Below, one piece after another: positions 1 to 64,000 of a stretch of DNA of 64,000 nt. Source of the stretch: an uncultured Candidatus Binatia bacterium. GTDB taxonomy: Bacteria > Desulfobacterota > Binatia > DP-6. Each line of letters starts with the position of its first letter. Position 1 is the stretch's first letter. Both the position numbers and the translations under genes were made by a program. Below the pieces are notes generated by a model. It did no database searches. It was given only the letters and a program-made list of their open reading frames with translations, and had not been told where the DNA came from. The stretch lies in NCBI GenBank assembly GCA_964432595.1, contig CAYSOF010000011.1, positions 47,757 through 111,756 on the forward strand. The letters are read 5' to 3'.

Positions 1-250
1 CCACGCCGGGCCGCCTCGTTCCACGCCCAACCGCGGCCGCCGGCATCGCGAGCCGCGTCATCCCCGCACCGATCTCGCGCCCGCTGGCGGCAGCACCGGC
101 GCGACCCGTCCATCGCCGCGCGCTGCTGCGCATCCCGGCGACGGACGACGACCCTCCGCAACCCGTGGTCTGACCCCCACTCCGGCCGGGCCGCCCCGGC
201 CACGATCCACGGTGTGATGAGCCGGCCCGCCGGCTCGGGAGGGCAGCACG

Positions 251-493
251 ATGATGCATGCGGTGATTCGTCACGGAGCGGACTCGCTCCACCTGATCGG
301 CCCCGTCGACGCCTACACGATGGAGGTTCTCCGCGACTACGCCAGCGCGTACGACCGCGGCCGGCTCCGCCGGCTCGAGATCGAAGTGACGCCCGACGAC
401 GAGCAGGCGCTCGCGCGACGCATGGGCGGCTGGCTCATGCGGCTCGCCCGCCACGGCGTCGCCGTCGAGGTCCGCGAGCACCCGTCGGTGTGA
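251..493 (+). CDS. hypothetical small protein (80 aa)
   Basis: ORF with balanced composition (MMHAVIRHGADSLHLIGPVDAYTMEVLRDYASAY...), unlike the overlapping Arg/Pro-rich shadow frames. No family recognised. Confidence 0.4.
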   Translation: MMHAVIRHGADSLHLIGPVDAYTMEVLRDYASAYDRGRLRRLEIEVTPDDEQALARRMGGWLMRLARHGVAVEVREHPSV

Positions 494-538
494 CGACGTG
501 CGGCTTGCCGTCGCGACGGGCATTCGCTACCCGCGCGC

Positions 539-1801
539 ATGGACGACTATCGCGCGCCGTTCGATCCGGGCTTCCGGCCGGCACAGCTCTCGCGGGCCGC
601 CCTCGCGATCCTCGCGCGCGAGTGGCAGATGGCGGCGCACCTCCAGGATCGCGCCGGCATCCCACAGGTCCTGGCGCGCCACGGCGCGACCGCCATGCGC
701 GAGGTCGCCATCGCCGAGTGGATGGCGGCGAGCCCCGTCTACACGCAGCGCATCCAGCGCGCGCTGCGCTTCGGCAGCGGCGACGTCGCCACCATCTTCA
801 AGGGCATGCAGTTCGACGTCGGCGCGCCGCACGGCTTCCTCGACTTCCGCTTCCGCCTCGACGACGACGGCAGCGGCGAGTTCTGGCTGCCGTACTGCGG
901 CGCGCTGATGGACGTCGAGCCGATGGGCGAGTCGCACGTCGTCGGGATGTGCCACACGATCGAGGACCCGACCTTCGACGCGACGGCGGGCGCGACGAAC
1001 CCGCGCGCGCAGGTACGCCCCGTCCATCGTCCCCCGCGCGTCCCGGCCGATCGCATCCCCCACTGCCAGTGGCGCGTGACGATCCCCTCCGACGCGCCGC
1101 CGTTCGCCGAGCACGCGCTGACCGGCGTCGTGCGCCGGTCCCGTCTGGCGCAGCTCGCACTGGACGACGTCCCCACCACGGCGACGGAGGGCCGCTGCGA
1201 CTACGCCGGCGCGTTCGATCCGGATCTCGAGCTCGAGGACCTCGCGCACGGCACGCTGCTCCGCGTCGCCGACGAGTTCTGCCTGCAGGGCCATCTCCTG
1301 GTCCGCGGGTTCATGCTGGCGATCGCCGAGCGGTGGGGCGACGCCGCCGCGCAGGAGATCGCTGCACACCAGTGGGTGGGCATCGCCGGCGTGGCCGCGG
1401 ACCGCATCGCCGCCGCCATGGGCCTCGCGAGCGACGACCTCGACGCCGCGGCGAAGCTCTTCCAGCTCCATCCCGCGTTCCATCCGCGGGCGTACATCGA
1501 CCTCCACGTCGAGCGCGACGCGGACGCGGTCCGCTGCTGGATCGGTCCCTGCCCCGCCCTCGAGGAAGGCGACGCCTATGGCTGGCTCGCCCTGCCCGCG
1601 GACGCCCGCCAGCGCGCGCTCGACGCCATCGCCCGCGTCGCGAGCCCGCACGCGCGCACCCGGCCGGCCGACGTCCCCGGCGCACCGATCGCGTGGACCG
1701 TCGCCATCGACCGGACGGCGGAACCGCTGCCCGAGCCGCCCGAGGTGGCGATCACGAAGCTCAGCCGGGGATCGACGTTTCGCTTCGCGTCGCGTCGCTG
1801 A
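539..1801 (+). CDS. hypothetical protein (420 aa), family not recognised
   Basis: Long ORF with ordinary composition (W/F/Y/K/E present) and an ATG start. The 3' end overlaps the convergent kinase gene by about 40 nt. Confidence 0.5.
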   Translation: MDDYRAPFDPGFRPAQLSRAALAILAREWQMAAHLQDRAGIPQVLARHGATAMREVAIAEWMAASPVYTQRIQRALRFGSGDVATIFKGMQFDVGAPHGFLDFRFRLDDDGSGEFWLPYCGALMDVEPMGESHVVGMCHTIEDPTFDATAGATNPRAQVRPVHRPPRVPADRIPHCQWRVTIPSDAPPFAEHALTGVVRRSRLAQLALDDVPTTATEGRCDYAGAFDPDLELEDLAHGTLLRVADEFCLQGHLLVRGFMLAIAERWGDAAAQEIAAHQWVGIAGVAADRIAAAMGLASDDLDAAAKLFQLHPAFHPRAYIDLHVERDADAVRCWIGPCPALEEGDAYGWLALPADARQRALDAIARVASPHARTRPADVPGAPIAWTVAIDRTAEPLPEPPEVAITKLSRGSTFRFASRR

Positions 1802-3782
1802 CCGCGAGCCAACGCGCGAGGACTTCGCCGAGCGTGCTCGATCGGACCGGCTTCGGCATGTAGTCGCTCATGCCCGCCGCGAGGCAGCGCTCGCGATCGC
1901 CGGCCATCGCGTTCGCCGTGAGCGCGATGACGGGGATCGCGTGGTTGCGCACCGCCGACGTCGGATCGCGGATGATGCGCGTCGCCTCGTAGCCGTCCAT
2001 CACCGGCATCTGGCAGTCCATCAGGACGACGTCGAACTCCTCGCGCTCGAGCGCGCACACCGCTTCCGCGCCGTTGCCGACGGCCACCGCCGCGTAGCCG
2101 AGCTTCCCGAGGAGCGCCATCGCCACCTGGGTGTTGACCGGGTTGTCCTCGACCAGCAGGACGCGGCGGCGCGCGGCCGCCTCGGACCGCTCGGCCGCGG
2201 CCGCGGCGCGCCGCGGCGCCGGCGCGTGCACGTCGAGCACGCCGTGGAGGCAGCTCAGCAGCTCGGCGCGACGCACGGGCTTCGCGACGCTCGCCGCGAA
2301 CGCCGACGTGTCGGCGCCGTCGCTCGCCGGCATGGCGACGCGTACGAGCCGCGTCGCGGCGAGCTCCGCCTCGGCGCGGATCGTGCGGGCCAGCGCGTCG
2401 CCGTCGGTGTCGGGCATCCAGCCGTCGATCAGCGCGACCGCGAAGGGATCGCCGTCGCGTACACCGGCCTGGAGCGCCGCCAGCGCCTCCGATGCGTTCG
2501 CCGCTTCCACGGCGCGTGCACCGAAGCGTGCCAGCAGCGTCGACAGCAGCGCGCGCGACGCGGCGTTGTCGTCGACGACCAGCACCCGCGATCCGCGCAC
2601 GACCGTCGAGGTCGCCGGCGGCACGAGGCTCTCCACGGTCGCGCGCTCGAAGCGCGCGGTGAACCAGAACGTCGAGCCCTGGCCCTCCGTGCTCTCGACC
2701 CCGATCGTGCCCTGCATGAGGTGGACGAGCTGCCGCGAGATCGCGAGGCCGAGGCCGGTGCCGCCGTACTGCCGGGTCGTCGAGCTGTCGACCTGGGTGA
2801 ACGACTCGAACACCCCGCTGAGCGCGTCCTTCGGGATGCCGATGCCGGTGTCGCGCACGCTGAAGCGGATGGTCGTGCCGTCGTCGCCGGCGACCGCGCA
2901 CGACACGTCGATCACGACCTCGCCCGTCGACGTGAACTTGAGCGCGTTGCCGACCAGGTTCAGCAGAACCTGGCGCAGGCGGCCGGGGTCGGCGCGGACC
3001 ACCTCCGGCACCTCCGGCCGCACGACGCCGATCAGCTCGATGCCCTTCTGCTCCGCGCGAAACGCCATCGCCGACGTCACGTCCTCGATCAGGAGGCGCA
3101 GGTCGACGTGCACCGTTTCGAGCTCGAGCTTGCCGGCCTCGATCTTCGACACGTCGAGGATGTCGTTGATCAGCTCGAGGAGGTGGTGGCTGCTGCGCTC
3201 GAGCGTGCGCGCGTACTCGCGCTGCTCGGACGACAGCTCGGTGTCGAGCAGGAGCTGCGTCATGCCGATCACCGCGTTCATCGGCGTGCGGATCTCGTGG
3301 CTCATGTTGGCGAGGAACGCGCTCTTGGCGCGGCTGGCCGCCTCCGCCCGCTCCTTCGCCGCCGACAGCTCCGCGGCCTGCTCCGCGATGCGATCGCGCG
3401 CCGCCGCCATCTCCCCGCGCGCCAGCACTTGCGCGGTCAGGTCGACGGAGAACATCACCAGGCCGCCGATGAGCCCGGCGTCGTCGCGCCAGGGGCGCAC
3501 CTCCCAGCGCAGCCACTGGAGGCTGCCGTCGGCACGGAGGAACGGATCCTCCTCGCGGGCGAGCACCTCGCCACGGAGGCAGCGCTGATGGATGGCACGC
3601 CACTCGCCGCTGATCTCGGGGAAGACGTCGTAGTGACTGCGCCCGATGACGTCCTGCTGCTCGATGCCGTAGTCGCGCAGCCACCGGCGGCTGACGGCGA
3701 TGTAGCGCACGTCGCGATCGAACATCGCGATGGCGCTGGGCGCCTGATCGACGAACAGGCGGAGCTGTGAAGTCTGGGCCAC
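1761..3782 (-). CDS. hybrid sensor histidine kinase (PAS - HisKA - HATPase_c - REC - REC)
   Basis: N-terminal PAS-like region. H-box SHEIRTPMNAVIGMTQLL. ATPase G-boxes DTGIGI / GGTGLGLAISRQLV. Two receiver domains (VLVVDDNAASRALL...IDGWMPDTDG and VLLVEDNPVNTQVA...VLMDCQMPVMDG). Confidence 0.9.
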   Translation of the reverse strand: MAQTSQLRLFVDQAPSAIAMFDRDVRYIAVSRRWLRDYGIEQQDVIGRSHYDVFPEISGEWRAIHQRCLRGEVLAREEDPFLRADGSLQWLRWEVRPWRDDAGLIGGLVMFSVDLTAQVLARGEMAAARDRIAEQAAELSAAKERAEAASRAKSAFLANMSHEIRTPMNAVIGMTQLLLDTELSSEQREYARTLERSSHHLLELINDILDVSKIEAGKLELETVHVDLRLLIEDVTSAMAFRAEQKGIELIGVVRPEVPEVVRADPGRLRQVLLNLVGNALKFTSTGEVVIDVSCAVAGDDGTTIRFSVRDTGIGIPKDALSGVFESFTQVDSSTTRQYGGTGLGLAISRQLVHLMQGTIGVESTEGQGSTFWFTARFERATVESLVPPATSTVVRGSRVLVVDDNAASRALLSTLLARFGARAVEAANASEALAALQAGVRDGDPFAVALIDGWMPDTDGDALARTIRAEAELAATRLVRVAMPASDGADTSAFAASVAKPVRRAELLSCLHGVLDVHAPAPRRAAAAAERSEAAARRRVLLVEDNPVNTQVAMALLGKLGYAAVAVGNGAEAVCALEREEFDVVLMDCQMPVMDGYEATRIIRDPTSAVRNHAIPVIALTANAMAGDRERCLAAGMSDYMPKPVRSSTLGEVLARWLAVSDATRSETSIPG

Positions 3783-3877
3783 GGAGGGTGCAGTCCTGCG
3801 ACGGATCTCTCGGCCATTCGGCCGCGGAGCTTGAGCGCCGACTTGTGCCGAATCGCCGTCTGACCGATACGACCGCC

Positions 3878-5257
3878 ATGCTCCGACTCGTCGCCGCTCT
3901 GGTCGTCCCGCCCCTCGTCATGATTCTGACACCCGCGCACGCCGCGTCCGGCAAAGGCGCCGGCTGCACCGCGGCCAAGCTCGTCGCCGCGGGCCAATAT
4001 CAGCTGTGCCGCGCCCAGGCCGACGCGAAGGCGGCGCGCAAGGGCATTCCCGCCGACCACACCCGGTGCGACGCGCAGCTGGCGAAGAAGTTCGCCCGCG
4101 CCGAGCAGCGCAGCGGCGGGACCTGCCCCACGACGGGCGACGAGGCGGAGGTCCGCCTGGCCGGGATGCGGCATGGCGACGCGATCGTCGACACGCTCAC
4201 CAGCGACGCCACGTGCTCCACGCAGGGCCTGCCGTTCGCGTACAGCTACATGATCACGAACCGTGCGACGCCGTTCGCCACCGAGATCCAGCAGGTCGTC
4301 CCGGCGGCGGCCGGTGCGCTGACGTACTTCACCGCGCCCGGGCCGTACGTCTCCCAGAACGTGTCGAACGCCTACACGGAGGTCTCGCAGGCGACGTTCG
4401 TCGAGCGGCTGCAGGCCGACCTCGCGCTCACCGCGTCGGGCGGCGCGCTCCATCTGGGCCTCTACGTCCATGGGCTCGGCAACGTCTTCACCGACGCCCT
4501 CTCCGAGGCGGCCGAGTTCGGGTGCAACCTGGCGACACCGGGGGCGTGGCCGGGCCTCCTGATCGGCTTCTCGTGGCCGAGCTACGACCTCGTCGGGTCG
4601 ACGCTCTTCTACGCGACCACCGGTCCGCCCCCGCCGCCCCTCGTTCCGCAGCGCAGCGGCTCGATCCGGGACAACATCCTCGGCAGCCGCGAGAGCTTCC
4701 AGAGCCTGCTGACGCTGCTCGCGGACGACGTCCTGCAAGGCGCGCCGTCGCCCGTCACGCTGACGCTGCTGACGCACTCGGAAGGCAACTACATGCTGAT
4801 GACGGGGCTGGGGGCCGCGACGTCGTCGCCGCCGATCGCCGAGTGCCTGATGCTGGCCGCCGACATCTCGTCGGTGTCGCTCCAGACCGGCGAGCAGGGC
4901 GACGGCATCACGAGCCGTTGCGACGACGTCACGGTGTACTACTCCGGCGCCGACCCCGACCTGGTCACGTCGGACTACGAGTTCTTCGCCTACCATCGCG
5001 CGGACTACCCGACGCGACTCGGTCTGATCGGCCCACACTACCTGCCCGATCCGACGCCGCTGGCGGCGAACGTCGAGGGCCTCGACTGCTCGCGTGTGAC
5101 CGTCTCCCCCGCCGTCGGCAGCATCATCGACGTGCACGGGTCGTATCGCAGCGTGCCGAAGATCCTTGCCGACATGACGGAGACGATGCTCGGGCAGCCG
5201 ACGACCGGCCGCACGCCGATCGACGGGACGACGCAAGGCTTCGTCCTCGTTCCGTAG
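3878..5257 (+). CDS. secreted hypothetical protein, possibly alpha/beta-hydrolase-like
   Basis: Signal peptide MLRLVAALVVPPLVMILTPAHAASG. Cys-rich N-terminus. A nucleophile-elbow-like LTHSEGN motif. The in-frame GTG at 3767 was rejected as the start in favour of the ATG at 3878, which gives a canonical signal peptide. Confidence 0.6.
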   Translation: MLRLVAALVVPPLVMILTPAHAASGKGAGCTAAKLVAAGQYQLCRAQADAKAARKGIPADHTRCDAQLAKKFARAEQRSGGTCPTTGDEAEVRLAGMRHGDAIVDTLTSDATCSTQGLPFAYSYMITNRATPFATEIQQVVPAAAGALTYFTAPGPYVSQNVSNAYTEVSQATFVERLQADLALTASGGALHLGLYVHGLGNVFTDALSEAAEFGCNLATPGAWPGLLIGFSWPSYDLVGSTLFYATTGPPPPPLVPQRSGSIRDNILGSRESFQSLLTLLADDVLQGAPSPVTLTLLTHSEGNYMLMTGLGAATSSPPIAECLMLAADISSVSLQTGEQGDGITSRCDDVTVYYSGADPDLVTSDYEFFAYHRADYPTRLGLIGPHYLPDPTPLAANVEGLDCSRVTVSPAVGSIIDVHGSYRSVPKILADMTETMLGQPTTGRTPIDGTTQGFVLVP

Positions 5258-5329
5258 TGGTTGCTCCAGCGGGAGCGGCGGCGCATCGTCGGCGCCGTCG
5301 TCAACCGCAGATTGGAGGGAGGATCCGCG

Positions 5330-5941
5330 ATGATCACGCTGTACCATTCCCCGCAGAGCCGTTCCGGACGTCCGCGCTGGCTGCTCGAAGAGATCGGCGT
5401 CCCGTACGAAGTGAAGCGCCTGGACCTGCAGGCGGGCGAGCAGAAGACGCCGGAGTACCTGAAGCTCAATCCGAACGGCGCCGTGCCGACGCTCGTCGAC
5501 GGCGACACCGTGCTGTGGGAGTCAGCCGCGATCTGCCAGTACCTGGCCGACAAGTTCCCCGAGAAGAACCTGGCCCCGAAGGTCGGCACGCCCGAGCGCG
5601 GCAAGTACTACCAGTGGATCCACTACGCGATGTCGGGCCTCGAGCCGCCCGCCGTCACGATCTTCCTGCACACGGTCTTCCTGCCGGAGGCGGAACGCCT
5701 GCCGCAGCTCGTCGACGGCGCACGCCAGCAGATCGCCGCGGCCGTGCAGGTCCTCGACGACGCGCTCGCCGGCCGCGAGTGGATCCTCGGCAGTCAGTTC
5801 AGCGCGGCCGACGTGATGATCGGCTCGACGCTGATGTGGTGTCAGATGATGGGCATGGTCGACCCGGCGAAGCAGAACGTCGCCGCGTATCTCGCCCGCT
5901 GCATGGCGCGACCGGCCGTGCAGCGCGCGAACGCCGACTGA
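5330..5941 (+). CDS. gst: glutathione S-transferase
   Basis: GST N-terminal thioredoxin-like fold (MITLYHSPQSRSGRPRWLLEEIGVPYE...NPNGAVPTLVDGDTVLWESAAICQYL) and alpha-helical C-domain. GGAGGGAGG RBS upstream of the ATG at 5330. Confidence 0.85.
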   Translation: MITLYHSPQSRSGRPRWLLEEIGVPYEVKRLDLQAGEQKTPEYLKLNPNGAVPTLVDGDTVLWESAAICQYLADKFPEKNLAPKVGTPERGKYYQWIHYAMSGLEPPAVTIFLHTVFLPEAERLPQLVDGARQQIAAAVQVLDDALAGREWILGSQFSAADVMIGSTLMWCQMMGMVDPAKQNVAAYLARCMARPAVQRANAD

Positions 5942-5997
5942 TCAGCACTCACGGAGACCGTGGGCGGCCGTCTCCGATGGGAGACGGCCGCCGCCGC

Positions 5998-8196
5998 TCA
6001 GCCCCCGTTCTGCGCCGGCACGTAGTCGCGGCACGGCTGGCCGCGGAGCCCCGGGCACGGCGGCAGCGCGTCGGGCGCGTCGCCGTTGGGCACCACCGAC
6101 AAGACGACCCGCGACGCGCGCTCGTAGGTGCGCGCCACGTCGTTCACCACCGTGCCGTCGGTGTCGTAGGTGGCGAACGCCCAGCTCGTGCGGTCGCCGC
6201 CCGGCGCCTCGACGCTCACCCGGATGCGCGAGCCGGCGCGGAACACGTGCGCCGACGCGAACAACGCGACGCGCAGGAGCTCGAAGTCGCCCGGCATGGG
6301 CTCCGCGTCCTTCTCGAGATGGGTCGGACGGGGATCCGTGCGCGTGGTGGCGCGACGATCGAGCTTGCGATGGCTGGCGCGGAGCCAGCCGCTCTGCACG
6401 TAGTACTCCTTGCCGTCGGGACGGATCTCCGAGAGCGTCACCTGGAGATCGGTGTCCGCAGCGCTCGAGCGCAGCCACAGGTCCACGCTGCCCGGGCCGA
6501 CGACGGTGACGTCGTTCGCGAGCGGCTCGGTGGCGTACGCGACCGCGGTATCCCCGAGGAGCGGCCGCCAATCGTACGACGGGATCACCGCCCACGGATC
6601 GGACTGGCCGCTGGTGCCGAGGGTCCGCATCGGACGCGCCTCCGGATCGGGACGGAACGTGTCGTAGTCGTCGCTGCCGCGCGGCGCGCGGCGACGGACG
6701 AGCGCGCCGTCGTCGCCGAAGTAGAGCTTGGTGGGCCGGGCCTTCGGCGGCGGCCACTTCGTGTAGCCGAGCTCGAAGCGCGGCGCCGGCAGACCGGCGA
6801 CGGCCGACCCGCCGCCGTTCTCCATCAGCACGCGCACGTGCGGATCGGACTCGAACAGCTTCCGGGCGGCCTCGAGGCTGGTGATGCCGTCGTAGCGGTC
6901 GGCGGGCACCGGCGGCGTCGGCGCGCCGCCACCGAGGATCTGCGAGTAGATGATGGGCGCGATCGGGGCCGCGCGGCTCGGGTCGGGAATGCGCTTCGCC
7001 ACGTAGATGTCGAGGAACGCGATCCAGTTCCACAGGATCGCCGGCTCCATCGGGCTCGTGTGCACCCCGTTGATGACGCTGATCTTGACGTCCTTCCGGC
7101 GCGGAAACTTGCGCAGCATGGACGCGAAGTCGCCGCCCGTCTGCTCGTCCTGGAAAGCGGCGGCGTAGAACATCGGCACCTGGATCTTCGACACCCAGTT
7201 GATCGGCGAGCGCGGGTCCATCAGCACGTCGTCGTAGTACGGACGCGTCTGCGTGAACTCGATCGGGTCGAGCGTCTGCAGGCGGAGGCGCTGGTTCGCG
7301 GCGCACGTCTGGTCGCCGTTGTTGACGCGACGGCGCGCCCATCCCTGGCCGCCCTGCGGCGCCGGGGCGGCGTCGTCCTTGCGCTCCTGGAGCCAGCTCT
7401 GCGCGAAGCCGTTGTTGAAGATGCCGCCGGGGAAGCCGGGCGAGCGGTAGATGTCGGCGATGGTCGAGAACGGCGCCACCGCGGCGAGATGCGGCGGGCG
7501 CGCGCCGGCGACGAAGAGCTGGCTGATGCCGGGGAACGAGATGCCGATCATGCCGACGACGCCGTCCTGCACCCACGACTGCGCGGCGACCGTCTCGACG
7601 ATGTCGTAGCCGTCTGCGGTGGTGGGCAGGTCGAAGAGGTCGATGACGCCGCCCGAGCAGCCCGAGCCGCGCATGTTGACGCCGACCGTGGCATAGCCGA
7701 GCGCGCTGGCGAGCAGCGACGACGGCTCGGAGCGATCCGGATCGGAGACCGCGTACCCCGAGTACTCGATGAGCGTCGGGAACGGACCGTCGGCGAGCGT
7801 CTTGCCGAGCGGCGGACGGACCATCGCCGAGAGCAGCGTACCGTCGCGCGCCTGGATGTACTGGAACCCGGCGACGAGTGTCTTCCCGGCGTAGAACCCT
7901 GCGTCGGGGTGATCCTCGAACACGAGCGTCGTGACCGCCGTCGGCGCGCCGCCGTTCGTCAGGTCGCGGAGCCAATAGGTGTTGCCCTCGCCGAGCTCGC
8001 GGAACACCAGGCTGCCGAAGGCGTCGGTGACCCCCTGCGACAGCTCGGCATGGTGCTCGTCGTCGAGCGCGATCTGGGTACCGGGGGCGGCGTCCTTCAC
8101 GGCGACGAAGCCGATACCGGACTGCACGGTAAGGGCCGCGGCCTGCGCGACGGATGCGAGCAGGGCGCAGAGGGACAGAAGCACGATTCGGCGCAT
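5998..8196 (-). CDS. CocE/NonD-family (S15, X-Pro dipeptidyl-peptidase-like) secreted hydrolase
   Basis: Signal peptide MRRIVLLSLCALLASVAQAAA with a GAGGAG RBS. Nucleophile elbow GMIGISFPG (GxS[YF]xG). Long C-terminal beta-sandwich typical of CocE/NonD. Confidence 0.8.
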   Translation of the reverse strand: MRRIVLLSLCALLASVAQAAALTVQSGIGFVAVKDAAPGTQIALDDEHHAELSQGVTDAFGSLVFRELGEGNTYWLRDLTNGGAPTAVTTLVFEDHPDAGFYAGKTLVAGFQYIQARDGTLLSAMVRPPLGKTLADGPFPTLIEYSGYAVSDPDRSEPSSLLASALGYATVGVNMRGSGCSGGVIDLFDLPTTADGYDIVETVAAQSWVQDGVVGMIGISFPGISQLFVAGARPPHLAAVAPFSTIADIYRSPGFPGGIFNNGFAQSWLQERKDDAAPAPQGGQGWARRRVNNGDQTCAANQRLRLQTLDPIEFTQTRPYYDDVLMDPRSPINWVSKIQVPMFYAAAFQDEQTGGDFASMLRKFPRRKDVKISVINGVHTSPMEPAILWNWIAFLDIYVAKRIPDPSRAAPIAPIIYSQILGGGAPTPPVPADRYDGITSLEAARKLFESDPHVRVLMENGGGSAVAGLPAPRFELGYTKWPPPKARPTKLYFGDDGALVRRRAPRGSDDYDTFRPDPEARPMRTLGTSGQSDPWAVIPSYDWRPLLGDTAVAYATEPLANDVTVVGPGSVDLWLRSSAADTDLQVTLSEIRPDGKEYYVQSGWLRASHRKLDRRATTRTDPRPTHLEKDAEPMPGDFELLRVALFASAHVFRAGSRIRVSVEAPGGDRTSWAFATYDTDGTVVNDVARTYERASRVVLSVVPNGDAPDALPPCPGLRGQPCRDYVPAQNGG

Positions 8197-8219
8197 GGAT
8201 CTCCTCGTGTGGGGTCGGT

Positions 8220-9842
8220 TCACGGATGGCCGGCGCCGGTCGGAGACGAGATCCCCCCCGGGCTCGATGGTGGCTCGACCCTACCCGGGGTTCCGGTCGT
8301 TCGTCCATGAAAATCATGGGGCCACGCCACGCTGACGACGACCAGGAGGAGCGCAAGCCAACCGGGCCAGTCGCCCAGCCATGCATAGATGGTCACCTCG
8401 TCGAGCGCATGGACGGTGCCACGCAGGTTCTCGCGGGTGAGCACGCCGGTGCGGGCCACGAGCCGGCCGGCGGGATCGACGATCGCGCTGATGCCGCTGT
8501 TGGTCGCACGTACGAGGAAGCGGCGCTGCTCGACGGCGCGCAGCCGCGCCAGCGAGAGGTGGATCCACGGCTCCTGCGAATCCCCGAACCACGCGTCGTT
8601 CGCGAGCGTCACGAGGAGGTTCGGCCGCCCAGCGCGCATCATCCGCCGCACGAACTCGGGCCGCACGACCTCGTAGCAGATGGGCACCGCGATCCGCCAC
8701 GCGCCGAGCCGCAACGCCGGCGTCTCGGTGGAGGCGCGAAAGTCCTGCACGTGCGGGAACCACCGGGCCAGCCCCGGCAACACCCCGGCCAGCGGCACGT
8801 ACTCCGCCAGGGGGATCAGCAGGTTCTTGTCGTAGGCCTCGCGAATCGTCCCGTCGGCGTCGATCAGAAACGCCGAGTTCCCCGTCCGCAGGCGGCCGTC
8901 CTCGTCCCACACCGAGCTACCGCCGAACAGCAGCGGTGATCGCAGCTCCTCGCGAATCAGCGCACCGGAAACGGGGAGCGGACGGCGCAGGCCGCGCACG
9001 TATGCGGTCTCGGGCCAGACGACCAGGTCGACGGGCCCGCCCGCGAGCAGCTCGCGCGTCTGCGCCAGGTGGCGCGCGTGCGTGACGAGGCTCTGCTCGC
9101 GCTTCTCGAGCAGCCCGAGGTTGGCCTGCACGAGCCCCACGCGCAGCGCGGGCGCCGCGGCGATCGCCCGCTCCGTCGCCGCGATCCGCCACGCGCCGTA
9201 GCCGGCGGCCGCGATCGCCACGGCGAGGCTCACCGCGCACGCGAGGCGCGGCCGGTCGCGCTCGCCGCGGAGCCATCTCCACGTCTCGTAGGCGGCGACG
9301 TTGGCGGTCGCGACGAGCGCGGTGAGCAGGAGCGGGCCGCCGAGGTCCGCCGTCTGGATCCAGAGCGGGACCGCGACGAGCGCCGCCCCGGCGTTCACCG
9401 GAAACAGGTGCGGCTGGAGCCATTCGAGCGCCAGCAGCGCCGGGAGCCCGGCGACGGCCATCGACCAGCCGCGCCGCCGCACCGCCTGCACGACGAGCGC
9501 GTACAGCCCGAAGCCGGCCGCGAACCACGCGCCGTAGGCGAGCCAGCACATCGCGCCGACCACGAGCCGCCCGGCGAGGAACACCTCGACGAGCGGCCAT
9601 AGCCAGACGAAGCCGCCGGCGTACGCCGCCGCCCCGAACGCGAGCCCGACGGCGACCGCCGCGCGCCGCGTCCGCACGGCCTCGATCGCACGCCAGAGCG
9701 GCACCAGGAACACGAGGAGGCACGGCCAGACGCCGACACCGAGGTAGCCGAGGAAGTAGAGGACGCCGCCGACGGCGGCCGACACTGCCGGGGTGCGCAC
9801 CCTGCTACGTGGCGAGATCGCGGCAGACCGTCGCGCTCGCAT
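8220..9842 (-). CDS. lnt: apolipoprotein N-acyltransferase
   Basis: N-terminal polytopic membrane region plus a C-terminal CN-hydrolase domain (LRVGLVQANLG, VVWPETA, ICYEVVRPEF, NDAWFG). The start is uncertain: ATG at 9842, or GTG at 9785 which avoids overlap with the upstream gene. Confidence 0.85.
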   Translation of the reverse strand: MRARRSAAISPRSRVRTPAVSAAVGGVLYFLGYLGVGVWPCLLVFLVPLWRAIEAVRTRRAAVAVGLAFGAAAYAGGFVWLWPLVEVFLAGRLVVGAMCWLAYGAWFAAGFGLYALVVQAVRRRGWSMAVAGLPALLALEWLQPHLFPVNAGAALVAVPLWIQTADLGGPLLLTALVATANVAAYETWRWLRGERDRPRLACAVSLAVAIAAAGYGAWRIAATERAIAAAPALRVGLVQANLGLLEKREQSLVTHARHLAQTRELLAGGPVDLVVWPETAYVRGLRRPLPVSGALIREELRSPLLFGGSSVWDEDGRLRTGNSAFLIDADGTIREAYDKNLLIPLAEYVPLAGVLPGLARWFPHVQDFRASTETPALRLGAWRIAVPICYEVVRPEFVRRMMRAGRPNLLVTLANDAWFGDSQEPWIHLSLARLRAVEQRRFLVRATNSGISAIVDPAGRLVARTGVLTRENLRGTVHALDEVTIYAWLGDWPGWLALLLVVVSVAWPHDFHGRTTGTPGRVEPPSSPGGISSPTGAGHP

Positions 9843-10526
9843 CGGCCCGCTCGCGCGCCGTGCGGCCTTCCTGATCCTTCAACGACGCGTCGGCGCCGAG
9901 CGCGAGGAGCTTCGACGCCGTCGCCACGTTGCCCTTGGCGCAGGCGACGATCAGCGGCGTGTCGCCGAAGCGGTCGCGCACGTTCACGTTCGCCTGGCGC
10001 CCGGCCAGGAACGCGACGACGTCGACGCGATCGTTGAGCGCCGCGTGGAACAGCGGCGTGCGTCCCTGCTCGTCCGGGCGATCCGCCACGGCGCCCGCAC
10101 CGGCGAGATACTCGACGACGTCGAGCCGCCCGTCCGCCGCCGCGTAGCTGAGCGCCGTCCGCCCGCCCACGTCGGTCTCGTCGACCGCGGCGCCTCGTCC
10201 CTGGAGCCAGCGCGCCAGCTCGAGGTCGCCCGCGTCCATGACCGCCAGCATCACGACGCCGCGGCCGAGCTCGTCGTGCGCGTCGAGCGGGGCGCCGAGC
10301 TCGAGCGCCCGCTCGACGGTCCGCCGGTCGCCGCGACGGACCCCGTCGAGGAGCCGCTGCGCCATGGTGAACGTCTCGGGCGCGCGCGGCTCGCCCGTAC
10401 CCATGGCGAGGTTCCCGCCGCCACCCGTCCCACCCGTCGGGGTGGGAGGGCGCGCGGCGGGCGGCGCCGGCTCGTCGCCGCACGCGACGACGAGCAGCAG
10501 CGCCGCCAGCCAGGCTCGACGCGGCG

Positions 10527-10530
<4 letters not shown>
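9805..10530 (-). CDS. ankyrin-repeat lipoprotein (start codon unresolved)
   Basis: Three or four ANK repeats (GRTALSYAAADGRLDVVEYLAGAGA, GRTPLFHAALNDRVDVVAFLAG, GDTPLIVACAKGNVATASKLLALGAD). Upstream lipoprotein-type signal RRAWLAALLLVVACGDE, but no in-frame ATG/GTG/TTG 5' of it. The end coordinate is approximate. Confidence 0.6.
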
Positions 10531-11861
<1,331 letters not shown>

Positions 11862-11883
11862 CCCCCCTCTTCCGACGGACTCG

Positions 11884-11902
11884 GTGGGGCCCGATGCCCC
11901 AC
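11884..11902 (-). terminator. possible hairpin downstream of the 11963-12646 gene
   Basis: gtggggc-ccgat-gccccac, a 7-bp stem with a 5-nt loop and no U-tract. Confidence 0.2.
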
Positions 11903-11962
11903 GGCTGATAGTCGCGCGCCGCCGCTACCACACGTGCAAAACGCTAAGCAAGAAACGCTGCG

Positions 11963-12646
11963 TCACTCCCCCGCTGCCGGCGCCTCCTCGAACGCGCGTT
12001 GCTCGGCCAGCCACACGCGGCGCGCCTCGTCGTGCTGCCGGCGGCGCTCCTGGGCCTCGGCCAACTGGCGAGGGATCTCCTCGAGCCGCACCATGTGCAT
12101 GTCCATCGCGAGATTGAGGAGCGCCTTGTCCTGCGCCGACAGCTTGTCGCCGTAGTGCGCGAGGACGTACCCCGCGAACTCCACGTAGTCGTTCGAGAGT
12201 TTCTGGCGGTAGGCGTAGTAGTCGTTCACTTCCTCTTCCGTTCCGGTGCCGGACAGGACCTTCCCGTACTCGACGTTCCAGCGCGTGCGCTCCTCGCGCC
12301 GCCACTCGATCAGCGCCTCGTCCTTCGTGGGCATGGCCATGGCCCAGAAGAGATTGTTCGGGATCGTTCGCTGCAACGCCTTCATGTCGACGTGCACCCA
12401 GGCGCCGCGCGGCGCCTCGCGCAGCTCGGGCAGCGCATCGTCGCCGATCGCTGCATCACCATCCTCCGCCGGTTCGATCGGCGCCGCCGCGACGTCCTCG
12501 GCCGGCGCGTCCGCCGCCGTCTCGGGCGGAGCCGGCGGCTCGCGCTCGGCGATCGGCCACATGAGCGCCCCCACCGCCACGAGCAGCACCGCCACCGCGA
12601 TTCCCCGAGCCCACGATGCCCGCATCGCGCGCCGTGTAGCGGACAT
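11963..12646 (-). CDS. hypothetical membrane-anchored protein
   Basis: N-terminal TM/signal anchor (GIAVAVLLVAVGALMW), Pro/Ala/Glu-rich linker, then a K/E/Y/N-containing globular part (NDYYAYRQKLSNDYVEFAGYVLAHYGDKLSAQDK). Start at M47 (12646) or M54 (12625). Confidence 0.5.
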   Translation of the reverse strand: MSATRRAMRASWARGIAVAVLLVAVGALMWPIAEREPPAPPETAADAPAEDVAAAPIEPAEDGDAAIGDDALPELREAPRGAWVHVDMKALQRTIPNNLFWAMAMPTKDEALIEWRREERTRWNVEYGKVLSGTGTEEEVNDYYAYRQKLSNDYVEFAGYVLAHYGDKLSAQDKALLNLAMDMHMVRLEEIPRQLAEAQERRRQHDEARRVWLAEQRAFEEAPAAGE

Positions 12647-12805
12647 CGTAACGGTTGTCGTCACGCACCGCGGCGTACTACACGCGCCGCATGCTCGACG
12701 TCGTCGTCGAAGACGTCCCGTACGCGACGCCGGACGGCGAGCCGCTACCGGCGCGCGTCCATGCGCCGCGCGATGGCGGGCCATGGCGCGCGCTGGTCGA
12801 CGCCT

Positions 12806-13618
12806 TCATCGCGCGTCGGACGGCGCCGGCTTCTTCCCGCTGAGCGCGGCGACGAGGCTCTTCTCCGGCGCGTCCCAGTCCTCGTCCATGAGGCGGGCGA
12901 TCTCCTTGCCGTCGCGCCGGACGATGCCCGTCGGGAGCGCCGTCACGCGCGCCGCGTCGGCCTCGGGATCGGCGGTCTGCCCTTGCGGCACGCCGTGGAA
13001 CGACACCGTGAGCTTCGCGGGCTTGGCGTCTTCCAGCACGCGCACGAGACGCGGGATCACCTGCTCGCAGTGTGAGCACCAGCTGCCGAAGAACACGGTG
13101 AGCTCGGCGGGCTCCGTCTCGTCGCGCAGCGCTTTCAGCGCGCCGGCGTCCGGCGTGTAGGTCGCGGCGTTGCGGCGATAGTCCGGAATCGCCACCACGA
13201 GCTCGTCGAGCGTCTTGTTGCCGAGCACCGGCGGGCTCGGCGTGAGCGCCACGACGACGCCGTCGCGATCGATGACGAGGTTCGGCCCCTCGAAGCGGAT
13301 CGTCAGCAGATCCTCGACCGGCCCCGCCGTGTCGAAGCGCACGATCTGCGGATCCGCCGGATCGGGCGTCACCCGCTTCGGGTCGACGAGCCGTGCGCCG
13401 GCGGGTCCCGTCGTCACCAGCACGGGCCGCGGCAGCGCGAAGGTCGTCACGATGAACTGCCAGGGCGGGAGCACCGATCGGTACACGCGCGCGTTCGGGT
13501 CGACGCTGCCGCGCGCCTTCACCTGGAACTGCCCGGTGCTCGCGAACTGCACGGTGGCCGCGCGCGCCGGCGCGGCGAGCGTCGCGAGCAGCAGGAGGAT
13601 CGGAACGATGCGCGTCAT
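12806..13618 (-). CDS. thioredoxin-like (TlpA/ResA-type) secreted thiol-disulfide oxidoreductase
   Basis: Signal peptide MTRIVPILLLLATLAAPARA. CxxC active site in FFGSWCSHCEQVIP. ATG overlaps the stop of the upstream gene (ATGA). Confidence 0.7.
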   Translation of the reverse strand: MTRIVPILLLLATLAAPARAATVQFASTGQFQVKARGSVDPNARVYRSVLPPWQFIVTTFALPRPVLVTTGPAGARLVDPKRVTPDPADPQIVRFDTAGPVEDLLTIRFEGPNLVIDRDGVVVALTPSPPVLGNKTLDELVVAIPDYRRNAATYTPDAGALKALRDETEPAELTVFFGSWCSHCEQVIPRLVRVLEDAKPAKLTVSFHGVPQGQTADPEADAARVTALPTGIVRRDGKEIARLMDEDWDAPEKSLVAALSGKKPAPSDAR

Positions 13619-14559
13619 GGGAGCTCTCCTCGGGCCATGCTGTCCAGCGCGGGGTCGGGGGGGAAGCCGGTCCAGGTCTCGACGATCCGGCCGTCGTCGA
13701 CGAGCGCGCTGCGCGGCAGTGTACGGTAGAGGGTGCGTAGCATTGCCGCGGGCGCACTGCGAACCTCGAAGGCCGGCCCGGCCGACCACATGAAAGCGGT
13801 CGCGAGCGCAGGGTCGTCGTCGGCGACGCCCCAGACGGTGGTGCCGCCGCCGGGGAGCTTCAGCCGCCCATTCAGCTCGGCGATGCGCACCGCCGCGTCC
13901 GGTGCCGCACGATCGAGGAGCAGCACGAGGTGCCGGCCGCTGCGCAGCTCGGGGACGACCTCGTCGAGCTTCGTCGTCGCGACCGTCGCGCCGGGCGCCA
14001 GCGCCGTCGCCTGGTCGTCGAGCGGCAAGGACGGGGCCGCGAGCGCGAGCGCTCCGCCGGCGACGGTGCCGAGCAGCGCCGGCAGCCAGCGCGTGCGGAC
14101 GGCCGCGGGACGGCCGAGCCAGGCGATGCCGGACAGGACGACGAAGACCGCGTCCTCGACGAGCGCCTGCTCGGGGGTCCGCTCGAGCAGCTGGCCGAAG
14201 CAGCCGCAGCTGCCCGCCGTCTCGGAGGGATGCGCCATCTGCCAGGCGACGATGCCGAGGAACGCGACGAACGTCGCGCTCGAAGCCGCGAGGACGACGG
14301 GATGGCGCCATCCGGCGAGCAGCGCCGCGCCGAGCCCGCCTTCGAACGCGATCGTCGCGACCGCCGCCGCATGCGCGAACGACGGCGACAGCGGCACGAG
14401 GTCGCCGATCTGCGTCGCGAACAGCGCCGGATCGAGCGCCTTCGCGTACGCGGCGACGAGCAGGACCAGGCCGAGGAGCCGCGCCGCGACGTCGCCCGCG
14501 ATCGCGGTCAGGCGGACACCGGCCGGCGGAGAGGTCGCACCGGCTCGTTGTGGCCGCAT
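13615..14559 (-). CDS. MauE/DoxX-like membrane protein with C-terminal thioredoxin-like domain
   Basis: Polytopic N-terminus with the MauE-type CGCFG motif (TAGSCGCFGQLLE). Soluble C-terminal domain lacks CxxC. Translationally coupled to the downstream Trx gene. Confidence 0.65.
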   Translation of the reverse strand: MRPQRAGATSPPAGVRLTAIAGDVAARLLGLVLLVAAYAKALDPALFATQIGDLVPLSPSFAHAAAVATIAFEGGLGAALLAGWRHPVVLAASSATFVAFLGIVAWQMAHPSETAGSCGCFGQLLERTPEQALVEDAVFVVLSGIAWLGRPAAVRTRWLPALLGTVAGGALALAAPSLPLDDQATALAPGATVATTKLDEVVPELRSGRHLVLLLDRAAPDAAVRIAELNGRLKLPGGGTTVWGVADDDPALATAFMWSAGPAFEVRSAPAAMLRTLYRTLPRSALVDDGRIVETWTGFPPDPALDSMARGELP

Positions 14560-14571
14560 CCCCCGACGCCG

Positions 14572-15201
14572 TCAACGCGACGCCGGATCCTCGAGCCCGA
14601 GCACGCCGACGGCGAACTGCGTGAGCACGTCCACGACCGTCTCGCGGTCGGTGTAACGCCCCTCGAGGTAGCCGCGGGCCAGGCATTCGGTCTGGGCGAT
14701 CATCGCGTCGGCGATCATCGCCAGGCGCTCGCGCGCCGCCGGCGTGTCCGTCGCGAGGCCGAGGCGCGCGAAGTCCTCGACCATGTCGGCGACCACGTCG
14801 GCGCGCAGCTGGAGCGCCATCGACCCGAAGGGCGAGTTCGGCTCGTACTGCTCGCGCAAGAACGCGTGCAGCAGCCCGGGGTGCTGCGTCCAGGTGTCGA
14901 CCGAGATGCGGAACGTCTCGCGGACGGCCTCGACGCCCTGCCCCTCGAGCACGCGCAGCCGCGCCTCGCGGAGCTTCACCCGCAGCGCGCCGATCTGCTC
15001 GGTGCCGAGCGTCCGCAGCAGCTCGTCCTTGTCGCGGAAGTGGACGTAGAAGGTGGGCTGCGCCACCCCCGCCGCGCGCGCCACGGCGCTCACCGACAGC
15101 CCGCCGTATCCGGATTCCGCCAGGATCCGCGCGCCTGCCTCGAGCAGACGGGTGCGGGTGATCGTCTTCGACTCCCCGCGGGTCAGGGTACGTTGCGGCA
15201 C
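14572..15201 (-). CDS. TetR-family transcriptional regulator
   Basis: HTH TRTRLLEAGARILAESGYGGLSVSAVARAAGVAQPTFYVHFRDKDEL. GTG start at 15201; the longer ATG-initiated ORF would overlap the divergent promoter. Divergent from the monooxygenase gene. Confidence 0.8.
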   Translation of the reverse strand: MPQRTLTRGESKTITRTRLLEAGARILAESGYGGLSVSAVARAAGVAQPTFYVHFRDKDELLRTLGTEQIGALRVKLREARLRVLEGQGVEAVRETFRISVDTWTQHPGLLHAFLREQYEPNSPFGSMALQLRADVVADMVEDFARLGLATDTPAARERLAMIADAMIAQTECLARGYLEGRYTDRETVVDVLTQFAVGVLGLEDPASR

Positions 15202-15207
15202 ACACGA

Positions 15208-15289
15208 CCGATAGCCGAATCGGCAACCGTTTCCAAGCTGCGTATCACGTAGCCGTTGACAGGGTTTTTCGCCGATAATAGTATCGGCG
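15208..15289. promoter_or_regulatory. divergent TetR/monooxygenase control region: two 6-4-6 inverted-repeat operators plus a sigma-70-like promoter
   Basis: CCGATA-gccg-AATCGG at 15208-15223 and CCGATA-atag-TATCGG at 15272-15287. TTGACA (15256-15261), 17 nt, TAGTAT (15279-15284). GGAGG RBS 4 nt before the ATG at 15305. Confidence 0.45.
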
Positions 15290-15304
15290 GCGACTGGAGG
15301 TCGC

Positions 15305-16813
15305 ATGGCTGAGTTTCCGATCGTGATCGTCGGCACCGGGTTCTCGGGCATCGCCATGGGCGTGTACCTGAAGCGCGCCGGCATCGACTCCTTCACCATC
15401 CTGGAAAAGGCCGACGACGTCGGCGGCACCTGGCGCGAGAACACGTATCCCGGCGCCGCCTGCGACGTGCCGTCCCACCTCTACTGCTTCTCCTTCGAGC
15501 CCAAGCCCGACTGGTCGCGCTCGTTCTCGCCGCAGCAGGAGATCCACGCCTACCTCCGGCACTGCGTCGACAAGTACGGCCTGCGTCCGCACCTCCGCTT
15601 CTCCAGCACGGTCGAAGGCGCCGAGTTCGACGAGCCGACCGGCACCTGGACGGTCCGCATCGCAGGCCGCGAGCCGATGCGGGCGCGGGCGCTGGTGCTC
15701 GGCAACGGCGCACTGCACGTCCCGTCGCTGCCCGACATCCCCGGGCTCGACGAGTTCCGCGGCACGCTGTTCCACTCCGCCGCCTGGAACCACGACGCCG
15801 ATCTCGCGGGGAAGCGCGTCGCCGTGGTCGGCACGGGCGCCAGCGCGATCCAGTTCGTCCCCGAGATCGCCCCGACGACCGGCCGCCTCCACGTCTTCCA
15901 GCGCACGCCGCCCTGGATCCTCCCGAAGCCCGATCGCCGCATGCGCCGCTGGGAGCAGGCGCTGTTCCGGCTCGCGCGCCCGCTGCACTGGCTGCACCGC
16001 GCGTGGATCTACTGGACGCTCGAGCTGCGGGCGATCGGCTTCGTCGTGAACCCGAAGCTGATGACGCTGCTGCAGCGGCTCGCGCGGAAGTTCATCGCCG
16101 ACAGCGTCGCCGATCCGGCGCTACGCACGAAGGTCACGCCCGACTACACGATGGGGTGCAAGCGCATCCTGCTCTCCAACGACTGGTACCCCGCGTTGCA
16201 GCGCGAGAACGTGGAGCTCGTCACCGACGGCATCGAGCGCATCACCGCGACGGGGGTACGCACGCGCGACGGCGTCGAGCGCCCGGTCGACGCGATCGTC
16301 TGCGGCACGGGCTTCATGGTCGGCGACTACCTGACCCGGCTCGCCATCGTGGGTCGCGGCGGGCGCACGCTGAGCCAGGCGATGGAGGCGCGCGAGGGCA
16401 ACTTCCTCGGCATCACGGTGCACGGCTTCCCGAACCTGTTCCTGCTGATGGGGCCCAACACCGGACTCGGCCACAACTCGATGATCTTCATGATCGAGGC
16501 GCAGGCGCGCTACGCGCTGCAGGGCATCGAGACGCTGCGCCGCCGGAGGCTCCGCTTCCTCGACGTCCGCGCGTCGGTTCAGAGCGGATTCACCGCACGG
16601 CTGCAGGAGAAGATGCAGCGCTCGGTCTGGAGCTCCGGCTGCCAGAGCTGGTACGCGGCCGACGGCTACAACGCGACGACGTGGCCGTACTTCACGTTCC
16701 AGTACTGGTGGCGGACCCGCCGGCTCGCCCTCGCGGACTACGAGGTCGCCCTGCCCGCGCCGGTGCGGGACGCGGCGCCGGTCGCCACGACCCGCCCCGT
16801 CATCGTCGGCTAG
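15305..16813 (+). CDS. flavin-containing / Baeyer-Villiger-type monooxygenase (FAD, NADPH)
   Basis: FAD GxGxxG (VIVGTGFSGIAMG). FMO motif FHSAAWNHD. NADPH GxGxxA (VAVVGTGASAIQ). 502 aa. Confidence 0.85.
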   Translation: MAEFPIVIVGTGFSGIAMGVYLKRAGIDSFTILEKADDVGGTWRENTYPGAACDVPSHLYCFSFEPKPDWSRSFSPQQEIHAYLRHCVDKYGLRPHLRFSSTVEGAEFDEPTGTWTVRIAGREPMRARALVLGNGALHVPSLPDIPGLDEFRGTLFHSAAWNHDADLAGKRVAVVGTGASAIQFVPEIAPTTGRLHVFQRTPPWILPKPDRRMRRWEQALFRLARPLHWLHRAWIYWTLELRAIGFVVNPKLMTLLQRLARKFIADSVADPALRTKVTPDYTMGCKRILLSNDWYPALQRENVELVTDGIERITATGVRTRDGVERPVDAIVCGTGFMVGDYLTRLAIVGRGGRTLSQAMEAREGNFLGITVHGFPNLFLLMGPNTGLGHNSMIFMIEAQARYALQGIETLRRRRLRFLDVRASVQSGFTARLQEKMQRSVWSSGCQSWYAADGYNATTWPYFTFQYWWRTRRLALADYEVALPAPVRDAAPVATTRPVIVG

Positions 16814-16816
16814 GAG

Positions 16817-16936
16817 ACCGACCCAAGACTTCGTCTCGGGTCGGGAGGGACGCGAGAGTGTAGCGTTCGCGGTCCGCGCGACCAGCATGCCGCGCCCTCG
16901 GTCCGTCTCCGACCCGAGACGAAGTCTTGGGTCGGT
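16817..16936. repeat. perfect 28-bp inverted repeat flanking a 64-nt spacer, between convergent stop codons
   Basis: Arm 1 accgacccaagacttcgtctcgggtcgg (16817-16844). Arm 2 is its exact reverse complement (16909-16936). Each arm and the spacer are themselves palindromic. Confidence 0.6.
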
Positions 16937-16938
16937 TC

Positions 16939-17865
16939 CTAGGGCAGCACCTTCCAGGCGCCGTCCGGCCCGCGCACGACGATCAGCCGCGGCTGGTAGA
17001 CCATCGCGAGCGCCATGCCGGCGCACATCTGCACGTCCTCGTCTTTCACCTTCTCGAACTGGCTCGGGTCGATGACGTAGAGGTGCTCGCCCTTGCCGCG
17101 CACCGAGACGGCCGCGGTGTCCGTCGTCGCGATCTCGACCGTGTCGGCCTTCGGCGCGCCGATGCGCACGCCGAGGTCGTACACCTTGTCGAGGCACTTC
17201 TCCTTCTTGAGGCGCGCGAGATCGAGGTTTTCCTGCGACCCGAGCGCCGCGTAGACGCCGGCGAAGTCGGGTTTGAACCAGCTCGCCCGCTCGGCGACGA
17301 GCGCGAGGATCTGCCGCTTGTCGTCGTCGGTGAGGGACGTCACCGGCGGGTCGTCGTGCCACGGCTGCTTCTTCGCGAAGTCGGCCTGGAAGTCCTTCGT
17401 CAGGACGATCCTGCCCTTCGCGTCCTTGTTCTCGACGCCCTCGTTCGCCTGATTCGTGGCGCGACCGCCGTCCGGACGATCCTCTTCCGTCACCGTGTCG
17501 GTGACCTCCGCCCAGCGCAGCTGCGCCTTGTAGGGCGTCGCGGCCTTCGGCTCGAACTCGATGCGGAACGTGTTCTTTCCCGGACGCAGGATCGCGCCGA
17601 GCGACTCGGTCGGCAGCCACACCGACGGCCCGACCTCGCGCTCGTCGAACATGACGGGCACCTCCTCCGATGCGATCGGCTGCGCCGCGACGAAGATGCC
17701 GTTCACGTAGACCGTCGCCGTGCCCGCGACCGTCTGCACGTGGTCGTTCTTCGTGTCCCCCGTGTACGGCGTGAACTTGAACTCGACGTTCAGCACCTTG
17801 CCCCAGCCGAGGCCCGGTACCGCCAGGGCCGCCACCACCAGAGCCGTCCGGATCGCCGTCCGCAT
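16939..17865 (-). CDS. secreted hypothetical protein
   Basis: Signal peptide MRTAIRTALVVAALAVPGLGWG. K/E/D-rich, ordinary composition. No family recognised. Confidence 0.6.
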   Translation of the reverse strand: MRTAIRTALVVAALAVPGLGWGKVLNVEFKFTPYTGDTKNDHVQTVAGTATVYVNGIFVAAQPIASEEVPVMFDEREVGPSVWLPTESLGAILRPGKNTFRIEFEPKAATPYKAQLRWAEVTDTVTEEDRPDGGRATNQANEGVENKDAKGRIVLTKDFQADFAKKQPWHDDPPVTSLTDDDKRQILALVAERASWFKPDFAGVYAALGSQENLDLARLKKEKCLDKVYDLGVRIGAPKADTVEIATTDTAAVSVRGKGEHLYVIDPSQFEKVKDEDVQMCAGMALAMVYQPRLIVVRGPDGAWKVLP

Positions 17866-18040
17866 CGCACGTCCTCCCCGCCCTGCCCCTCCGCGGCGCC
17901 GTCGCTCGACGCCGTCGGGGGACGTTGCCGGTTCTGTCCCCGCACCGGCTGGGTGTCAAACACGGCCGACCGGTCTTCCACTGGCGGCTCGCTGCGCTAC
18001 GCTGACCGTGACGGAGCCCCGACGGCCCGGAGGAGGAACG

Positions 18041-18427
18041 ATGCTCGTCACCCACCTCGTCAACCGGAACGTGCCCACCGTCGCGCCGCACGACGACCTG
18101 CTCGCGGCGGCTCGTGCGCTGGCGGCCAGCGTCGAGGGCGTGCTGCCCGTGGTCGACCGCGACGAACGCGGCGCCCGCGTCGTCGGCATGCTGCGGTGCC
18201 GCGACGCGTTCGCCGCGACCTTCGGACACGGCGACGGCGCCTCGACGATGCCGGTGGCGGCGGCCATGTCGCCCGCCGCCTGCACGTGCCGCGCGTCCGA
18301 CTCGCTCGGCCGCGCCGTCCGCCTGCTGCGGCGCACCGGCGCGGACGCGATGCCGGTCGTCGACGGCGACGGCTACCTCGTCGGCGTGCTCTCCTTCGCC
18401 GATCTGGTCCGCGAGGCGGCACGCTGA
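18041..18427 (+). CDS. CBS-domain pair protein
   Basis: Two CBS motifs (VPTVAPHDDLLAAARALAASVEGVLPVVD... and ...ADAMPVVDGDGYLVGVLSFADL). GGAGGAGG RBS. Confidence 0.75.
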   Translation: MLVTHLVNRNVPTVAPHDDLLAAARALAASVEGVLPVVDRDERGARVVGMLRCRDAFAATFGHGDGASTMPVAAAMSPAACTCRASDSLGRAVRLLRRTGADAMPVVDGDGYLVGVLSFADLVREAAR

Positions 18428-18672
18428 TGCAGCGCATCGAGGTCGGATTCCAGGCCTACGTCGCCGATGGCGACGACCCGTTCGGCGCCGTGCGCGATCT
18501 CGCCGCCGACGGCGTCGTCATCTACGTGGAGAACGCCGGCGACTTCTTCGTCCCGGCGGACGCGATCGCCGACGTCCACTCGCAGAAGGTGATCGTCCGC
18601 TGCGACAAGCTCGAAGCGGAGCTGCGCCGCGCGATCGGGCACGCGCACGACGCCGAGGTCCCCGGCCTGTAG
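18427..18672 (+). CDS. hypothetical small protein (81 aa)
   Basis: ATG overlaps the CBS gene stop (TGATG coupling). Ordinary composition. Confidence 0.5.
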   Translation: MQRIEVGFQAYVADGDDPFGAVRDLAADGVVIYVENAGDFFVPADAIADVHSQKVIVRCDKLEAELRRAIGHAHDAEVPGL

Positions 18673-18775
18673 CGCCTCGGAGACACGGTGTGGCGGCCGC
18701 GCCACGCCGGCCGCGCTCTCTCGCGCCGCCCCATCAGGCCACCGCGCTGGTACGGTTCGTGGAGATGCTCGGAGC

Positions 18776-19669
18776 ATGCACGACGACGCGCGCGCCTACC
18801 TCGACGCTCCGGTGGAGCTCCACGACGCGGGCGACGCCGGCGTCGCCGTCCGTCGCATGGGCCGCGGTCCGGCGCTGCTGCTGATCCACGGCTTTCCGCT
18901 GCACGGCTTCACGTGGCGCCACGTCCTGCCCGAGCTGTCACGGCGCTTCACCTGCCTCGTCGTCGACCTGCCCGGCTTCGGCGACTCGACCTGGACGGCG
19001 GACACCGACTTCACGTTCCCGGCGCAGGCGCGACGTCTCGGGCGCGTGCTCGAGCGGCTCGACGTCGCAACGTGCCACGTGATGGCGCAGGACACCGGGG
19101 CGACGATCGCGCGCTGCCTGGCGCTGCAGCAGCCGGCGCGGGTCGCGTCGCTCGCGCTCATCAACACCGAGATCCCCGGGCATCGCCCGCCGTGGATCGT
19201 CGAGTTCCAGTGGACCACGCGGCTGCCCGGCGCCGCCCGCGCCTTCCAGCTGCTGCTGCGGTCGGACCGCTACCTCCGCTCCGGCATGGGCTTCGGCGGC
19301 TGCTTCGCCGATCCGACCTTGATCCAGGGCGACTTTCACGAGCAGTTCATCGCGCCGCTCGTGCGGTCCGCCCGGCGCGTCGAGGGCATGAACCGCTACC
19401 TCCGCGGGATCGGCTGGGACGTCGTCGACGGCATGGCGCACCGACACGCCGACCTGCGGATGCCGGTGCTGCTCGTGTGGGGCGCGGACGATCCGACGTT
19501 CCCGCTGCCGCTCGCCCGCGAGATGGCGCCACAGTTCCCCGCCGGCGAGGGCATCGCGGTCGTACCGAACGCCCGGCTCCTGCCGCACGAGGAGCGTCCC
19601 GAGGCCGTCTGCGCCCACGTCGTCCCGTTCTTCGAGCGCAGCGCGCCGTCGCTCGTGGCCCGGGCGTAG
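18776..19669 (+). CDS. alpha/beta hydrolase (haloalkane-dehalogenase/epoxide-hydrolase-like)
   Basis: LLLIHGFP oxyanion motif. HVMAQDTGA nucleophile elbow with Asp. C-terminal His. Confidence 0.8.
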   Translation: MHDDARAYLDAPVELHDAGDAGVAVRRMGRGPALLLIHGFPLHGFTWRHVLPELSRRFTCLVVDLPGFGDSTWTADTDFTFPAQARRLGRVLERLDVATCHVMAQDTGATIARCLALQQPARVASLALINTEIPGHRPPWIVEFQWTTRLPGAARAFQLLLRSDRYLRSGMGFGGCFADPTLIQGDFHEQFIAPLVRSARRVEGMNRYLRGIGWDVVDGMAHRHADLRMPVLLVWGADDPTFPLPLAREMAPQFPAGEGIAVVPNARLLPHEERPEAVCAHVVPFFERSAPSLVARA

Positions 19670-19726
19670 GGCGCGCGATCGCCGCCTTGACCGGGCGGGG
19701 AGACGCGTCGTAGCGGTTGGCCCGCC

Positions 19727-22456
<2,730 letters not shown>

Positions 22457-22460
22457 CGCC

Positions 22461-25189
<2,729 letters not shown>

Positions 25190-25196
<7 letters not shown>

Positions 25197-25210
25197 CGTC
25201 GGGTTACCGG
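25190..25210 (+). terminator. hairpin spanning the stop codon of the second EBP
   Basis: ccggtaac-gtcgg-gttaccgg, a perfect 8-bp stem with no U-tract. Confidence 0.2.
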
Positions 25211-25469
25211 CGGGCGCCCGGCGCACGCGCGGCACGGCGCGACGTCCACGCCGTGCGGCGCCTGGCCCACGGCACGGGACTTGGAGCCACGACGGGCATG
25301 CCGTTGCCGCTCGATCCGCCCCCCCGCCGGCGTCCCGACGTCGCCGGATGGCTCCTCGTGCTCACCGGCGTGGTCGTGGTCGCGCTGCTCTTCGGGACGC
25401 TGCTGCTGGGAACGCTGCTCGCCACGTGGGGCTGACGGGCCATTTCCCTCCGGGCCGCCGATCGCATAC

Positions 25470-26651
25470 ATGGGCCGCCCCGTGACACGCCCGAACACGC
25501 CGGCCACCTTCGACATCGACGCCGTCGACCTCGACGCCTTCGCCCGCGACGTGCAGGCGCTCCGCAGCGAGCTGCGCGAGGCGCTCGGTCCCGACGACCT
25601 CCGCCATCTGCGCCGCATCGAGCGCTGGGGACGCATCGCCACCGCCGTCGGCCTGGCGACCGCATGGATCGCGCCGAACCCCGTCAGCGCGATCGGCCTC
25701 GGGCTCGGCCGCTCGAGCCGGTGGCTCCTGATGCACCACATCGGCCATCGCGGCTACGATCGCGTGCCCGGCGCACCGGCCCACCACACGTCGCGCGTGT
25801 TCGCGCGCGGCTGGCGCCGCCTGGTCCAGTGGGCCGATTGGATGGTGCCCGCCGCGTGGGTCTACGAGCACAACGTGCTGCACCACCAGCACACGGGCGA
25901 GCGCCGCGACCCGGACCTGATCGAGCAGAACGTCGCCGACATCCACGAGGCGCGCCTGCCGATGGCCGCACGCTGGGCGCTGCTCGGGCTGCTCGCCGCG
26001 ACGTGGCGCGCGTCGTACTACGCGCCCAAGACGCTGCGCGCGTGGTGGCACCGGCACGCCGCCGAGGACGCGCCGGCCGCCACGCCACGCGGCGTCTTCG
26101 TCCGCGCGTGCCTGGCGCCGTACGTGCTGCTGCAGCTCGTCGTCCTGCCGCTGCTGTTCGCGCCGCTCGGCGCATGGGCCGTCTTCTCGGCGTGGTGCAA
26201 CTCGCTGCTCGCCGACGTCGTCACCAACCTGCACACGTTCTTCGTCGTCGGTCCGAACCACAGCGGCGACGACGTGCTGCGCTTCGACGGCCCCGCCCGC
26301 TCGCGCGGCGAGTTCTACGTACGCCAGGTCGTCGGCTCGGTGAACTACCGGACGGGCGGCGACGTCGTCGACTTCGCGCACCTGTGGCTCAACTACCAGA
26401 TCGAGCACCACCTCTTCCCCGACCTGCCCATGCTCGCGTATCGCCGCGCGCAGCCGAAGGTCGCCGCGCTGTGCGCCCGCCACGGCGTCCCGTACCTGCA
26501 GGAGCCGGTCACGCGCCGCTTCGCGAAGATGGCGCGCATCTTCGTCGGCACCGCGCGCATGCCGTGGATGCGGGCGCCTGCCCCGCGACGCCGCGTCCGC
26601 CCCGTGCCGCTCGTCGCTGCGCGTACGGAGCCCGTCGCCGCCGAAGCCTGA
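25470..26651 (+). CDS. membrane fatty-acid desaturase
   Basis: Three His boxes (HHIGHRGY, HNVLHHQH, QIEHHLFP) and hydrophobic segments. 393 aa. Confidence 0.85.
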   Translation: MGRPVTRPNTPATFDIDAVDLDAFARDVQALRSELREALGPDDLRHLRRIERWGRIATAVGLATAWIAPNPVSAIGLGLGRSSRWLLMHHIGHRGYDRVPGAPAHHTSRVFARGWRRLVQWADWMVPAAWVYEHNVLHHQHTGERRDPDLIEQNVADIHEARLPMAARWALLGLLAATWRASYYAPKTLRAWWHRHAAEDAPAATPRGVFVRACLAPYVLLQLVVLPLLFAPLGAWAVFSAWCNSLLADVVTNLHTFFVVGPNHSGDDVLRFDGPARSRGEFYVRQVVGSVNYRTGGDVVDFAHLWLNYQIEHHLFPDLPMLAYRRAQPKVAALCARHGVPYLQEPVTRRFAKMARIFVGTARMPWMRAPAPRRRVRPVPLVAARTEPVAAEA

Positions 26652-26706
26652 GCGACGCGGCGCGGCGGCATTTTGGTCTTGCCGGGCGCCGGTCCCATGG
26701 GCTTGG

Positions 26707-28155
26707 ATGCGCGCCATGCGCATCCTCCTCCTGCTGGCGTCGCTCCTCCTCGTCCCGCGGCTCGCCGTATCGGCGGTCGCGGACCCGACCGTCGAAGGCC
26801 CCATCTCCGCCAGCACGGGCGGCGCCTTCATCGCCGGCACGACGTTCGACCTGGCCGACGTCGGCTACGTGCAGGAGGAGTTCTTCATCTCCGGCACCGC
26901 GACGGCGTTCACGTCGGCGAGCCCGCTCGCGTCGGACGGCGCGTGGTCGGTGACGCCGGCGAGCACGGCGGCGTACAAGACGCGCATCCTCGTGTATCGC
27001 CCGGCGCGCGCACGCTCGTTCGGCGGCACGGTCTTCGTCGAGTGGCTCAACGTCAGCGGCGGCCTCGACTCGGCGCCCGACTGGATCACCGCCCACATCG
27101 AGATGATCCGCGCCGGCATGGTGTGGGTCGGCGTCTCGGCGCAGTTCGTCGGCGTCGAGGGCGGCGGCGGCCTCGTCAGCCTGCCCCTCAAGAGCGTCAA
27201 CCCCCGGCGCTACGGCTCGCTCGTGCATCCGGGCGACAGCTACTCGTACGACATGTACTCGCAGGCCGGGCAGGCGCTGCGCGGGGCGTCGAGCGCGCGC
27301 ATCCTCGGCGGCCTCGTGCCCGAGGTCGTGATCGCCGCGGGCGAGTCGCAGTCGGCATCGCGCATGGTGACGTACGTGAACGGCATCCATCCGCTCGCCG
27401 GTGTCTTCGACGGCTTCCTGATCCACAGCCGCAGCGGCGGCGGCGCCCCCCTCGCGCAGAACCCCTTGCCGCCGATCAGCGTCGCGTCGCCGATGCGGAT
27501 CCGCACCGATCTCGACGTCCCCGTCTTCACCTTCCAGACGGAGACCGACGTCCCCAACTTCGTGGCGAGTCGCCAGCCGGACACGGACCGTCTCCGCCTC
27601 TGGGAAGTCGCGGGCACCGCACACGCCGACACCTACACGCTCGTCACCGGCATGACCGATCGCGGCGACGACCCGTCCGTCGCCGACGTCGTGATCATCT
27701 CCTCGCCGATCCCGGGCATCATCGACTGCGGCGCGCCGATCAACTCGGGGCCGCAGCATTTCGTGCTCGACGCCGCGCTCCACCATCTCGACCGCTGGAT
27801 ACGCCGCGGCACGCCGCCGCCGCACGGGCCGCTGCTCCAAACGCTGCCCGGCTCGACGACGTTCGCCACCGACGCGTTCGGGAACGTCCTCGGCGGCGTC
27901 CGGACGCCGTGGGTCGACGTGCCGGTGGCGACGCTGTCGGGCTTCGGCCAGCCGAGCGGCGGCAGCTTCTGCGGCCTCTTCGGCACGACCGTCGCCTTCG
28001 ACGACGCCACGCTCGACGCGCTCTACCCGTCGAACCGCATGTTCGTGCGCAAGTACCGCAAGGCGCTGACGCGGGCGGTGCGGTCCGGTTTCATGCGACG
28101 GCAGGACGCGACGCTGATCCGTCGGGGGCTCCGCGACGGCACCGTCGCCCCGTAG
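26707..28155 (+). CDS. secreted hypothetical protein (possible hydrolase)
   Basis: Signal peptide MRAMRILLLLASLLLVPRLAVSAVA. 482 aa, ordinary composition. Confidence 0.6.
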   Translation: MRAMRILLLLASLLLVPRLAVSAVADPTVEGPISASTGGAFIAGTTFDLADVGYVQEEFFISGTATAFTSASPLASDGAWSVTPASTAAYKTRILVYRPARARSFGGTVFVEWLNVSGGLDSAPDWITAHIEMIRAGMVWVGVSAQFVGVEGGGGLVSLPLKSVNPRRYGSLVHPGDSYSYDMYSQAGQALRGASSARILGGLVPEVVIAAGESQSASRMVTYVNGIHPLAGVFDGFLIHSRSGGGAPLAQNPLPPISVASPMRIRTDLDVPVFTFQTETDVPNFVASRQPDTDRLRLWEVAGTAHADTYTLVTGMTDRGDDPSVADVVIISSPIPGIIDCGAPINSGPQHFVLDAALHHLDRWIRRGTPPPHGPLLQTLPGSTTFATDAFGNVLGGVRTPWVDVPVATLSGFGQPSGGSFCGLFGTTVAFDDATLDALYPSNRMFVRKYRKALTRAVRSGFMRRQDATLIRRGLRDGTVAP

Positions 28156-28216
28156 GCTCGACGTCCCGGGGCGCGTCCCGGTAGCCCAGATTGGAGATTC
28201 CGCCCTCCCACCCATC

Positions 28217-28232
28217 TGGTAGGTTTTCCGCG
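28217..28232 (+). promoter_or_regulatory. candidate sigma-54 (-24/-12) promoter upstream of the 28258 cluster
   Basis: TGGtaggttttccGCg: GG and GC at canonical spacing, 26 nt before the ATG. Weak match (TGGTAG / CCGC vs TGGCAC / TTGC). Confidence 0.25.
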
Positions 28233-28257
28233 TGCGGGTCGAGGCAGCCGAGCGCCC

Positions 28258-30942
28258 ATGACGCGTTTTCTCGGCGTGCGTCCGGAGGACGGACGCACGG
28301 TCTGGACGGCGTTCGCGACGCTCATGACGATCGTCGCGGCGCATGCGGTCCTCGAGACCGCCCGCGACGCGCTCTTCCTGGCGGACCTGCCGGCGAGCCG
28401 CCTGCCCTGGGCGTATCTGGGCATCGCGACGCTCGCCTTCGTGACGGTGCGCCTCAGCGCACCGCTGGCGGCGCTCGGTCCGCCCCGCCGCATCCTCGCC
28501 ACCATGCTCGTGCTCGGTGCGGCCGGCACGGCGGCGTTCTGGCGGCTCCTCGGCACGCGCACCCCGACGGAGCTCATGGCGCTCTACGTCTGGACCGGGC
28601 TCCTCGCGTCGGTCGTCGTCACGCAGTTCTGGGTGCAGCTCGGCCATCGCATGGACGTCGGCCAGGCGCGCCGCGCCTACGCCGTCGTCGCCGCGGGCGG
28701 CATGCTCGGCGCGACCGTCGGCTCGCTCGTGGCGACCGCCGTGCTGGCGTTCCATGCGCCCCGGATGCTGCTGCCCGTCGCCGCGTCGATGTTCGCGCTC
28801 GCCGCCTGCCTGCCGCTCTTCGGCCGCGACGGGCCGGCGACGGCGGAGACGACCGCCACCGAGCCGGACGAGCCGCCCCCGACCGTGGCCGCGATCTGGG
28901 CCGACCCGTACCTGAAGCGCCTCCTCCCGCTCGCCGCCCTCGCGCCGATCGTCGCGATGGCGATCGACTTCGTCTTCAAGAGCGTCGTCACGTCCAGCGT
29001 GTCGCGCGACGCGCTCGGGCCGTTCTTCGCACGCTACAACGCGGTCGTGAACGGGCTGGCCCTCGCGTTCCAGCTGCTCGTCGCGCCCCGCCTCCTGCAG
29101 GGCATCGGCGTGGTCCGGAGCCTCTGCCTCTTCCCCGGCACGCTGGCCACCGTCGCCACCGGTGTCGCCCTGACGGGCGGCCTGCCCGCGGCGCTCCTCC
29201 TCCGCGGCACCGACGGCGTCCTCCGCCACTCCCTGCATCGCGCGGCCACCGAGATCCTCTTCGTTCCGCTCGCCGCGGCCACGCGCACCGCGCTGCGCGG
29301 TCTCGCGGAGTCGCTCGGCCAGCGCGGCGGGCAGGTCGTCGGCTCGCTCCTGATACTCGGCGCGATCGCGCTCGGCGCGACGCCGGAGACGCTCGCCGCG
29401 GCGGTGGCGGTGCTGTGCGGGCTGTGGCTGTACGGGTACGTCCGCCTCGAGCACCACTACGTCGACCGCTTCCGGACCCAGCTGCGAACGCTCGCCACCG
29501 CCGACGCGAGCGTCCCCCAGCTGGACGTGCGGTCGCTGGAGACGCTGGTCGTCACGCTGAGCGCGCCGAACGACGCCGAGGTGATCGCCGCGATGGACGT
29601 GCTCGCGAGCTTCGCGCGCACGCACCTCGTCCCGCCGCTCATCCTCTACCACCCGTCGCCCGCCGTCGTGGTGCGCGGGCTCGAGCTGTTCGAGGGCGTG
29701 ACGCGCGAGGACGTCCAGGCGATCCGCCGCCGCCTGCTCGAGCACGACGATCCGGCGGTCCGCGCCGCCGCGCTGCGCGCGCTCGCCGCCACCGGACTCG
29801 ACCAGGCCGCCGTGCGCCGCGTGCTGCGCGCCGATCGCTCGCCGCTCGTTCGATCGACCGCGCTCGTCCTCTGGACGGCGACGCGCGCCGACGGCGACAC
29901 CGATCTCGACGACGCCGTCGCGGACCTGCTCGCCGCGCCCGATCCGGCGTCGCGCCTCGCCGTGGCCGCGACGCTCGCCGAGCTGCCCGGCCGGCTCCTG
30001 CTGCCCGTGGCGCGCGCGTTGCTGCGCGACGGCACGCCGGCGATCCGCCGGCAGGTCGCCCGCGCGCTCGCGACCGATCCGGACCGCGCCCGCATCCCGG
30101 TGCTGACGGCGCTCGTCGCGTCGCCCGAGGCCCGCACCGCGGCGCGCGCGGGCCTCCTCGCCATCGGCACGCCCGCGCTCGAGCATCTCGCCACGGCCCT
30201 GGCGTCGGCCGACACGCCGCCGGCGCTGCGCCGCCACCTGCCGCGGTCGATCAGCCCCTTCGCGTCGCAGCGCGCCGCCGACGTCCTCGTCCACCAGCTC
30301 GACCGCGAGACCGACGGCCGCGTCCTCTACAAGATCTTGCGCGGGCTCGGCCGCATGCGCGCCGACGATCCCGCCCTGCAGGTCGACGGCACGATCCTGA
30401 TGCGTCATGCCCAGCGCACGCTCGAACGGACCATCGAGCTGCTCGCGTATCGCGTCGCCCACCTGCTGCTGCGCGGCACGCCCGCCACCGCCGTGGCGCC
30501 CGACGACCTGCTCGGCCGCCTGCTGGCCGAGAAGGAGCAACGCGCCCTCGAGCGCGCGTTCCGCGTCCTGCAGATCCTGCAGACGCAGGAGGACTTCGCC
30601 ACCATGTACGCCGCGCTGTCGTCCGACGCGCCGGCGACTCGCGCCGGCGCGCGCGAGCTGCTCGGCCACGTGCTCGACGGACCGCTGCGCGACGCGCTGC
30701 TGGCGCTCACCGACTCGCTGCCGCCCGCCGAGCGTCTCGTCGAGGCGCACCGCGCGCTCCCCGTCGCGGTCGCCGACCTGGCGCTCGCGGCGTGGCGCAC
30801 GCCCACGACCGCCGGGGCGGTCGCCGCCGCGCTCGACGGCATCGTCGCCGCGCTCCACGCGGACCGCAGCCAGACGCTCGCGGCCATCGCCCGCCACGAG
30901 CTGCACATCCCCATGACGGAGACGCCTCGTGCCGCCAGCTGA
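28258..30942 (+). CDS. TLC/MFS-like polytopic membrane domain fused to C-terminal HEAT-repeat domain
   Basis: N-terminal ~430 aa multi-TM region resembling the ATP/ADP-translocase (TLC) family. The C-terminal half carries repeated HEAT-like units (DPAVRAAALRALAATG, SPLVRSTALVLW, PASRLAVAATLAEL, TPAIRRQVARALATDP). Confidence 0.75.
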   Translation: MTRFLGVRPEDGRTVWTAFATLMTIVAAHAVLETARDALFLADLPASRLPWAYLGIATLAFVTVRLSAPLAALGPPRRILATMLVLGAAGTAAFWRLLGTRTPTELMALYVWTGLLASVVVTQFWVQLGHRMDVGQARRAYAVVAAGGMLGATVGSLVATAVLAFHAPRMLLPVAASMFALAACLPLFGRDGPATAETTATEPDEPPPTVAAIWADPYLKRLLPLAALAPIVAMAIDFVFKSVVTSSVSRDALGPFFARYNAVVNGLALAFQLLVAPRLLQGIGVVRSLCLFPGTLATVATGVALTGGLPAALLLRGTDGVLRHSLHRAATEILFVPLAAATRTALRGLAESLGQRGGQVVGSLLILGAIALGATPETLAAAVAVLCGLWLYGYVRLEHHYVDRFRTQLRTLATADASVPQLDVRSLETLVVTLSAPNDAEVIAAMDVLASFARTHLVPPLILYHPSPAVVVRGLELFEGVTREDVQAIRRRLLEHDDPAVRAAALRALAATGLDQAAVRRVLRADRSPLVRSTALVLWTATRADGDTDLDDAVADLLAAPDPASRLAVAATLAELPGRLLLPVARALLRDGTPAIRRQVARALATDPDRARIPVLTALVASPEARTAARAGLLAIGTPALEHLATALASADTPPALRRHLPRSISPFASQRAADVLVHQLDRETDGRVLYKILRGLGRMRADDPALQVDGTILMRHAQRTLERTIELLAYRVAHLLLRGTPATAVAPDDLLGRLLAEKEQRALERAFRVLQILQTQEDFATMYAALSSDAPATRAGARELLGHVLDGPLRDALLALTDSLPPAERLVEAHRALPVAVADLALAAWRTPTTAGAVAAALDGIVAALHADRSQTLAAIARHELHIPMTETPRAAS

Positions 30943-31855
30943 CGACGACGCGCCGATCGCACGGCTCCTCGTCATCAAGGCGCTGCCGCTGTTCGCGGAC
31001 GTCGGGGCCGACGAGCTCGCCGTCATCGCGGAGCACACGCACGCGCACAGCTTCGCCCGCGGCGAGACGGTCTTCGGCGGGCCCGACGTGCCCGTCGACA
31101 CGATCCACCTGATCCTCGACGGGCGCATCACCGAGCACCGGAACGGCCGGCCGTTCCGCACCTACGGGCCGCAACGCGTGCTCGGCGGCGTCGACGCGCT
31201 CGCACGCCGGGAGCGCACGGTGCACGCCGTCGCGGACGAGGACACGCGCACGATCGCCATCGATCGCACCGCGCTGCACGACATCCTCGAGGACAACTTC
31301 GGCATCCTCGCGGCCGCCCTGCAGGGCGTCGCCGGGGCCATCCTTCGCCTGCGCAACGTTCTGCCCTCCGCCGGCTTCGAGGGCGCGGCCGGGCACCACG
31401 GCGCGGCACCCGCGTTCGTCGACTCCCTCGCCGCGCGACTCACGCTGCTGCGCGACACGACGTGGCTCGGGCGCGCCGCCGTGCGCACGCTCGGCCAGCT
31501 GGCACGCGAGGCCCAGGTGGCCGCGATCACGGGCGACACGCGCCTCTGGTCCGCGGGCGACGTCGCCGAGCACGCGGTCGTGGTCCTGCGCGGCGCCGTC
31601 GCGTGCGCGCCGGCCGATCGCCGCGCCTTCCGGGTGGGGCCGGGCACGATCCTCGGGATGGAGGAATCCCTGGCGCTCGACCCGCGTTGGTGTGACGCCG
31701 CCGTCGCGGGCGACGCGACGCTCCTGACGCTCACGCGCACGGCGCTGCTCGACGCGCTCGAAGACGACACCGACAGCGCCGTCGCCGTGCTGGCGGGGAT
31801 GGCGAGCGTCGCGAGCGGGCTGCGCGACCTGGTGGCCGAGGAAGGTTCCGCATGA
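30929..31855 (+). CDS. tandem cyclic-nucleotide-binding-domain protein (no HTH)
   Basis: Two CNB-like modules (FARGETVFGGPDVPVDTIHLILDGRI and LWSAGDVAEHAVVVLRGAV...GPGTILGMEE). Overlaps the upstream gene by 14 nt and the downstream gene by 4 nt. Confidence 0.7.
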   Translation: MPPADDDAPIARLLVIKALPLFADVGADELAVIAEHTHAHSFARGETVFGGPDVPVDTIHLILDGRITEHRNGRPFRTYGPQRVLGGVDALARRERTVHAVADEDTRTIAIDRTALHDILEDNFGILAAALQGVAGAILRLRNVLPSAGFEGAAGHHGAAPAFVDSLAARLTLLRDTTWLGRAAVRTLGQLAREAQVAAITGDTRLWSAGDVAEHAVVVLRGAVACAPADRRAFRVGPGTILGMEESLALDPRWCDAAVAGDATLLTLTRTALLDALEDDTDSAVAVLAGMASVASGLRDLVAEEGSA

Positions 31856-32874
31856 CGTCCACGTTCGTCCGTGTCCTGGCGGCGCTGCTGCTGCCCGTCG
31901 CCGTCGGGTGTGCGCGCCCGCCGTCGCCCCCCGGGGCGCAGGCGCCGCGCTATCGCGACCGCTCCGCGTCCCCGCCCGGCAACAACTGGCCCATCTCCGC
32001 GCGCCGCGCCGAGCGGCTCTTCACGCGCGCGCCCATCGAGATGGCGTCCGTGACGCGCACCGAGACGGGCGTGGCCGGCGCGTTCAAGGCCGAGGTCGAG
32101 TTCCCGCCCGACCCGCGCCGCGTCACGATCAAGTGGAAGCCGGCGTCCGGCGACGACATGGACAACTGGAACAACAACCCGCGCAAAGAGGTGGCGGCGT
32201 ACGTGATCCAGCAGTGGTTCCTCGAGCCGCGCGACTACGTCGTGCCGACCACGGCCGTCCGCTGCGCCCCGCTCGACGCGTACCGCCGCCTCGAGCCCGA
32301 GGCCACGCCCACGATCGAGGGCACGCGCTGCGTCCTCGGCATGGTGTCGCTCTGGCTCGACCACGTGACGGTCCCCGAGCCGCTCTACGATCCCGACCGC
32401 TTCGCGCGCGACTACCGCTACGCGTACCACCTGGCCGACTTCAACGTGCTCGCCTACCTGATCCGCCACCGCGACGGCCGCGCGGGCAACATCCTCGTCG
32501 CCGACGACGACGCGAACCGCCGCGTCTTCGCCATCGACAATGGGATCAGCTTCGACGGGCTGGTCTACAACTTCCTCGTCTCGAACTGGGACGAGATCCG
32601 CGTGCCCGCGATCCGCCGCGAGGTGGTCGAGGAGCTGCGGGACGTCGACCGCGAGGACCTCGAGGAGCTCGGCACGCTCATCGAGATGCGCGCCGACAAG
32701 CACGGCGTGCTCCGCAACGTGCGCCCCACCGCGCCCATCGATCCGACGCAGGGGGTCCGCATCGCGCCGGGGCGGGTGCAGATGGGGCTCACCACCGCGG
32801 AGATCGACGGCCTCGCCACGCGCATCCGCGACCTGCTCCACCGCGTCGACCAGGGAACGCTCGCGGTCTTCTGA
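31852..32874 (+). CDS. lipoprotein with protein-kinase-like domain (atypical kinase)
   Basis: Lipobox LLLPVAVGCARPP. Gly-loop-like ETGVAGAF. Beta3-Lys-like RRVTIKWKP. Catalytic-loop-like HRDGRAGNILV (HRDxxxxN spacing). DNG (DFG-like) 17 residues later. Confidence 0.65.
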   Translation: MTSTFVRVLAALLLPVAVGCARPPSPPGAQAPRYRDRSASPPGNNWPISARRAERLFTRAPIEMASVTRTETGVAGAFKAEVEFPPDPRRVTIKWKPASGDDMDNWNNNPRKEVAAYVIQQWFLEPRDYVVPTTAVRCAPLDAYRRLEPEATPTIEGTRCVLGMVSLWLDHVTVPEPLYDPDRFARDYRYAYHLADFNVLAYLIRHRDGRAGNILVADDDANRRVFAIDNGISFDGLVYNFLVSNWDEIRVPAIRREVVEELRDVDREDLEELGTLIEMRADKHGVLRNVRPTAPIDPTQGVRIAPGRVQMGLTTAEIDGLATRIRDLLHRVDQGTLAVF

Positions 32875-34184
32875 TGCGAGAGCAGAAGCTCCTCGGAGCG
32901 GTCGGCGCCGTACGGCGCGAGGAGTGGCCGTTCGCGCTCTGCATGTTCACCTACGTCTTCCTCGTCATCGCCACGTTCTGGATCCTGAAGCCGCTCAAGA
33001 AGAGCCTCTTCCTCCAGCACTACGACGCGGCCGGGCTCACGCTGCTCGGCCATCGCTTCGCCGCCGCCGAGGCCGAGCTGTTCGCGAAGGTCCTCAACAT
33101 GGTCGTGGCCGCGGCGGCCGTCGCGGCGTTCACGTGGCTCGCGGGACGCCTCCGCCGCGAGCGGCTCACCGCGGCGTTGATGGCGTTCTTCGTGGCGGCC
33201 GACGTGGCGTTCGGCCTCGTGCTGGCCAGGCCCGGCGCCGCCACCGTCTGGACCTTCTACCTCTACGGCGACCTCTTCAGCACGCTGATGGTCGCGACGT
33301 TCTTCGCCTTCCTGAACGACAGCGTCACGCCGGAGGCGGCGAAGCGGCTCTACGGCTTCGTCGGGCTGGGCGCCGTCGTCGGCGGCGTCGTCGGCAGCAG
33401 CGTCCTCGGCGCGCTCGTGACCGCCCTCGGCGCGCCGACCTGGGCGTTCGTCTGCGCGGCCGTCGGGCTCGTGATCGTCGCCGTCGCCTGGCGGGCGGGC
33501 GCCCTGGTCCGCGACCACGCGTCGACGCCGCCGGCCGAGCCCGAGCCGCGCGGCGAGCGCAGCGCCGCGCTCGAGGGTGCCGCCCTGGTGTTCGCGTCCC
33601 GCTATCTGCTCGCCATCACCGCGATGGTCGCGGTCTACGAGGTCGTCTCGACGGTGATGGACTTCCAGTTCACCAGCACCGTCTCGCACTATCTCGACGG
33701 CGACGCGATCGGACGGCACCTGTCGCGCGTCTTCGCGGTGACGAACGTCGCGTCGATGCTGGTGCAGCTGTTCCTCACCAGCACGATCATGCAGCGCTGG
33801 GGCGTCGGCGCCGCGCTCCTCGTCCTGCCCTGCACGACCGGTCTCGGCGCCGCGGCGTTCCTCGCCTGGCCGAGCCTGTGGGTCGGGAGCGCCCTCAACA
33901 CGGCCGACAACGCGTTCAGCTACTCGGTCAACCAGTCGGCGAAGGAGGCGCTCTACGTGCCCACCACGCCGGACGAGAAGTACAAAGCCAAGGCGTTCAT
34001 CGACATGTTCGTGCAGCGCTTCGCGAAGACGCTGGGCGTCGGGCTGAGCCTCGCCATGGGCGCCTGGTTCGGCGACTTCGCGAGCGTCCGCTGGCTGTCG
34101 CTGGTCACGCTGGCGCTCGCCGGCGTGTGGGTGCTCGCCGCCCGGTACGCGGGACGCCGATTCGCCGAGGAGGAGGCGGCGTAG
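32874..34184 (+). CDS. TLC-family (ATP/ADP translocase-like) nucleotide transporter
   Basis: 433 aa, ~12 TM segments. N-terminal KPLKKSLFLQHYDAAG typical of the TLC family. TGATG overlap with the upstream gene. Confidence 0.75.
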   Translation: MREQKLLGAVGAVRREEWPFALCMFTYVFLVIATFWILKPLKKSLFLQHYDAAGLTLLGHRFAAAEAELFAKVLNMVVAAAAVAAFTWLAGRLRRERLTAALMAFFVAADVAFGLVLARPGAATVWTFYLYGDLFSTLMVATFFAFLNDSVTPEAAKRLYGFVGLGAVVGGVVGSSVLGALVTALGAPTWAFVCAAVGLVIVAVAWRAGALVRDHASTPPAEPEPRGERSAALEGAALVFASRYLLAITAMVAVYEVVSTVMDFQFTSTVSHYLDGDAIGRHLSRVFAVTNVASMLVQLFLTSTIMQRWGVGAALLVLPCTTGLGAAAFLAWPSLWVGSALNTADNAFSYSVNQSAKEALYVPTTPDEKYKAKAFIDMFVQRFAKTLGVGLSLAMGAWFGDFASVRWLSLVTLALAGVWVLAARYAGRRFAEEEAA

Positions 34185-34187
34185 CCC

Positions 34188-34790
34188 TCACCCGAGATGC
34201 TCGACGACGTCGAAGCGCAGCACGCGCGCGGCCGGGTCGAGCTCGAGCTCCGTGATGCTGGTGTTGCGCGTGTGGTAGCCGGTCCACTTGCGGGGGTCGT
34301 CGTGCAGGAGGCGGGCGATGCCGATCGCGATGGCCGCACCGTGGCTCACCGCGACCACCTCGCGGCCCGGGTGCGCCGCCGCGATGTCGCGCCACGCCGT
34401 CACGACGCGGTCGGCGACGCCGCCGAGCGACTCGCCGCCCGACGGGGCCCACGCGAGATCCTCGGCCTGCACGAAGAAGCGATGCCGGTCGAGCAGGTCG
34501 CTGAACTTTTCGTTCTCGTAAACGCCGATGCCGTACTCCGCGAGGCCCGGCGATTTCATGAGCGGCAGGTCGAGCGCCTCGGCGATGGCGGCCGCCGTCG
34601 CCGCCGCGCGCTGGAGCGGGCTCGTGTAGACGGCCGCCAGGTCCGGGCGCGTCCGCGCGAGGTACGCGGCCACCTGCTGCGCCTGCCAGCGGCCCTGGTC
34701 CGTGAGCGCGTGGTCGGTCGAGCCGTGCCAGCGCTGCTCGAGATTGGCGGGAATCTGGCCGTGACGGACGAGAAGCAACCGGGCGGACAT
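34188..34790 (-). CDS. histidine phosphatase (phosphoglycerate-mutase) family protein
   Basis: LLLVRHGQ (RHG catalytic motif) and a downstream SHGAAI histidine. Confidence 0.8.
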   Translation of the reverse strand: MSARLLLVRHGQIPANLEQRWHGSTDHALTDQGRWQAQQVAAYLARTRPDLAAVYTSPLQRAAATAAAIAEALDLPLMKSPGLAEYGIGVYENEKFSDLLDRHRFFVQAEDLAWAPSGGESLGGVADRVVTAWRDIAAAHPGREVVAVSHGAAIAIGIARLLHDDPRKWTGYHTRNTSITELELDPAARVLRFDVVEHLG

Positions 34791-34883
34791 CCGCTTCGTC
34801 TATCCTCCGCGACGAGCCGGCGCGAGCGATGCACGAGACGGCTTCCGGCGCACGCGGAGCCGGGCTAGCGTGGCCCGCGAGCA

Positions 34884-36182
34884 ATGCCTCGGGCCTCCCG
34901 ATCCTGCGCGACCTTCCTCGTCGCGGCCCTGCTCGCCGGTGGTTGCAGCCACACGCGCCCATACGTCCGTGGGCCGGCCACCACGCCCGCCCCCGCGCCA
35001 TCGGCGATCGACCATCGGCTGATCCTGATCGGCGACGCCGGTGACGCGAATCCGGACGGCGAGCCGGCGCTCGATCTGCTCGAGGAGCGCGTCCGGGTCG
35101 CGCCGGGCATGACCACCGTCGTCTTCCTCGGCGACAACGTCTACGAGACCGGCATGCCGGACCCGACCGATCTCGAGTGCACCGCGCTCGAGAGCATTCT
35201 CGACGAGGTGCTGCTGAACCTCTACGAGAGCCGATGCGAGGCCGAGCGCCTCCTGAAGGCCCAGGTGAAGGCCGTCCGCGTTCCGGGCGCGCGCGCCATC
35301 TTCATCCCGGGCAATCACGACTGGGATCAGTTCGGCGTCGGCGGGTTCAAGCGCGTGCTCAATCAGCAGGCGTTCATCTTCCAGCTGCGCACGGCCACCC
35401 AGGACATCGCCGAGGTCAGCATGCTGCCCGGCAACGGGTGTCCGGGCCCGACGACGGTCGACATCGGGCGCCGTGGCCGGCTGGTCATCCTCGACACGCA
35501 GTGGTGGGTCGACGTCGGCACGAAGCCGACGCCGGAGCACAATCCGACGTCGTGTCCGTACGTCACCGAGGCGGACGTCCTCGCGGCACTCCTGCGCGAG
35601 ATCGAGGCGGGTGTCGCCGCCGGACGCGAGGTCGTGGTCGTCGGCCATCATCCGCTCGCCAGCAAGGGCCCGCACGGGGGGCACGTCGACCCCGTCGTGC
35701 ACCTCTTTCCGCTCACGATGCTCAGCACGTACGTGCCGTTCGTCGTGCGCTGGCTGCCCCTCCCGGTCCTGGGCTCCGTGGCCGCGTGGCTGCGCGCGAA
35801 CCGTTCGCCGAGCGGCCAGGATTTCTCCGGGCCCGGCAACGCGGAGATGCGGAAGGCCCTCGAGACCACCATGGCGACGGCGGCGTCGCGCGGCGCCACG
35901 CCGCTGCTGTACGCCGCCGGCCACGACCACAGCCTGCAGGTCTTCGAGGCCCGCAGCGGCCCGCGCTATACGGTCGTCAGCGGGCTCGGCTCGAGCTCGA
36001 AGCAGTCGGAAGTGCGGCACGACCACTGGACGCGCTTCGCCCACGCCGACGCGACCCGCCCCGGCCTGATGGAGGTCGACTTCACCACCGACGGCCACGC
36101 GCGCCTCGCGGTGTACGAGTGGTCTCCGGAGCGCAAGGGCGGCGAGGAGGTCTACGCGCTCGAGCTCACCGCGGGCTGGTGA
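34884..36182 (+). CDS. metallophosphoesterase (calcineurin-like) lipoprotein
   Basis: Lipobox LVAALLAGGCSHT. Metal motifs LILIGDAGD, VFLGDNVYE, FIPGNHDWD, VVVGHHP. Confidence 0.75.
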   Translation: MPRASRSCATFLVAALLAGGCSHTRPYVRGPATTPAPAPSAIDHRLILIGDAGDANPDGEPALDLLEERVRVAPGMTTVVFLGDNVYETGMPDPTDLECTALESILDEVLLNLYESRCEAERLLKAQVKAVRVPGARAIFIPGNHDWDQFGVGGFKRVLNQQAFIFQLRTATQDIAEVSMLPGNGCPGPTTVDIGRRGRLVILDTQWWVDVGTKPTPEHNPTSCPYVTEADVLAALLREIEAGVAAGREVVVVGHHPLASKGPHGGHVDPVVHLFPLTMLSTYVPFVVRWLPLPVLGSVAAWLRANRSPSGQDFSGPGNAEMRKALETTMATAASRGATPLLYAAGHDHSLQVFEARSGPRYTVVSGLGSSSKQSEVRHDHWTRFAHADATRPGLMEVDFTTDGHARLAVYEWSPERKGGEEVYALELTAGW

Positions 36183-36636
36183 GGGGCCGGAACGGCGAGA
36201 GCAGGAAATCGACGCCGGCCGCGTGGCACCCCGTGCAGAGCGGGAGGCCGCGGCCGTAGAACGCGTCCGCATTCGTTCCGTCGAGCGTCTCGTAGAACAG
36301 CCACGCACGGCCGCCGCGTCCGCCGCGCAGCTTCCGCATGACGGCCCATCCGACGACCTGCTCCTGCCCGGCGAAGTACAGCTCCTTCACCATCGCGGCG
36401 CCGCGCCGGAACGTCGTCCGTCCCGCGGCGAGATCGTCGACGAGGACGGGGCTGTAGAACGTCCGCACGTGCATGCCGTGCGCGGTGGCCGACGTGTGCA
36501 CCGCGGGCTCGCCCGTGTAGCTGGCCTGATACGCCCCTGCCCGCAACCAGCGGAGCAGCGGGCCCTTGCGACGGGGCGGCGTGGCCTGGGCGCCGGTGAC
36601 GGTCACGAGCAGGATCAGCACGACGAGGACGCGCAT
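36166..36636 (-). CDS. small secreted protein with CxxCH motif (possible c-type cytochrome)
   Basis: Signal peptide MRVLVVLILLVTVTGAQA. Single CTGCH heme-binding-type motif near the C-terminus. Confidence 0.45.
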   Translation of the reverse strand: MRVLVVLILLVTVTGAQATPPRRKGPLLRWLRAGAYQASYTGEPAVHTSATAHGMHVRTFYSPVLVDDLAAGRTTFRRGAAMVKELYFAGQEQVVGWAVMRKLRGGRGGRAWLFYETLDGTNADAFYGRGLPLCTGCHAAGVDFLLSPFRPLTSPR

Positions 36637-36820
36637 CGAGCGCTCCGATGCCGGAGCCGGTCGGCACGTCACACCACGACGCGGGGCTGCCACGTCCCGG
36701 ACGTAGCCCATCCGCGCACGGAAAACATCTCGGGCCTGCCGCCCTTCCCCGGGTTCCGCCCGGCGTTCTCCCGTCATGTCAGGAGTACACGGATGCGGCG
36801 ATTCGCGGATAACGATCGTC

Positions 36821-39544
36821 ATGCGTGCTCTCGCCGTCCTGCTCGCCCTCGCGCTGCCCTCGCTCGCCCTGGCCCAGGCCGCACGGAACGTCGAGCCCGT
36901 CGTCCTGACCGGCGCCGAGGTGCCGGCGTGGTCGCGGCTTCCCGCCCTCACCGTGTGCGCCCCGTATCCCTCGGGCACGACCGGCGGCCGCGACGCGCAC
37001 AACGGCACGACCATCGTCCCGCCCGACGTTCGCACCGGCGTCGCCGTCGACGACGTCGTGGCGTTCCGCTGGACGGGGCTCGCCTGGGTCGAGATCCGGG
37101 TGCAGGTCGACGAACGCTTCGACTACTGCCTGTCGAACCCGCCGTCGGACTTCGCGCTGTACTCCGGCACGGACAAGGAGCTCACGTACGCGTGGGACGT
37201 CGAGAGCTGGAAGAAGACCGACGGCCAGTGCGTCGCCGCCTATCCGCCCGGCGCCGCGCCGACGCCGGATCCCGTCGCCACGCTCGACGACGACGACGAG
37301 ATCGTCTTCATGGCGAGCGACGCGGGCCAGCAGGCGCCGCTGGCGGTGCTGACGCCGCCCGGCACCAGCAACGGCCAGGCGGTCGCCGTGGTCGACCCGT
37401 TCGATCCCACGGCGCCGGCGTTCGTCTACCTCTTCCTGCGCGCCGGCGGCTCGTCGTTCGACGCGTCGAGCGGCTACGTCGACTATACGCGCGATGCGAA
37501 CGCCGACGAGTGGATCGATCGCCACTCGATCGCCGCCGACGACCCCGAGATCCTCGGCGTCAGCAACACCGGCTACGGCCCGAACCTGCCCGGCGACGTC
37601 TGCCGCACGGCCGTGTCGCCCGGCTATCCGGCGACGCCCGACGGTGCGCCGCGCCCGTCGACGGACCGCTTCGTGCGCGACGGCGTCACCGTCGCCACCG
37701 ACGCCTACGAATGGCGCGCGACCGGCCGTTGGATGGTGCGCGGCCTGCGCGTCGCGAAGCCCGGACAGCCGGGCGTCTACGGCCCCGACCTGATCGACCG
37801 CTGGAAGGGGCGCGCGTTCCAGCAGAGCCCCGACTCGACGATCTCGCTCGTCGGCTTCGAGGACGAGCAGGTGAACTGGGAGGCGAACAGCGCGCTCCTC
37901 GGCGAGCGCGTCGGGCCGGTGCGCGCGATCCGCGAGGTGTGGGGCGCCGACTCGGGCACCAACGTCACGAAGACCGAAACCTTCTATCGCGACGCGGTGG
38001 CGTACCGGTACCACGTGCGCGTCCATCCCATCCCGCCCGACGGCCTCTACACGTCGTGGGACTACAACGCCGGCGTCGCCACGCGGTACTACAACCTGCT
38101 GAAGCCGAACGGCGTCGCGATCGACGGCGTCAACGACGACGTCGGCAACGTCGACGGCCTCTTCGGCGTTCCCGCGTTCTTCGATGCGCCCGACCCGACG
38201 TTCAACGTGCCGAGCGCGATCCTCAACTGGGAGCAGATCTCGGGCGCCGGCGACGCCGGCGCGCTCGTCTACATCCTCGAGCTGAAGGGCGCGACGACGC
38301 TCGTGAACCCGGCCGTCGTGCCGTACTACCGCGACGACAAGTGCCTCGACGACGGCACGGGCGACGACCCGGTCGCGCGGCCCTGGCCCGGCGAGGCGTC
38401 GACCGACCCGCGCGTGCAGGCCGGCTATGCCGCCGCGGCGGGCGGCACGCCCTACCCGCAGCTCACGTGCGACCAGAAGCAGGGCGCCTGGGGCGCGCAC
38501 GGCGTCCACTACTTCGTCACCGGCGACAGCGACAACGCCGCGTCGCCCGAGGTGCTGACGGAGATCGACGCGCAGCAGTGGCAGTTCACCGTGCCGACGG
38601 CGGCGCCGGCGAACGTCGCGCAGCCCTACGCGAACACGGTGATCCTGCCGCTCCTGACGGTCGTCACGCCGATCGTCGGCCCGCCGCCGCTGCTCGCGCC
38701 GAGCGCGGCCGACGCGTCGGCCGTCACGCCGCAGGACACGCCGGTCGGCGTGACGCTCGCGGGCGGCGATCTCCTGACCTGCGAGCTCGGCTTCACGATC
38801 GTGACGCCGCCCGCGCACGGCACGCTCGGCGCGATCACGGGCGAGGCATGCACGCTCGGCCTGCCGTCGTCGGACACCGCGCGCGTCACCTACACGCCGG
38901 AGCCGGGCTACGCCGGCAGCGACGCGTTCACGTACCGCACGAACGACGGTCTGTTCGACTCGTCGCCGGCGTCCGTGTTCCTCACCGTCGAGCCGCTGCC
39001 GCCGCCGACCTGCGCGAACGGACCCGTCGTCGGCTGCCGGCGGCCGGTGCGGACGGACAAGGCGACGCTGTCGGTGACGGACCGCTCGCCCGACGTGAAC
39101 GACGAGCTGACGTGGAAGTGGACCGCCGGCGCGGCGACGACGCTCGCCGACTTCGGCACGCCGCTCACGACGACGAGCCATCAGCTGTGCGTCTACGACG
39201 GCGCAGGCGACACGGTCGCTCGCGCGAGCGTGCCGCCGGGCGGGACGTGCGACGGCCGGCCGTGCTGGTCGGCGAAGGGCAGCCGCTATCTGTACCGGAG
39301 CCGCGAACGCGTTCCCGGCGGCGGCAAGCGCAGCACGCTCCGGCTGACGCTCGCGGCCGGCATCGACGGCAAGGCGAAGATTCTCCTGAAGGGCCGCGGC
39401 GTCCACTTCGGGCTCGACGCCCTCCCCTGGGCGCAGCCCGTCGTCGTGCAGCTGAAGAACGGCGAGGGCGAGTGCTGGGAGGCACGGTACGACGCGCCGG
39501 CGCGGCGCAACCAGCCGGGACGGTTCCTCGACAAGGGTGACTGA
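36821..39544 (+). CDS. large secreted protein with Ig/cadherin-like domain and C-terminal recurrent beta-domain
   Basis: Signal peptide MRALAVLLALALPSLALAQA. Ig-like unit (VTYTPEPGYAGSDAFTYRTNDG). C-terminal ~180 aa domain shared with four other proteins in the window. Confidence 0.75.
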   Translation: MRALAVLLALALPSLALAQAARNVEPVVLTGAEVPAWSRLPALTVCAPYPSGTTGGRDAHNGTTIVPPDVRTGVAVDDVVAFRWTGLAWVEIRVQVDERFDYCLSNPPSDFALYSGTDKELTYAWDVESWKKTDGQCVAAYPPGAAPTPDPVATLDDDDEIVFMASDAGQQAPLAVLTPPGTSNGQAVAVVDPFDPTAPAFVYLFLRAGGSSFDASSGYVDYTRDANADEWIDRHSIAADDPEILGVSNTGYGPNLPGDVCRTAVSPGYPATPDGAPRPSTDRFVRDGVTVATDAYEWRATGRWMVRGLRVAKPGQPGVYGPDLIDRWKGRAFQQSPDSTISLVGFEDEQVNWEANSALLGERVGPVRAIREVWGADSGTNVTKTETFYRDAVAYRYHVRVHPIPPDGLYTSWDYNAGVATRYYNLLKPNGVAIDGVNDDVGNVDGLFGVPAFFDAPDPTFNVPSAILNWEQISGAGDAGALVYILELKGATTLVNPAVVPYYRDDKCLDDGTGDDPVARPWPGEASTDPRVQAGYAAAAGGTPYPQLTCDQKQGAWGAHGVHYFVTGDSDNAASPEVLTEIDAQQWQFTVPTAAPANVAQPYANTVILPLLTVVTPIVGPPPLLAPSAADASAVTPQDTPVGVTLAGGDLLTCELGFTIVTPPAHGTLGAITGEACTLGLPSSDTARVTYTPEPGYAGSDAFTYRTNDGLFDSSPASVFLTVEPLPPPTCANGPVVGCRRPVRTDKATLSVTDRSPDVNDELTWKWTAGAATTLADFGTPLTTTSHQLCVYDGAGDTVARASVPPGGTCDGRPCWSAKGSRYLYRSRERVPGGGKRSTLRLTLAAGIDGKAKILLKGRGVHFGLDALPWAQPVVVQLKNGEGECWEARYDAPARRNQPGRFLDKGD

Positions 39545-39612
39545 GCGCATGCCGGGTGCGCCGAGCTTTTGCCGTTGACCTCCGTGGGCGCCGATCCGTA
39601 CAGTCCGGACGC

Positions 39613-42441
39613 ATGTGGCTCGTCCCGCGTGTCCTGGCGGGGTGCGCGCTCCTGCTCCTGTGCGGGTCGCGCGCGACGGCCGCGCTCGTCCTCGACGCGG
39701 CGACGGTCACGGTCCGCCCGGCACGCACCGACTCGTTTCAGCTGAAGGGCCGGCTCGGACCCACGTCGCTCGACGGCGCCACCGCGATCACCGTCGCGCT
39801 GGGACCGTTCTCGATGCAGGTCCCGCTCGACCGGGTGAAGCGGAAGAAGCAGCTCGTCACCTTCCGCGACAAGGCGCCCGGCGCGCGCATCAGCCGGCTG
39901 CGCCTGGACCTGCGGCGCGGCACGTTTCTGGTCGTCGGCGACGAGTGGGTGCTCGCGAACCTGCCGAACCCGCTCGACGTCGCGGTAGGGACGACCGCCG
40001 GCGCGGACTGCCGGACGGTGCGCCTCGAGAACCCGAAGGCGCGACGGCCGCGGAAGCGCGCGCCGTCCGTCGTCCGTCTCGTGCTGGCCAAGAACGGCGA
40101 CGCCGGCGCCTGCGGCACGCTCGCGGCGCCGCGCCCGCGTCCGGTCGCCGTCGTCGCCGGCACACCGACGTCGGTGCTGTTCGAGGTCGACGCGACGACC
40201 GTCGACGCGGGCAGCGTCCAGCTCGTCCGCCTGGACGCGGCCGGCCGCCCGACCGGCGAGCCGGTGTGCACGATGACGTCGGACGGGGCGCGGCTCTCCT
40301 GTACGACGACGATCGCCGAGACGTCGCCGGGCGACGTCACCTTGTTCGTCCGCGGCACCGCGGGGGGCGCGCCGGTGGCGTCGACGGGCTTCGTCCTGCC
40401 GATCGTGCCGCCGCGCAGCGCGGCGGACGCCGCGATGCTCGCGCAGGCCGACGCCGGCGTCGTCCAGGCACGCGACGACGCGTTCGCCCGGCTCGGCGAC
40501 ACGCTCGCCGCGCGCATGGCGCTGCTGCGCGCGCTCGCCGCGGTGCCGGGCATCTCCGGCGCCGCGCTCAGCCCGAACGGCGTCGACGTCGTCTACCGCT
40601 ATGCGAACGGCTGGCTCGGCGGGCTGATCCTGAACCGCGGCCTCGGCACCATCCCCACGCCGTCGGTGGCGACGACCCGTCCGGCCGCCGTGCGCCCGCG
40701 CCCATCGCCCCGCGTCCTCTTCCGCACGTGCGGCGGCGCCGAAGGCGTCTGCTGTCAGCCGAAGGATCGGCGCCAGGCGCTGCTCCGACGCAACGTCCTC
40801 GTCTGGGACGCGGGCTACTTCGGGCCGGGCCGAGACGACGCGCCGGTCGTCGCCGCCAAGTTCGCCGAGTGGGCGTGCCTGGGCCACCAGGTGACGACCG
40901 TCTTCGGCGCCGCCGCGACCGTCGCGTCGGTGAAGCAGTTCACGAGCGCCGCGACGCTCGTGATCTCCACGCACGGCGTGGTGAACAAGTACGGCCGCGT
41001 GATGTTCGCCACCGGCGAGACGATCTCCGACAGCCGCGACGAGCTTCACCACGACGACCTGGTCTTCGGCCTGGTCGGACGGTACCCGATGACCGACACC
41101 GTCGGCATCTACACGGTCTCCGAGGACTTCGTCCGCGTGCTGCCCGGGAGCTTTCCCGAGCGCGCGATCGTCTACGCGAGCTATTGCTACAGCGGCTACG
41201 AGGACGCACTCGCGGCGTACGTGTCGAAGGGCGCGGGCGTCGCGTTCGGCTACGACTGGAAGGTGCACGACACCTACGCGATCGACGTCGCGACGCAGCT
41301 GTTCGACGGCCTGCTCGCCGGCTTCAAGACGGCCGGCGACGCGTACGACGCCGTCGAGCCGAAGCGCGACCCCACTCCGCTGACCGGCTCGCTGCCCGGG
41401 CGCGAGCCCGACACGTGGCTCGAGTTCACGCTGCCCGCCTCCTTCGTCTCGCAAGGCAACCAACGGATCGCCTACGTCGCCCAGCCCGACATCACGCCCG
41501 ACGCGTCGACCGTCGGCCCCGGCGAGTCGGCGACGCTGACCGCGTCCGCAGAGGGCGCGGGGACGTGCCCGCTCGAGTACCACTGGTACACGGAGGGCAC
41601 CGCCGGCGACCTCACGGGCGATACGGGGACGAACGACTTCGAGTCGACGGAGCCGACCGCCACCTACACCGCCCACGAGGAGCCCGACGCCGACGACGAC
41701 GCGGTCGCGGTCGAGCTGTCGTCGCCAGAGAGCGACGGCATCGGCACGAGCTGCGCCGAGGCGAGCGTCGTGACGACGTCGACCAGCAGCACGACGACGA
41801 CGTCGACGACGGTGCCGACCTGCGGTGCGGGCGTCGTGCTGTCGGCCGTCGTCACCGAGGAGATCCTCGCCGGCGCGTTCGCCACGTCGATGGGAACGAA
41901 CGATCAGCATCCGTTCACGTTCCCGCAGACGGCGATCCCCGTCACGCCGACGGCGAACGACGCGAAGCCGTGGAACGAGGTCGCGACGGCCGGCGGTGCC
42001 GCCGCGACCAGTATCGGCGACATCAGCTGGACCGTCGCCCCCTGCGCGATCACCGCGAGCGGCACGTTCGAGGAGTCGAGCATCGGCGGCTCGGCCACCG
42101 CGGCGGCGCAGACGGGACTCGACGCCACGCTGCAGATCGCCTTCGAGGTGTCGCGCGAGGCGCCGTATCACCTCGAGGGCTTCGTCCAGGCCTCCGGCAC
42201 GGCGAAGGACGGCGACAACACGGTCTTCTACGCGCGCTGCTCGGCCAACGGGATCGGCATCGTCGAGGCGAGCCTGCAGAACCCGACCGGCGTCCCCGTC
42301 CCGTTCGAGCGCGACAGCACCGCCTTCCCGGGCGAGGAGCTCATGATAATTTGCGGCGTCAAGCGCGGCGGCGCCAGCGCCGACGGCACCGGCGACGACA
42401 TGGGGACCGTGGACTGGAGCTTCACGTTCACGTTCCAGTGA
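39613..42441 (+). CDS. large secreted protein with N-terminal recurrent beta-domain and clan-CD (caspase/gingipain-like) peptidase-like domain
   Basis: Signal peptide MWLVPRVLAGCALLLLCGSRATA. His/Cys dyad context RNVLVWDAGY...ATLVISTHGVVN...AIVYASYCYSGY. Thr-rich linker. Confidence 0.7.
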   Translation: MWLVPRVLAGCALLLLCGSRATAALVLDAATVTVRPARTDSFQLKGRLGPTSLDGATAITVALGPFSMQVPLDRVKRKKQLVTFRDKAPGARISRLRLDLRRGTFLVVGDEWVLANLPNPLDVAVGTTAGADCRTVRLENPKARRPRKRAPSVVRLVLAKNGDAGACGTLAAPRPRPVAVVAGTPTSVLFEVDATTVDAGSVQLVRLDAAGRPTGEPVCTMTSDGARLSCTTTIAETSPGDVTLFVRGTAGGAPVASTGFVLPIVPPRSAADAAMLAQADAGVVQARDDAFARLGDTLAARMALLRALAAVPGISGAALSPNGVDVVYRYANGWLGGLILNRGLGTIPTPSVATTRPAAVRPRPSPRVLFRTCGGAEGVCCQPKDRRQALLRRNVLVWDAGYFGPGRDDAPVVAAKFAEWACLGHQVTTVFGAAATVASVKQFTSAATLVISTHGVVNKYGRVMFATGETISDSRDELHHDDLVFGLVGRYPMTDTVGIYTVSEDFVRVLPGSFPERAIVYASYCYSGYEDALAAYVSKGAGVAFGYDWKVHDTYAIDVATQLFDGLLAGFKTAGDAYDAVEPKRDPTPLTGSLPGREPDTWLEFTLPASFVSQGNQRIAYVAQPDITPDASTVGPGESATLTASAEGAGTCPLEYHWYTEGTAGDLTGDTGTNDFESTEPTATYTAHEEPDADDDAVAVELSSPESDGIGTSCAEASVVTTSTSSTTTTSTTVPTCGAGVVLSAVVTEEILAGAFATSMGTNDQHPFTFPQTAIPVTPTANDAKPWNEVATAGGAAATSIGDISWTVAPCAITASGTFEESSIGGSATAAAQTGLDATLQIAFEVSREAPYHLEGFVQASGTAKDGDNTVFYARCSANGIGIVEASLQNPTGVPVPFERDSTAFPGEELMIICGVKRGGASADGTGDDMGTVDWSFTFTFQ

Positions 42442-42790
42442 GCGCCCGATAGCGCGCGAGGAGCCGCCGGCCCTTGGCGGCGATGCGGCATGCTGCCGCC
42501 ACCGTCTTCGGCACGGGTTCGCCCCACGCCGCGGCGCTGAGCGCGAAGCGCGTCGGCCTACCCTTGGCGTCGACCAGCTTCGGGAGCGTCGCGCCGGCAG
42601 GCCGCCGTGCGGGTCTTTGGTCTTCTTCCGTGCAAGGTCTTCCGCTTGGCCGGCGCCTTGCGCTTCGCTGTCGATCGCGTCCGCTTGGGCTTCGGCCGGT
42701 CCCACGGCGCGTTTCGCTTCCGTGTGGCCATGCCCGGACGCTATCCCCGCCGCCCTCGACGTCAATCTCCCATCGCAGTATGGAGGCGCC

Positions 42791-43360
42791 ATGACCCTGA
42801 ACGAGCTGCTCAACACCCCGAACGTGACGCCCGAACGCGTCCAGTCCCATCTCGCCTCGCTCTCCGGCGACGAGCGCGTCCGCCAGGCCACGCAGCTCGA
42901 TCGCCGCCATCACAAGGCGCTCTGGGATCTGTCCGCCAACACCCCGCCCATCCAGCTCGAGGAGGTCGTCGGGACCGAGCGGGCGCCGCTCGATCCCGTG
43001 CCGTTCGAAGGCCAGAACAACCAGCCGATCTACCGCCCCTTCAAGAAGGTCTTCTACCGCACGACGAACGGCACGATCGGGGGCTACAACGACAGCCCGG
43101 CCGCGTGGTTCGCGGGCCCCGGCTACTACCTGCTGAAGCGCGACGACTCCGGCGTCTACGTCGACTATACGGAGGTCCCGAAGGACAAGCCGGCGTCGTG
43201 GCCGCCGATCAAGCCGAACGACACGGGCATCTCCCAGTTCGTGTACGGCCACATGAAGGACTACCTGCGGCGCGTGTACGGCCGCGTCTTCATCGGCCGC
43301 GCCTATCGCAAGGGCAAGGAGTCGCCGAACTTCTTCGTCCTCGCGCGCCCGGAGGTATGA
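42791..43360 (+). CDS. hypothetical protein (189 aa)
   Basis: ggagg RBS and an ATG start. K/N/Y-containing composition. First gene of a three-gene co-directional set. Confidence 0.55.
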   Translation: MTLNELLNTPNVTPERVQSHLASLSGDERVRQATQLDRRHHKALWDLSANTPPIQLEEVVGTERAPLDPVPFEGQNNQPIYRPFKKVFYRTTNGTIGGYNDSPAAWFAGPGYYLLKRDDSGVYVDYTEVPKDKPASWPPIKPNDTGISQFVYGHMKDYLRRVYGRVFIGRAYRKGKESPNFFVLARPEV

Positions 43361-43602
43361 CCAGGGCCGCCGTCGCCGTCGGGCTCGTCCTCGTCGTCGG
43401 CGCGCCGGCGCTCGGGCAGCTCGCGCCCGGCTGGCCCGCGGACGACCGTCCCGGCCAGGCTCTCGATCGACAGCGCGGCGAGTCGCTCGACGACTACCAC
43501 CGGCGCCTCGAGCAGTGGCGCGACAGCTCGCACGACGAGCGTCGCGAGATGCTCGATCGCCGCCCCGGCAGTGGGGGCGCCGGCGAGGAGCCCGAGGAGT
43601 AG
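43357..43602 (+). CDS. small secreted protein (81 aa)
   Basis: ATGA overlap with the upstream gene. Signal peptide MTRAAVAVGLVLVVGAPALG. Charged C-terminal half. Confidence 0.45.
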   Translation: MTRAAVAVGLVLVVGAPALGQLAPGWPADDRPGQALDRQRGESLDDYHRRLEQWRDSSHDERREMLDRRPGSGGAGEEPEE

Positions 43603-43607
43603 CGGCC

Positions 43608-44534
43608 ATGTCGCCCGCCACCGTGCCGCTCGCGACCGGGCTCGGCGTGTGGATCGGTGCCGCGCTGTACGTGCACTGGCGGGGCCGCGAGCGCTTGAGC
43701 TTCATGCGGCAGCTCGCCGATCACTCGACGCTGCTCGCGCCCTACAACGCGTTCGTCTACCTCTGCTCGGCCGTCCCCCGGCGTCCGCGGCTGGACGTCG
43801 ACGCGTTCCCCGAGCTGCGCGTGCTGCGGGAGAACTGGCAGACGATCCGCGACGAGGGCCTGGCGCTCCATGCCGCCGGCCACGTCCGCGTGGCGGAGCG
43901 GCACAACGACCTCGCGTTCAACTCGTTCTACAAGCGCGACTGGCGCCGCTTCTATCTGAAGTGGTACGGCCGCCCCCTGCCCTCCGCGACGTCGCTGTGT
44001 CCGCGCACGGTCGAGCTCCTCGCCCACACGCCGAGCGTGCACGCCGCGATGTTCACGATGCTCGCGCCGAAGAGCCACCTCGTGCGGCATCGCGACCCCT
44101 TCGCGGGCTCCGTACGCTTCCATCTCGGCCTGTCGACGCCGAACTCCGACGACTGCCGCATCTTGATCGACGGCGAGCCGTATCACTGGCGTGACGGCGA
44201 AGCGGTGGTCTTCGACGAGACCTACATCCACCGCGCCGAGAACCGTACCGACATGCCGCGGTTGATCCTGTTCTGCGACGTCGAGCGCCCGCTGCGCGGG
44301 CGTCTCGCCACCGCGATCAACCGGTTCGCGATCCATCGGGTGATGGGCATCACGGCGACGGCGAACGTCGACGGCGAGCCCGTGGGCATCGCCAACCGCG
44401 TGTTCGAGCGCGTGTACCACGTGCGCCTGCTCATGAAGCGCCTGCGCAAGCGCAGCCGCCCCCTCTACTACGCGCTGTCCTGGGGCACGAAGCTCGGCGT
44501 GGCGGCCCTGCTCGTCTGGCTCGCGCTCGGCTAG
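43608..44534 (+). CDS. aspartyl/asparaginyl beta-hydroxylase-family 2OG-Fe(II) oxygenase, membrane-anchored (LpxO/OlsC-like)
   Basis: N-terminal TM LATGLGVWIGAALYVHW. AspH-family core (LAPKSHLVRHRDPFAGSVRFHLGL...ETYIHRAEN). Confidence 0.8.
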   Translation: MSPATVPLATGLGVWIGAALYVHWRGRERLSFMRQLADHSTLLAPYNAFVYLCSAVPRRPRLDVDAFPELRVLRENWQTIRDEGLALHAAGHVRVAERHNDLAFNSFYKRDWRRFYLKWYGRPLPSATSLCPRTVELLAHTPSVHAAMFTMLAPKSHLVRHRDPFAGSVRFHLGLSTPNSDDCRILIDGEPYHWRDGEAVVFDETYIHRAENRTDMPRLILFCDVERPLRGRLATAINRFAIHRVMGITATANVDGEPVGIANRVFERVYHVRLLMKRLRKRSRPLYYALSWGTKLGVAALLVWLALG

Positions 44535-44612
44535 GGAGAGAGAGTCGCAGACCGCACAGCATGCCGTCTTTTTCGTTGACCGCCGAAAGCGGCCGACGGT
44601 ACGTATTCCGGG

Positions 44613-47600
44613 ATGCGCATCGCGGCTCTGCTCCTGGCCTGCGCCATCGCGACCCACGCGTTCGCCGCCTCCGGCGACCTCGACCCGACGCTGCTCGGCG
44701 GTCGCGTGCAGACCGACTTCGACGGCTGGTTCGACCAGGCGCAGGCGGTCGTGGTGCAGCCCGACGGCGCGATCGTCGCCGCCGGACTCGTGCGGCGGAA
44801 GATCGGCGAGACGGGCGGCGGCATCCCGCTCTTCCGGGCCGAGCTGGGCCTCGTGCGCTACACGGCGACGGGCGCGATCGACGAGACGTTCGGCGACGAG
44901 GGCATCGTCCGCACCGACTTCGGCGAGGACGTCGACGTGCGCGTGCTGTTGCGCGATCCCGCCGACGGCGACCTGATCGCCGTCGGCAACACGCCGTCGT
45001 TCCCGCGGAAGGTCGTCTTCGCGCGTTACGCGGCGAACGGAACAGCCGACACGAGCGTCGGCGGCGGCACCGGACGCGTCGTCACGGCGGTACCGGGCTT
45101 CGCCTACGCGGGCTACGTGCGTGCCGACGGCACGATCATGATCGGCGGCAGCGGCCTCAACTTGAGCGGCTTCGACGCCTTCCTGCTCGCACGCTTCCTG
45201 GCGAACGGCACGCCCGATCCGGCCTTCGACGGCGACGGGTTTCTGATCTCCAGCCAGGGCGCGGCCATCCGCGGCATGTTCGAGGAGCCGGACGGCGACG
45301 TCGTCGTCGGCGGCTGGGTGCAGAGCGGGAGCATGAACGGCTTCCGCAACGTCGTCGTCGCGCGCTTCACCGCTGCCGGCGCCGTCGACAACGGCTTCGG
45401 CCCGAGCGGCACCGGCCGCACGGTGATCGACTACTTCAACTCCGAGGACGAGGGCCGCGCGCTGACGCGGCTCGCCGACGGCCGGCTCGTCGTCGCGGGC
45501 TTCGCGATCCAGGGCTCGGGCGTGAGCGCGCAGAAGCACTTCGCCCTCGCGTGGCTCGACGCGAACGGCGTCCTCGACCCCGCCGTCGCCGGCGGCACCG
45601 GCAAGGTGACGACCGACGTCGTCGGCGACGGCATCGTGCGCAACCTGCTCGTCCAGTCGGCCGGCGTCGTCGCGGTCGGCGAAACCGGGTCGGGCCTCGA
45701 GGTCACGGCGCTCGCGAGCGACGCCCCGGAGCTGACGCTCGTCCGCTACGGCGCGACGGGCTCGATCGACGCGGCGTTCGGCGACGACGGCACGATCACG
45801 CACCGCCTGCGCGCGACGGAGGCGCCGCGCGCCGCCGTGCTCCAACCGGACGAGAAGCCCGTCGTCGTCGGGCGCGTGCGCGAGGACTGGCACGTGCTGC
45901 GGCTGACGCCCACCGGCCAGGCCGACACCACGTTCGGCAGCGGCGGCCGCGTCCTCATCCAGGGGGACGAGTTCCTCCAGGCCTCCGGGGGGGCGCTCCA
46001 GGACGACGGCAAGATCCTCGTCGCGGGCAGCGGCCTCTGCCGCGTCGACTGCGCCGTGTTCCAGTTCCAGCAGCGCATGGCGCTCACCCGGCACCTGCCC
46101 GACGGCCGGCTGGACGCCCAGTTCGGCGAGCTCGGCCTCGCGATGCCGACGTTCACCAGCGCCAGCTCGCAGGTCGCGATGGGCGCGGTCGTCCTGCCCG
46201 ACGACACGATCCTCGCCGGCGGGACGTCGCGCGCGGCGGTGTTCGGCGAGGACGACGACTTCGCGGTCGCGCACCTGGGCGCGGACGGCACGCCCGACGC
46301 CGCGTACGGTACCGGCGGCCTCGCCCTCGCCGACTTCGCGGGCGGCGACGACGTCGCCGTCGGGATGACCGTGCAGCCCGACGGCAAGGCGATCCTCGTC
46401 GGCGAGGTGCCGCAGGGCAACGGCATCGTGTTCGGCGTCGCGCGCTTCACCACCGCCGGCCAACCCGATCCGACCTTCGGCGGCGACGGCACGGTCACGA
46501 CCGACCTGCCGGGAGTCATCGACCGCGCCCAGAGCGTCATCGTCCAACCCGACGGCACGATCGTCGTCGTCGGCACGAGCTACGACGACCAGTCGGGCGT
46601 CGTCGCCCTGGTGCGTTACACGTCGACCGGCACGCCCGATCCCGCGTTCGGGACGAACGGCATCGTGCTGACGCCGGTGACCGCCAACTTCGACGGCGGC
46701 GCCGACGTCATCCGCCGCGGCGACGGGACGCTGGTCGTGTCCGGCTGGGTCGACTTCGGCGGCGACGAGGACTTCCTCCTGCTCCGCTACCTCGAGAACG
46801 GCACGCTCGATGGTTCGTTCGGCACCGGCGGCATCACCCGCACCGACCCGTTCGGCTTCCACCGCACCGACGAGGCGATCACGCTGACGGAGGCGCCCGA
46901 CGGCCGGCTGCTCGTCATCGGCGACACGGTCCACGCGACGGACGACTTCGTCGTCGCGCGCTTCAGCGCGGGCGGCGTCCTCGACACCGCCTTCGGCGCG
47001 GGCGGGCACATGCTCGTCGACCTCTTCTCCACGCCGGACTACGATCCGCGCGCGGCGCTCCTGCAGCCCGACGGCCGGCTCGTCGGCATCGGCACGACCG
47101 ACGGCATGGGCTTCTTCCGCATGGAAATGGCGGGCGGCCCGCAGGCCACGTTCCCGCCGACGCCACCGTCCACGACCACGAGCACGACCGTGCCCGGCGG
47201 CTCGACGACCACCACGACGACGACGGTTCCGGGCGGCACCACCACGACCACCACGACGACGGTCCCCGGCGGCACGACGACGACCACCACGACCCTGCCC
47301 GCCAGCGCCGAGATCTGCGGCAACTGCGTCGACGACGACGGGGACGGCGACGTCGACTACGACGACGCGCAGTGCTGCGCCGCCACCGGCGCGCTGTCGG
47401 TGCGAAAAGCGCAGCTCAAGCCCGGCACGGCGGGCACGAAGCTGAAGCTCACGGCACAGCTCGGCGGCGCGGGCTTCGCGACCGTCGACCCGACCGGCGC
47501 CGATCTCTACGTCCGGCTCGCCGCGGGCGACGGCACGACGCTCCTCTGCACGCGGATTCCCGCGGCGAGCGTGAAACGCAAGAAGAAGGGCTTCCAGTTC

Positions 47601-47831
47601 GCCGACAAGGGCGGCTCCGTGGCGTCGGGAATCTCCAGCGTCAAGGGCAAGCTCCTGAAGACGCAGCAGCTCCAGCTCGTCATCCAGGGGAAGCGCGCGC
47701 GGACGGGCACGCCGGCGGCGGGCGCCATCGGGCTCACGCTGGCGTACGACGCGGGCGCACGCGGACAGTGCGCAAGCGCGGTGCAGACGTTCCGCACGAT
47801 CGGCAAGAACAAGGGCGTCCGCTACCCCTGA
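44613..47831 (+). CDS. delta-60 repeat domain secreted protein
   Basis: Signal peptide MRIAALLLACAIATHAFA. About 14 repeats of ~60 aa with D[PT]xFGxxG cores (DETFGDEGIV, DPAFDGDGFL, DTTFGSGGRV, DPTFGGDGTV...). Poly-Thr linker and C-terminal recurrent domain. Confidence 0.85.
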   Translation: MRIAALLLACAIATHAFAASGDLDPTLLGGRVQTDFDGWFDQAQAVVVQPDGAIVAAGLVRRKIGETGGGIPLFRAELGLVRYTATGAIDETFGDEGIVRTDFGEDVDVRVLLRDPADGDLIAVGNTPSFPRKVVFARYAANGTADTSVGGGTGRVVTAVPGFAYAGYVRADGTIMIGGSGLNLSGFDAFLLARFLANGTPDPAFDGDGFLISSQGAAIRGMFEEPDGDVVVGGWVQSGSMNGFRNVVVARFTAAGAVDNGFGPSGTGRTVIDYFNSEDEGRALTRLADGRLVVAGFAIQGSGVSAQKHFALAWLDANGVLDPAVAGGTGKVTTDVVGDGIVRNLLVQSAGVVAVGETGSGLEVTALASDAPELTLVRYGATGSIDAAFGDDGTITHRLRATEAPRAAVLQPDEKPVVVGRVREDWHVLRLTPTGQADTTFGSGGRVLIQGDEFLQASGGALQDDGKILVAGSGLCRVDCAVFQFQQRMALTRHLPDGRLDAQFGELGLAMPTFTSASSQVAMGAVVLPDDTILAGGTSRAAVFGEDDDFAVAHLGADGTPDAAYGTGGLALADFAGGDDVAVGMTVQPDGKAILVGEVPQGNGIVFGVARFTTAGQPDPTFGGDGTVTTDLPGVIDRAQSVIVQPDGTIVVVGTSYDDQSGVVALVRYTSTGTPDPAFGTNGIVLTPVTANFDGGADVIRRGDGTLVVSGWVDFGGDEDFLLLRYLENGTLDGSFGTGGITRTDPFGFHRTDEAITLTEAPDGRLLVIGDTVHATDDFVVARFSAGGVLDTAFGAGGHMLVDLFSTPDYDPRAALLQPDGRLVGIGTTDGMGFFRMEMAGGPQATFPPTPPSTTTSTTVPGGSTTTTTTTVPGGTTTTTTTTVPGGTTTTTTTLPASAEICGNCVDDDGDGDVDYDDAQCCAATGALSVRKAQLKPGTAGTKLKLTAQLGGAGFATVDPTGADLYVRLAAGDGTTLLCTRIPAASVKRKKKGFQFADKGGSVASGISSVKGKLLKTQQLQLVIQGKRARTGTPAAGAIGLTLAYDAGARGQCASAVQTFRTIGKNKGVRYP
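47187..47294 (+). repeat. imperfect 36-39-bp tandem repeat x3 encoding the TVPGG(S)T7-8 linker
   Basis: Units accgtgcccggcggctcgacgaccaccacgacgacgacg / gttccgggcggcaccaccacgaccaccacgacgacg / gtccccggcggcacgacgacgaccaccacgacc. Confidence 0.6.
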
Positions 47832-47847
47832 GCGCCGCGCGCGCGGC

Positions 47848-48306
47848 TCACACGTAGGTCGGGCGCAGGTCCTTCCCCCATCGCGCGAGCCACGCCTCGA
47901 TCCGCGCGCCGACGAAGCGCGGGTAGACGTCGCTCAGCGCGGCGATCTTGCCGTCGCGGAACTCCGCCATGAGCTCGATCTCGAGCAGCAGCTCCTCGGA
48001 GTCGCCGCGGCGATACGCGGCCGTCCCGGTGACACGGAGGACGTCGCCCTCGATGCTCGGCGGCGTGCCGCCCGGCAGCACCCGCCGCTCGCAGTGCCGG
48101 TCGAACCCGTCGAGGAACCGCTTGATGGCGGCGTAGACCGCCTCGCGTCCCTCGACGACGCAGTCCCATCGCGGCGTGCCGAGGACCCGGTAGACGAGAT
48201 CGGGCGTCAAGAAGTCGTCGAGCCGCCGCCAGTCGTCGTCCGCATACGTCGCTTCGAACGCCTGCGCGTAGGCGACGAACGTTCCGATCATGTCCGCGTG
48301 CGTCAT
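47848..48306 (-). CDS. SnoaL/NTF2-like domain protein
   Basis: 152 aa. GGAGGAGG RBS before the ATG at 48306. NTF2-like pattern (FVAYAQAFEATYADDDWRRLDDFLTPDLVYRV). Confidence 0.65.
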   Translation of the reverse strand: MTHADMIGTFVAYAQAFEATYADDDWRRLDDFLTPDLVYRVLGTPRWDCVVEGREAVYAAIKRFLDGFDRHCERRVLPGGTPPSIEGDVLRVTGTAAYRRGDSEELLLEIELMAEFRDGKIAALSDVYPRFVGARIEAWLARWGKDLRPTYV

Positions 48307-48378
48307 GGACCGTCCTCCTCCGTAGGGCCTGGACGCCGCGGCGAGCCGTCGCAAGCGGTTTGACCGCCGCCGCACGCG

Positions 48379-49234
48379 ATGCGACACGCGCACATGCCCG
48401 CCCGGCTCGTGCAGCTGCATCGCTTCCCGGTGAAGGGCCTGCGACACGAGCCGATGCAGACCGCCGTCCTCGCGCCCGGGCAGGGCCTGCCGGGCGATCG
48501 ACGCTTCGCCGTCGCTCGCGGCGACACGCGCTGGACGGCGGACTCCCCGCGCTGGCTGCCGAAGCAGTGGTTCGTCATGCTCATGCGCGACACGGCGCTG
48601 ACCCGCGTTCAGGCGCGCGTCGACGGCACGAGCATCGCGCTCACCATGGACGGCCGCGACGAATGCCGCGCGTCGTGGGCGACGTCCGAGGGGCGCACCC
48701 GACTGGACGACTGGCTCAACGACGTCCTCGGCCCGCGTCGCGAGGGCCGCGCGCGCCTCGTCGAAGCCGGTGAGACGTCGCTCACCGACGTCCCGCAGAA
48801 CTGCCTGTCGTTGCTGAACCTGGAAAGCGCGTGACCTCGGCCGCCGGATGGGCTGCGAGATCGATCCGCTGCGATTCCGCGCGAACCTCCTCGTCGACGG
48901 CGTGCCGGCCTGGCGCGAGTTCGATTGGATCGGCCAGGACGTCAGGCTGGGCGACGTCACGCTGTCCATACCGGCCCGCATCCCACGCTGCACCGCGACC
49001 GCGGTGAACCCGGCGACCGGCGCGCGCGACGTGAACGTCGTGCGGGGGCTCCGCACGGCGTTCGGACACTACGACGTGGGCGTGTACGCCGAGGTCGTCC
49101 GCGGGGGAGCGCTCACCGTCGGCGACGAGCTGACGCCGCCCGACGCGCCCGAGTCGCGGTCGTGGGCGGGCCACTGGCTGCGCTTCCTCGGCTTCCTGGC
49201 GCGCGGCGCGCCCGACGTGTTCCGTCGCGGCTGA
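48379..49234 (+). pseudogene. MOSC-domain protein interrupted by a -1/+2 frameshift near 48825-48835
   Basis: ORF 48379-48834 (MOSC N-terminal beta-barrel) ends ...SLLNLESA*. The next frame continues RDLGRRMGCEIDPLRFRANLLVDG...RCTATAVNPATG (MOSC core with conserved Cys). Confidence 0.7.
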
Positions 49235-49240
49235 GCTTGC

Positions 49241-50332
49241 TCAGACCTTGAAGAGGAAGTTCATGACGTCGCCGTCCTTGACGACGTACTCCTTGCCCTC
49301 GGCCCGCAGCTTGCCCGCCTCCTTGGCGCCCTGCTCGCCGCGGCCGGCGATGTAGTCGTCGAAGGCGACCGTCTGCGCGCGGATGAAGCCGCGCTCGAAG
49401 TCGGAATGGATGACGCCGGCCGCCTGCGGCGCGGTGTCCCCCGCATGGATCGTCCACGCGCGCACTTCCTTCTCACCGGCCGTGAAGTACGTCTGCAGGC
49501 CGAGGAGGTGATAGGCGGCGCGGATCAGCCGGTCGAGCCCGGCTTCCTCGAGCCCCATGTCGGCGAGGAACAGGCCCTTCTCCTCGTCGTCGAGCCCCGC
49601 GATCTCGGCCTCCATCGCGGCGCAGATCGCCACCACCTCCGAGCCGTTCTGCTGCGCGTGGGTGCGCACGGCGTCGAGATGCGGGTTGCCCTCGAAGCCG
49701 CGCTCCGCGACGTTGGCGACGTAGAGGACCGGCTTCGCCGTGATGAAGCAGAACGGCTTCAGCAGCGCCCGCTCCTCCTTCGTCCACTCGAGCGCACGCA
49801 CCGGCTTGCCGCCGTCGAGCTGCGCCACGACGCGCTCGAGGATCGCGACGACGGCGCGCGCCTCCTTGTCGCCCGACTGCGCCTGCTTCTTGTGCCGCGC
49901 GAGGCCCTTCTCCGCGGTGGCGAGGTCGGCCAAGGCGAGCTCGGTGTCGATGGTGCCGATGTCGGCGACCGGATCGATGGTGCCCGCGACGTGGACGACG
50001 TTGTCGTCGGCGAAGCAGCGCACCACGTGGACGACCGCGTCGGTCTCGCGGATGTTGGCGAGGAACTGGTTCCCGAGCCCCTCGCCCTTCGACGCGCCCG
50101 CCACCAGCCCCGCGATGTCGACGAACTCGACCGTCGCCGGCACGACCCGCTGCGGGTGGACGATGTCCGCCAGCAGCGCGAGCCGCTTGTCGGGCACCTC
50201 GACGACGCCGACGTTCGGCTCGATCGTGCAGAACGGGTAGTTCTCGGCCGCGATGGCGGCCTTGGTGAGCGCGTTGAACAACGTCGACTTGCCGACGTTG
50301 GGGAGACCGACGATGCCGCACTGGAGACTCAC
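49241..50332 (-). CDS. ychF: redox-regulated ribosome-binding ATPase YchF
   Basis: GTG start giving 363 aa. G1 motif [19 protein letters not shown]-terminal TGS domain ([15 protein letters not shown]). The upstream extension of the 1082-aa ORF is shadow. Confidence 0.9.
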
Positions 50333-50400
50333 GGGGACCTCTTTCGCCTGAGGGTGATCGGCGACCATGCCCGAATACCCCGGGCATGGCCACCCCGCGG

Positions 50401-52380
50401 TCAGTCGCGCCAGCGGCGGCGGCGTCCGGCGGCGGCCAGGATGCGCGCGGGCACCTGCGAGGCGTCCTGGATGATGTGGGCCCCGGACTCCGACACGTTG
50501 ATCGGGTACGGCGACGTGCAGAGCGAGAACGAGGGCGCCGGCGCCGTCCAGTAGTTCGACACGTAGTCGATGTCCCCATAGGGCACGCAGCCGCCGCGAT
50601 CGCTGCCGTACGGCATCTTGAGCCAGCAGAGCGGCAGGGCCGACAGCGTGTCGCACGGCCCGAAGTCGGTGACGCCCGGCGGGTTGTCGAACGACACGTT
50701 CTCTTCGAGCTTCACGTACCGGCTGCCGCCGTCGGTGTAGAACGTGTTGCCGCCCGCTCCGGGACGCTTGCCCGACGCGACGTTGCCGGCGATGCGCTCG
50801 GCGTCGTGCCACCCGCGGCCCTGGCGCGCCTGCGTGTAGATCGCGCCGCCGTCCCACAGCTCCATCAGGAACCGGGTGATGCGGTTGTTGAGGACGCGGT
50901 TGCCGCGGCTGGTCGTCGGCGTCTCCCACATGCCCCACTCGCCGCTGTAGGCGTGCGGCAGCCCCGGAAAGCTGCCGGGATCGTAGAGGCCCCAGCCCCA
51001 GCCGAGCGCGATGCCCGACCACGGCACGTTCGTGATGTCGTTGTGCCGCACGAGCGTGCGCGTCGTGAACCCGACGTAGATGCCGGCGGCGTCGAAGTAC
51101 TCCACGCCGACGCCGTCGATCAGGTTGTTCGTGATGCGGTTGTCGCGGGTGACGTCGGCGCGATGGGTCGGATGATGATCCCGATCGGCGACGCCGCCCA
51201 TCTGGATGGCCGCCGACGAGACGTCGCGGAAGACGTTGCCGACGATGCGGTTGCGCTGCGCGCCCGTGTCGAAGTCGAGCGCGACGCCGCCGAGGTGCTC
51301 GAAGCGGTTGCCCTCGAACACGACCCGTCGCGCGTGGAGGAAGCGCAGGTTGCCCGGCGTCCGCGTGACGTGGCGGGCGTGGCCGATGACGTTCGGCGCA
51401 TGGTCCCAGCCCGTCAGATGGAAGCCGCTCTGGTCGGCGGCGTAGCCGTCGTCGGTGCTCGGTCCGATCCACGTGGCGTGCGCGAACGTGATGCCGCTGA
51501 AGTGGACGCCCGCGATCGGGCGCCGGCGTGTGCCCTGCCCGTCGATCAGCACCTCGAGGACCGGCAGCTCGACGTCGGCACCGGCCATGTCCTGGCCCGG
51601 CAGTGGGATGTAGTACAGCCAGCCCGTCGCGGACGACAGGTACCACTCGCCGGGCTCGTCGAGCAGCTCGTACGCGTTCTCGAAGCGCGTGAGCAGCCGG
51701 AAGGTCCACAGCGAGTCGTCGCCGGGCGGCGCCTGGAAGACGTTCGCGTTCTTCCAGCACGGCTGCTGCATGATCACGAACGGCCCGTCGACGCTCGCGA
51801 CCGGGCACCGCATCATCTTCCACTGCGTCAGCGTGACCGCTTCCACGTCGCGCGGCGTGTGCCACGTGGGCCAGGGATCGAGCACCGCCATGTAGCCCGA
51901 GTCGGTCGGCGCGAAGCCGGCGGGATATGGCGCCGTCTGCGCCCGCACCGCGCGCCGGCCGTCGACCCAGAGCTGCCGGCTGACGACGCCCTCGCCGACC
52001 CAGGCGCGCTGGATGCCCAGCGTGGCGTCGTGCACGGTCCAGCCGCCCACCGGCATGGCGCCGGACACGACGGGCGTCTCTCCCGACGCCGCACGGAAGC
52101 GCAGCGAACGCCCCGCGGACCGGGAGTCCCGGCCGTCGAGGACGAGCGGCTCCGTCAGCCGATGCGTGCCGCCGCGGAGGGTCACGACGACGTCGCGCCG
52201 GCCGTGCGGATCGACGGACCGGGCCTCGTCGCGGGCCCTGGCCAGCGTACGGAACGGGTGGGCACGGCTTCCCGACGCGGCGTCGTCGCCGTCGGGCGAC
52301 ACCCAGACGTGGAGCGGACCCTGCGCGGCGGCCGTCGCCCCCAGCACCATGAGGATCGCGAGCGCGAGCGGCGTCTTCAC
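50401..52380 (-). CDS. secreted right-handed parallel beta-helix (pectate-lyase-like) repeat protein
   Basis: PbH1-type repeats ([64 protein letters not shown]). Signal peptide [23 protein letters not shown] at 52380, or an upstream ATG at 52461 with a Tat-like SFRRRLPIF. Confidence 0.75.
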
Positions 52381-52421
52381 GCCGCGGAATATCGGCAGGC
52401 GACGACGGAAACTGGAGGCGG

Positions 52422-52796
52422 TCAGCCGCGGGGCAGGACCGGCACGCAGTCGGCGCTGCATGCCGCGGACGGGTCGGGGCTGACGGCATGGCGGTGGAGG
52501 ACCGCCCACGTCGGCGTGACGAGCAGCCGCTGGCCGTCCACGACGGCCGTGCCGTCGACGATCAGGCTGTAGTCGTCGGCGGTCCGCACGGGGAAGAGCA
52601 CCGACACGGCGGGACGCGCGCCGGCGTTGCGCGCGCTGCGCGTGCCGACGTCGATCGCCAGCGCGTCGCCGTCCCAGCGGACCGCGCTATGCACCGCGTG
52701 GGGACGCAGATCGTCCGAGACCGTCAGCACGTACGCCCGATCGCCGCGCTCGGCGATCGCGGCGCGCAGTCCGTCGAGCGCGACCGGAATCGACAT
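52422..52796 (-). CDS. pyridoxamine 5'-phosphate oxidase-like (FMN-binding split-barrel) family protein
   Basis: [68 protein letters not shown] matches the PPOX-family N-terminal pattern. Confidence 0.6.
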
Positions 52797-52842
52797 GGGT
52801 CACGGATAGCGCCGCCCACCGCGCGACGCCACCCGGACCGCG

Positions 52843-54396
52843 TCAGCCCACCTCGCCCGCCGCCAGCAGCTCCTGCAGCCGTTCGGCCGTCTTGCCCGTC
52901 AGGTTCGACGCCGCGAGGAGCTCGCGCGCCGCCGCCGGCTTCTGGATGACCAGCTCGGCGAAGGCGACCTTGAGCGCCCGGTACTGCATCGACGGATCCT
53001 GGATCGTGCGGGCGCGATCCCATGCCGCTTCCGGATCCGCGGCGCTCAGCGCGGTTGCGAGCGTGAGCCGGAGCGCGTCGGTCTGCTCCGCCCGCGGCAA
53101 GCCGTCGACCCATCGTGCGGCGCGGGCCGGCTCGTCGGTGGCCCATGCCTCCACGACGGCGCCGGTCGCCACGGCGCGGAGCCGGTCGTCGGCGAGCAAC
53201 CGCGTCGCGGCGGCCGCGTCGGCCGGCGCGCCGTCCGCCCACGTCTCGTACACCGCGGTCACCATCTCGCGGTACGTTCCGTAGTTGTCGGCGACGAACG
53301 CCGCGGCCGCCGCGGGATCGGCCTGGCTCCACCCGGCGAGCGCACCCTTCACGCCGCTCGCGCGCAGGAACTCGCTCGCGAGCGCCTCCGCCCACGCCGT
53401 TCCCGCGGCGCCGTCGCCGAGGGCGAGCTTGCCGGCGATGACACGCGCCGCCTCCGCGAGGAGCTCGACGTCCGCGCTCGTCGGCGGCGGCAGCGTTCCG
53501 GCGTTCGCCAGCTCCTCGTACACGTCGGGCGCGTTCGCCAGCTCGGCCTCCGTCACGTTCATCGCGGCGAGGTCGGCCAGGTACTGCGCGTAGTAGTCCT
53601 GCGCCATCGACAGCTCGGCCGTCGACAGATGTCCCGCCGCCGCGCCGGCGTCGGTCTGCGCCATCGCCATCAGAGCGGCGTTCAGCGTCATGGCGCGCTC
53701 GGTGGGTCCGCGCAGCGTGGACGCCCACGCGACGGCGGCTTCGCCGTCCGAGCGCGCCCAGACCGAACCGACCGTCGCATACGCCTGCATGCGACGGAGC
53801 GGCGACGTCATCGCCTTCGCGACCGCGATGCCGTCCGTCGGGCTCCGCTGCGCCAGCGCGCCCGCGATCTGCACGAGCGCGGTGTCGCGGTAGTCGTCGA
53901 CGAGCCAGGCGTCGGCCCACGCGAGCGCCTCGTCCGCATCCCGGCGCGTCAGGTGCAGCACGAAGCGACGCAGCGGCGCGAGCACCGCCTCGGACGTCGC
54001 CTCCGCCGGCTCGAGCGTCGCGAGCGCGTCGCGCAGCCCGTCGGCGAGTTGGGCGAGCTGGCGCTCTCGTCCGTCGACCTCGAGCAGCATCAGATACTTC
54101 TCGAAGCCGGCCGCGTCCGCCCGGAGCCAGTCCGTCAGGATGGCGGCCAGGACCGCCCGGCGCCGCGACGGGTCGTCGATGCGCAACGCCGCCTCGACGA
54201 GCGCCTGGAAGTCGCGCTCCGTGCCGCCCGTGCTCACCGGCTCGACGTCAGGAGCGTCCGGCGCCGCCGCCACCGATGCCGATGGCGGTGGCGCGACCTG
54301 TTCCGGCGGCGAGGGCGGGCTCGCCGTGAAGTAGACGAGCACGACGACCAACGTCGCTGCCGCGATCGCCACCCACGCGAGCCCGCCCCGCCGCAT
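52843..54396 (-). CDS. hypothetical membrane-anchored Ala-rich protein (517 aa)
   Basis: Start MRRGGLAWVAIAAATLVVVLVYF (TM anchor), ATG at 54396 overlapping the upstream stop (ATGA). The upstream 197 codons of the ORF are Arg/Gly shadow. Confidence 0.55.
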   Translation of the reverse strand: MRRGGLAWVAIAAATLVVVLVYFTASPPSPPEQVAPPPSASVAAAPDAPDVEPVSTGGTERDFQALVEAALRIDDPSRRRAVLAAILTDWLRADAAGFEKYLMLLEVDGRERQLAQLADGLRDALATLEPAEATSEAVLAPLRRFVLHLTRRDADEALAWADAWLVDDYRDTALVQIAGALAQRSPTDGIAVAKAMTSPLRRMQAYATVGSVWARSDGEAAVAWASTLRGPTERAMTLNAALMAMAQTDAGAAAGHLSTAELSMAQDYYAQYLADLAAMNVTEAELANAPDVYEELANAGTLPPPTSADVELLAEAARVIAGKLALGDGAAGTAWAEALASEFLRASGVKGALAGWSQADPAAAAAFVADNYGTYREMVTAVYETWADGAPADAAAATRLLADDRLRAVATGAVVEAWATDEPARAARWVDGLPRAEQTDALRLTLATALSAADPEAAWDRARTIQDPSMQYRALKVAFAELVIQKPAAARELLAASNLTGKTAERLQELLAAGEVG

Positions 54397-56582
54397 CAGA
54401 GCTTCACCGTTCCGGACAGCGACGACACGTTGCCCGCGAGGTCCGTCGCCATGACGAGCACCTCGATGCTCGTCACACCGCTCGCGCGCAGCGCCGCCGT
54501 GGCCTCGGGCGTGAAGACCGCCGTCCAGTCCTTGCCCTTCACCGCGGACGCCAGCAGCACGCCGCCGACGCTCACGTCGAGCTTGTCGATGCCGCTCTTG
54601 TCCTGCACGGCGCCCTGCAGCGAGTAGACCTCCTTCTTGCCGCCCTTGATCGTCTTGTTGATCGTCAGCACCGGTGGGACGTCGTCCTGCTTGGCCCAGC
54701 GCCGCATGCGGCGCACCTGCCAGTCGAAGACCTCGCCCTCGAGCGGCGGGGCGAGCGGCGGCGGGTAGCGGTGATGCGTCGCCGCCTCGTACGCGGCGGC
54801 GATCGCGAGGACGTTCTTGTCGTCGAACAGACGGCCGCCGAAGTTCATCGTCAACGGCTCGCGCCGCTCGGCGTCGTACTCGAGGACACCCATCGGCACC
54901 GTCACGTTCGGCGTGTACATGAAGTTCACGATGTCGCGGCCGATGATCGAGCCGCTCGTCGGTCCCTTGTTCGCCCAGACCGGCCACGCGATCGCGTCGA
55001 GGCCCTCCGCGTCCATCCAGTCCTCGAGCGCGTTCTTCTGCTCGCCGCGCGCGGTGTAGTGCTCGATGCCCTCGGGCGATCCGAACGGGATCAGCGTACC
55101 GTCGCTGTAGGCGCCGGTCACCGGGTCGACGTTGTACATCGCGGCGCGGACGTTCGCGCTGATCTGGTTCACGAGCGACGCCGTCGCGAGGACTTTCGCG
55201 GCGAGCGTCTGGTAGTCGTCGCCGGGCTGCTTCACGATCGATTCGATCAGGCTCCGGTACGAGTACGCCGCGACGCGGTTGTTGTTCGGGCTGACGAGGA
55301 GCTGCGTCACCGGCGCGTCGGGCCCGCGGTCGTAGGTCGTGCTCACCTGCGGCGGCAGGAAGACGTACTCGACGGTCGCGCCGGCCGCTTCCATGTCCAC
55401 CTTGGCCTGCTCGACGAGCGCGAAGGTGGCCGGCGTCGTCGTCGCCACGTTCGTCGTGTTGCCGGTGGCGCCCTCGCCTGGATTCGGATGCGTCAGGCCG
55501 ACGTAGGTGCCGATGATGCCGATCTTCTTCCCCTGCAGCGTCGCCGTCTGGAGCGTCTCGGCGAAGCCGCTCTCCGGCACCGGCCGCCGGTCTTCGAGGA
55601 TCGGGAGGATGGGCGCCCAGATGTCCTCCGGATCCTTCGTGCCCACCACGTCACGAATCAGCGCGTTGTCGACCGCGCTGCGGGTCATCGGCCCGATGAC
55701 GTCGCGCTCGGGGACCAGCGGGATGATCTTGCTCACCGCGATCGACCCGCCGCTCACCTTGTAGGCGACGAGCGCGCTGCGGTCGCCGGGGTTGCGGATC
55801 GAGCCGCCGGTCTCGCCGCCGAACGTGAAGTTCGTCAGATAGGCGCCGCTCGACACACCGGAGCCGCCGCTGCTGCCGCCCGGCAGCGCACCCGTCAGGT
55901 AGCAGCTGCGCACCGCCCCCTTCACCTGCGAGTTCGAGTTCGTCGCCGAGTTCGCCCACGTGTCCATGTTCGCGTGGCCCATCACGACGCCGCCCGCCTG
56001 GCGCAGCTTCGTGATGACGTAGGAGTCGTTCGGCGTGACGAGGTCCTTCCAGCCGTTGTGCCCGCCCGTGATGGGCATGTCGGCGATCGAGAACGAGCCT
56101 TTCACCAGAAACGGCACGCCGTGCAGCGGCCCGAGCACGACGCCCTTCTTCCGCAGGCGGTCGGCATCGGCCGCGTCCTCGAGCAGATCGGGGCTGATCG
56201 CCAGCACCGCGTTCAGCGGGTTCGTCGGCGACACCGGGCTCGTCTCGTTGTACGCCTGGATGCGCCGCAGATAGAGGTTCACGAGCTCGACCGACGTCAA
56301 GCCGTTCGAGTTCATCGCGGTCGTGATCTCGCCGATGGTCGCCTCGCCGAGGTCGAACGTCCTGTCGGGATCACGGGGCGGGCGCGGCGGACGCGGATCG
56401 CGCGGCGGCCGCGGCGGACGGCCTTCGTCGGTCGGTTGCACGCTCGGCGTGTCGGGAGGCGTGCCGGTCTCGCCCGCGTTCTCCTGCGCGACGGCGATAC
56501 CCGTCGCGAGCGTGATGCTGAGTAGCGATGCTGCGACGACGGCACGTGTCCCACGAACCACTCTCGAACGGTGCACCCTCAT
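54396..56582 (-). CDS. secreted amidase (amidase-signature family)
   Basis: Signal peptide MRVHRSRVVRGTRAVVAASLLSITLATGIAVA with a GAGGAG RBS. Pro-rich linker. Amidase signature GGSSGGSGVSSGA. Confidence 0.85.
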   Translation of the reverse strand: MRVHRSRVVRGTRAVVAASLLSITLATGIAVAQENAGETGTPPDTPSVQPTDEGRPPRPPRDPRPPRPPRDPDRTFDLGEATIGEITTAMNSNGLTSVELVNLYLRRIQAYNETSPVSPTNPLNAVLAISPDLLEDAADADRLRKKGVVLGPLHGVPFLVKGSFSIADMPITGGHNGWKDLVTPNDSYVITKLRQAGGVVMGHANMDTWANSATNSNSQVKGAVRSCYLTGALPGGSSGGSGVSSGAYLTNFTFGGETGGSIRNPGDRSALVAYKVSGGSIAVSKIIPLVPERDVIGPMTRSAVDNALIRDVVGTKDPEDIWAPILPILEDRRPVPESGFAETLQTATLQGKKIGIIGTYVGLTHPNPGEGATGNTTNVATTTPATFALVEQAKVDMEAAGATVEYVFLPPQVSTTYDRGPDAPVTQLLVSPNNNRVAAYSYRSLIESIVKQPGDDYQTLAAKVLATASLVNQISANVRAAMYNVDPVTGAYSDGTLIPFGSPEGIEHYTARGEQKNALEDWMDAEGLDAIAWPVWANKGPTSGSIIGRDIVNFMYTPNVTVPMGVLEYDAERREPLTMNFGGRLFDDKNVLAIAAAYEAATHHRYPPPLAPPLEGEVFDWQVRRMRRWAKQDDVPPVLTINKTIKGGKKEVYSLQGAVQDKSGIDKLDVSVGGVLLASAVKGKDWTAVFTPEATAALRASGVTSIEVLVMATDLAGNVSSLSGTVKL

Positions 56583-56962
56583 GTCGTTCTCCTCTCGGCA
56601 GCGGCGTCCCCGAGCGGACGCCGCGTTCGCCGCGACGCAGTGCAAGGCACGCGCCATGAGACGCGCCATGAACGGACGGGTGCCGCCCCGTGCGCATCGC
56701 CGCACCGCCGTGGCGACGGGCAGCGCGCTGCGTAGGACGCGGGCAACGCGCACGTGCGGCGGTCACGATGTGACCGGGTGCGATCCGCGCGCCGTCAGCA
56801 CGCGTCGCATGACGCGCGTCGATCGTGCCGCGCGCGCTGAAAGACGGCCGCTACGGGACCGTGTCGCCGACGGCCGTCCACGGGGTCGGCGACGACGCGG
56901 CGTCGCCGTCGAATCGGCGATCTCGATCCGACGTCAGCGGCGCGAGCGCGCGCCGCCCACCG

Positions 56963-58384
56963 TCACTGCGCCGCGTTCGTGAGATCCATCTCCCAGTAGA
57001 GGAAGTTGGTCGTCTGGTCGAAGATCTCCGTCTTGTGCGCGACGTAGGGCACGTGGCCCGCCCCCGCCCAGGTGGTCAGGAACGAGTCGAGACCGGCGGC
57101 CGTCGCCGCGTTGACCGTACCCACGGCCCACGAGTACGGCACGACGAAGTCCGACGTGCCGTGGAAGAGCAGGCTCGGCGCGTCGCCGGCGTTGACCGCC
57201 GGTCCGATCCGGGCGCCCGAGAGCGACACGGCCGCGGCCACCGACGCGGCCGCGTTCTCGGCCGAGGCGAACCCGACGTTCAGCGCCGTGATCGCCCCCG
57301 CGGACGTGCCGGAGATGGCGATCCGCGTCGTGTCGATGCCGTACGTCGCGGCGTTGGCGCGGAGGTACTGGACGGCGGTCTGCGCGTCCTGCTGCGCCTC
57401 GGTGATCGCCGTGATGCAGAGCGGGGTCACGCCGCCGGCCGAGCAGCCGGGCGGCTCCAGGCGATACGAGATCGAGACGTTCAGGTAGCCCTTGCGCGCG
57501 AACAGCATCGCCTGCTCGACCAGCTCGGGCGACGTCTTGCTGCCGGTCGCGAACGAGCCGCCGTGCACCCAGACGATCGCGGGCCGCTCGGTCTCGGGGT
57601 CGCCGATCGGCTGGTAGACGTCCATCAGCAGCGTGACCGTCTGCCCCGACGCATTCACCGCGCTGCCGTACACGACGTTGCTCGTCACGCTGGAGCCGCC
57701 GAAGACCAGATCGCGGTAGCGGAGCGGCGCCGGGCCCGGCGGTACGCGGAACGGAATCGGCGGCAGCGTGGTCGTCGTGGTGGACGTCGAGGTGGTCGTC
57801 GTGGTGGGCGCGATGCAGGAGCCCTGCAGCGTGGGCTTCGCGATCTTGAAGTAGGTGTCGCCGGTCGTCGTCACCCGGCCGTCCGCGAAGAGCACGCTGT
57901 ACGAATCGCCCCCGGCGATGGTGAGCAGCGCGCAGCCGGCGCCCGGTCCCGGCGGCACCAGCGAGACCGCGCCGAGCCGCCCGTCGATCGCGATCTTGAT
58001 CTGGAACGTCCCGCCCTTGCTCTTGAGCTCGGCGCTCTTGACCGGGCCGTTCTCGCCCTTCGCGTCGCGGTACTTGAAGCCCTTCACGGCGTCGCCCGTC
58101 CAGAACGGCTTGCCGCTCGTGGCGCTGTTGCCCGCCGGCAGCGCGTAGACGTCTTCGCTCGACGTCACGCCGTCGAGCGTGACCGTGAGCGATGCGCCGT
58201 TGGCGACCGGATCGCCGACGAGCGTGGCGTCGGTGGCGGTCTCCTTCGCCTTGATCGAGACGGCCCGACGGTCGGGCGGGCCCGGATTCTTCACCGTCAG
58301 GTCCTTGCCGAGCACCGTCTGGTCGGCCGCATGGACCGGCGACACGGCCAGCGAGAGCGCGAGGGCGAGCAGCAGGCGACGCAT
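56963..58384 (-). CDS. secreted alpha/beta-hydrolase esterase/lipase with N-terminal recurrent beta-domain
   Basis: Signal peptide MRRLLLALALSLAVSPVHA with a GGGAGG RBS. HGG oxyanion motif (IVWVHGGSFATGS). GxSxG (ISGTSAGA). N-terminal domain contains the KGFKYRD...GGTFQIKIAIDG motif. Confidence 0.75.
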   Translation of the reverse strand: MRRLLLALALSLAVSPVHAADQTVLGKDLTVKNPGPPDRRAVSIKAKETATDATLVGDPVANGASLTVTLDGVTSSEDVYALPAGNSATSGKPFWTGDAVKGFKYRDAKGENGPVKSAELKSKGGTFQIKIAIDGRLGAVSLVPPGPGAGCALLTIAGGDSYSVLFADGRVTTTGDTYFKIAKPTLQGSCIAPTTTTTSTSTTTTTLPPIPFRVPPGPAPLRYRDLVFGGSSVTSNVVYGSAVNASGQTVTLLMDVYQPIGDPETERPAIVWVHGGSFATGSKTSPELVEQAMLFARKGYLNVSISYRLEPPGCSAGGVTPLCITAITEAQQDAQTAVQYLRANAATYGIDTTRIAISGTSAGAITALNVGFASAENAAASVAAAVSLSGARIGPAVNAGDAPSLLFHGTSDFVVPYSWAVGTVNAATAAGLDSFLTTWAGAGHVPYVAHKTEIFDQTTNFLYWEMDLTNAAQ

Positions 58385-58523
58385 CAGGGAACCTCCCATG
58401 GGACCTCCGTCGGAACAGGGCTGGAACGCGGCGGGCGGCGAGACCCTACCATTGCGCCTGGTACCCGGGTCAATGGTGTTTCGCCGGTCTTCACCGCGCC
58501 CGGGTGCGCGCTATCGTCGTCGC

Positions 58524-58976
58524 ATGACCACCACCGCCGAACGCCTCGAGCGCTTCTTCGCCGACTACGAGGCCCGCACCAATCGCGCGCTCGCCGACCC
58601 CGACGACGTCGACCTCGACGCCACCGCCGCGGCGTTCGCCGAGTGGTTCGTGGCGGCCAGCCCCGCCGGCGTCGGTGGCGGGCGCAGCGGGGAGACGCTG
58701 CGCGACGCCATCCCGGTGGGCCTGGATCTCTATCGCCGGATCGGCACCACGGCGATGCAGGTCCGCTCGCTCGAGACGACCGAGATCGACGCGCTGCACG
58801 CGATGTGCCGCGTCGGCTGGGAGGCGCGCTACGAGCGCAAGGACGGCCGCCGCCTCACCACGGCGTTCGACGTCGTCTACCTGCTCCAGCTGCGCGACAC
58901 CGGCCCCGTCATCTTCGCGTGGATCGCCGGCGACGAGCAGGCCCGCCATCGCGAGCTCGGGCTCACGCCGGAGTGA
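58524..58976 (+). CDS. hypothetical protein (150 aa)
   Basis: ATG start, ordinary composition (MTTTAERLERFFADYEARTNRALAD...). The upstream part of the listed ORF is shadow. Confidence 0.45.
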   Translation: MTTTAERLERFFADYEARTNRALADPDDVDLDATAAAFAEWFVAASPAGVGGGRSGETLRDAIPVGLDLYRRIGTTAMQVRSLETTEIDALHAMCRVGWEARYERKDGRRLTTAFDVVYLLQLRDTGPVIFAWIAGDEQARHRELGLTPE

Positions 58977-60099
58977 GCGCGCGGGCGGCGAGCCGATCGC
59001 CCAGCTGTGCCAGATGCACCCCGGCGCCGCCGAGGGTGAGCTCGATCTGTCGCGTCCGCCGGAAGTAGCGGAAGAGCGGATATTCGGTGTCGACGCCGAT
59101 GCCGCCATGCAGATGTTGCGCCGCGTGGGCGACGCGGAACCCGCCCTCCGCCGCCCAGAACTTGGCGGTGTCGAGCGCCTCGTCCGCGTCGAGACCCGCG
59201 CCGAGCCGCCACGCCGCCTGCCGAGCCGTCAGCGTCACGGCCTCGGTGTCGATGTAGGCGTCGGCCGCGCGCTGGGCGACCGCCTGGAACGTGGCGATCT
59301 TCTGGCCGAACTGCTCGCGCTCGGAGACGTGCGCCGCGGTCAGACGGAGCGCCTCGGCACAGACGCCCGCCTGCATGGCGCAGAGCCCCGCCGTGAGCCG
59401 GCGGACCGTCCACGCGACGATCTCCGCCCCGGCGCGCGCGGCGCCGAGCACGTCGTCGCCGGCGACCCGCACGCCGTCGAGGCGCACCGTCGACAGCAGC
59501 TCGCCCGCGGTGCTCTCGGCGCGCGTCACCTGCACGCCGCCCGCGCGCGGATCGACCAGGAAGACGGCGCACGCGTCGTCGGCGATCCGCGCCGGCACGA
59601 GCAGCAGGTCCGCGGCGTGCGCCGCGGGCACGAGCCGCTTCTCGCCGTCGAGCCGCCAGCCGTCCCCGTCACGTCGCGCGGTCGTCGCGGGCAGGAGCGC
59701 GGCGAGCTCGTTCCCCTCCTCGACGAGCGCCGGCGCGAGCAGCAGCGAGCCGTCGCAGACCGCCGGCAGGATGCGCCGGCGCTGCGCCGGCGTGCCGAAC
59801 GCGTCGATCGGCATGGCCGCCCCGACCACCGTCGCCAGGTACGGGAGCGGCGCGACGGTGCGTCCGATCTGCTCGAGCACGAGGCAGGCCTCGACGATCC
59901 CGAGGCCGGTGCCGCCGACGTCCTCGGCGAGCGGGACGCCGAGCAGCCCGGCCTCGGCGAGCCGCGTCCATTCGTCGCGCGCGATGCGGTCGTCGGTGGC
60001 GTCGATGGCGCGCAGCCGCTCGCGCGTCAGCGACTCGCGCAGGATCTGGAGCGCCAGGTCGGCGATGGCGCGCTGGTTTTCGTCGAGCTCGAGGTCCAT
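58963..60099 (-). CDS. acyl-CoA dehydrogenase family protein
   Basis: ACAD-like N-terminus MDLELDENQRAIADLALQIL and a C-terminal helical domain. Paired with the adjacent ACAD. Confidence 0.8.
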   Translation of the reverse strand: MDLELDENQRAIADLALQILRESLTRERLRAIDATDDRIARDEWTRLAEAGLLGVPLAEDVGGTGLGIVEACLVLEQIGRTVAPLPYLATVVGAAMPIDAFGTPAQRRRILPAVCDGSLLLAPALVEEGNELAALLPATTARRDGDGWRLDGEKRLVPAAHAADLLLVPARIADDACAVFLVDPRAGGVQVTRAESTAGELLSTVRLDGVRVAGDDVLGAARAGAEIVAWTVRRLTAGLCAMQAGVCAEALRLTAAHVSEREQFGQKIATFQAVAQRAADAYIDTEAVTLTARQAAWRLGAGLDADEALDTAKFWAAEGGFRVAHAAQHLHGGIGVDTEYPLFRYFRRTRQIELTLGGAGVHLAQLGDRLAARALTPA

Positions 60100-60106
60100 C
60101 GCATCC

Positions 60107-61273
60107 TCAGTGGCGCGGGATGCGCGGCATCCCGAGGCCGAAGAGCGCGATCAGGTCGCGCTGCACTTCGTTCGTGCCGCCCCCGAAGGTGAGGAACAGC
60201 GTGCCCTGGTACGCGCGCTCGAGACGGCCGCGCAGCGGCGCGTCGTCCGTGCCGCGCAACGCACCGCGCGAGCCGAACACCTCGAGCAGGAGCCGGTAGG
60301 CCTCGCAGAAGAACTCGGTGCCGAACACCTTGGTGGCGCTCGAGTCGGCCGGATTCGCCGCCGTGCTCGTGACGGCCTTCCAGTTCATGAGCTTCAGGAA
60401 CTCGAGCCGCGCATGGACCCGCGCCAGGTTGAGCCGTACCCAGTCCTGGTCGATGACGCGGCGGCCGTCGGCGAGCCGCGTCTCGGCGGCCCAGCGCATG
60501 GTGTCCTCGTAGACCTTCTCGACCATGCCCGGCGGCGCGATCGCGACCCGCTCGTAGTTCAGCTGGTTCGTGATCAGCTTCCAGCCCTTGTTGAGCTCGC
60601 CGATCAGCGCCGAGCCGGGCACGCGCACGTTGTCGTAGAAGGTGTTCGTCGTGCCCGACTCCACGAGCGTATGGATGATCGAGTACGAGAAGCCCGGGGT
60701 GGACGTCGGCACCGCGAAGATCGAGATGCCCTTGTGCTTCGGCGCGTCGGGATCGGTCCGCGCCGCGAGCCAGATGTAGTCGGCATAGCCCGCCAGGCTC
60801 GTGTAGATCTTCTGGCCGGTGATGAGCCAGTCGTCGCCGTCGCGGACGGCGCGCGTCCGCAGCGACGCCAGGTCCGTTCCCGACTGCGGCTCGGTGTAGC
60901 CGACCGCGAAGTGCAGCTCGCCGCGCAGGATGCGGGGCAGGAAGAAGCGCTTCTGCTCCTCGCTGCCGAAGGCCATGATCGTCTGCGCGATCGCGTTGAT
61001 CGTCAGCGCCGGGATGGGCGCCATCGCGCGCCACGACTCGTCGTAGAAGACGAACTGCTCGGCGTGGCTGCGGCCCTGCCCGCCGTACTCCGTCGGCCAC
61101 CCGATCCCGAGCCATCCGTCGCGGCCCATCTGGCGGACCGCCTCGAGGCAATGCGGCCCGCCGGTGTCACCGCGGGCGACCTCGGCCTGGACCTCGGGGG
61201 TCATGATCTTCGCGAAGTAGGCGCGCAGCTCGGAGCGCAGCGCCTCCTGTTCCGGCGTGTAGGCGACGTACAT
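60107..61273 (-). CDS. acyl-CoA dehydrogenase
   Basis: 388 aa. ACAD middle and C-terminal domains (GTDLASLRTRAVRDGDDWLITGQKIYTS, QGTLFLTFGGGTNEVQRDLIA). Confidence 0.85.
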   Translation of the reverse strand: MYVAYTPEQEALRSELRAYFAKIMTPEVQAEVARGDTGGPHCLEAVRQMGRDGWLGIGWPTEYGGQGRSHAEQFVFYDESWRAMAPIPALTINAIAQTIMAFGSEEQKRFFLPRILRGELHFAVGYTEPQSGTDLASLRTRAVRDGDDWLITGQKIYTSLAGYADYIWLAARTDPDAPKHKGISIFAVPTSTPGFSYSIIHTLVESGTTNTFYDNVRVPGSALIGELNKGWKLITNQLNYERVAIAPPGMVEKVYEDTMRWAAETRLADGRRVIDQDWVRLNLARVHARLEFLKLMNWKAVTSTAANPADSSATKVFGTEFFCEAYRLLLEVFGSRGALRGTDDAPLRGRLERAYQGTLFLTFGGGTNEVQRDLIALFGLGMPRIPRH

Positions 61274-61377
61274 GGCGAACGGCGACGGACCTTGCCGCGC
61301 CGACACCCTCGCCGTCAAACGTCGGGCCTGGGGGACCCGCGCGGGCCGCCGTGCTGCGGCGGCCCGCGCCCGGGTGG

Positions 61378-62700
61378 TCACTCCTCGTAGTCGTGCAGCT
61401 GCACGGCGATCCGGCCGACGTCGGACGGGATGCGCCGGATGTTCAGCGTGCGGGTCTTCGCGTCGTCGCCGCGCGGGACCGTGACGATGGGCAGCGTCTC
61501 GGGGCCGACCGGAATGAACAGGTCGGCGCCCGTCAGGAAGGCGACGGGACCGAACGGCGGCGGGATCGTCTGCAGGTTCGTCACGAAGTCGAGCCCGACG
61601 TCGAGGAGGAACATCGCGACCGACGCCGTGCCCACCGTGCCCGACGGCGCCGTGACCGGATTGATGACGTCGATGCCGTCGACCGACAGCACGTCGTTCT
61701 CGGCGCCGCGGTCGCCCCAGTACTCCTTGTAACGGATGACGGACAGCCCGGTGTGCTGCGCGCTGCGCGAGAAGAAGGGCTCGAGCAGCGGCGCCGCGTT
61801 GATGCGCAGCAACTGGTCGCTGCGCGGGAAGCGCTCGAAGAAGTAGTGCAGCGGCAGCTGCCCCGGCAGCGTCAGCACGAACTCGTAGTGCCGCTTCTGC
61901 CGGCCCGTGAACGAGAACGCGCCGTCCGGCCCGAGGACGAACGACGCCCGCGGCTTGCGGCCGTATCGCTTCCCCGTCTTGGGCTGGACCCGCCAGATCT
62001 CCAGGGTGGCACCGTTCGCCCCCAGGTTGTCGGGGAAGATGACGGCGCGGCCCGAGAGCTCGATCGTCCCGCCGGTCGGCACGATCGTCGGCTCCTCCGG
62101 CTCCTCGCCGGTGAGGAAGCGGAACATCTCGCGGAACGCCTCCTTCGACGTCGCCACCTCGACGTGCTCCTGGTTCGGAATGGTGACGTTCGTGGCGCCG
62201 ACGATCTGCGGCGGCTGCGGCCGGTTCACCGCGCCCGCCCAGAGCGCCAGGGTCGGCACGCCGCCGGGCGGCGCGCCGGCGGTACGGCCGTCGATGTTGA
62301 CGTAGTGCGCGACCTTCGCGGCGCGGGCCGGATCCGCCAGGTACCCGTGGCTGAACGCGGTGCCGAGGGAATGACCCATCAGATCGACCTGCGCGTGGCC
62401 CGTCGCCGCCTGCAGCTCGGCGATGCGGGCGTCGATCTGCCCGTAGACGAACGCGGCGTCGGCCGAGTTGGCCGGGCTCAGCCCGGCCGAGTTGTACTCG
62501 ACGACCGTCAGGACGTCGGGATCGTAACCGTTGCTGGCGAAGCGCATCGCCTGCGTGGCGAACTGCGCGCCCGAGCCGGACCCGCCGTGCACGAAGATGA
62601 TGGGCGTGGCATCGCGGTACACCGGCTTCTTCTTCGCGTCCGCGCCGGCGACGAGTGCGACGATGGCGAGCGGGACGACCGTCCAGACGAGCCTCTGCAT
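61378..62700 (-). CDS. secreted lipase-like alpha/beta hydrolase
   Basis: Signal peptide MQRLVWTVVPLAIVALVAGADA. IIFVHGGSGSGAQF. Lipase pentapeptide LMGHSLGT. Confidence 0.75.
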   Translation of the reverse strand: MQRLVWTVVPLAIVALVAGADAKKKPVYRDATPIIFVHGGSGSGAQFATQAMRFASNGYDPDVLTVVEYNSAGLSPANSADAAFVYGQIDARIAELQAATGHAQVDLMGHSLGTAFSHGYLADPARAAKVAHYVNIDGRTAGAPPGGVPTLALWAGAVNRPQPPQIVGATNVTIPNQEHVEVATSKEAFREMFRFLTGEEPEEPTIVPTGGTIELSGRAVIFPDNLGANGATLEIWRVQPKTGKRYGRKPRASFVLGPDGAFSFTGRQKRHYEFVLTLPGQLPLHYFFERFPRSDQLLRINAAPLLEPFFSRSAQHTGLSVIRYKEYWGDRGAENDVLSVDGIDVINPVTAPSGTVGTASVAMFLLDVGLDFVTNLQTIPPPFGPVAFLTGADLFIPVGPETLPIVTVPRGDDAKTRTLNIRRIPSDVGRIAVQLHDYEE

Positions 62701-62796
62701 GTCGATCTCCTCCGCAGCCCATCAACAACGTGCCCTCGCGGCCGTCCAATACTTTCCCCTGGGCGGATTGAGACGTTCGGCGTATCAATCGCCCCG

Positions 62797-63702
62797 ATGG
62801 AGCTGCGTCATCTGCGCTACTTCGTGGCGGTCGCCGAAGAGCTGCACTTCAGCCGCGCCGCCGCCCGCCTGCACATCGCGCAGCCGCCGCTCAGCCAGCA
62901 GGTGCGTCACCTCGAGCACGAGCTCGGCGTCGCGCTGTTCACCCGCACGCGGCGCCGCGTAGAGCTCACCGCGGCCGGCCGCGCCTTCCTCGCCGAGGCG
63001 CGCGGGGTACTCGAGCAGGCCGAGCGCGCCACACGCATCGCGCGCCGGGCGGGCGGCGGCGAGATCGGGCACCTGTCCGTCGCCTTCGTGCCGTCGGCCG
63101 ACCTGGATCTGCTGCCGCGCGTCCTGCGCGTCTGGCGGCAGCGCTTTCCGGACGTCGAGCTGGAGCTTCAGGTGCTCTTCGCCGCCGCACAGATGGAGGC
63201 GCTGCTGGCCGGGCGCATCCAGGTGGGGCTCGTGCGCCTCCCCATAGCACCCCAGCGTGGCGTGATCGCCGAGCGCGTGCAGTCCGAGCCGCTCGTCGCC
63301 GCGCTGCCGCAACGCCACCGGCTCGCGCGGCGCCGGTCGGTCCGCCTGGCCGACCTCGGGGACGAGACGCTGCTCCTGTTCCCGCGCCACGTGGCGCCCG
63401 GCTACTACGACGTGCTGGTCGGGGCCTTTGAAGCCGCCGGCATCACGCCCCGGGTGTTCCACCCCGGCACCCTGCAGACGAACCTGGCGCTCGTCTCGGC
63501 CGGCCTCGGCGTCACGCTCCTGCCCGCCTCGATCCGGAACCTGCGCCGCACCGGGGTGGTCTACCGGCCGCTGGCGTCCGCGGCGCCCGAGGTCGAGCTG
63601 GCGGTCGTGTACCGCCACGACGAGCGATCACCGACCGTGCCCGCGTTCGTCGACCTCGTGCGCGCCGCGGCGCGCGGACGCATCAGGGTCCGACGGCCTT
63701 GA
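62797..63702 (+). CDS. LysR-family transcriptional regulator
   Basis: HTH MELRHLRYFVAVAEELHFSRAAARLHIAQPPLSQQVRHLEHELGVALF. Divergent from the lipase gene. Confidence 0.85.
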   Translation: MELRHLRYFVAVAEELHFSRAAARLHIAQPPLSQQVRHLEHELGVALFTRTRRRVELTAAGRAFLAEARGVLEQAERATRIARRAGGGEIGHLSVAFVPSADLDLLPRVLRVWRQRFPDVELELQVLFAAAQMEALLAGRIQVGLVRLPIAPQRGVIAERVQSEPLVAALPQRHRLARRRSVRLADLGDETLLLFPRHVAPGYYDVLVGAFEAAGITPRVFHPGTLQTNLALVSAGLGVTLLPASIRNLRRTGVVYRPLASAAPEVELAVVYRHDERSPTVPAFVDLVRAAARGRIRVRRP

Positions 63703-64000
63703 AGTCGTGCGGCGTGTTCGCGTCGAGATCGTCCTCGTCGAACTCGGTCTCCCAGCAGACGTCGTTGCCCGCGATCAGCTGTGCGCGGACGGGCATCTGC
63801 CCGAACGGCAGATCGGGACCACGCAGGTTCGCGCCCCGCCCCTTCACCGTGATCGCCGCCTTGCCGTCGACGCCGGCCGTCAGGTTGATGCTGCGGATGC
63901 CGTCGTGGGTCGCGGCGCCGTTCGTGTAGCTGAAGCCCTTGTTGCCTTTCGCCTTCCAGCACGGCTTCGCGCCGCAGGTGCCGCCCTCCGGGATGGCCGC
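63683..64000 (-). CDS. 3' end of a gene encoding the recurrent C-terminal beta-domain (5' part lies outside the window)
   Basis: Minus-strand frame read to the window edge gives ...GGTCGAKPCWKAKGNKGFSYTNGAATHDGIRSINLTAGVDGKAAITVKGRGANLRGPDLPFGQMPVRAQLIAGNDVCWETEFD...KAVGP*. This is clearly homologous to the C-terminus of the 36821-39544 protein. Confidence 0.5.
   Translation of the reverse strand, partial: AAIPEGGTCGAKPCWKAKGNKGFSYTNGAATHDGIRSINLTAGVDGKAAITVKGRGANLRGPDLPFGQMPVRAQLIAGNDVCWETEFDEDDLDANTPHDFKAVGP

What the first reader, a model, noticed from the sequence alone, without database searches (positions are those of the whole stretch)
42791..44534. Three-gene set: unknown protein, small secreted peptide, membrane-anchored AspH/LpxO-like hydroxylase, directly upstream of the delta-60 protein
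Translational coupling (ATGA at 43357; 5-nt gap at 43603-43607) links a 189-aa unknown protein, an 81-aa signal-peptide protein with a charged tail, and an aspartyl/asparaginyl beta-hydroxylase-family enzyme with an N-terminal TM helix. AspH homologs in bacteria hydroxylate lipid A (LpxO) or ornithine lipids (OlsC), and in some RiPP pathways hydroxylate Asp in peptides. The small exported protein is a possible substrate. The next gene encodes a protein with an Asp-rich Cys motif (CGNCVDDDGDGDVDYDDAQCC). The target (lipid vs peptide) is open.
Basis: partly seen in the sequence, partly recalled or inferred. Interest (0 to 1): 0.5.

Follow-up and report, generated by a model that had tools for sequence, protein, structure and literature searches.

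The report
LpxO-type lipid hydroxylase, unlinked neighbours
The three genes are real and tightly packed, but the enzyme is an ordinary LpxO-type membrane lipid hydroxylase, and its two upstream neighbours travel with it only in very close relatives, so this is not a conserved peptide-modifying gene set.

Summary
Three same-strand genes lie at A 42791-43360 (189 aa), B 43357-43602 (81 aa) and C 43608-44534 (308 aa), with an ATGA overlap and a 5-nt gap, and all three look coding.

C matches NCBIfam's lipid A hydroxylase LpxO model end to end (404 bits; cut-off 500). It scores only 108 bits on the ornithine-lipid OlsC model. It is 50-60% identical to proteobacterial LpxO-like proteins and keeps the Fe/2-oxoglutarate residues.

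The trio is not a conserved module.
- About 40 loci carrying A-family genes, up to 85% identity, have no hydroxylase nearby.
- 33 genomes with C homologues have no A or B.
- C orthologues at 82-85% and 70-76% identity sit in other contexts.
- A-B-C is seen only where C is at least 90% identical.

A is a conserved unknown: a helical N-terminal region plus a calycin-like beta-barrel, closest to Tcur_1030.

B is a real, fast-evolving, near-orphan small protein. One orthologue lacks the signal-like segment.

Most likely C 2-hydroxylates an acyl chain of lipid A or a related acyloxyacyl lipid. A peptide target is unlikely. Interest is low.

The parts
42791..43360 (+). Gene A, 189 aa, cytoplasmic. 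It belongs to a conserved family of unknown function. The model shows an N-terminal helical region plus a C-terminal calycin/lipocalin-like beta-barrel, distantly DUF4334-like.
43357..43602 (+). Gene B, 81 aa. A small protein with a signal-peptide-like N-terminus and an acidic/basic tail. It is near-orphan and fast-evolving.
   Evidence: The ATGA overlap with A is. dN/dS is 0.22 in frame against 1.5 and 3.7 out of frame. A word-indexed search of 5.8 billion proteins gave only 3 hits. A full HMMER search of 1.84 billion representatives added one 76-aa relative at 45% identity. The L039 orthologue has in-frame deletions that remove the hydrophobic segment.
43608..44534 (+). Gene C, 308 aa. An LpxO-type membrane-bound Fe(II)/2-oxoglutarate-dependent acyl-chain 2-hydroxylase.
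   Evidence: Pfam Asp_Arg_Hydrox, E 3e-48. NCBIfam LpxO NF033391, 403.8 bits, residues 13-304 on profile positions 6-297 of 297; OlsC model 107.9 bits. It is 46-61% identical to LpxO-like genes in 33 genomes. His161, His208 and Arg218 align with conserved residues of human AspH.

Best explanation
Gene C encodes an LpxO-type inner-membrane dioxygenase that uses Fe(II), 2-oxoglutarate and O2. It most likely adds a 2-hydroxyl group to a secondary (acyloxyacyl) fatty acyl chain of lipid A. Genes A and B are unrelated neighbours. They came to lie upstream of C recently, in one narrow lineage, and are probably co-transcribed with it only because the spacing is tight.

Shown here: the gene structure, the family assignment, the conserved catalytic residues, and the lack of conserved linkage.

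Inferred: the actual substrate (lipid A), the membrane topology, and co-transcription.
For: Evidence that C is an LpxO-type enzyme:
- It matches the LpxO equivalog model end to end at 403.8 bits, E 3.5e-121. The OlsC model scores 107.9 bits.
- Calibration with the same model places it in a continuum of full-length LpxO-like proteins: Serratia 555, Oxalobacteraceae 509, Burkholderia 475, Mucilaginibacter 470, Bradyrhizobium 440, Pyrinomonadaceae 437, Planctomycetia 362.
- Its 50-58% identity to proteobacterial homologues is in the same range as the ~46-56% identity reported between the P. aeruginosa lipid A 2-hydroxylases LpxO1/LpxO2 and LpxO of related bacteria (PMC10865791).
- The Fe/2OG residues are conserved against human AspH.
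- An apolipoprotein N-acyltransferase gene (Lnt) in the window fits a diderm envelope.

Evidence against a module:
- A-family loci, about 40 with at least 0.9 kb downstream and six of them at 77-85% identity, never carry C or B.
- C homologues in 33 genomes carry no A or B.
- C at 85% identity follows a divergent FAD-oxidase-like gene. C at 82% has 181 bp upstream with no match to A or B.
- C at 70-76% identity directly follows a DsbA-like gene.
- The A-B-C order is seen only where C is at least 90% identical.
Against: - The score is below NCBIfam's curated LpxO cut-off (404 against 500).
- LpxO homologues can act on other lipids. The Brucella/Ochrobactrum 'lpxO' is in fact the ornithine-lipid hydroxylase OlsC (PMC5767591).
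- The source organism is unidentified, and its lipid A pathway could not be examined.
- One of the closest named relatives (73% identity) comes from a genome bin labelled 'Candidatus Limnocylin...' (name truncated in the output; all matching taxa belong to the Limnocylindria group). As far as I know that group belongs to the Chloroflexota, which are not known for LPS.
- Tight coupling of A, B and C is kept in at least four related contigs, so a lineage-specific functional link cannot be excluded.
Confidence: 0.68

Rival explanations
1. C hydroxylates an acyl chain of a different membrane lipid, such as an ornithine lipid or another acyloxyacyl aminolipid, rather than lipid A. This would be an OlsC-like function in an LpxO-like protein.
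For: Brucella microti and Ochrobactrum LpxO homologues were shown to be ornithine-lipid hydroxylases (PMC5767591). C is below the LpxO equivalog cut-off. A 73%-identical relative comes from a bin labelled 'Candidatus Limnocylin...' (truncated name).
Against: The OlsC model scores only 107.9 bits against a cut-off of 450, and covers only the catalytic core. The LpxO model is matched over its full length. No ols genes lie in the window.
Confidence: 0.2
2. A, B and C form a lineage-specific functional unit. For example, the barrel protein A binds a lipid or cofactor, and the small protein B modulates or anchors the hydroxylase.
For: The ATGA overlap and the 5-nt gap are kept in related contigs. 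B is under purifying selection. A has a ligand-binding-type barrel. A more distant B relative exists whose context could not be retrieved.
Against: No co-occurrence is seen beyond relatives with C at least 90% identical. The A family is widespread without any hydroxylase. B loses its hydrophobic segment and 14 internal residues in L039, while A and C stay 98% and 92% identical.
Confidence: 0.07
3. C is a peptide Asp/Asn beta-hydroxylase whose substrate is B or the Asp-rich Cys motif of the downstream delta-60 protein. This is the RiPP-like or AspH-like reading.
For: C shares the catalytic domain with human AspH (E 6e-15). B has 8 Asp. The delta-60 protein has an acidic Cys-rich motif, with a weak acid_disulf_rpt match at E 0.0075.
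Against: Similarity to AspH is limited to the catalytic core, residues 70-228. The whole protein matches the lipid hydroxylase LpxO. B has no Cys or Asn and no EGF-type motif. Neither B nor a delta-60 protein accompanies C orthologues elsewhere. No protease, transporter or other maturation gene lies nearby. From memory, the LpxO catalytic domain faces the cytoplasm, whereas B and the delta-60 protein look exported.
Confidence: 0.04

Closest known systems
LpxO, the lipid A 2-hydroxylase of Salmonella, Klebsiella, Pseudomonas (LpxO1/LpxO2), Acinetobacter and Burkholderia
   Same: About 300 aa. The alignment to the LpxO model is end to end and includes the N- and C-terminal hydrophobic segments. 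C has the Asp_Arg_Hydrox catalytic domain with conserved His/His/Arg. It is 50-58% identical to proteobacterial family members.
   Different: The score is below the curated equivalog cut-off (404 against 500 bits). It comes from an uncultured, 72% GC, non-enterobacterial lineage. The substrate and the presence of lipid A in the host are unverified.
OlsC, the ornithine-lipid ester-linked acyl 2-hydroxylase of Rhizobium tropici, Brucella microti and Ochrobactrum
   Same: Same superfamily and same chemistry: 2-hydroxylation of an acyloxyacyl chain. It illustrates that LpxO homologues can act on free lipids (PMC5767591).
   Different: The OlsC model scores only 108 bits against a cut-off of 450, and aligns only with the catalytic core, residues 53-231.
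Human aspartyl/asparaginyl beta-hydroxylase (AspH) and, from memory, soluble AspH-like hydroxylases of lanthipeptide pathways such as CinX
   Same: The catalytic fold and the Fe/2-oxoglutarate-binding residues.
   Different: Only residues 70-228 align. C has no TPR or EGF-recognition part. No peptide pathway genes are nearby, and there is no conserved link to a precursor peptide.
Tcur_1030 (PDB 4mve) and the DUF4334 family, compared with gene A
   Different: Sequence identity is 16%. All Pfam scores are below threshold (16 against 25 bits for A). A has an extra N-terminal helical region. Neither family has a known function.

Membership tests
LpxO (lipid A hydroxylase, NCBIfam NF033391) | Asp_Arg_Hydrox (PF05118) catalytic domain | tested here: met
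   E 3.1e-48, 164 bits, residues 75-228 on profile positions 2-157 of 157.
LpxO (lipid A hydroxylase, NCBIfam NF033391) | Full-length architecture: about 300 aa with a hydrophobic segment at each end | tested here: met
   Residues 13-304 align to profile positions 6-297 of 297. The C-terminal segment 289-307 has a Kyte-Doolittle mean of 1.6. The N-terminal segment 5-22 averages about 1.5 by my own hand calculation from the sequence.
LpxO (lipid A hydroxylase, NCBIfam NF033391) | Score at or above the curated equivalog cut-off (500 bits) | tested here: not met
   403.8 bits. In calibration only Serratia (555) and an Oxalobacteraceae protein (509) pass. Burkholderia sp., Mucilaginibacter, Bradyrhizobium and an acidobacterial homologue score 437-475.
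LpxO (lipid A hydroxylase, NCBIfam NF033391) | Conserved Fe(II) and 2-oxoglutarate ligands | tested here: met
   His161, His208 and Arg218 align with the conserved His, His and Arg of human AspH. That these are the metal and 2OG ligands is from my own knowledge of AspH.
LpxO (lipid A hydroxylase, NCBIfam NF033391) | Host makes lipid A carrying a 2-hydroxylated secondary acyl chain | not testable with these tools
   The source genome was not retrievable. No lpx genes lie in the 64-kb window. Lnt is present, which fits a diderm envelope.
OlsC (ornithine-lipid hydroxylase, NF052565) | Score at or above the curated cut-off (450 bits) | tested here: not met
   107.9 bits, core only.
Peptide-modifying (RiPP-like) gene cluster | The precursor peptide co-occurs with the modifying enzyme across lineages, together with maturation or export genes | tested here: not met
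   B is absent from all 37 other C-bearing loci. Neighbouring genes are Ig-like or delta-60 surface proteins, SnoaL and MOSC.
Conserved operon or functional module A-B-C | Gene order is kept beyond close relatives | tested here: not met
   The order is present only where C is at least 90% identical. It is absent at 82-85% and 70-76% C identity, and in about 40 A-family loci.
DUF4334 (PF14232), for gene A | Pfam gathering score (25 bits) | tested here: not met
   16 bits, E 0.012. 37 of 54 relatives give similarly weak matches, best E 0.0012. The fold is closest to 4mve.

The most novel reading that the evidence does not exclude
The small B-family protein (conserved core LAPGW..D...DR...WR...D.RR..LD) is a previously unrecognised partner, regulator or substrate of LpxO-type hydroxylases in this uncultured lineage. 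The barrel protein A might act as a lipid or cofactor carrier in the same system.
Probability: 0.06. Interest if true: 0.45.

Novelty: new member of a known kind. Interest (0 to 1): 0.14.

Why it matters
It matters little beyond annotation. The hydroxylase can be labelled an LpxO-like lipid acyl 2-hydroxylase, not a peptide hydroxylase. This suggests that an uncultured high-GC bacterium remodels its envelope lipids in an oxygen-dependent way.

Two minor by-products are worth recording:
- a well-conserved 189-aa family with a confident helix-plus-barrel model and no known function;
- a young, fast-evolving small gene that shows how tight translational coupling can arise between unrelated neighbours.

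Tried and rejected
- Exact look-ups of C and B to find the source contig returned nothing, so the organism and its lipid A genes could not be examined.
- The afdb50 fold library was unavailable.
- I tested whether B is a remnant of the DsbA-like gene that precedes C in L088. There is no similarity.
- I looked for the DNA origin of B in the upstream regions of L088, L090 and L091. Only chance-level matches appeared.
- A profile of B searched against all ORFs of all 91 loci found nothing new.
- No Rfam family and no sigma-70-like promoter was found in 42300-44750. The two terminator-like hairpins found are at chance level.
- A has no sequence-level relative in the PDB.
- The paper that established LpxO topology (Gibbons et al. 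2008) and a Raetz review were not held. The statement that the LpxO active site faces the cytoplasm therefore rests on my memory.
- The two large genes upstream (36707-39544 and 39556-42441) are not paralogues.

Full report
**Observation**

The region holds three same-strand ORFs exactly as described.
- A runs 42791-43360 (189 aa).
- B runs 43357-43602 (81 aa). Its ATG overlaps the TGA of A, giving ATGA at 43357-43360.
- C runs 43608-44534 (308 aa), five bases after the TAG of B.

All three have the codon-position GC pattern of real genes in this 72% GC window. GC3 is 0.94, 0.91 and 0.95, and GC2 is 0.43-0.52. Each start is preceded by a GGAGG or GAGGAG motif.

B could have been a spurious ORF in such GC-rich DNA. 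I therefore compared it with the orthologous metagenomic contig L039.
- Substitutions give dN/dS 0.22 in the annotated frame, and 1.5 and 3.7 in the other two frames.
- The two length differences are in-frame deletions of 48 and 42 nt.

B is therefore translated.

**The hydroxylase (C)**

Pfam gives Asp_Arg_Hydrox at E 3e-48. NCBIfam gives the equivalog model 'lipid A hydroxylase LpxO' at 403.8 bits. Residues 13-304 align to profile positions 6-297 of 297, so the match includes both terminal hydrophobic segments. The ornithine-lipid OlsC model gives 107.9 bits on the catalytic core only. The score is below the LpxO cut-off of 500.

I calibrated the cut-off with homologues from other genomes, fetched.

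| Source of homologue | LpxO model score (bits) |
|---|---|
| Serratia | 555 |
| Oxalobacteraceae | 509 |
| Burkholderia sp. | 475 |
| Mucilaginibacter | 470 |
| Bradyrhizobium | 440 |
| Pyrinomonadaceae | 437 |
| L088 and L089 orthologues | about 395-400 |
| Planctomycetia | 362 |

All of these align full length. C therefore sits inside a continuum of LpxO-architecture proteins. The cut-off mainly separates gamma- and betaproteobacterial members.

C is 46-61% identical to these homologues. That is the same range as the ~46-56% identity reported between the P. aeruginosa lipid A 2-hydroxylases LpxO1/LpxO2 and LpxO of related bacteria (PMC10865791).

Against solved structures, only residues 70-228 match human AspH (E 6e-15). 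His161, His208 and Arg218 align with conserved His, His and Arg.

**Gene A**

A belongs to a conserved family of about 189 aa. It has 86 homologues and no Pfam domain. The named sources are 'bacterium' and 'Polyangiaceae bacterium' genome bins.
- A 54-sequence alignment gave an AlphaFold2 model with mean pLDDT 95.6. It shows four N-terminal helices followed by an eight-stranded barrel.
- 37 of 54 members give weak sub-threshold DUF4334 matches.
- There is no signal peptide or membrane segment.

Its function remains unknown. A small-ligand-binding role is only a guess from the fold.

**Gene B**

A word-indexed search of 5.8 billion proteins found three members only: B itself, one at 79% identity and one of 51 aa. 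A full HMMER profile search of 1.84 billion representatives added one 76-aa relative at 45% identity (P0215). It shares the signal-like N-terminus and the LAPGW..D / WR..D.RR..LD core.

In L039, A is 98% and C is 92% identical to the window, yet B has lost the hydrophobic segment and 14 internal residues. B is therefore a real but young and weakly constrained small protein. Its export is not a constant feature.

**Are the three genes a unit?**

They appear together only in very close relatives:
- a 15-kb contig that is syntenic from the Big_9 gene through the delta-60 gene to the SnoaL gene, with A 92% and C 93% identical;
- a 2.2-kb contig;
- L039;
- probably a 1.8-kb contig that carries A at 87% and C at 90% identity, judged only from matching contig lengths.

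Beyond that the linkage is gone.
- Of about 53 loci with A-family genes, 41 have at least 0.9 kb downstream. Six of those are at 77-85% identity. None has C or B.
- None of 33 genomes with C homologues has A or B within 6 kb.
- C at 85% identity (L091) is preceded by a divergent FAD-oxidase-like gene.
- C at 82% identity (L090) has 181 bp of upstream sequence with no match to A or B.
- C at 76% and 70% identity (L088, L089) directly follows a DsbA-like gene near seryl-tRNA synthetase.

**Context**

The neighbours are two large Ig-like or Big_9 proteins, a delta-60 repeat protein (13 repeats, 387 bits), a SnoaL-like gene and a split MOSC gene. There is no protease, ABC exporter, radical-SAM or other peptide-maturation gene. 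No lpx or ols genes lie in the window. An Lnt gene fits a diderm envelope. Rfam and promoter scans of the region gave nothing, and the two terminator-like hairpins found are at chance level.

**Mechanism**

The best-supported reading is that C is an LpxO-type inner-membrane Fe(II)/2-oxoglutarate dioxygenase. [quoted passage not shown] The main rival is another acyloxyacyl lipid such as ornithine lipid (about 0.2). That rival is kept alive by three points:
- the Brucella/Ochrobactrum precedent, where an 'lpxO' homologue proved to be OlsC (PMC5767591);
- the sub-cut-off score;
- a 73%-identical relative from a genome bin labelled 'Candidatus Limnocylin...' (the name is truncated in the output).

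A lineage-specific A-B-C module (about 0.07) and a peptide target (about 0.04) are not excluded, but nothing found here supports them.

Shown: the gene structure, the family, the conserved residues and the absence of conserved linkage. Inferred: the substrate, the topology (from my memory of Gibbons et al. 2008, which was not held) and co-transcription.

**Verdict**

This is an ordinary LpxO-like lipid hydroxylase, a new member of a known kind. It lies next to a conserved unknown protein and a near-orphan small gene. Interest is low (0.14).

Noticed in passing
window 42431-42731, minus strand: The 350-bp gap upstream of A holds a weak DUF6321 match (E 0.0011) in one minus-strand frame and a 57-aa very basic ORF (42558-42731) in another. 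The syntenic contig of P0001 has an intact 188-aa DUF6321 gene at this position. This looks like a frameshifted or shortened remnant.
   Followed up: partly
window 48364-49234, plus strand: The MOSC_N domain (48364-48834) and the MOSC domain (48818-49234) are encoded in two overlapping frames. This could be a frameshifted or split MOSC gene, or a sequencing error near 48830.
   Followed up: no
window 19691-22456 and 22419-25196, plus strand: Two tandem genes of about 920 aa are 56% identical over 910 residues. The second carries a sigma-54 activator domain. The long N-terminal regions look hydrophobic by eye but were not tested.
   Followed up: partly
L088 4013-5930 and L089 4010-5927: In the nearest non-syntenic orthologues of the hydroxylase (70-76% identity), the gene directly follows a 328-329-aa DsbA/thioredoxin-like gene with a 1-nt gap. 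This conserved pairing is absent from the window.
   Followed up: no
P0215 (76 aa, on a 1,300-bp JGI contig): This is the only more distant relative of the small protein B (45% identity, with a signal-like N-terminus and the LAPGW motif). Its genomic neighbours could not be retrieved.
   Followed up: partly
window 44613-47831, plus strand: The delta-60 repeat protein (13 repeats, 387 bits) ends with threonine-rich 'TTTTTTTVPGG' linkers and an acidic Cys motif. That motif only weakly resembles the acidic double-disulfide repeat (E 0.0075). It stays next to C only in the closest relative.
   Followed up: partly
window 8220-9878 (minus) and 25197-28155 (plus): An apolipoprotein N-acyltransferase (Lnt) gene suggests a diderm-type envelope. 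A fatty-acid desaturase gene lies next to an Abhydrolase_10 gene about 16 kb upstream of the hydroxylase.
   Followed up: no
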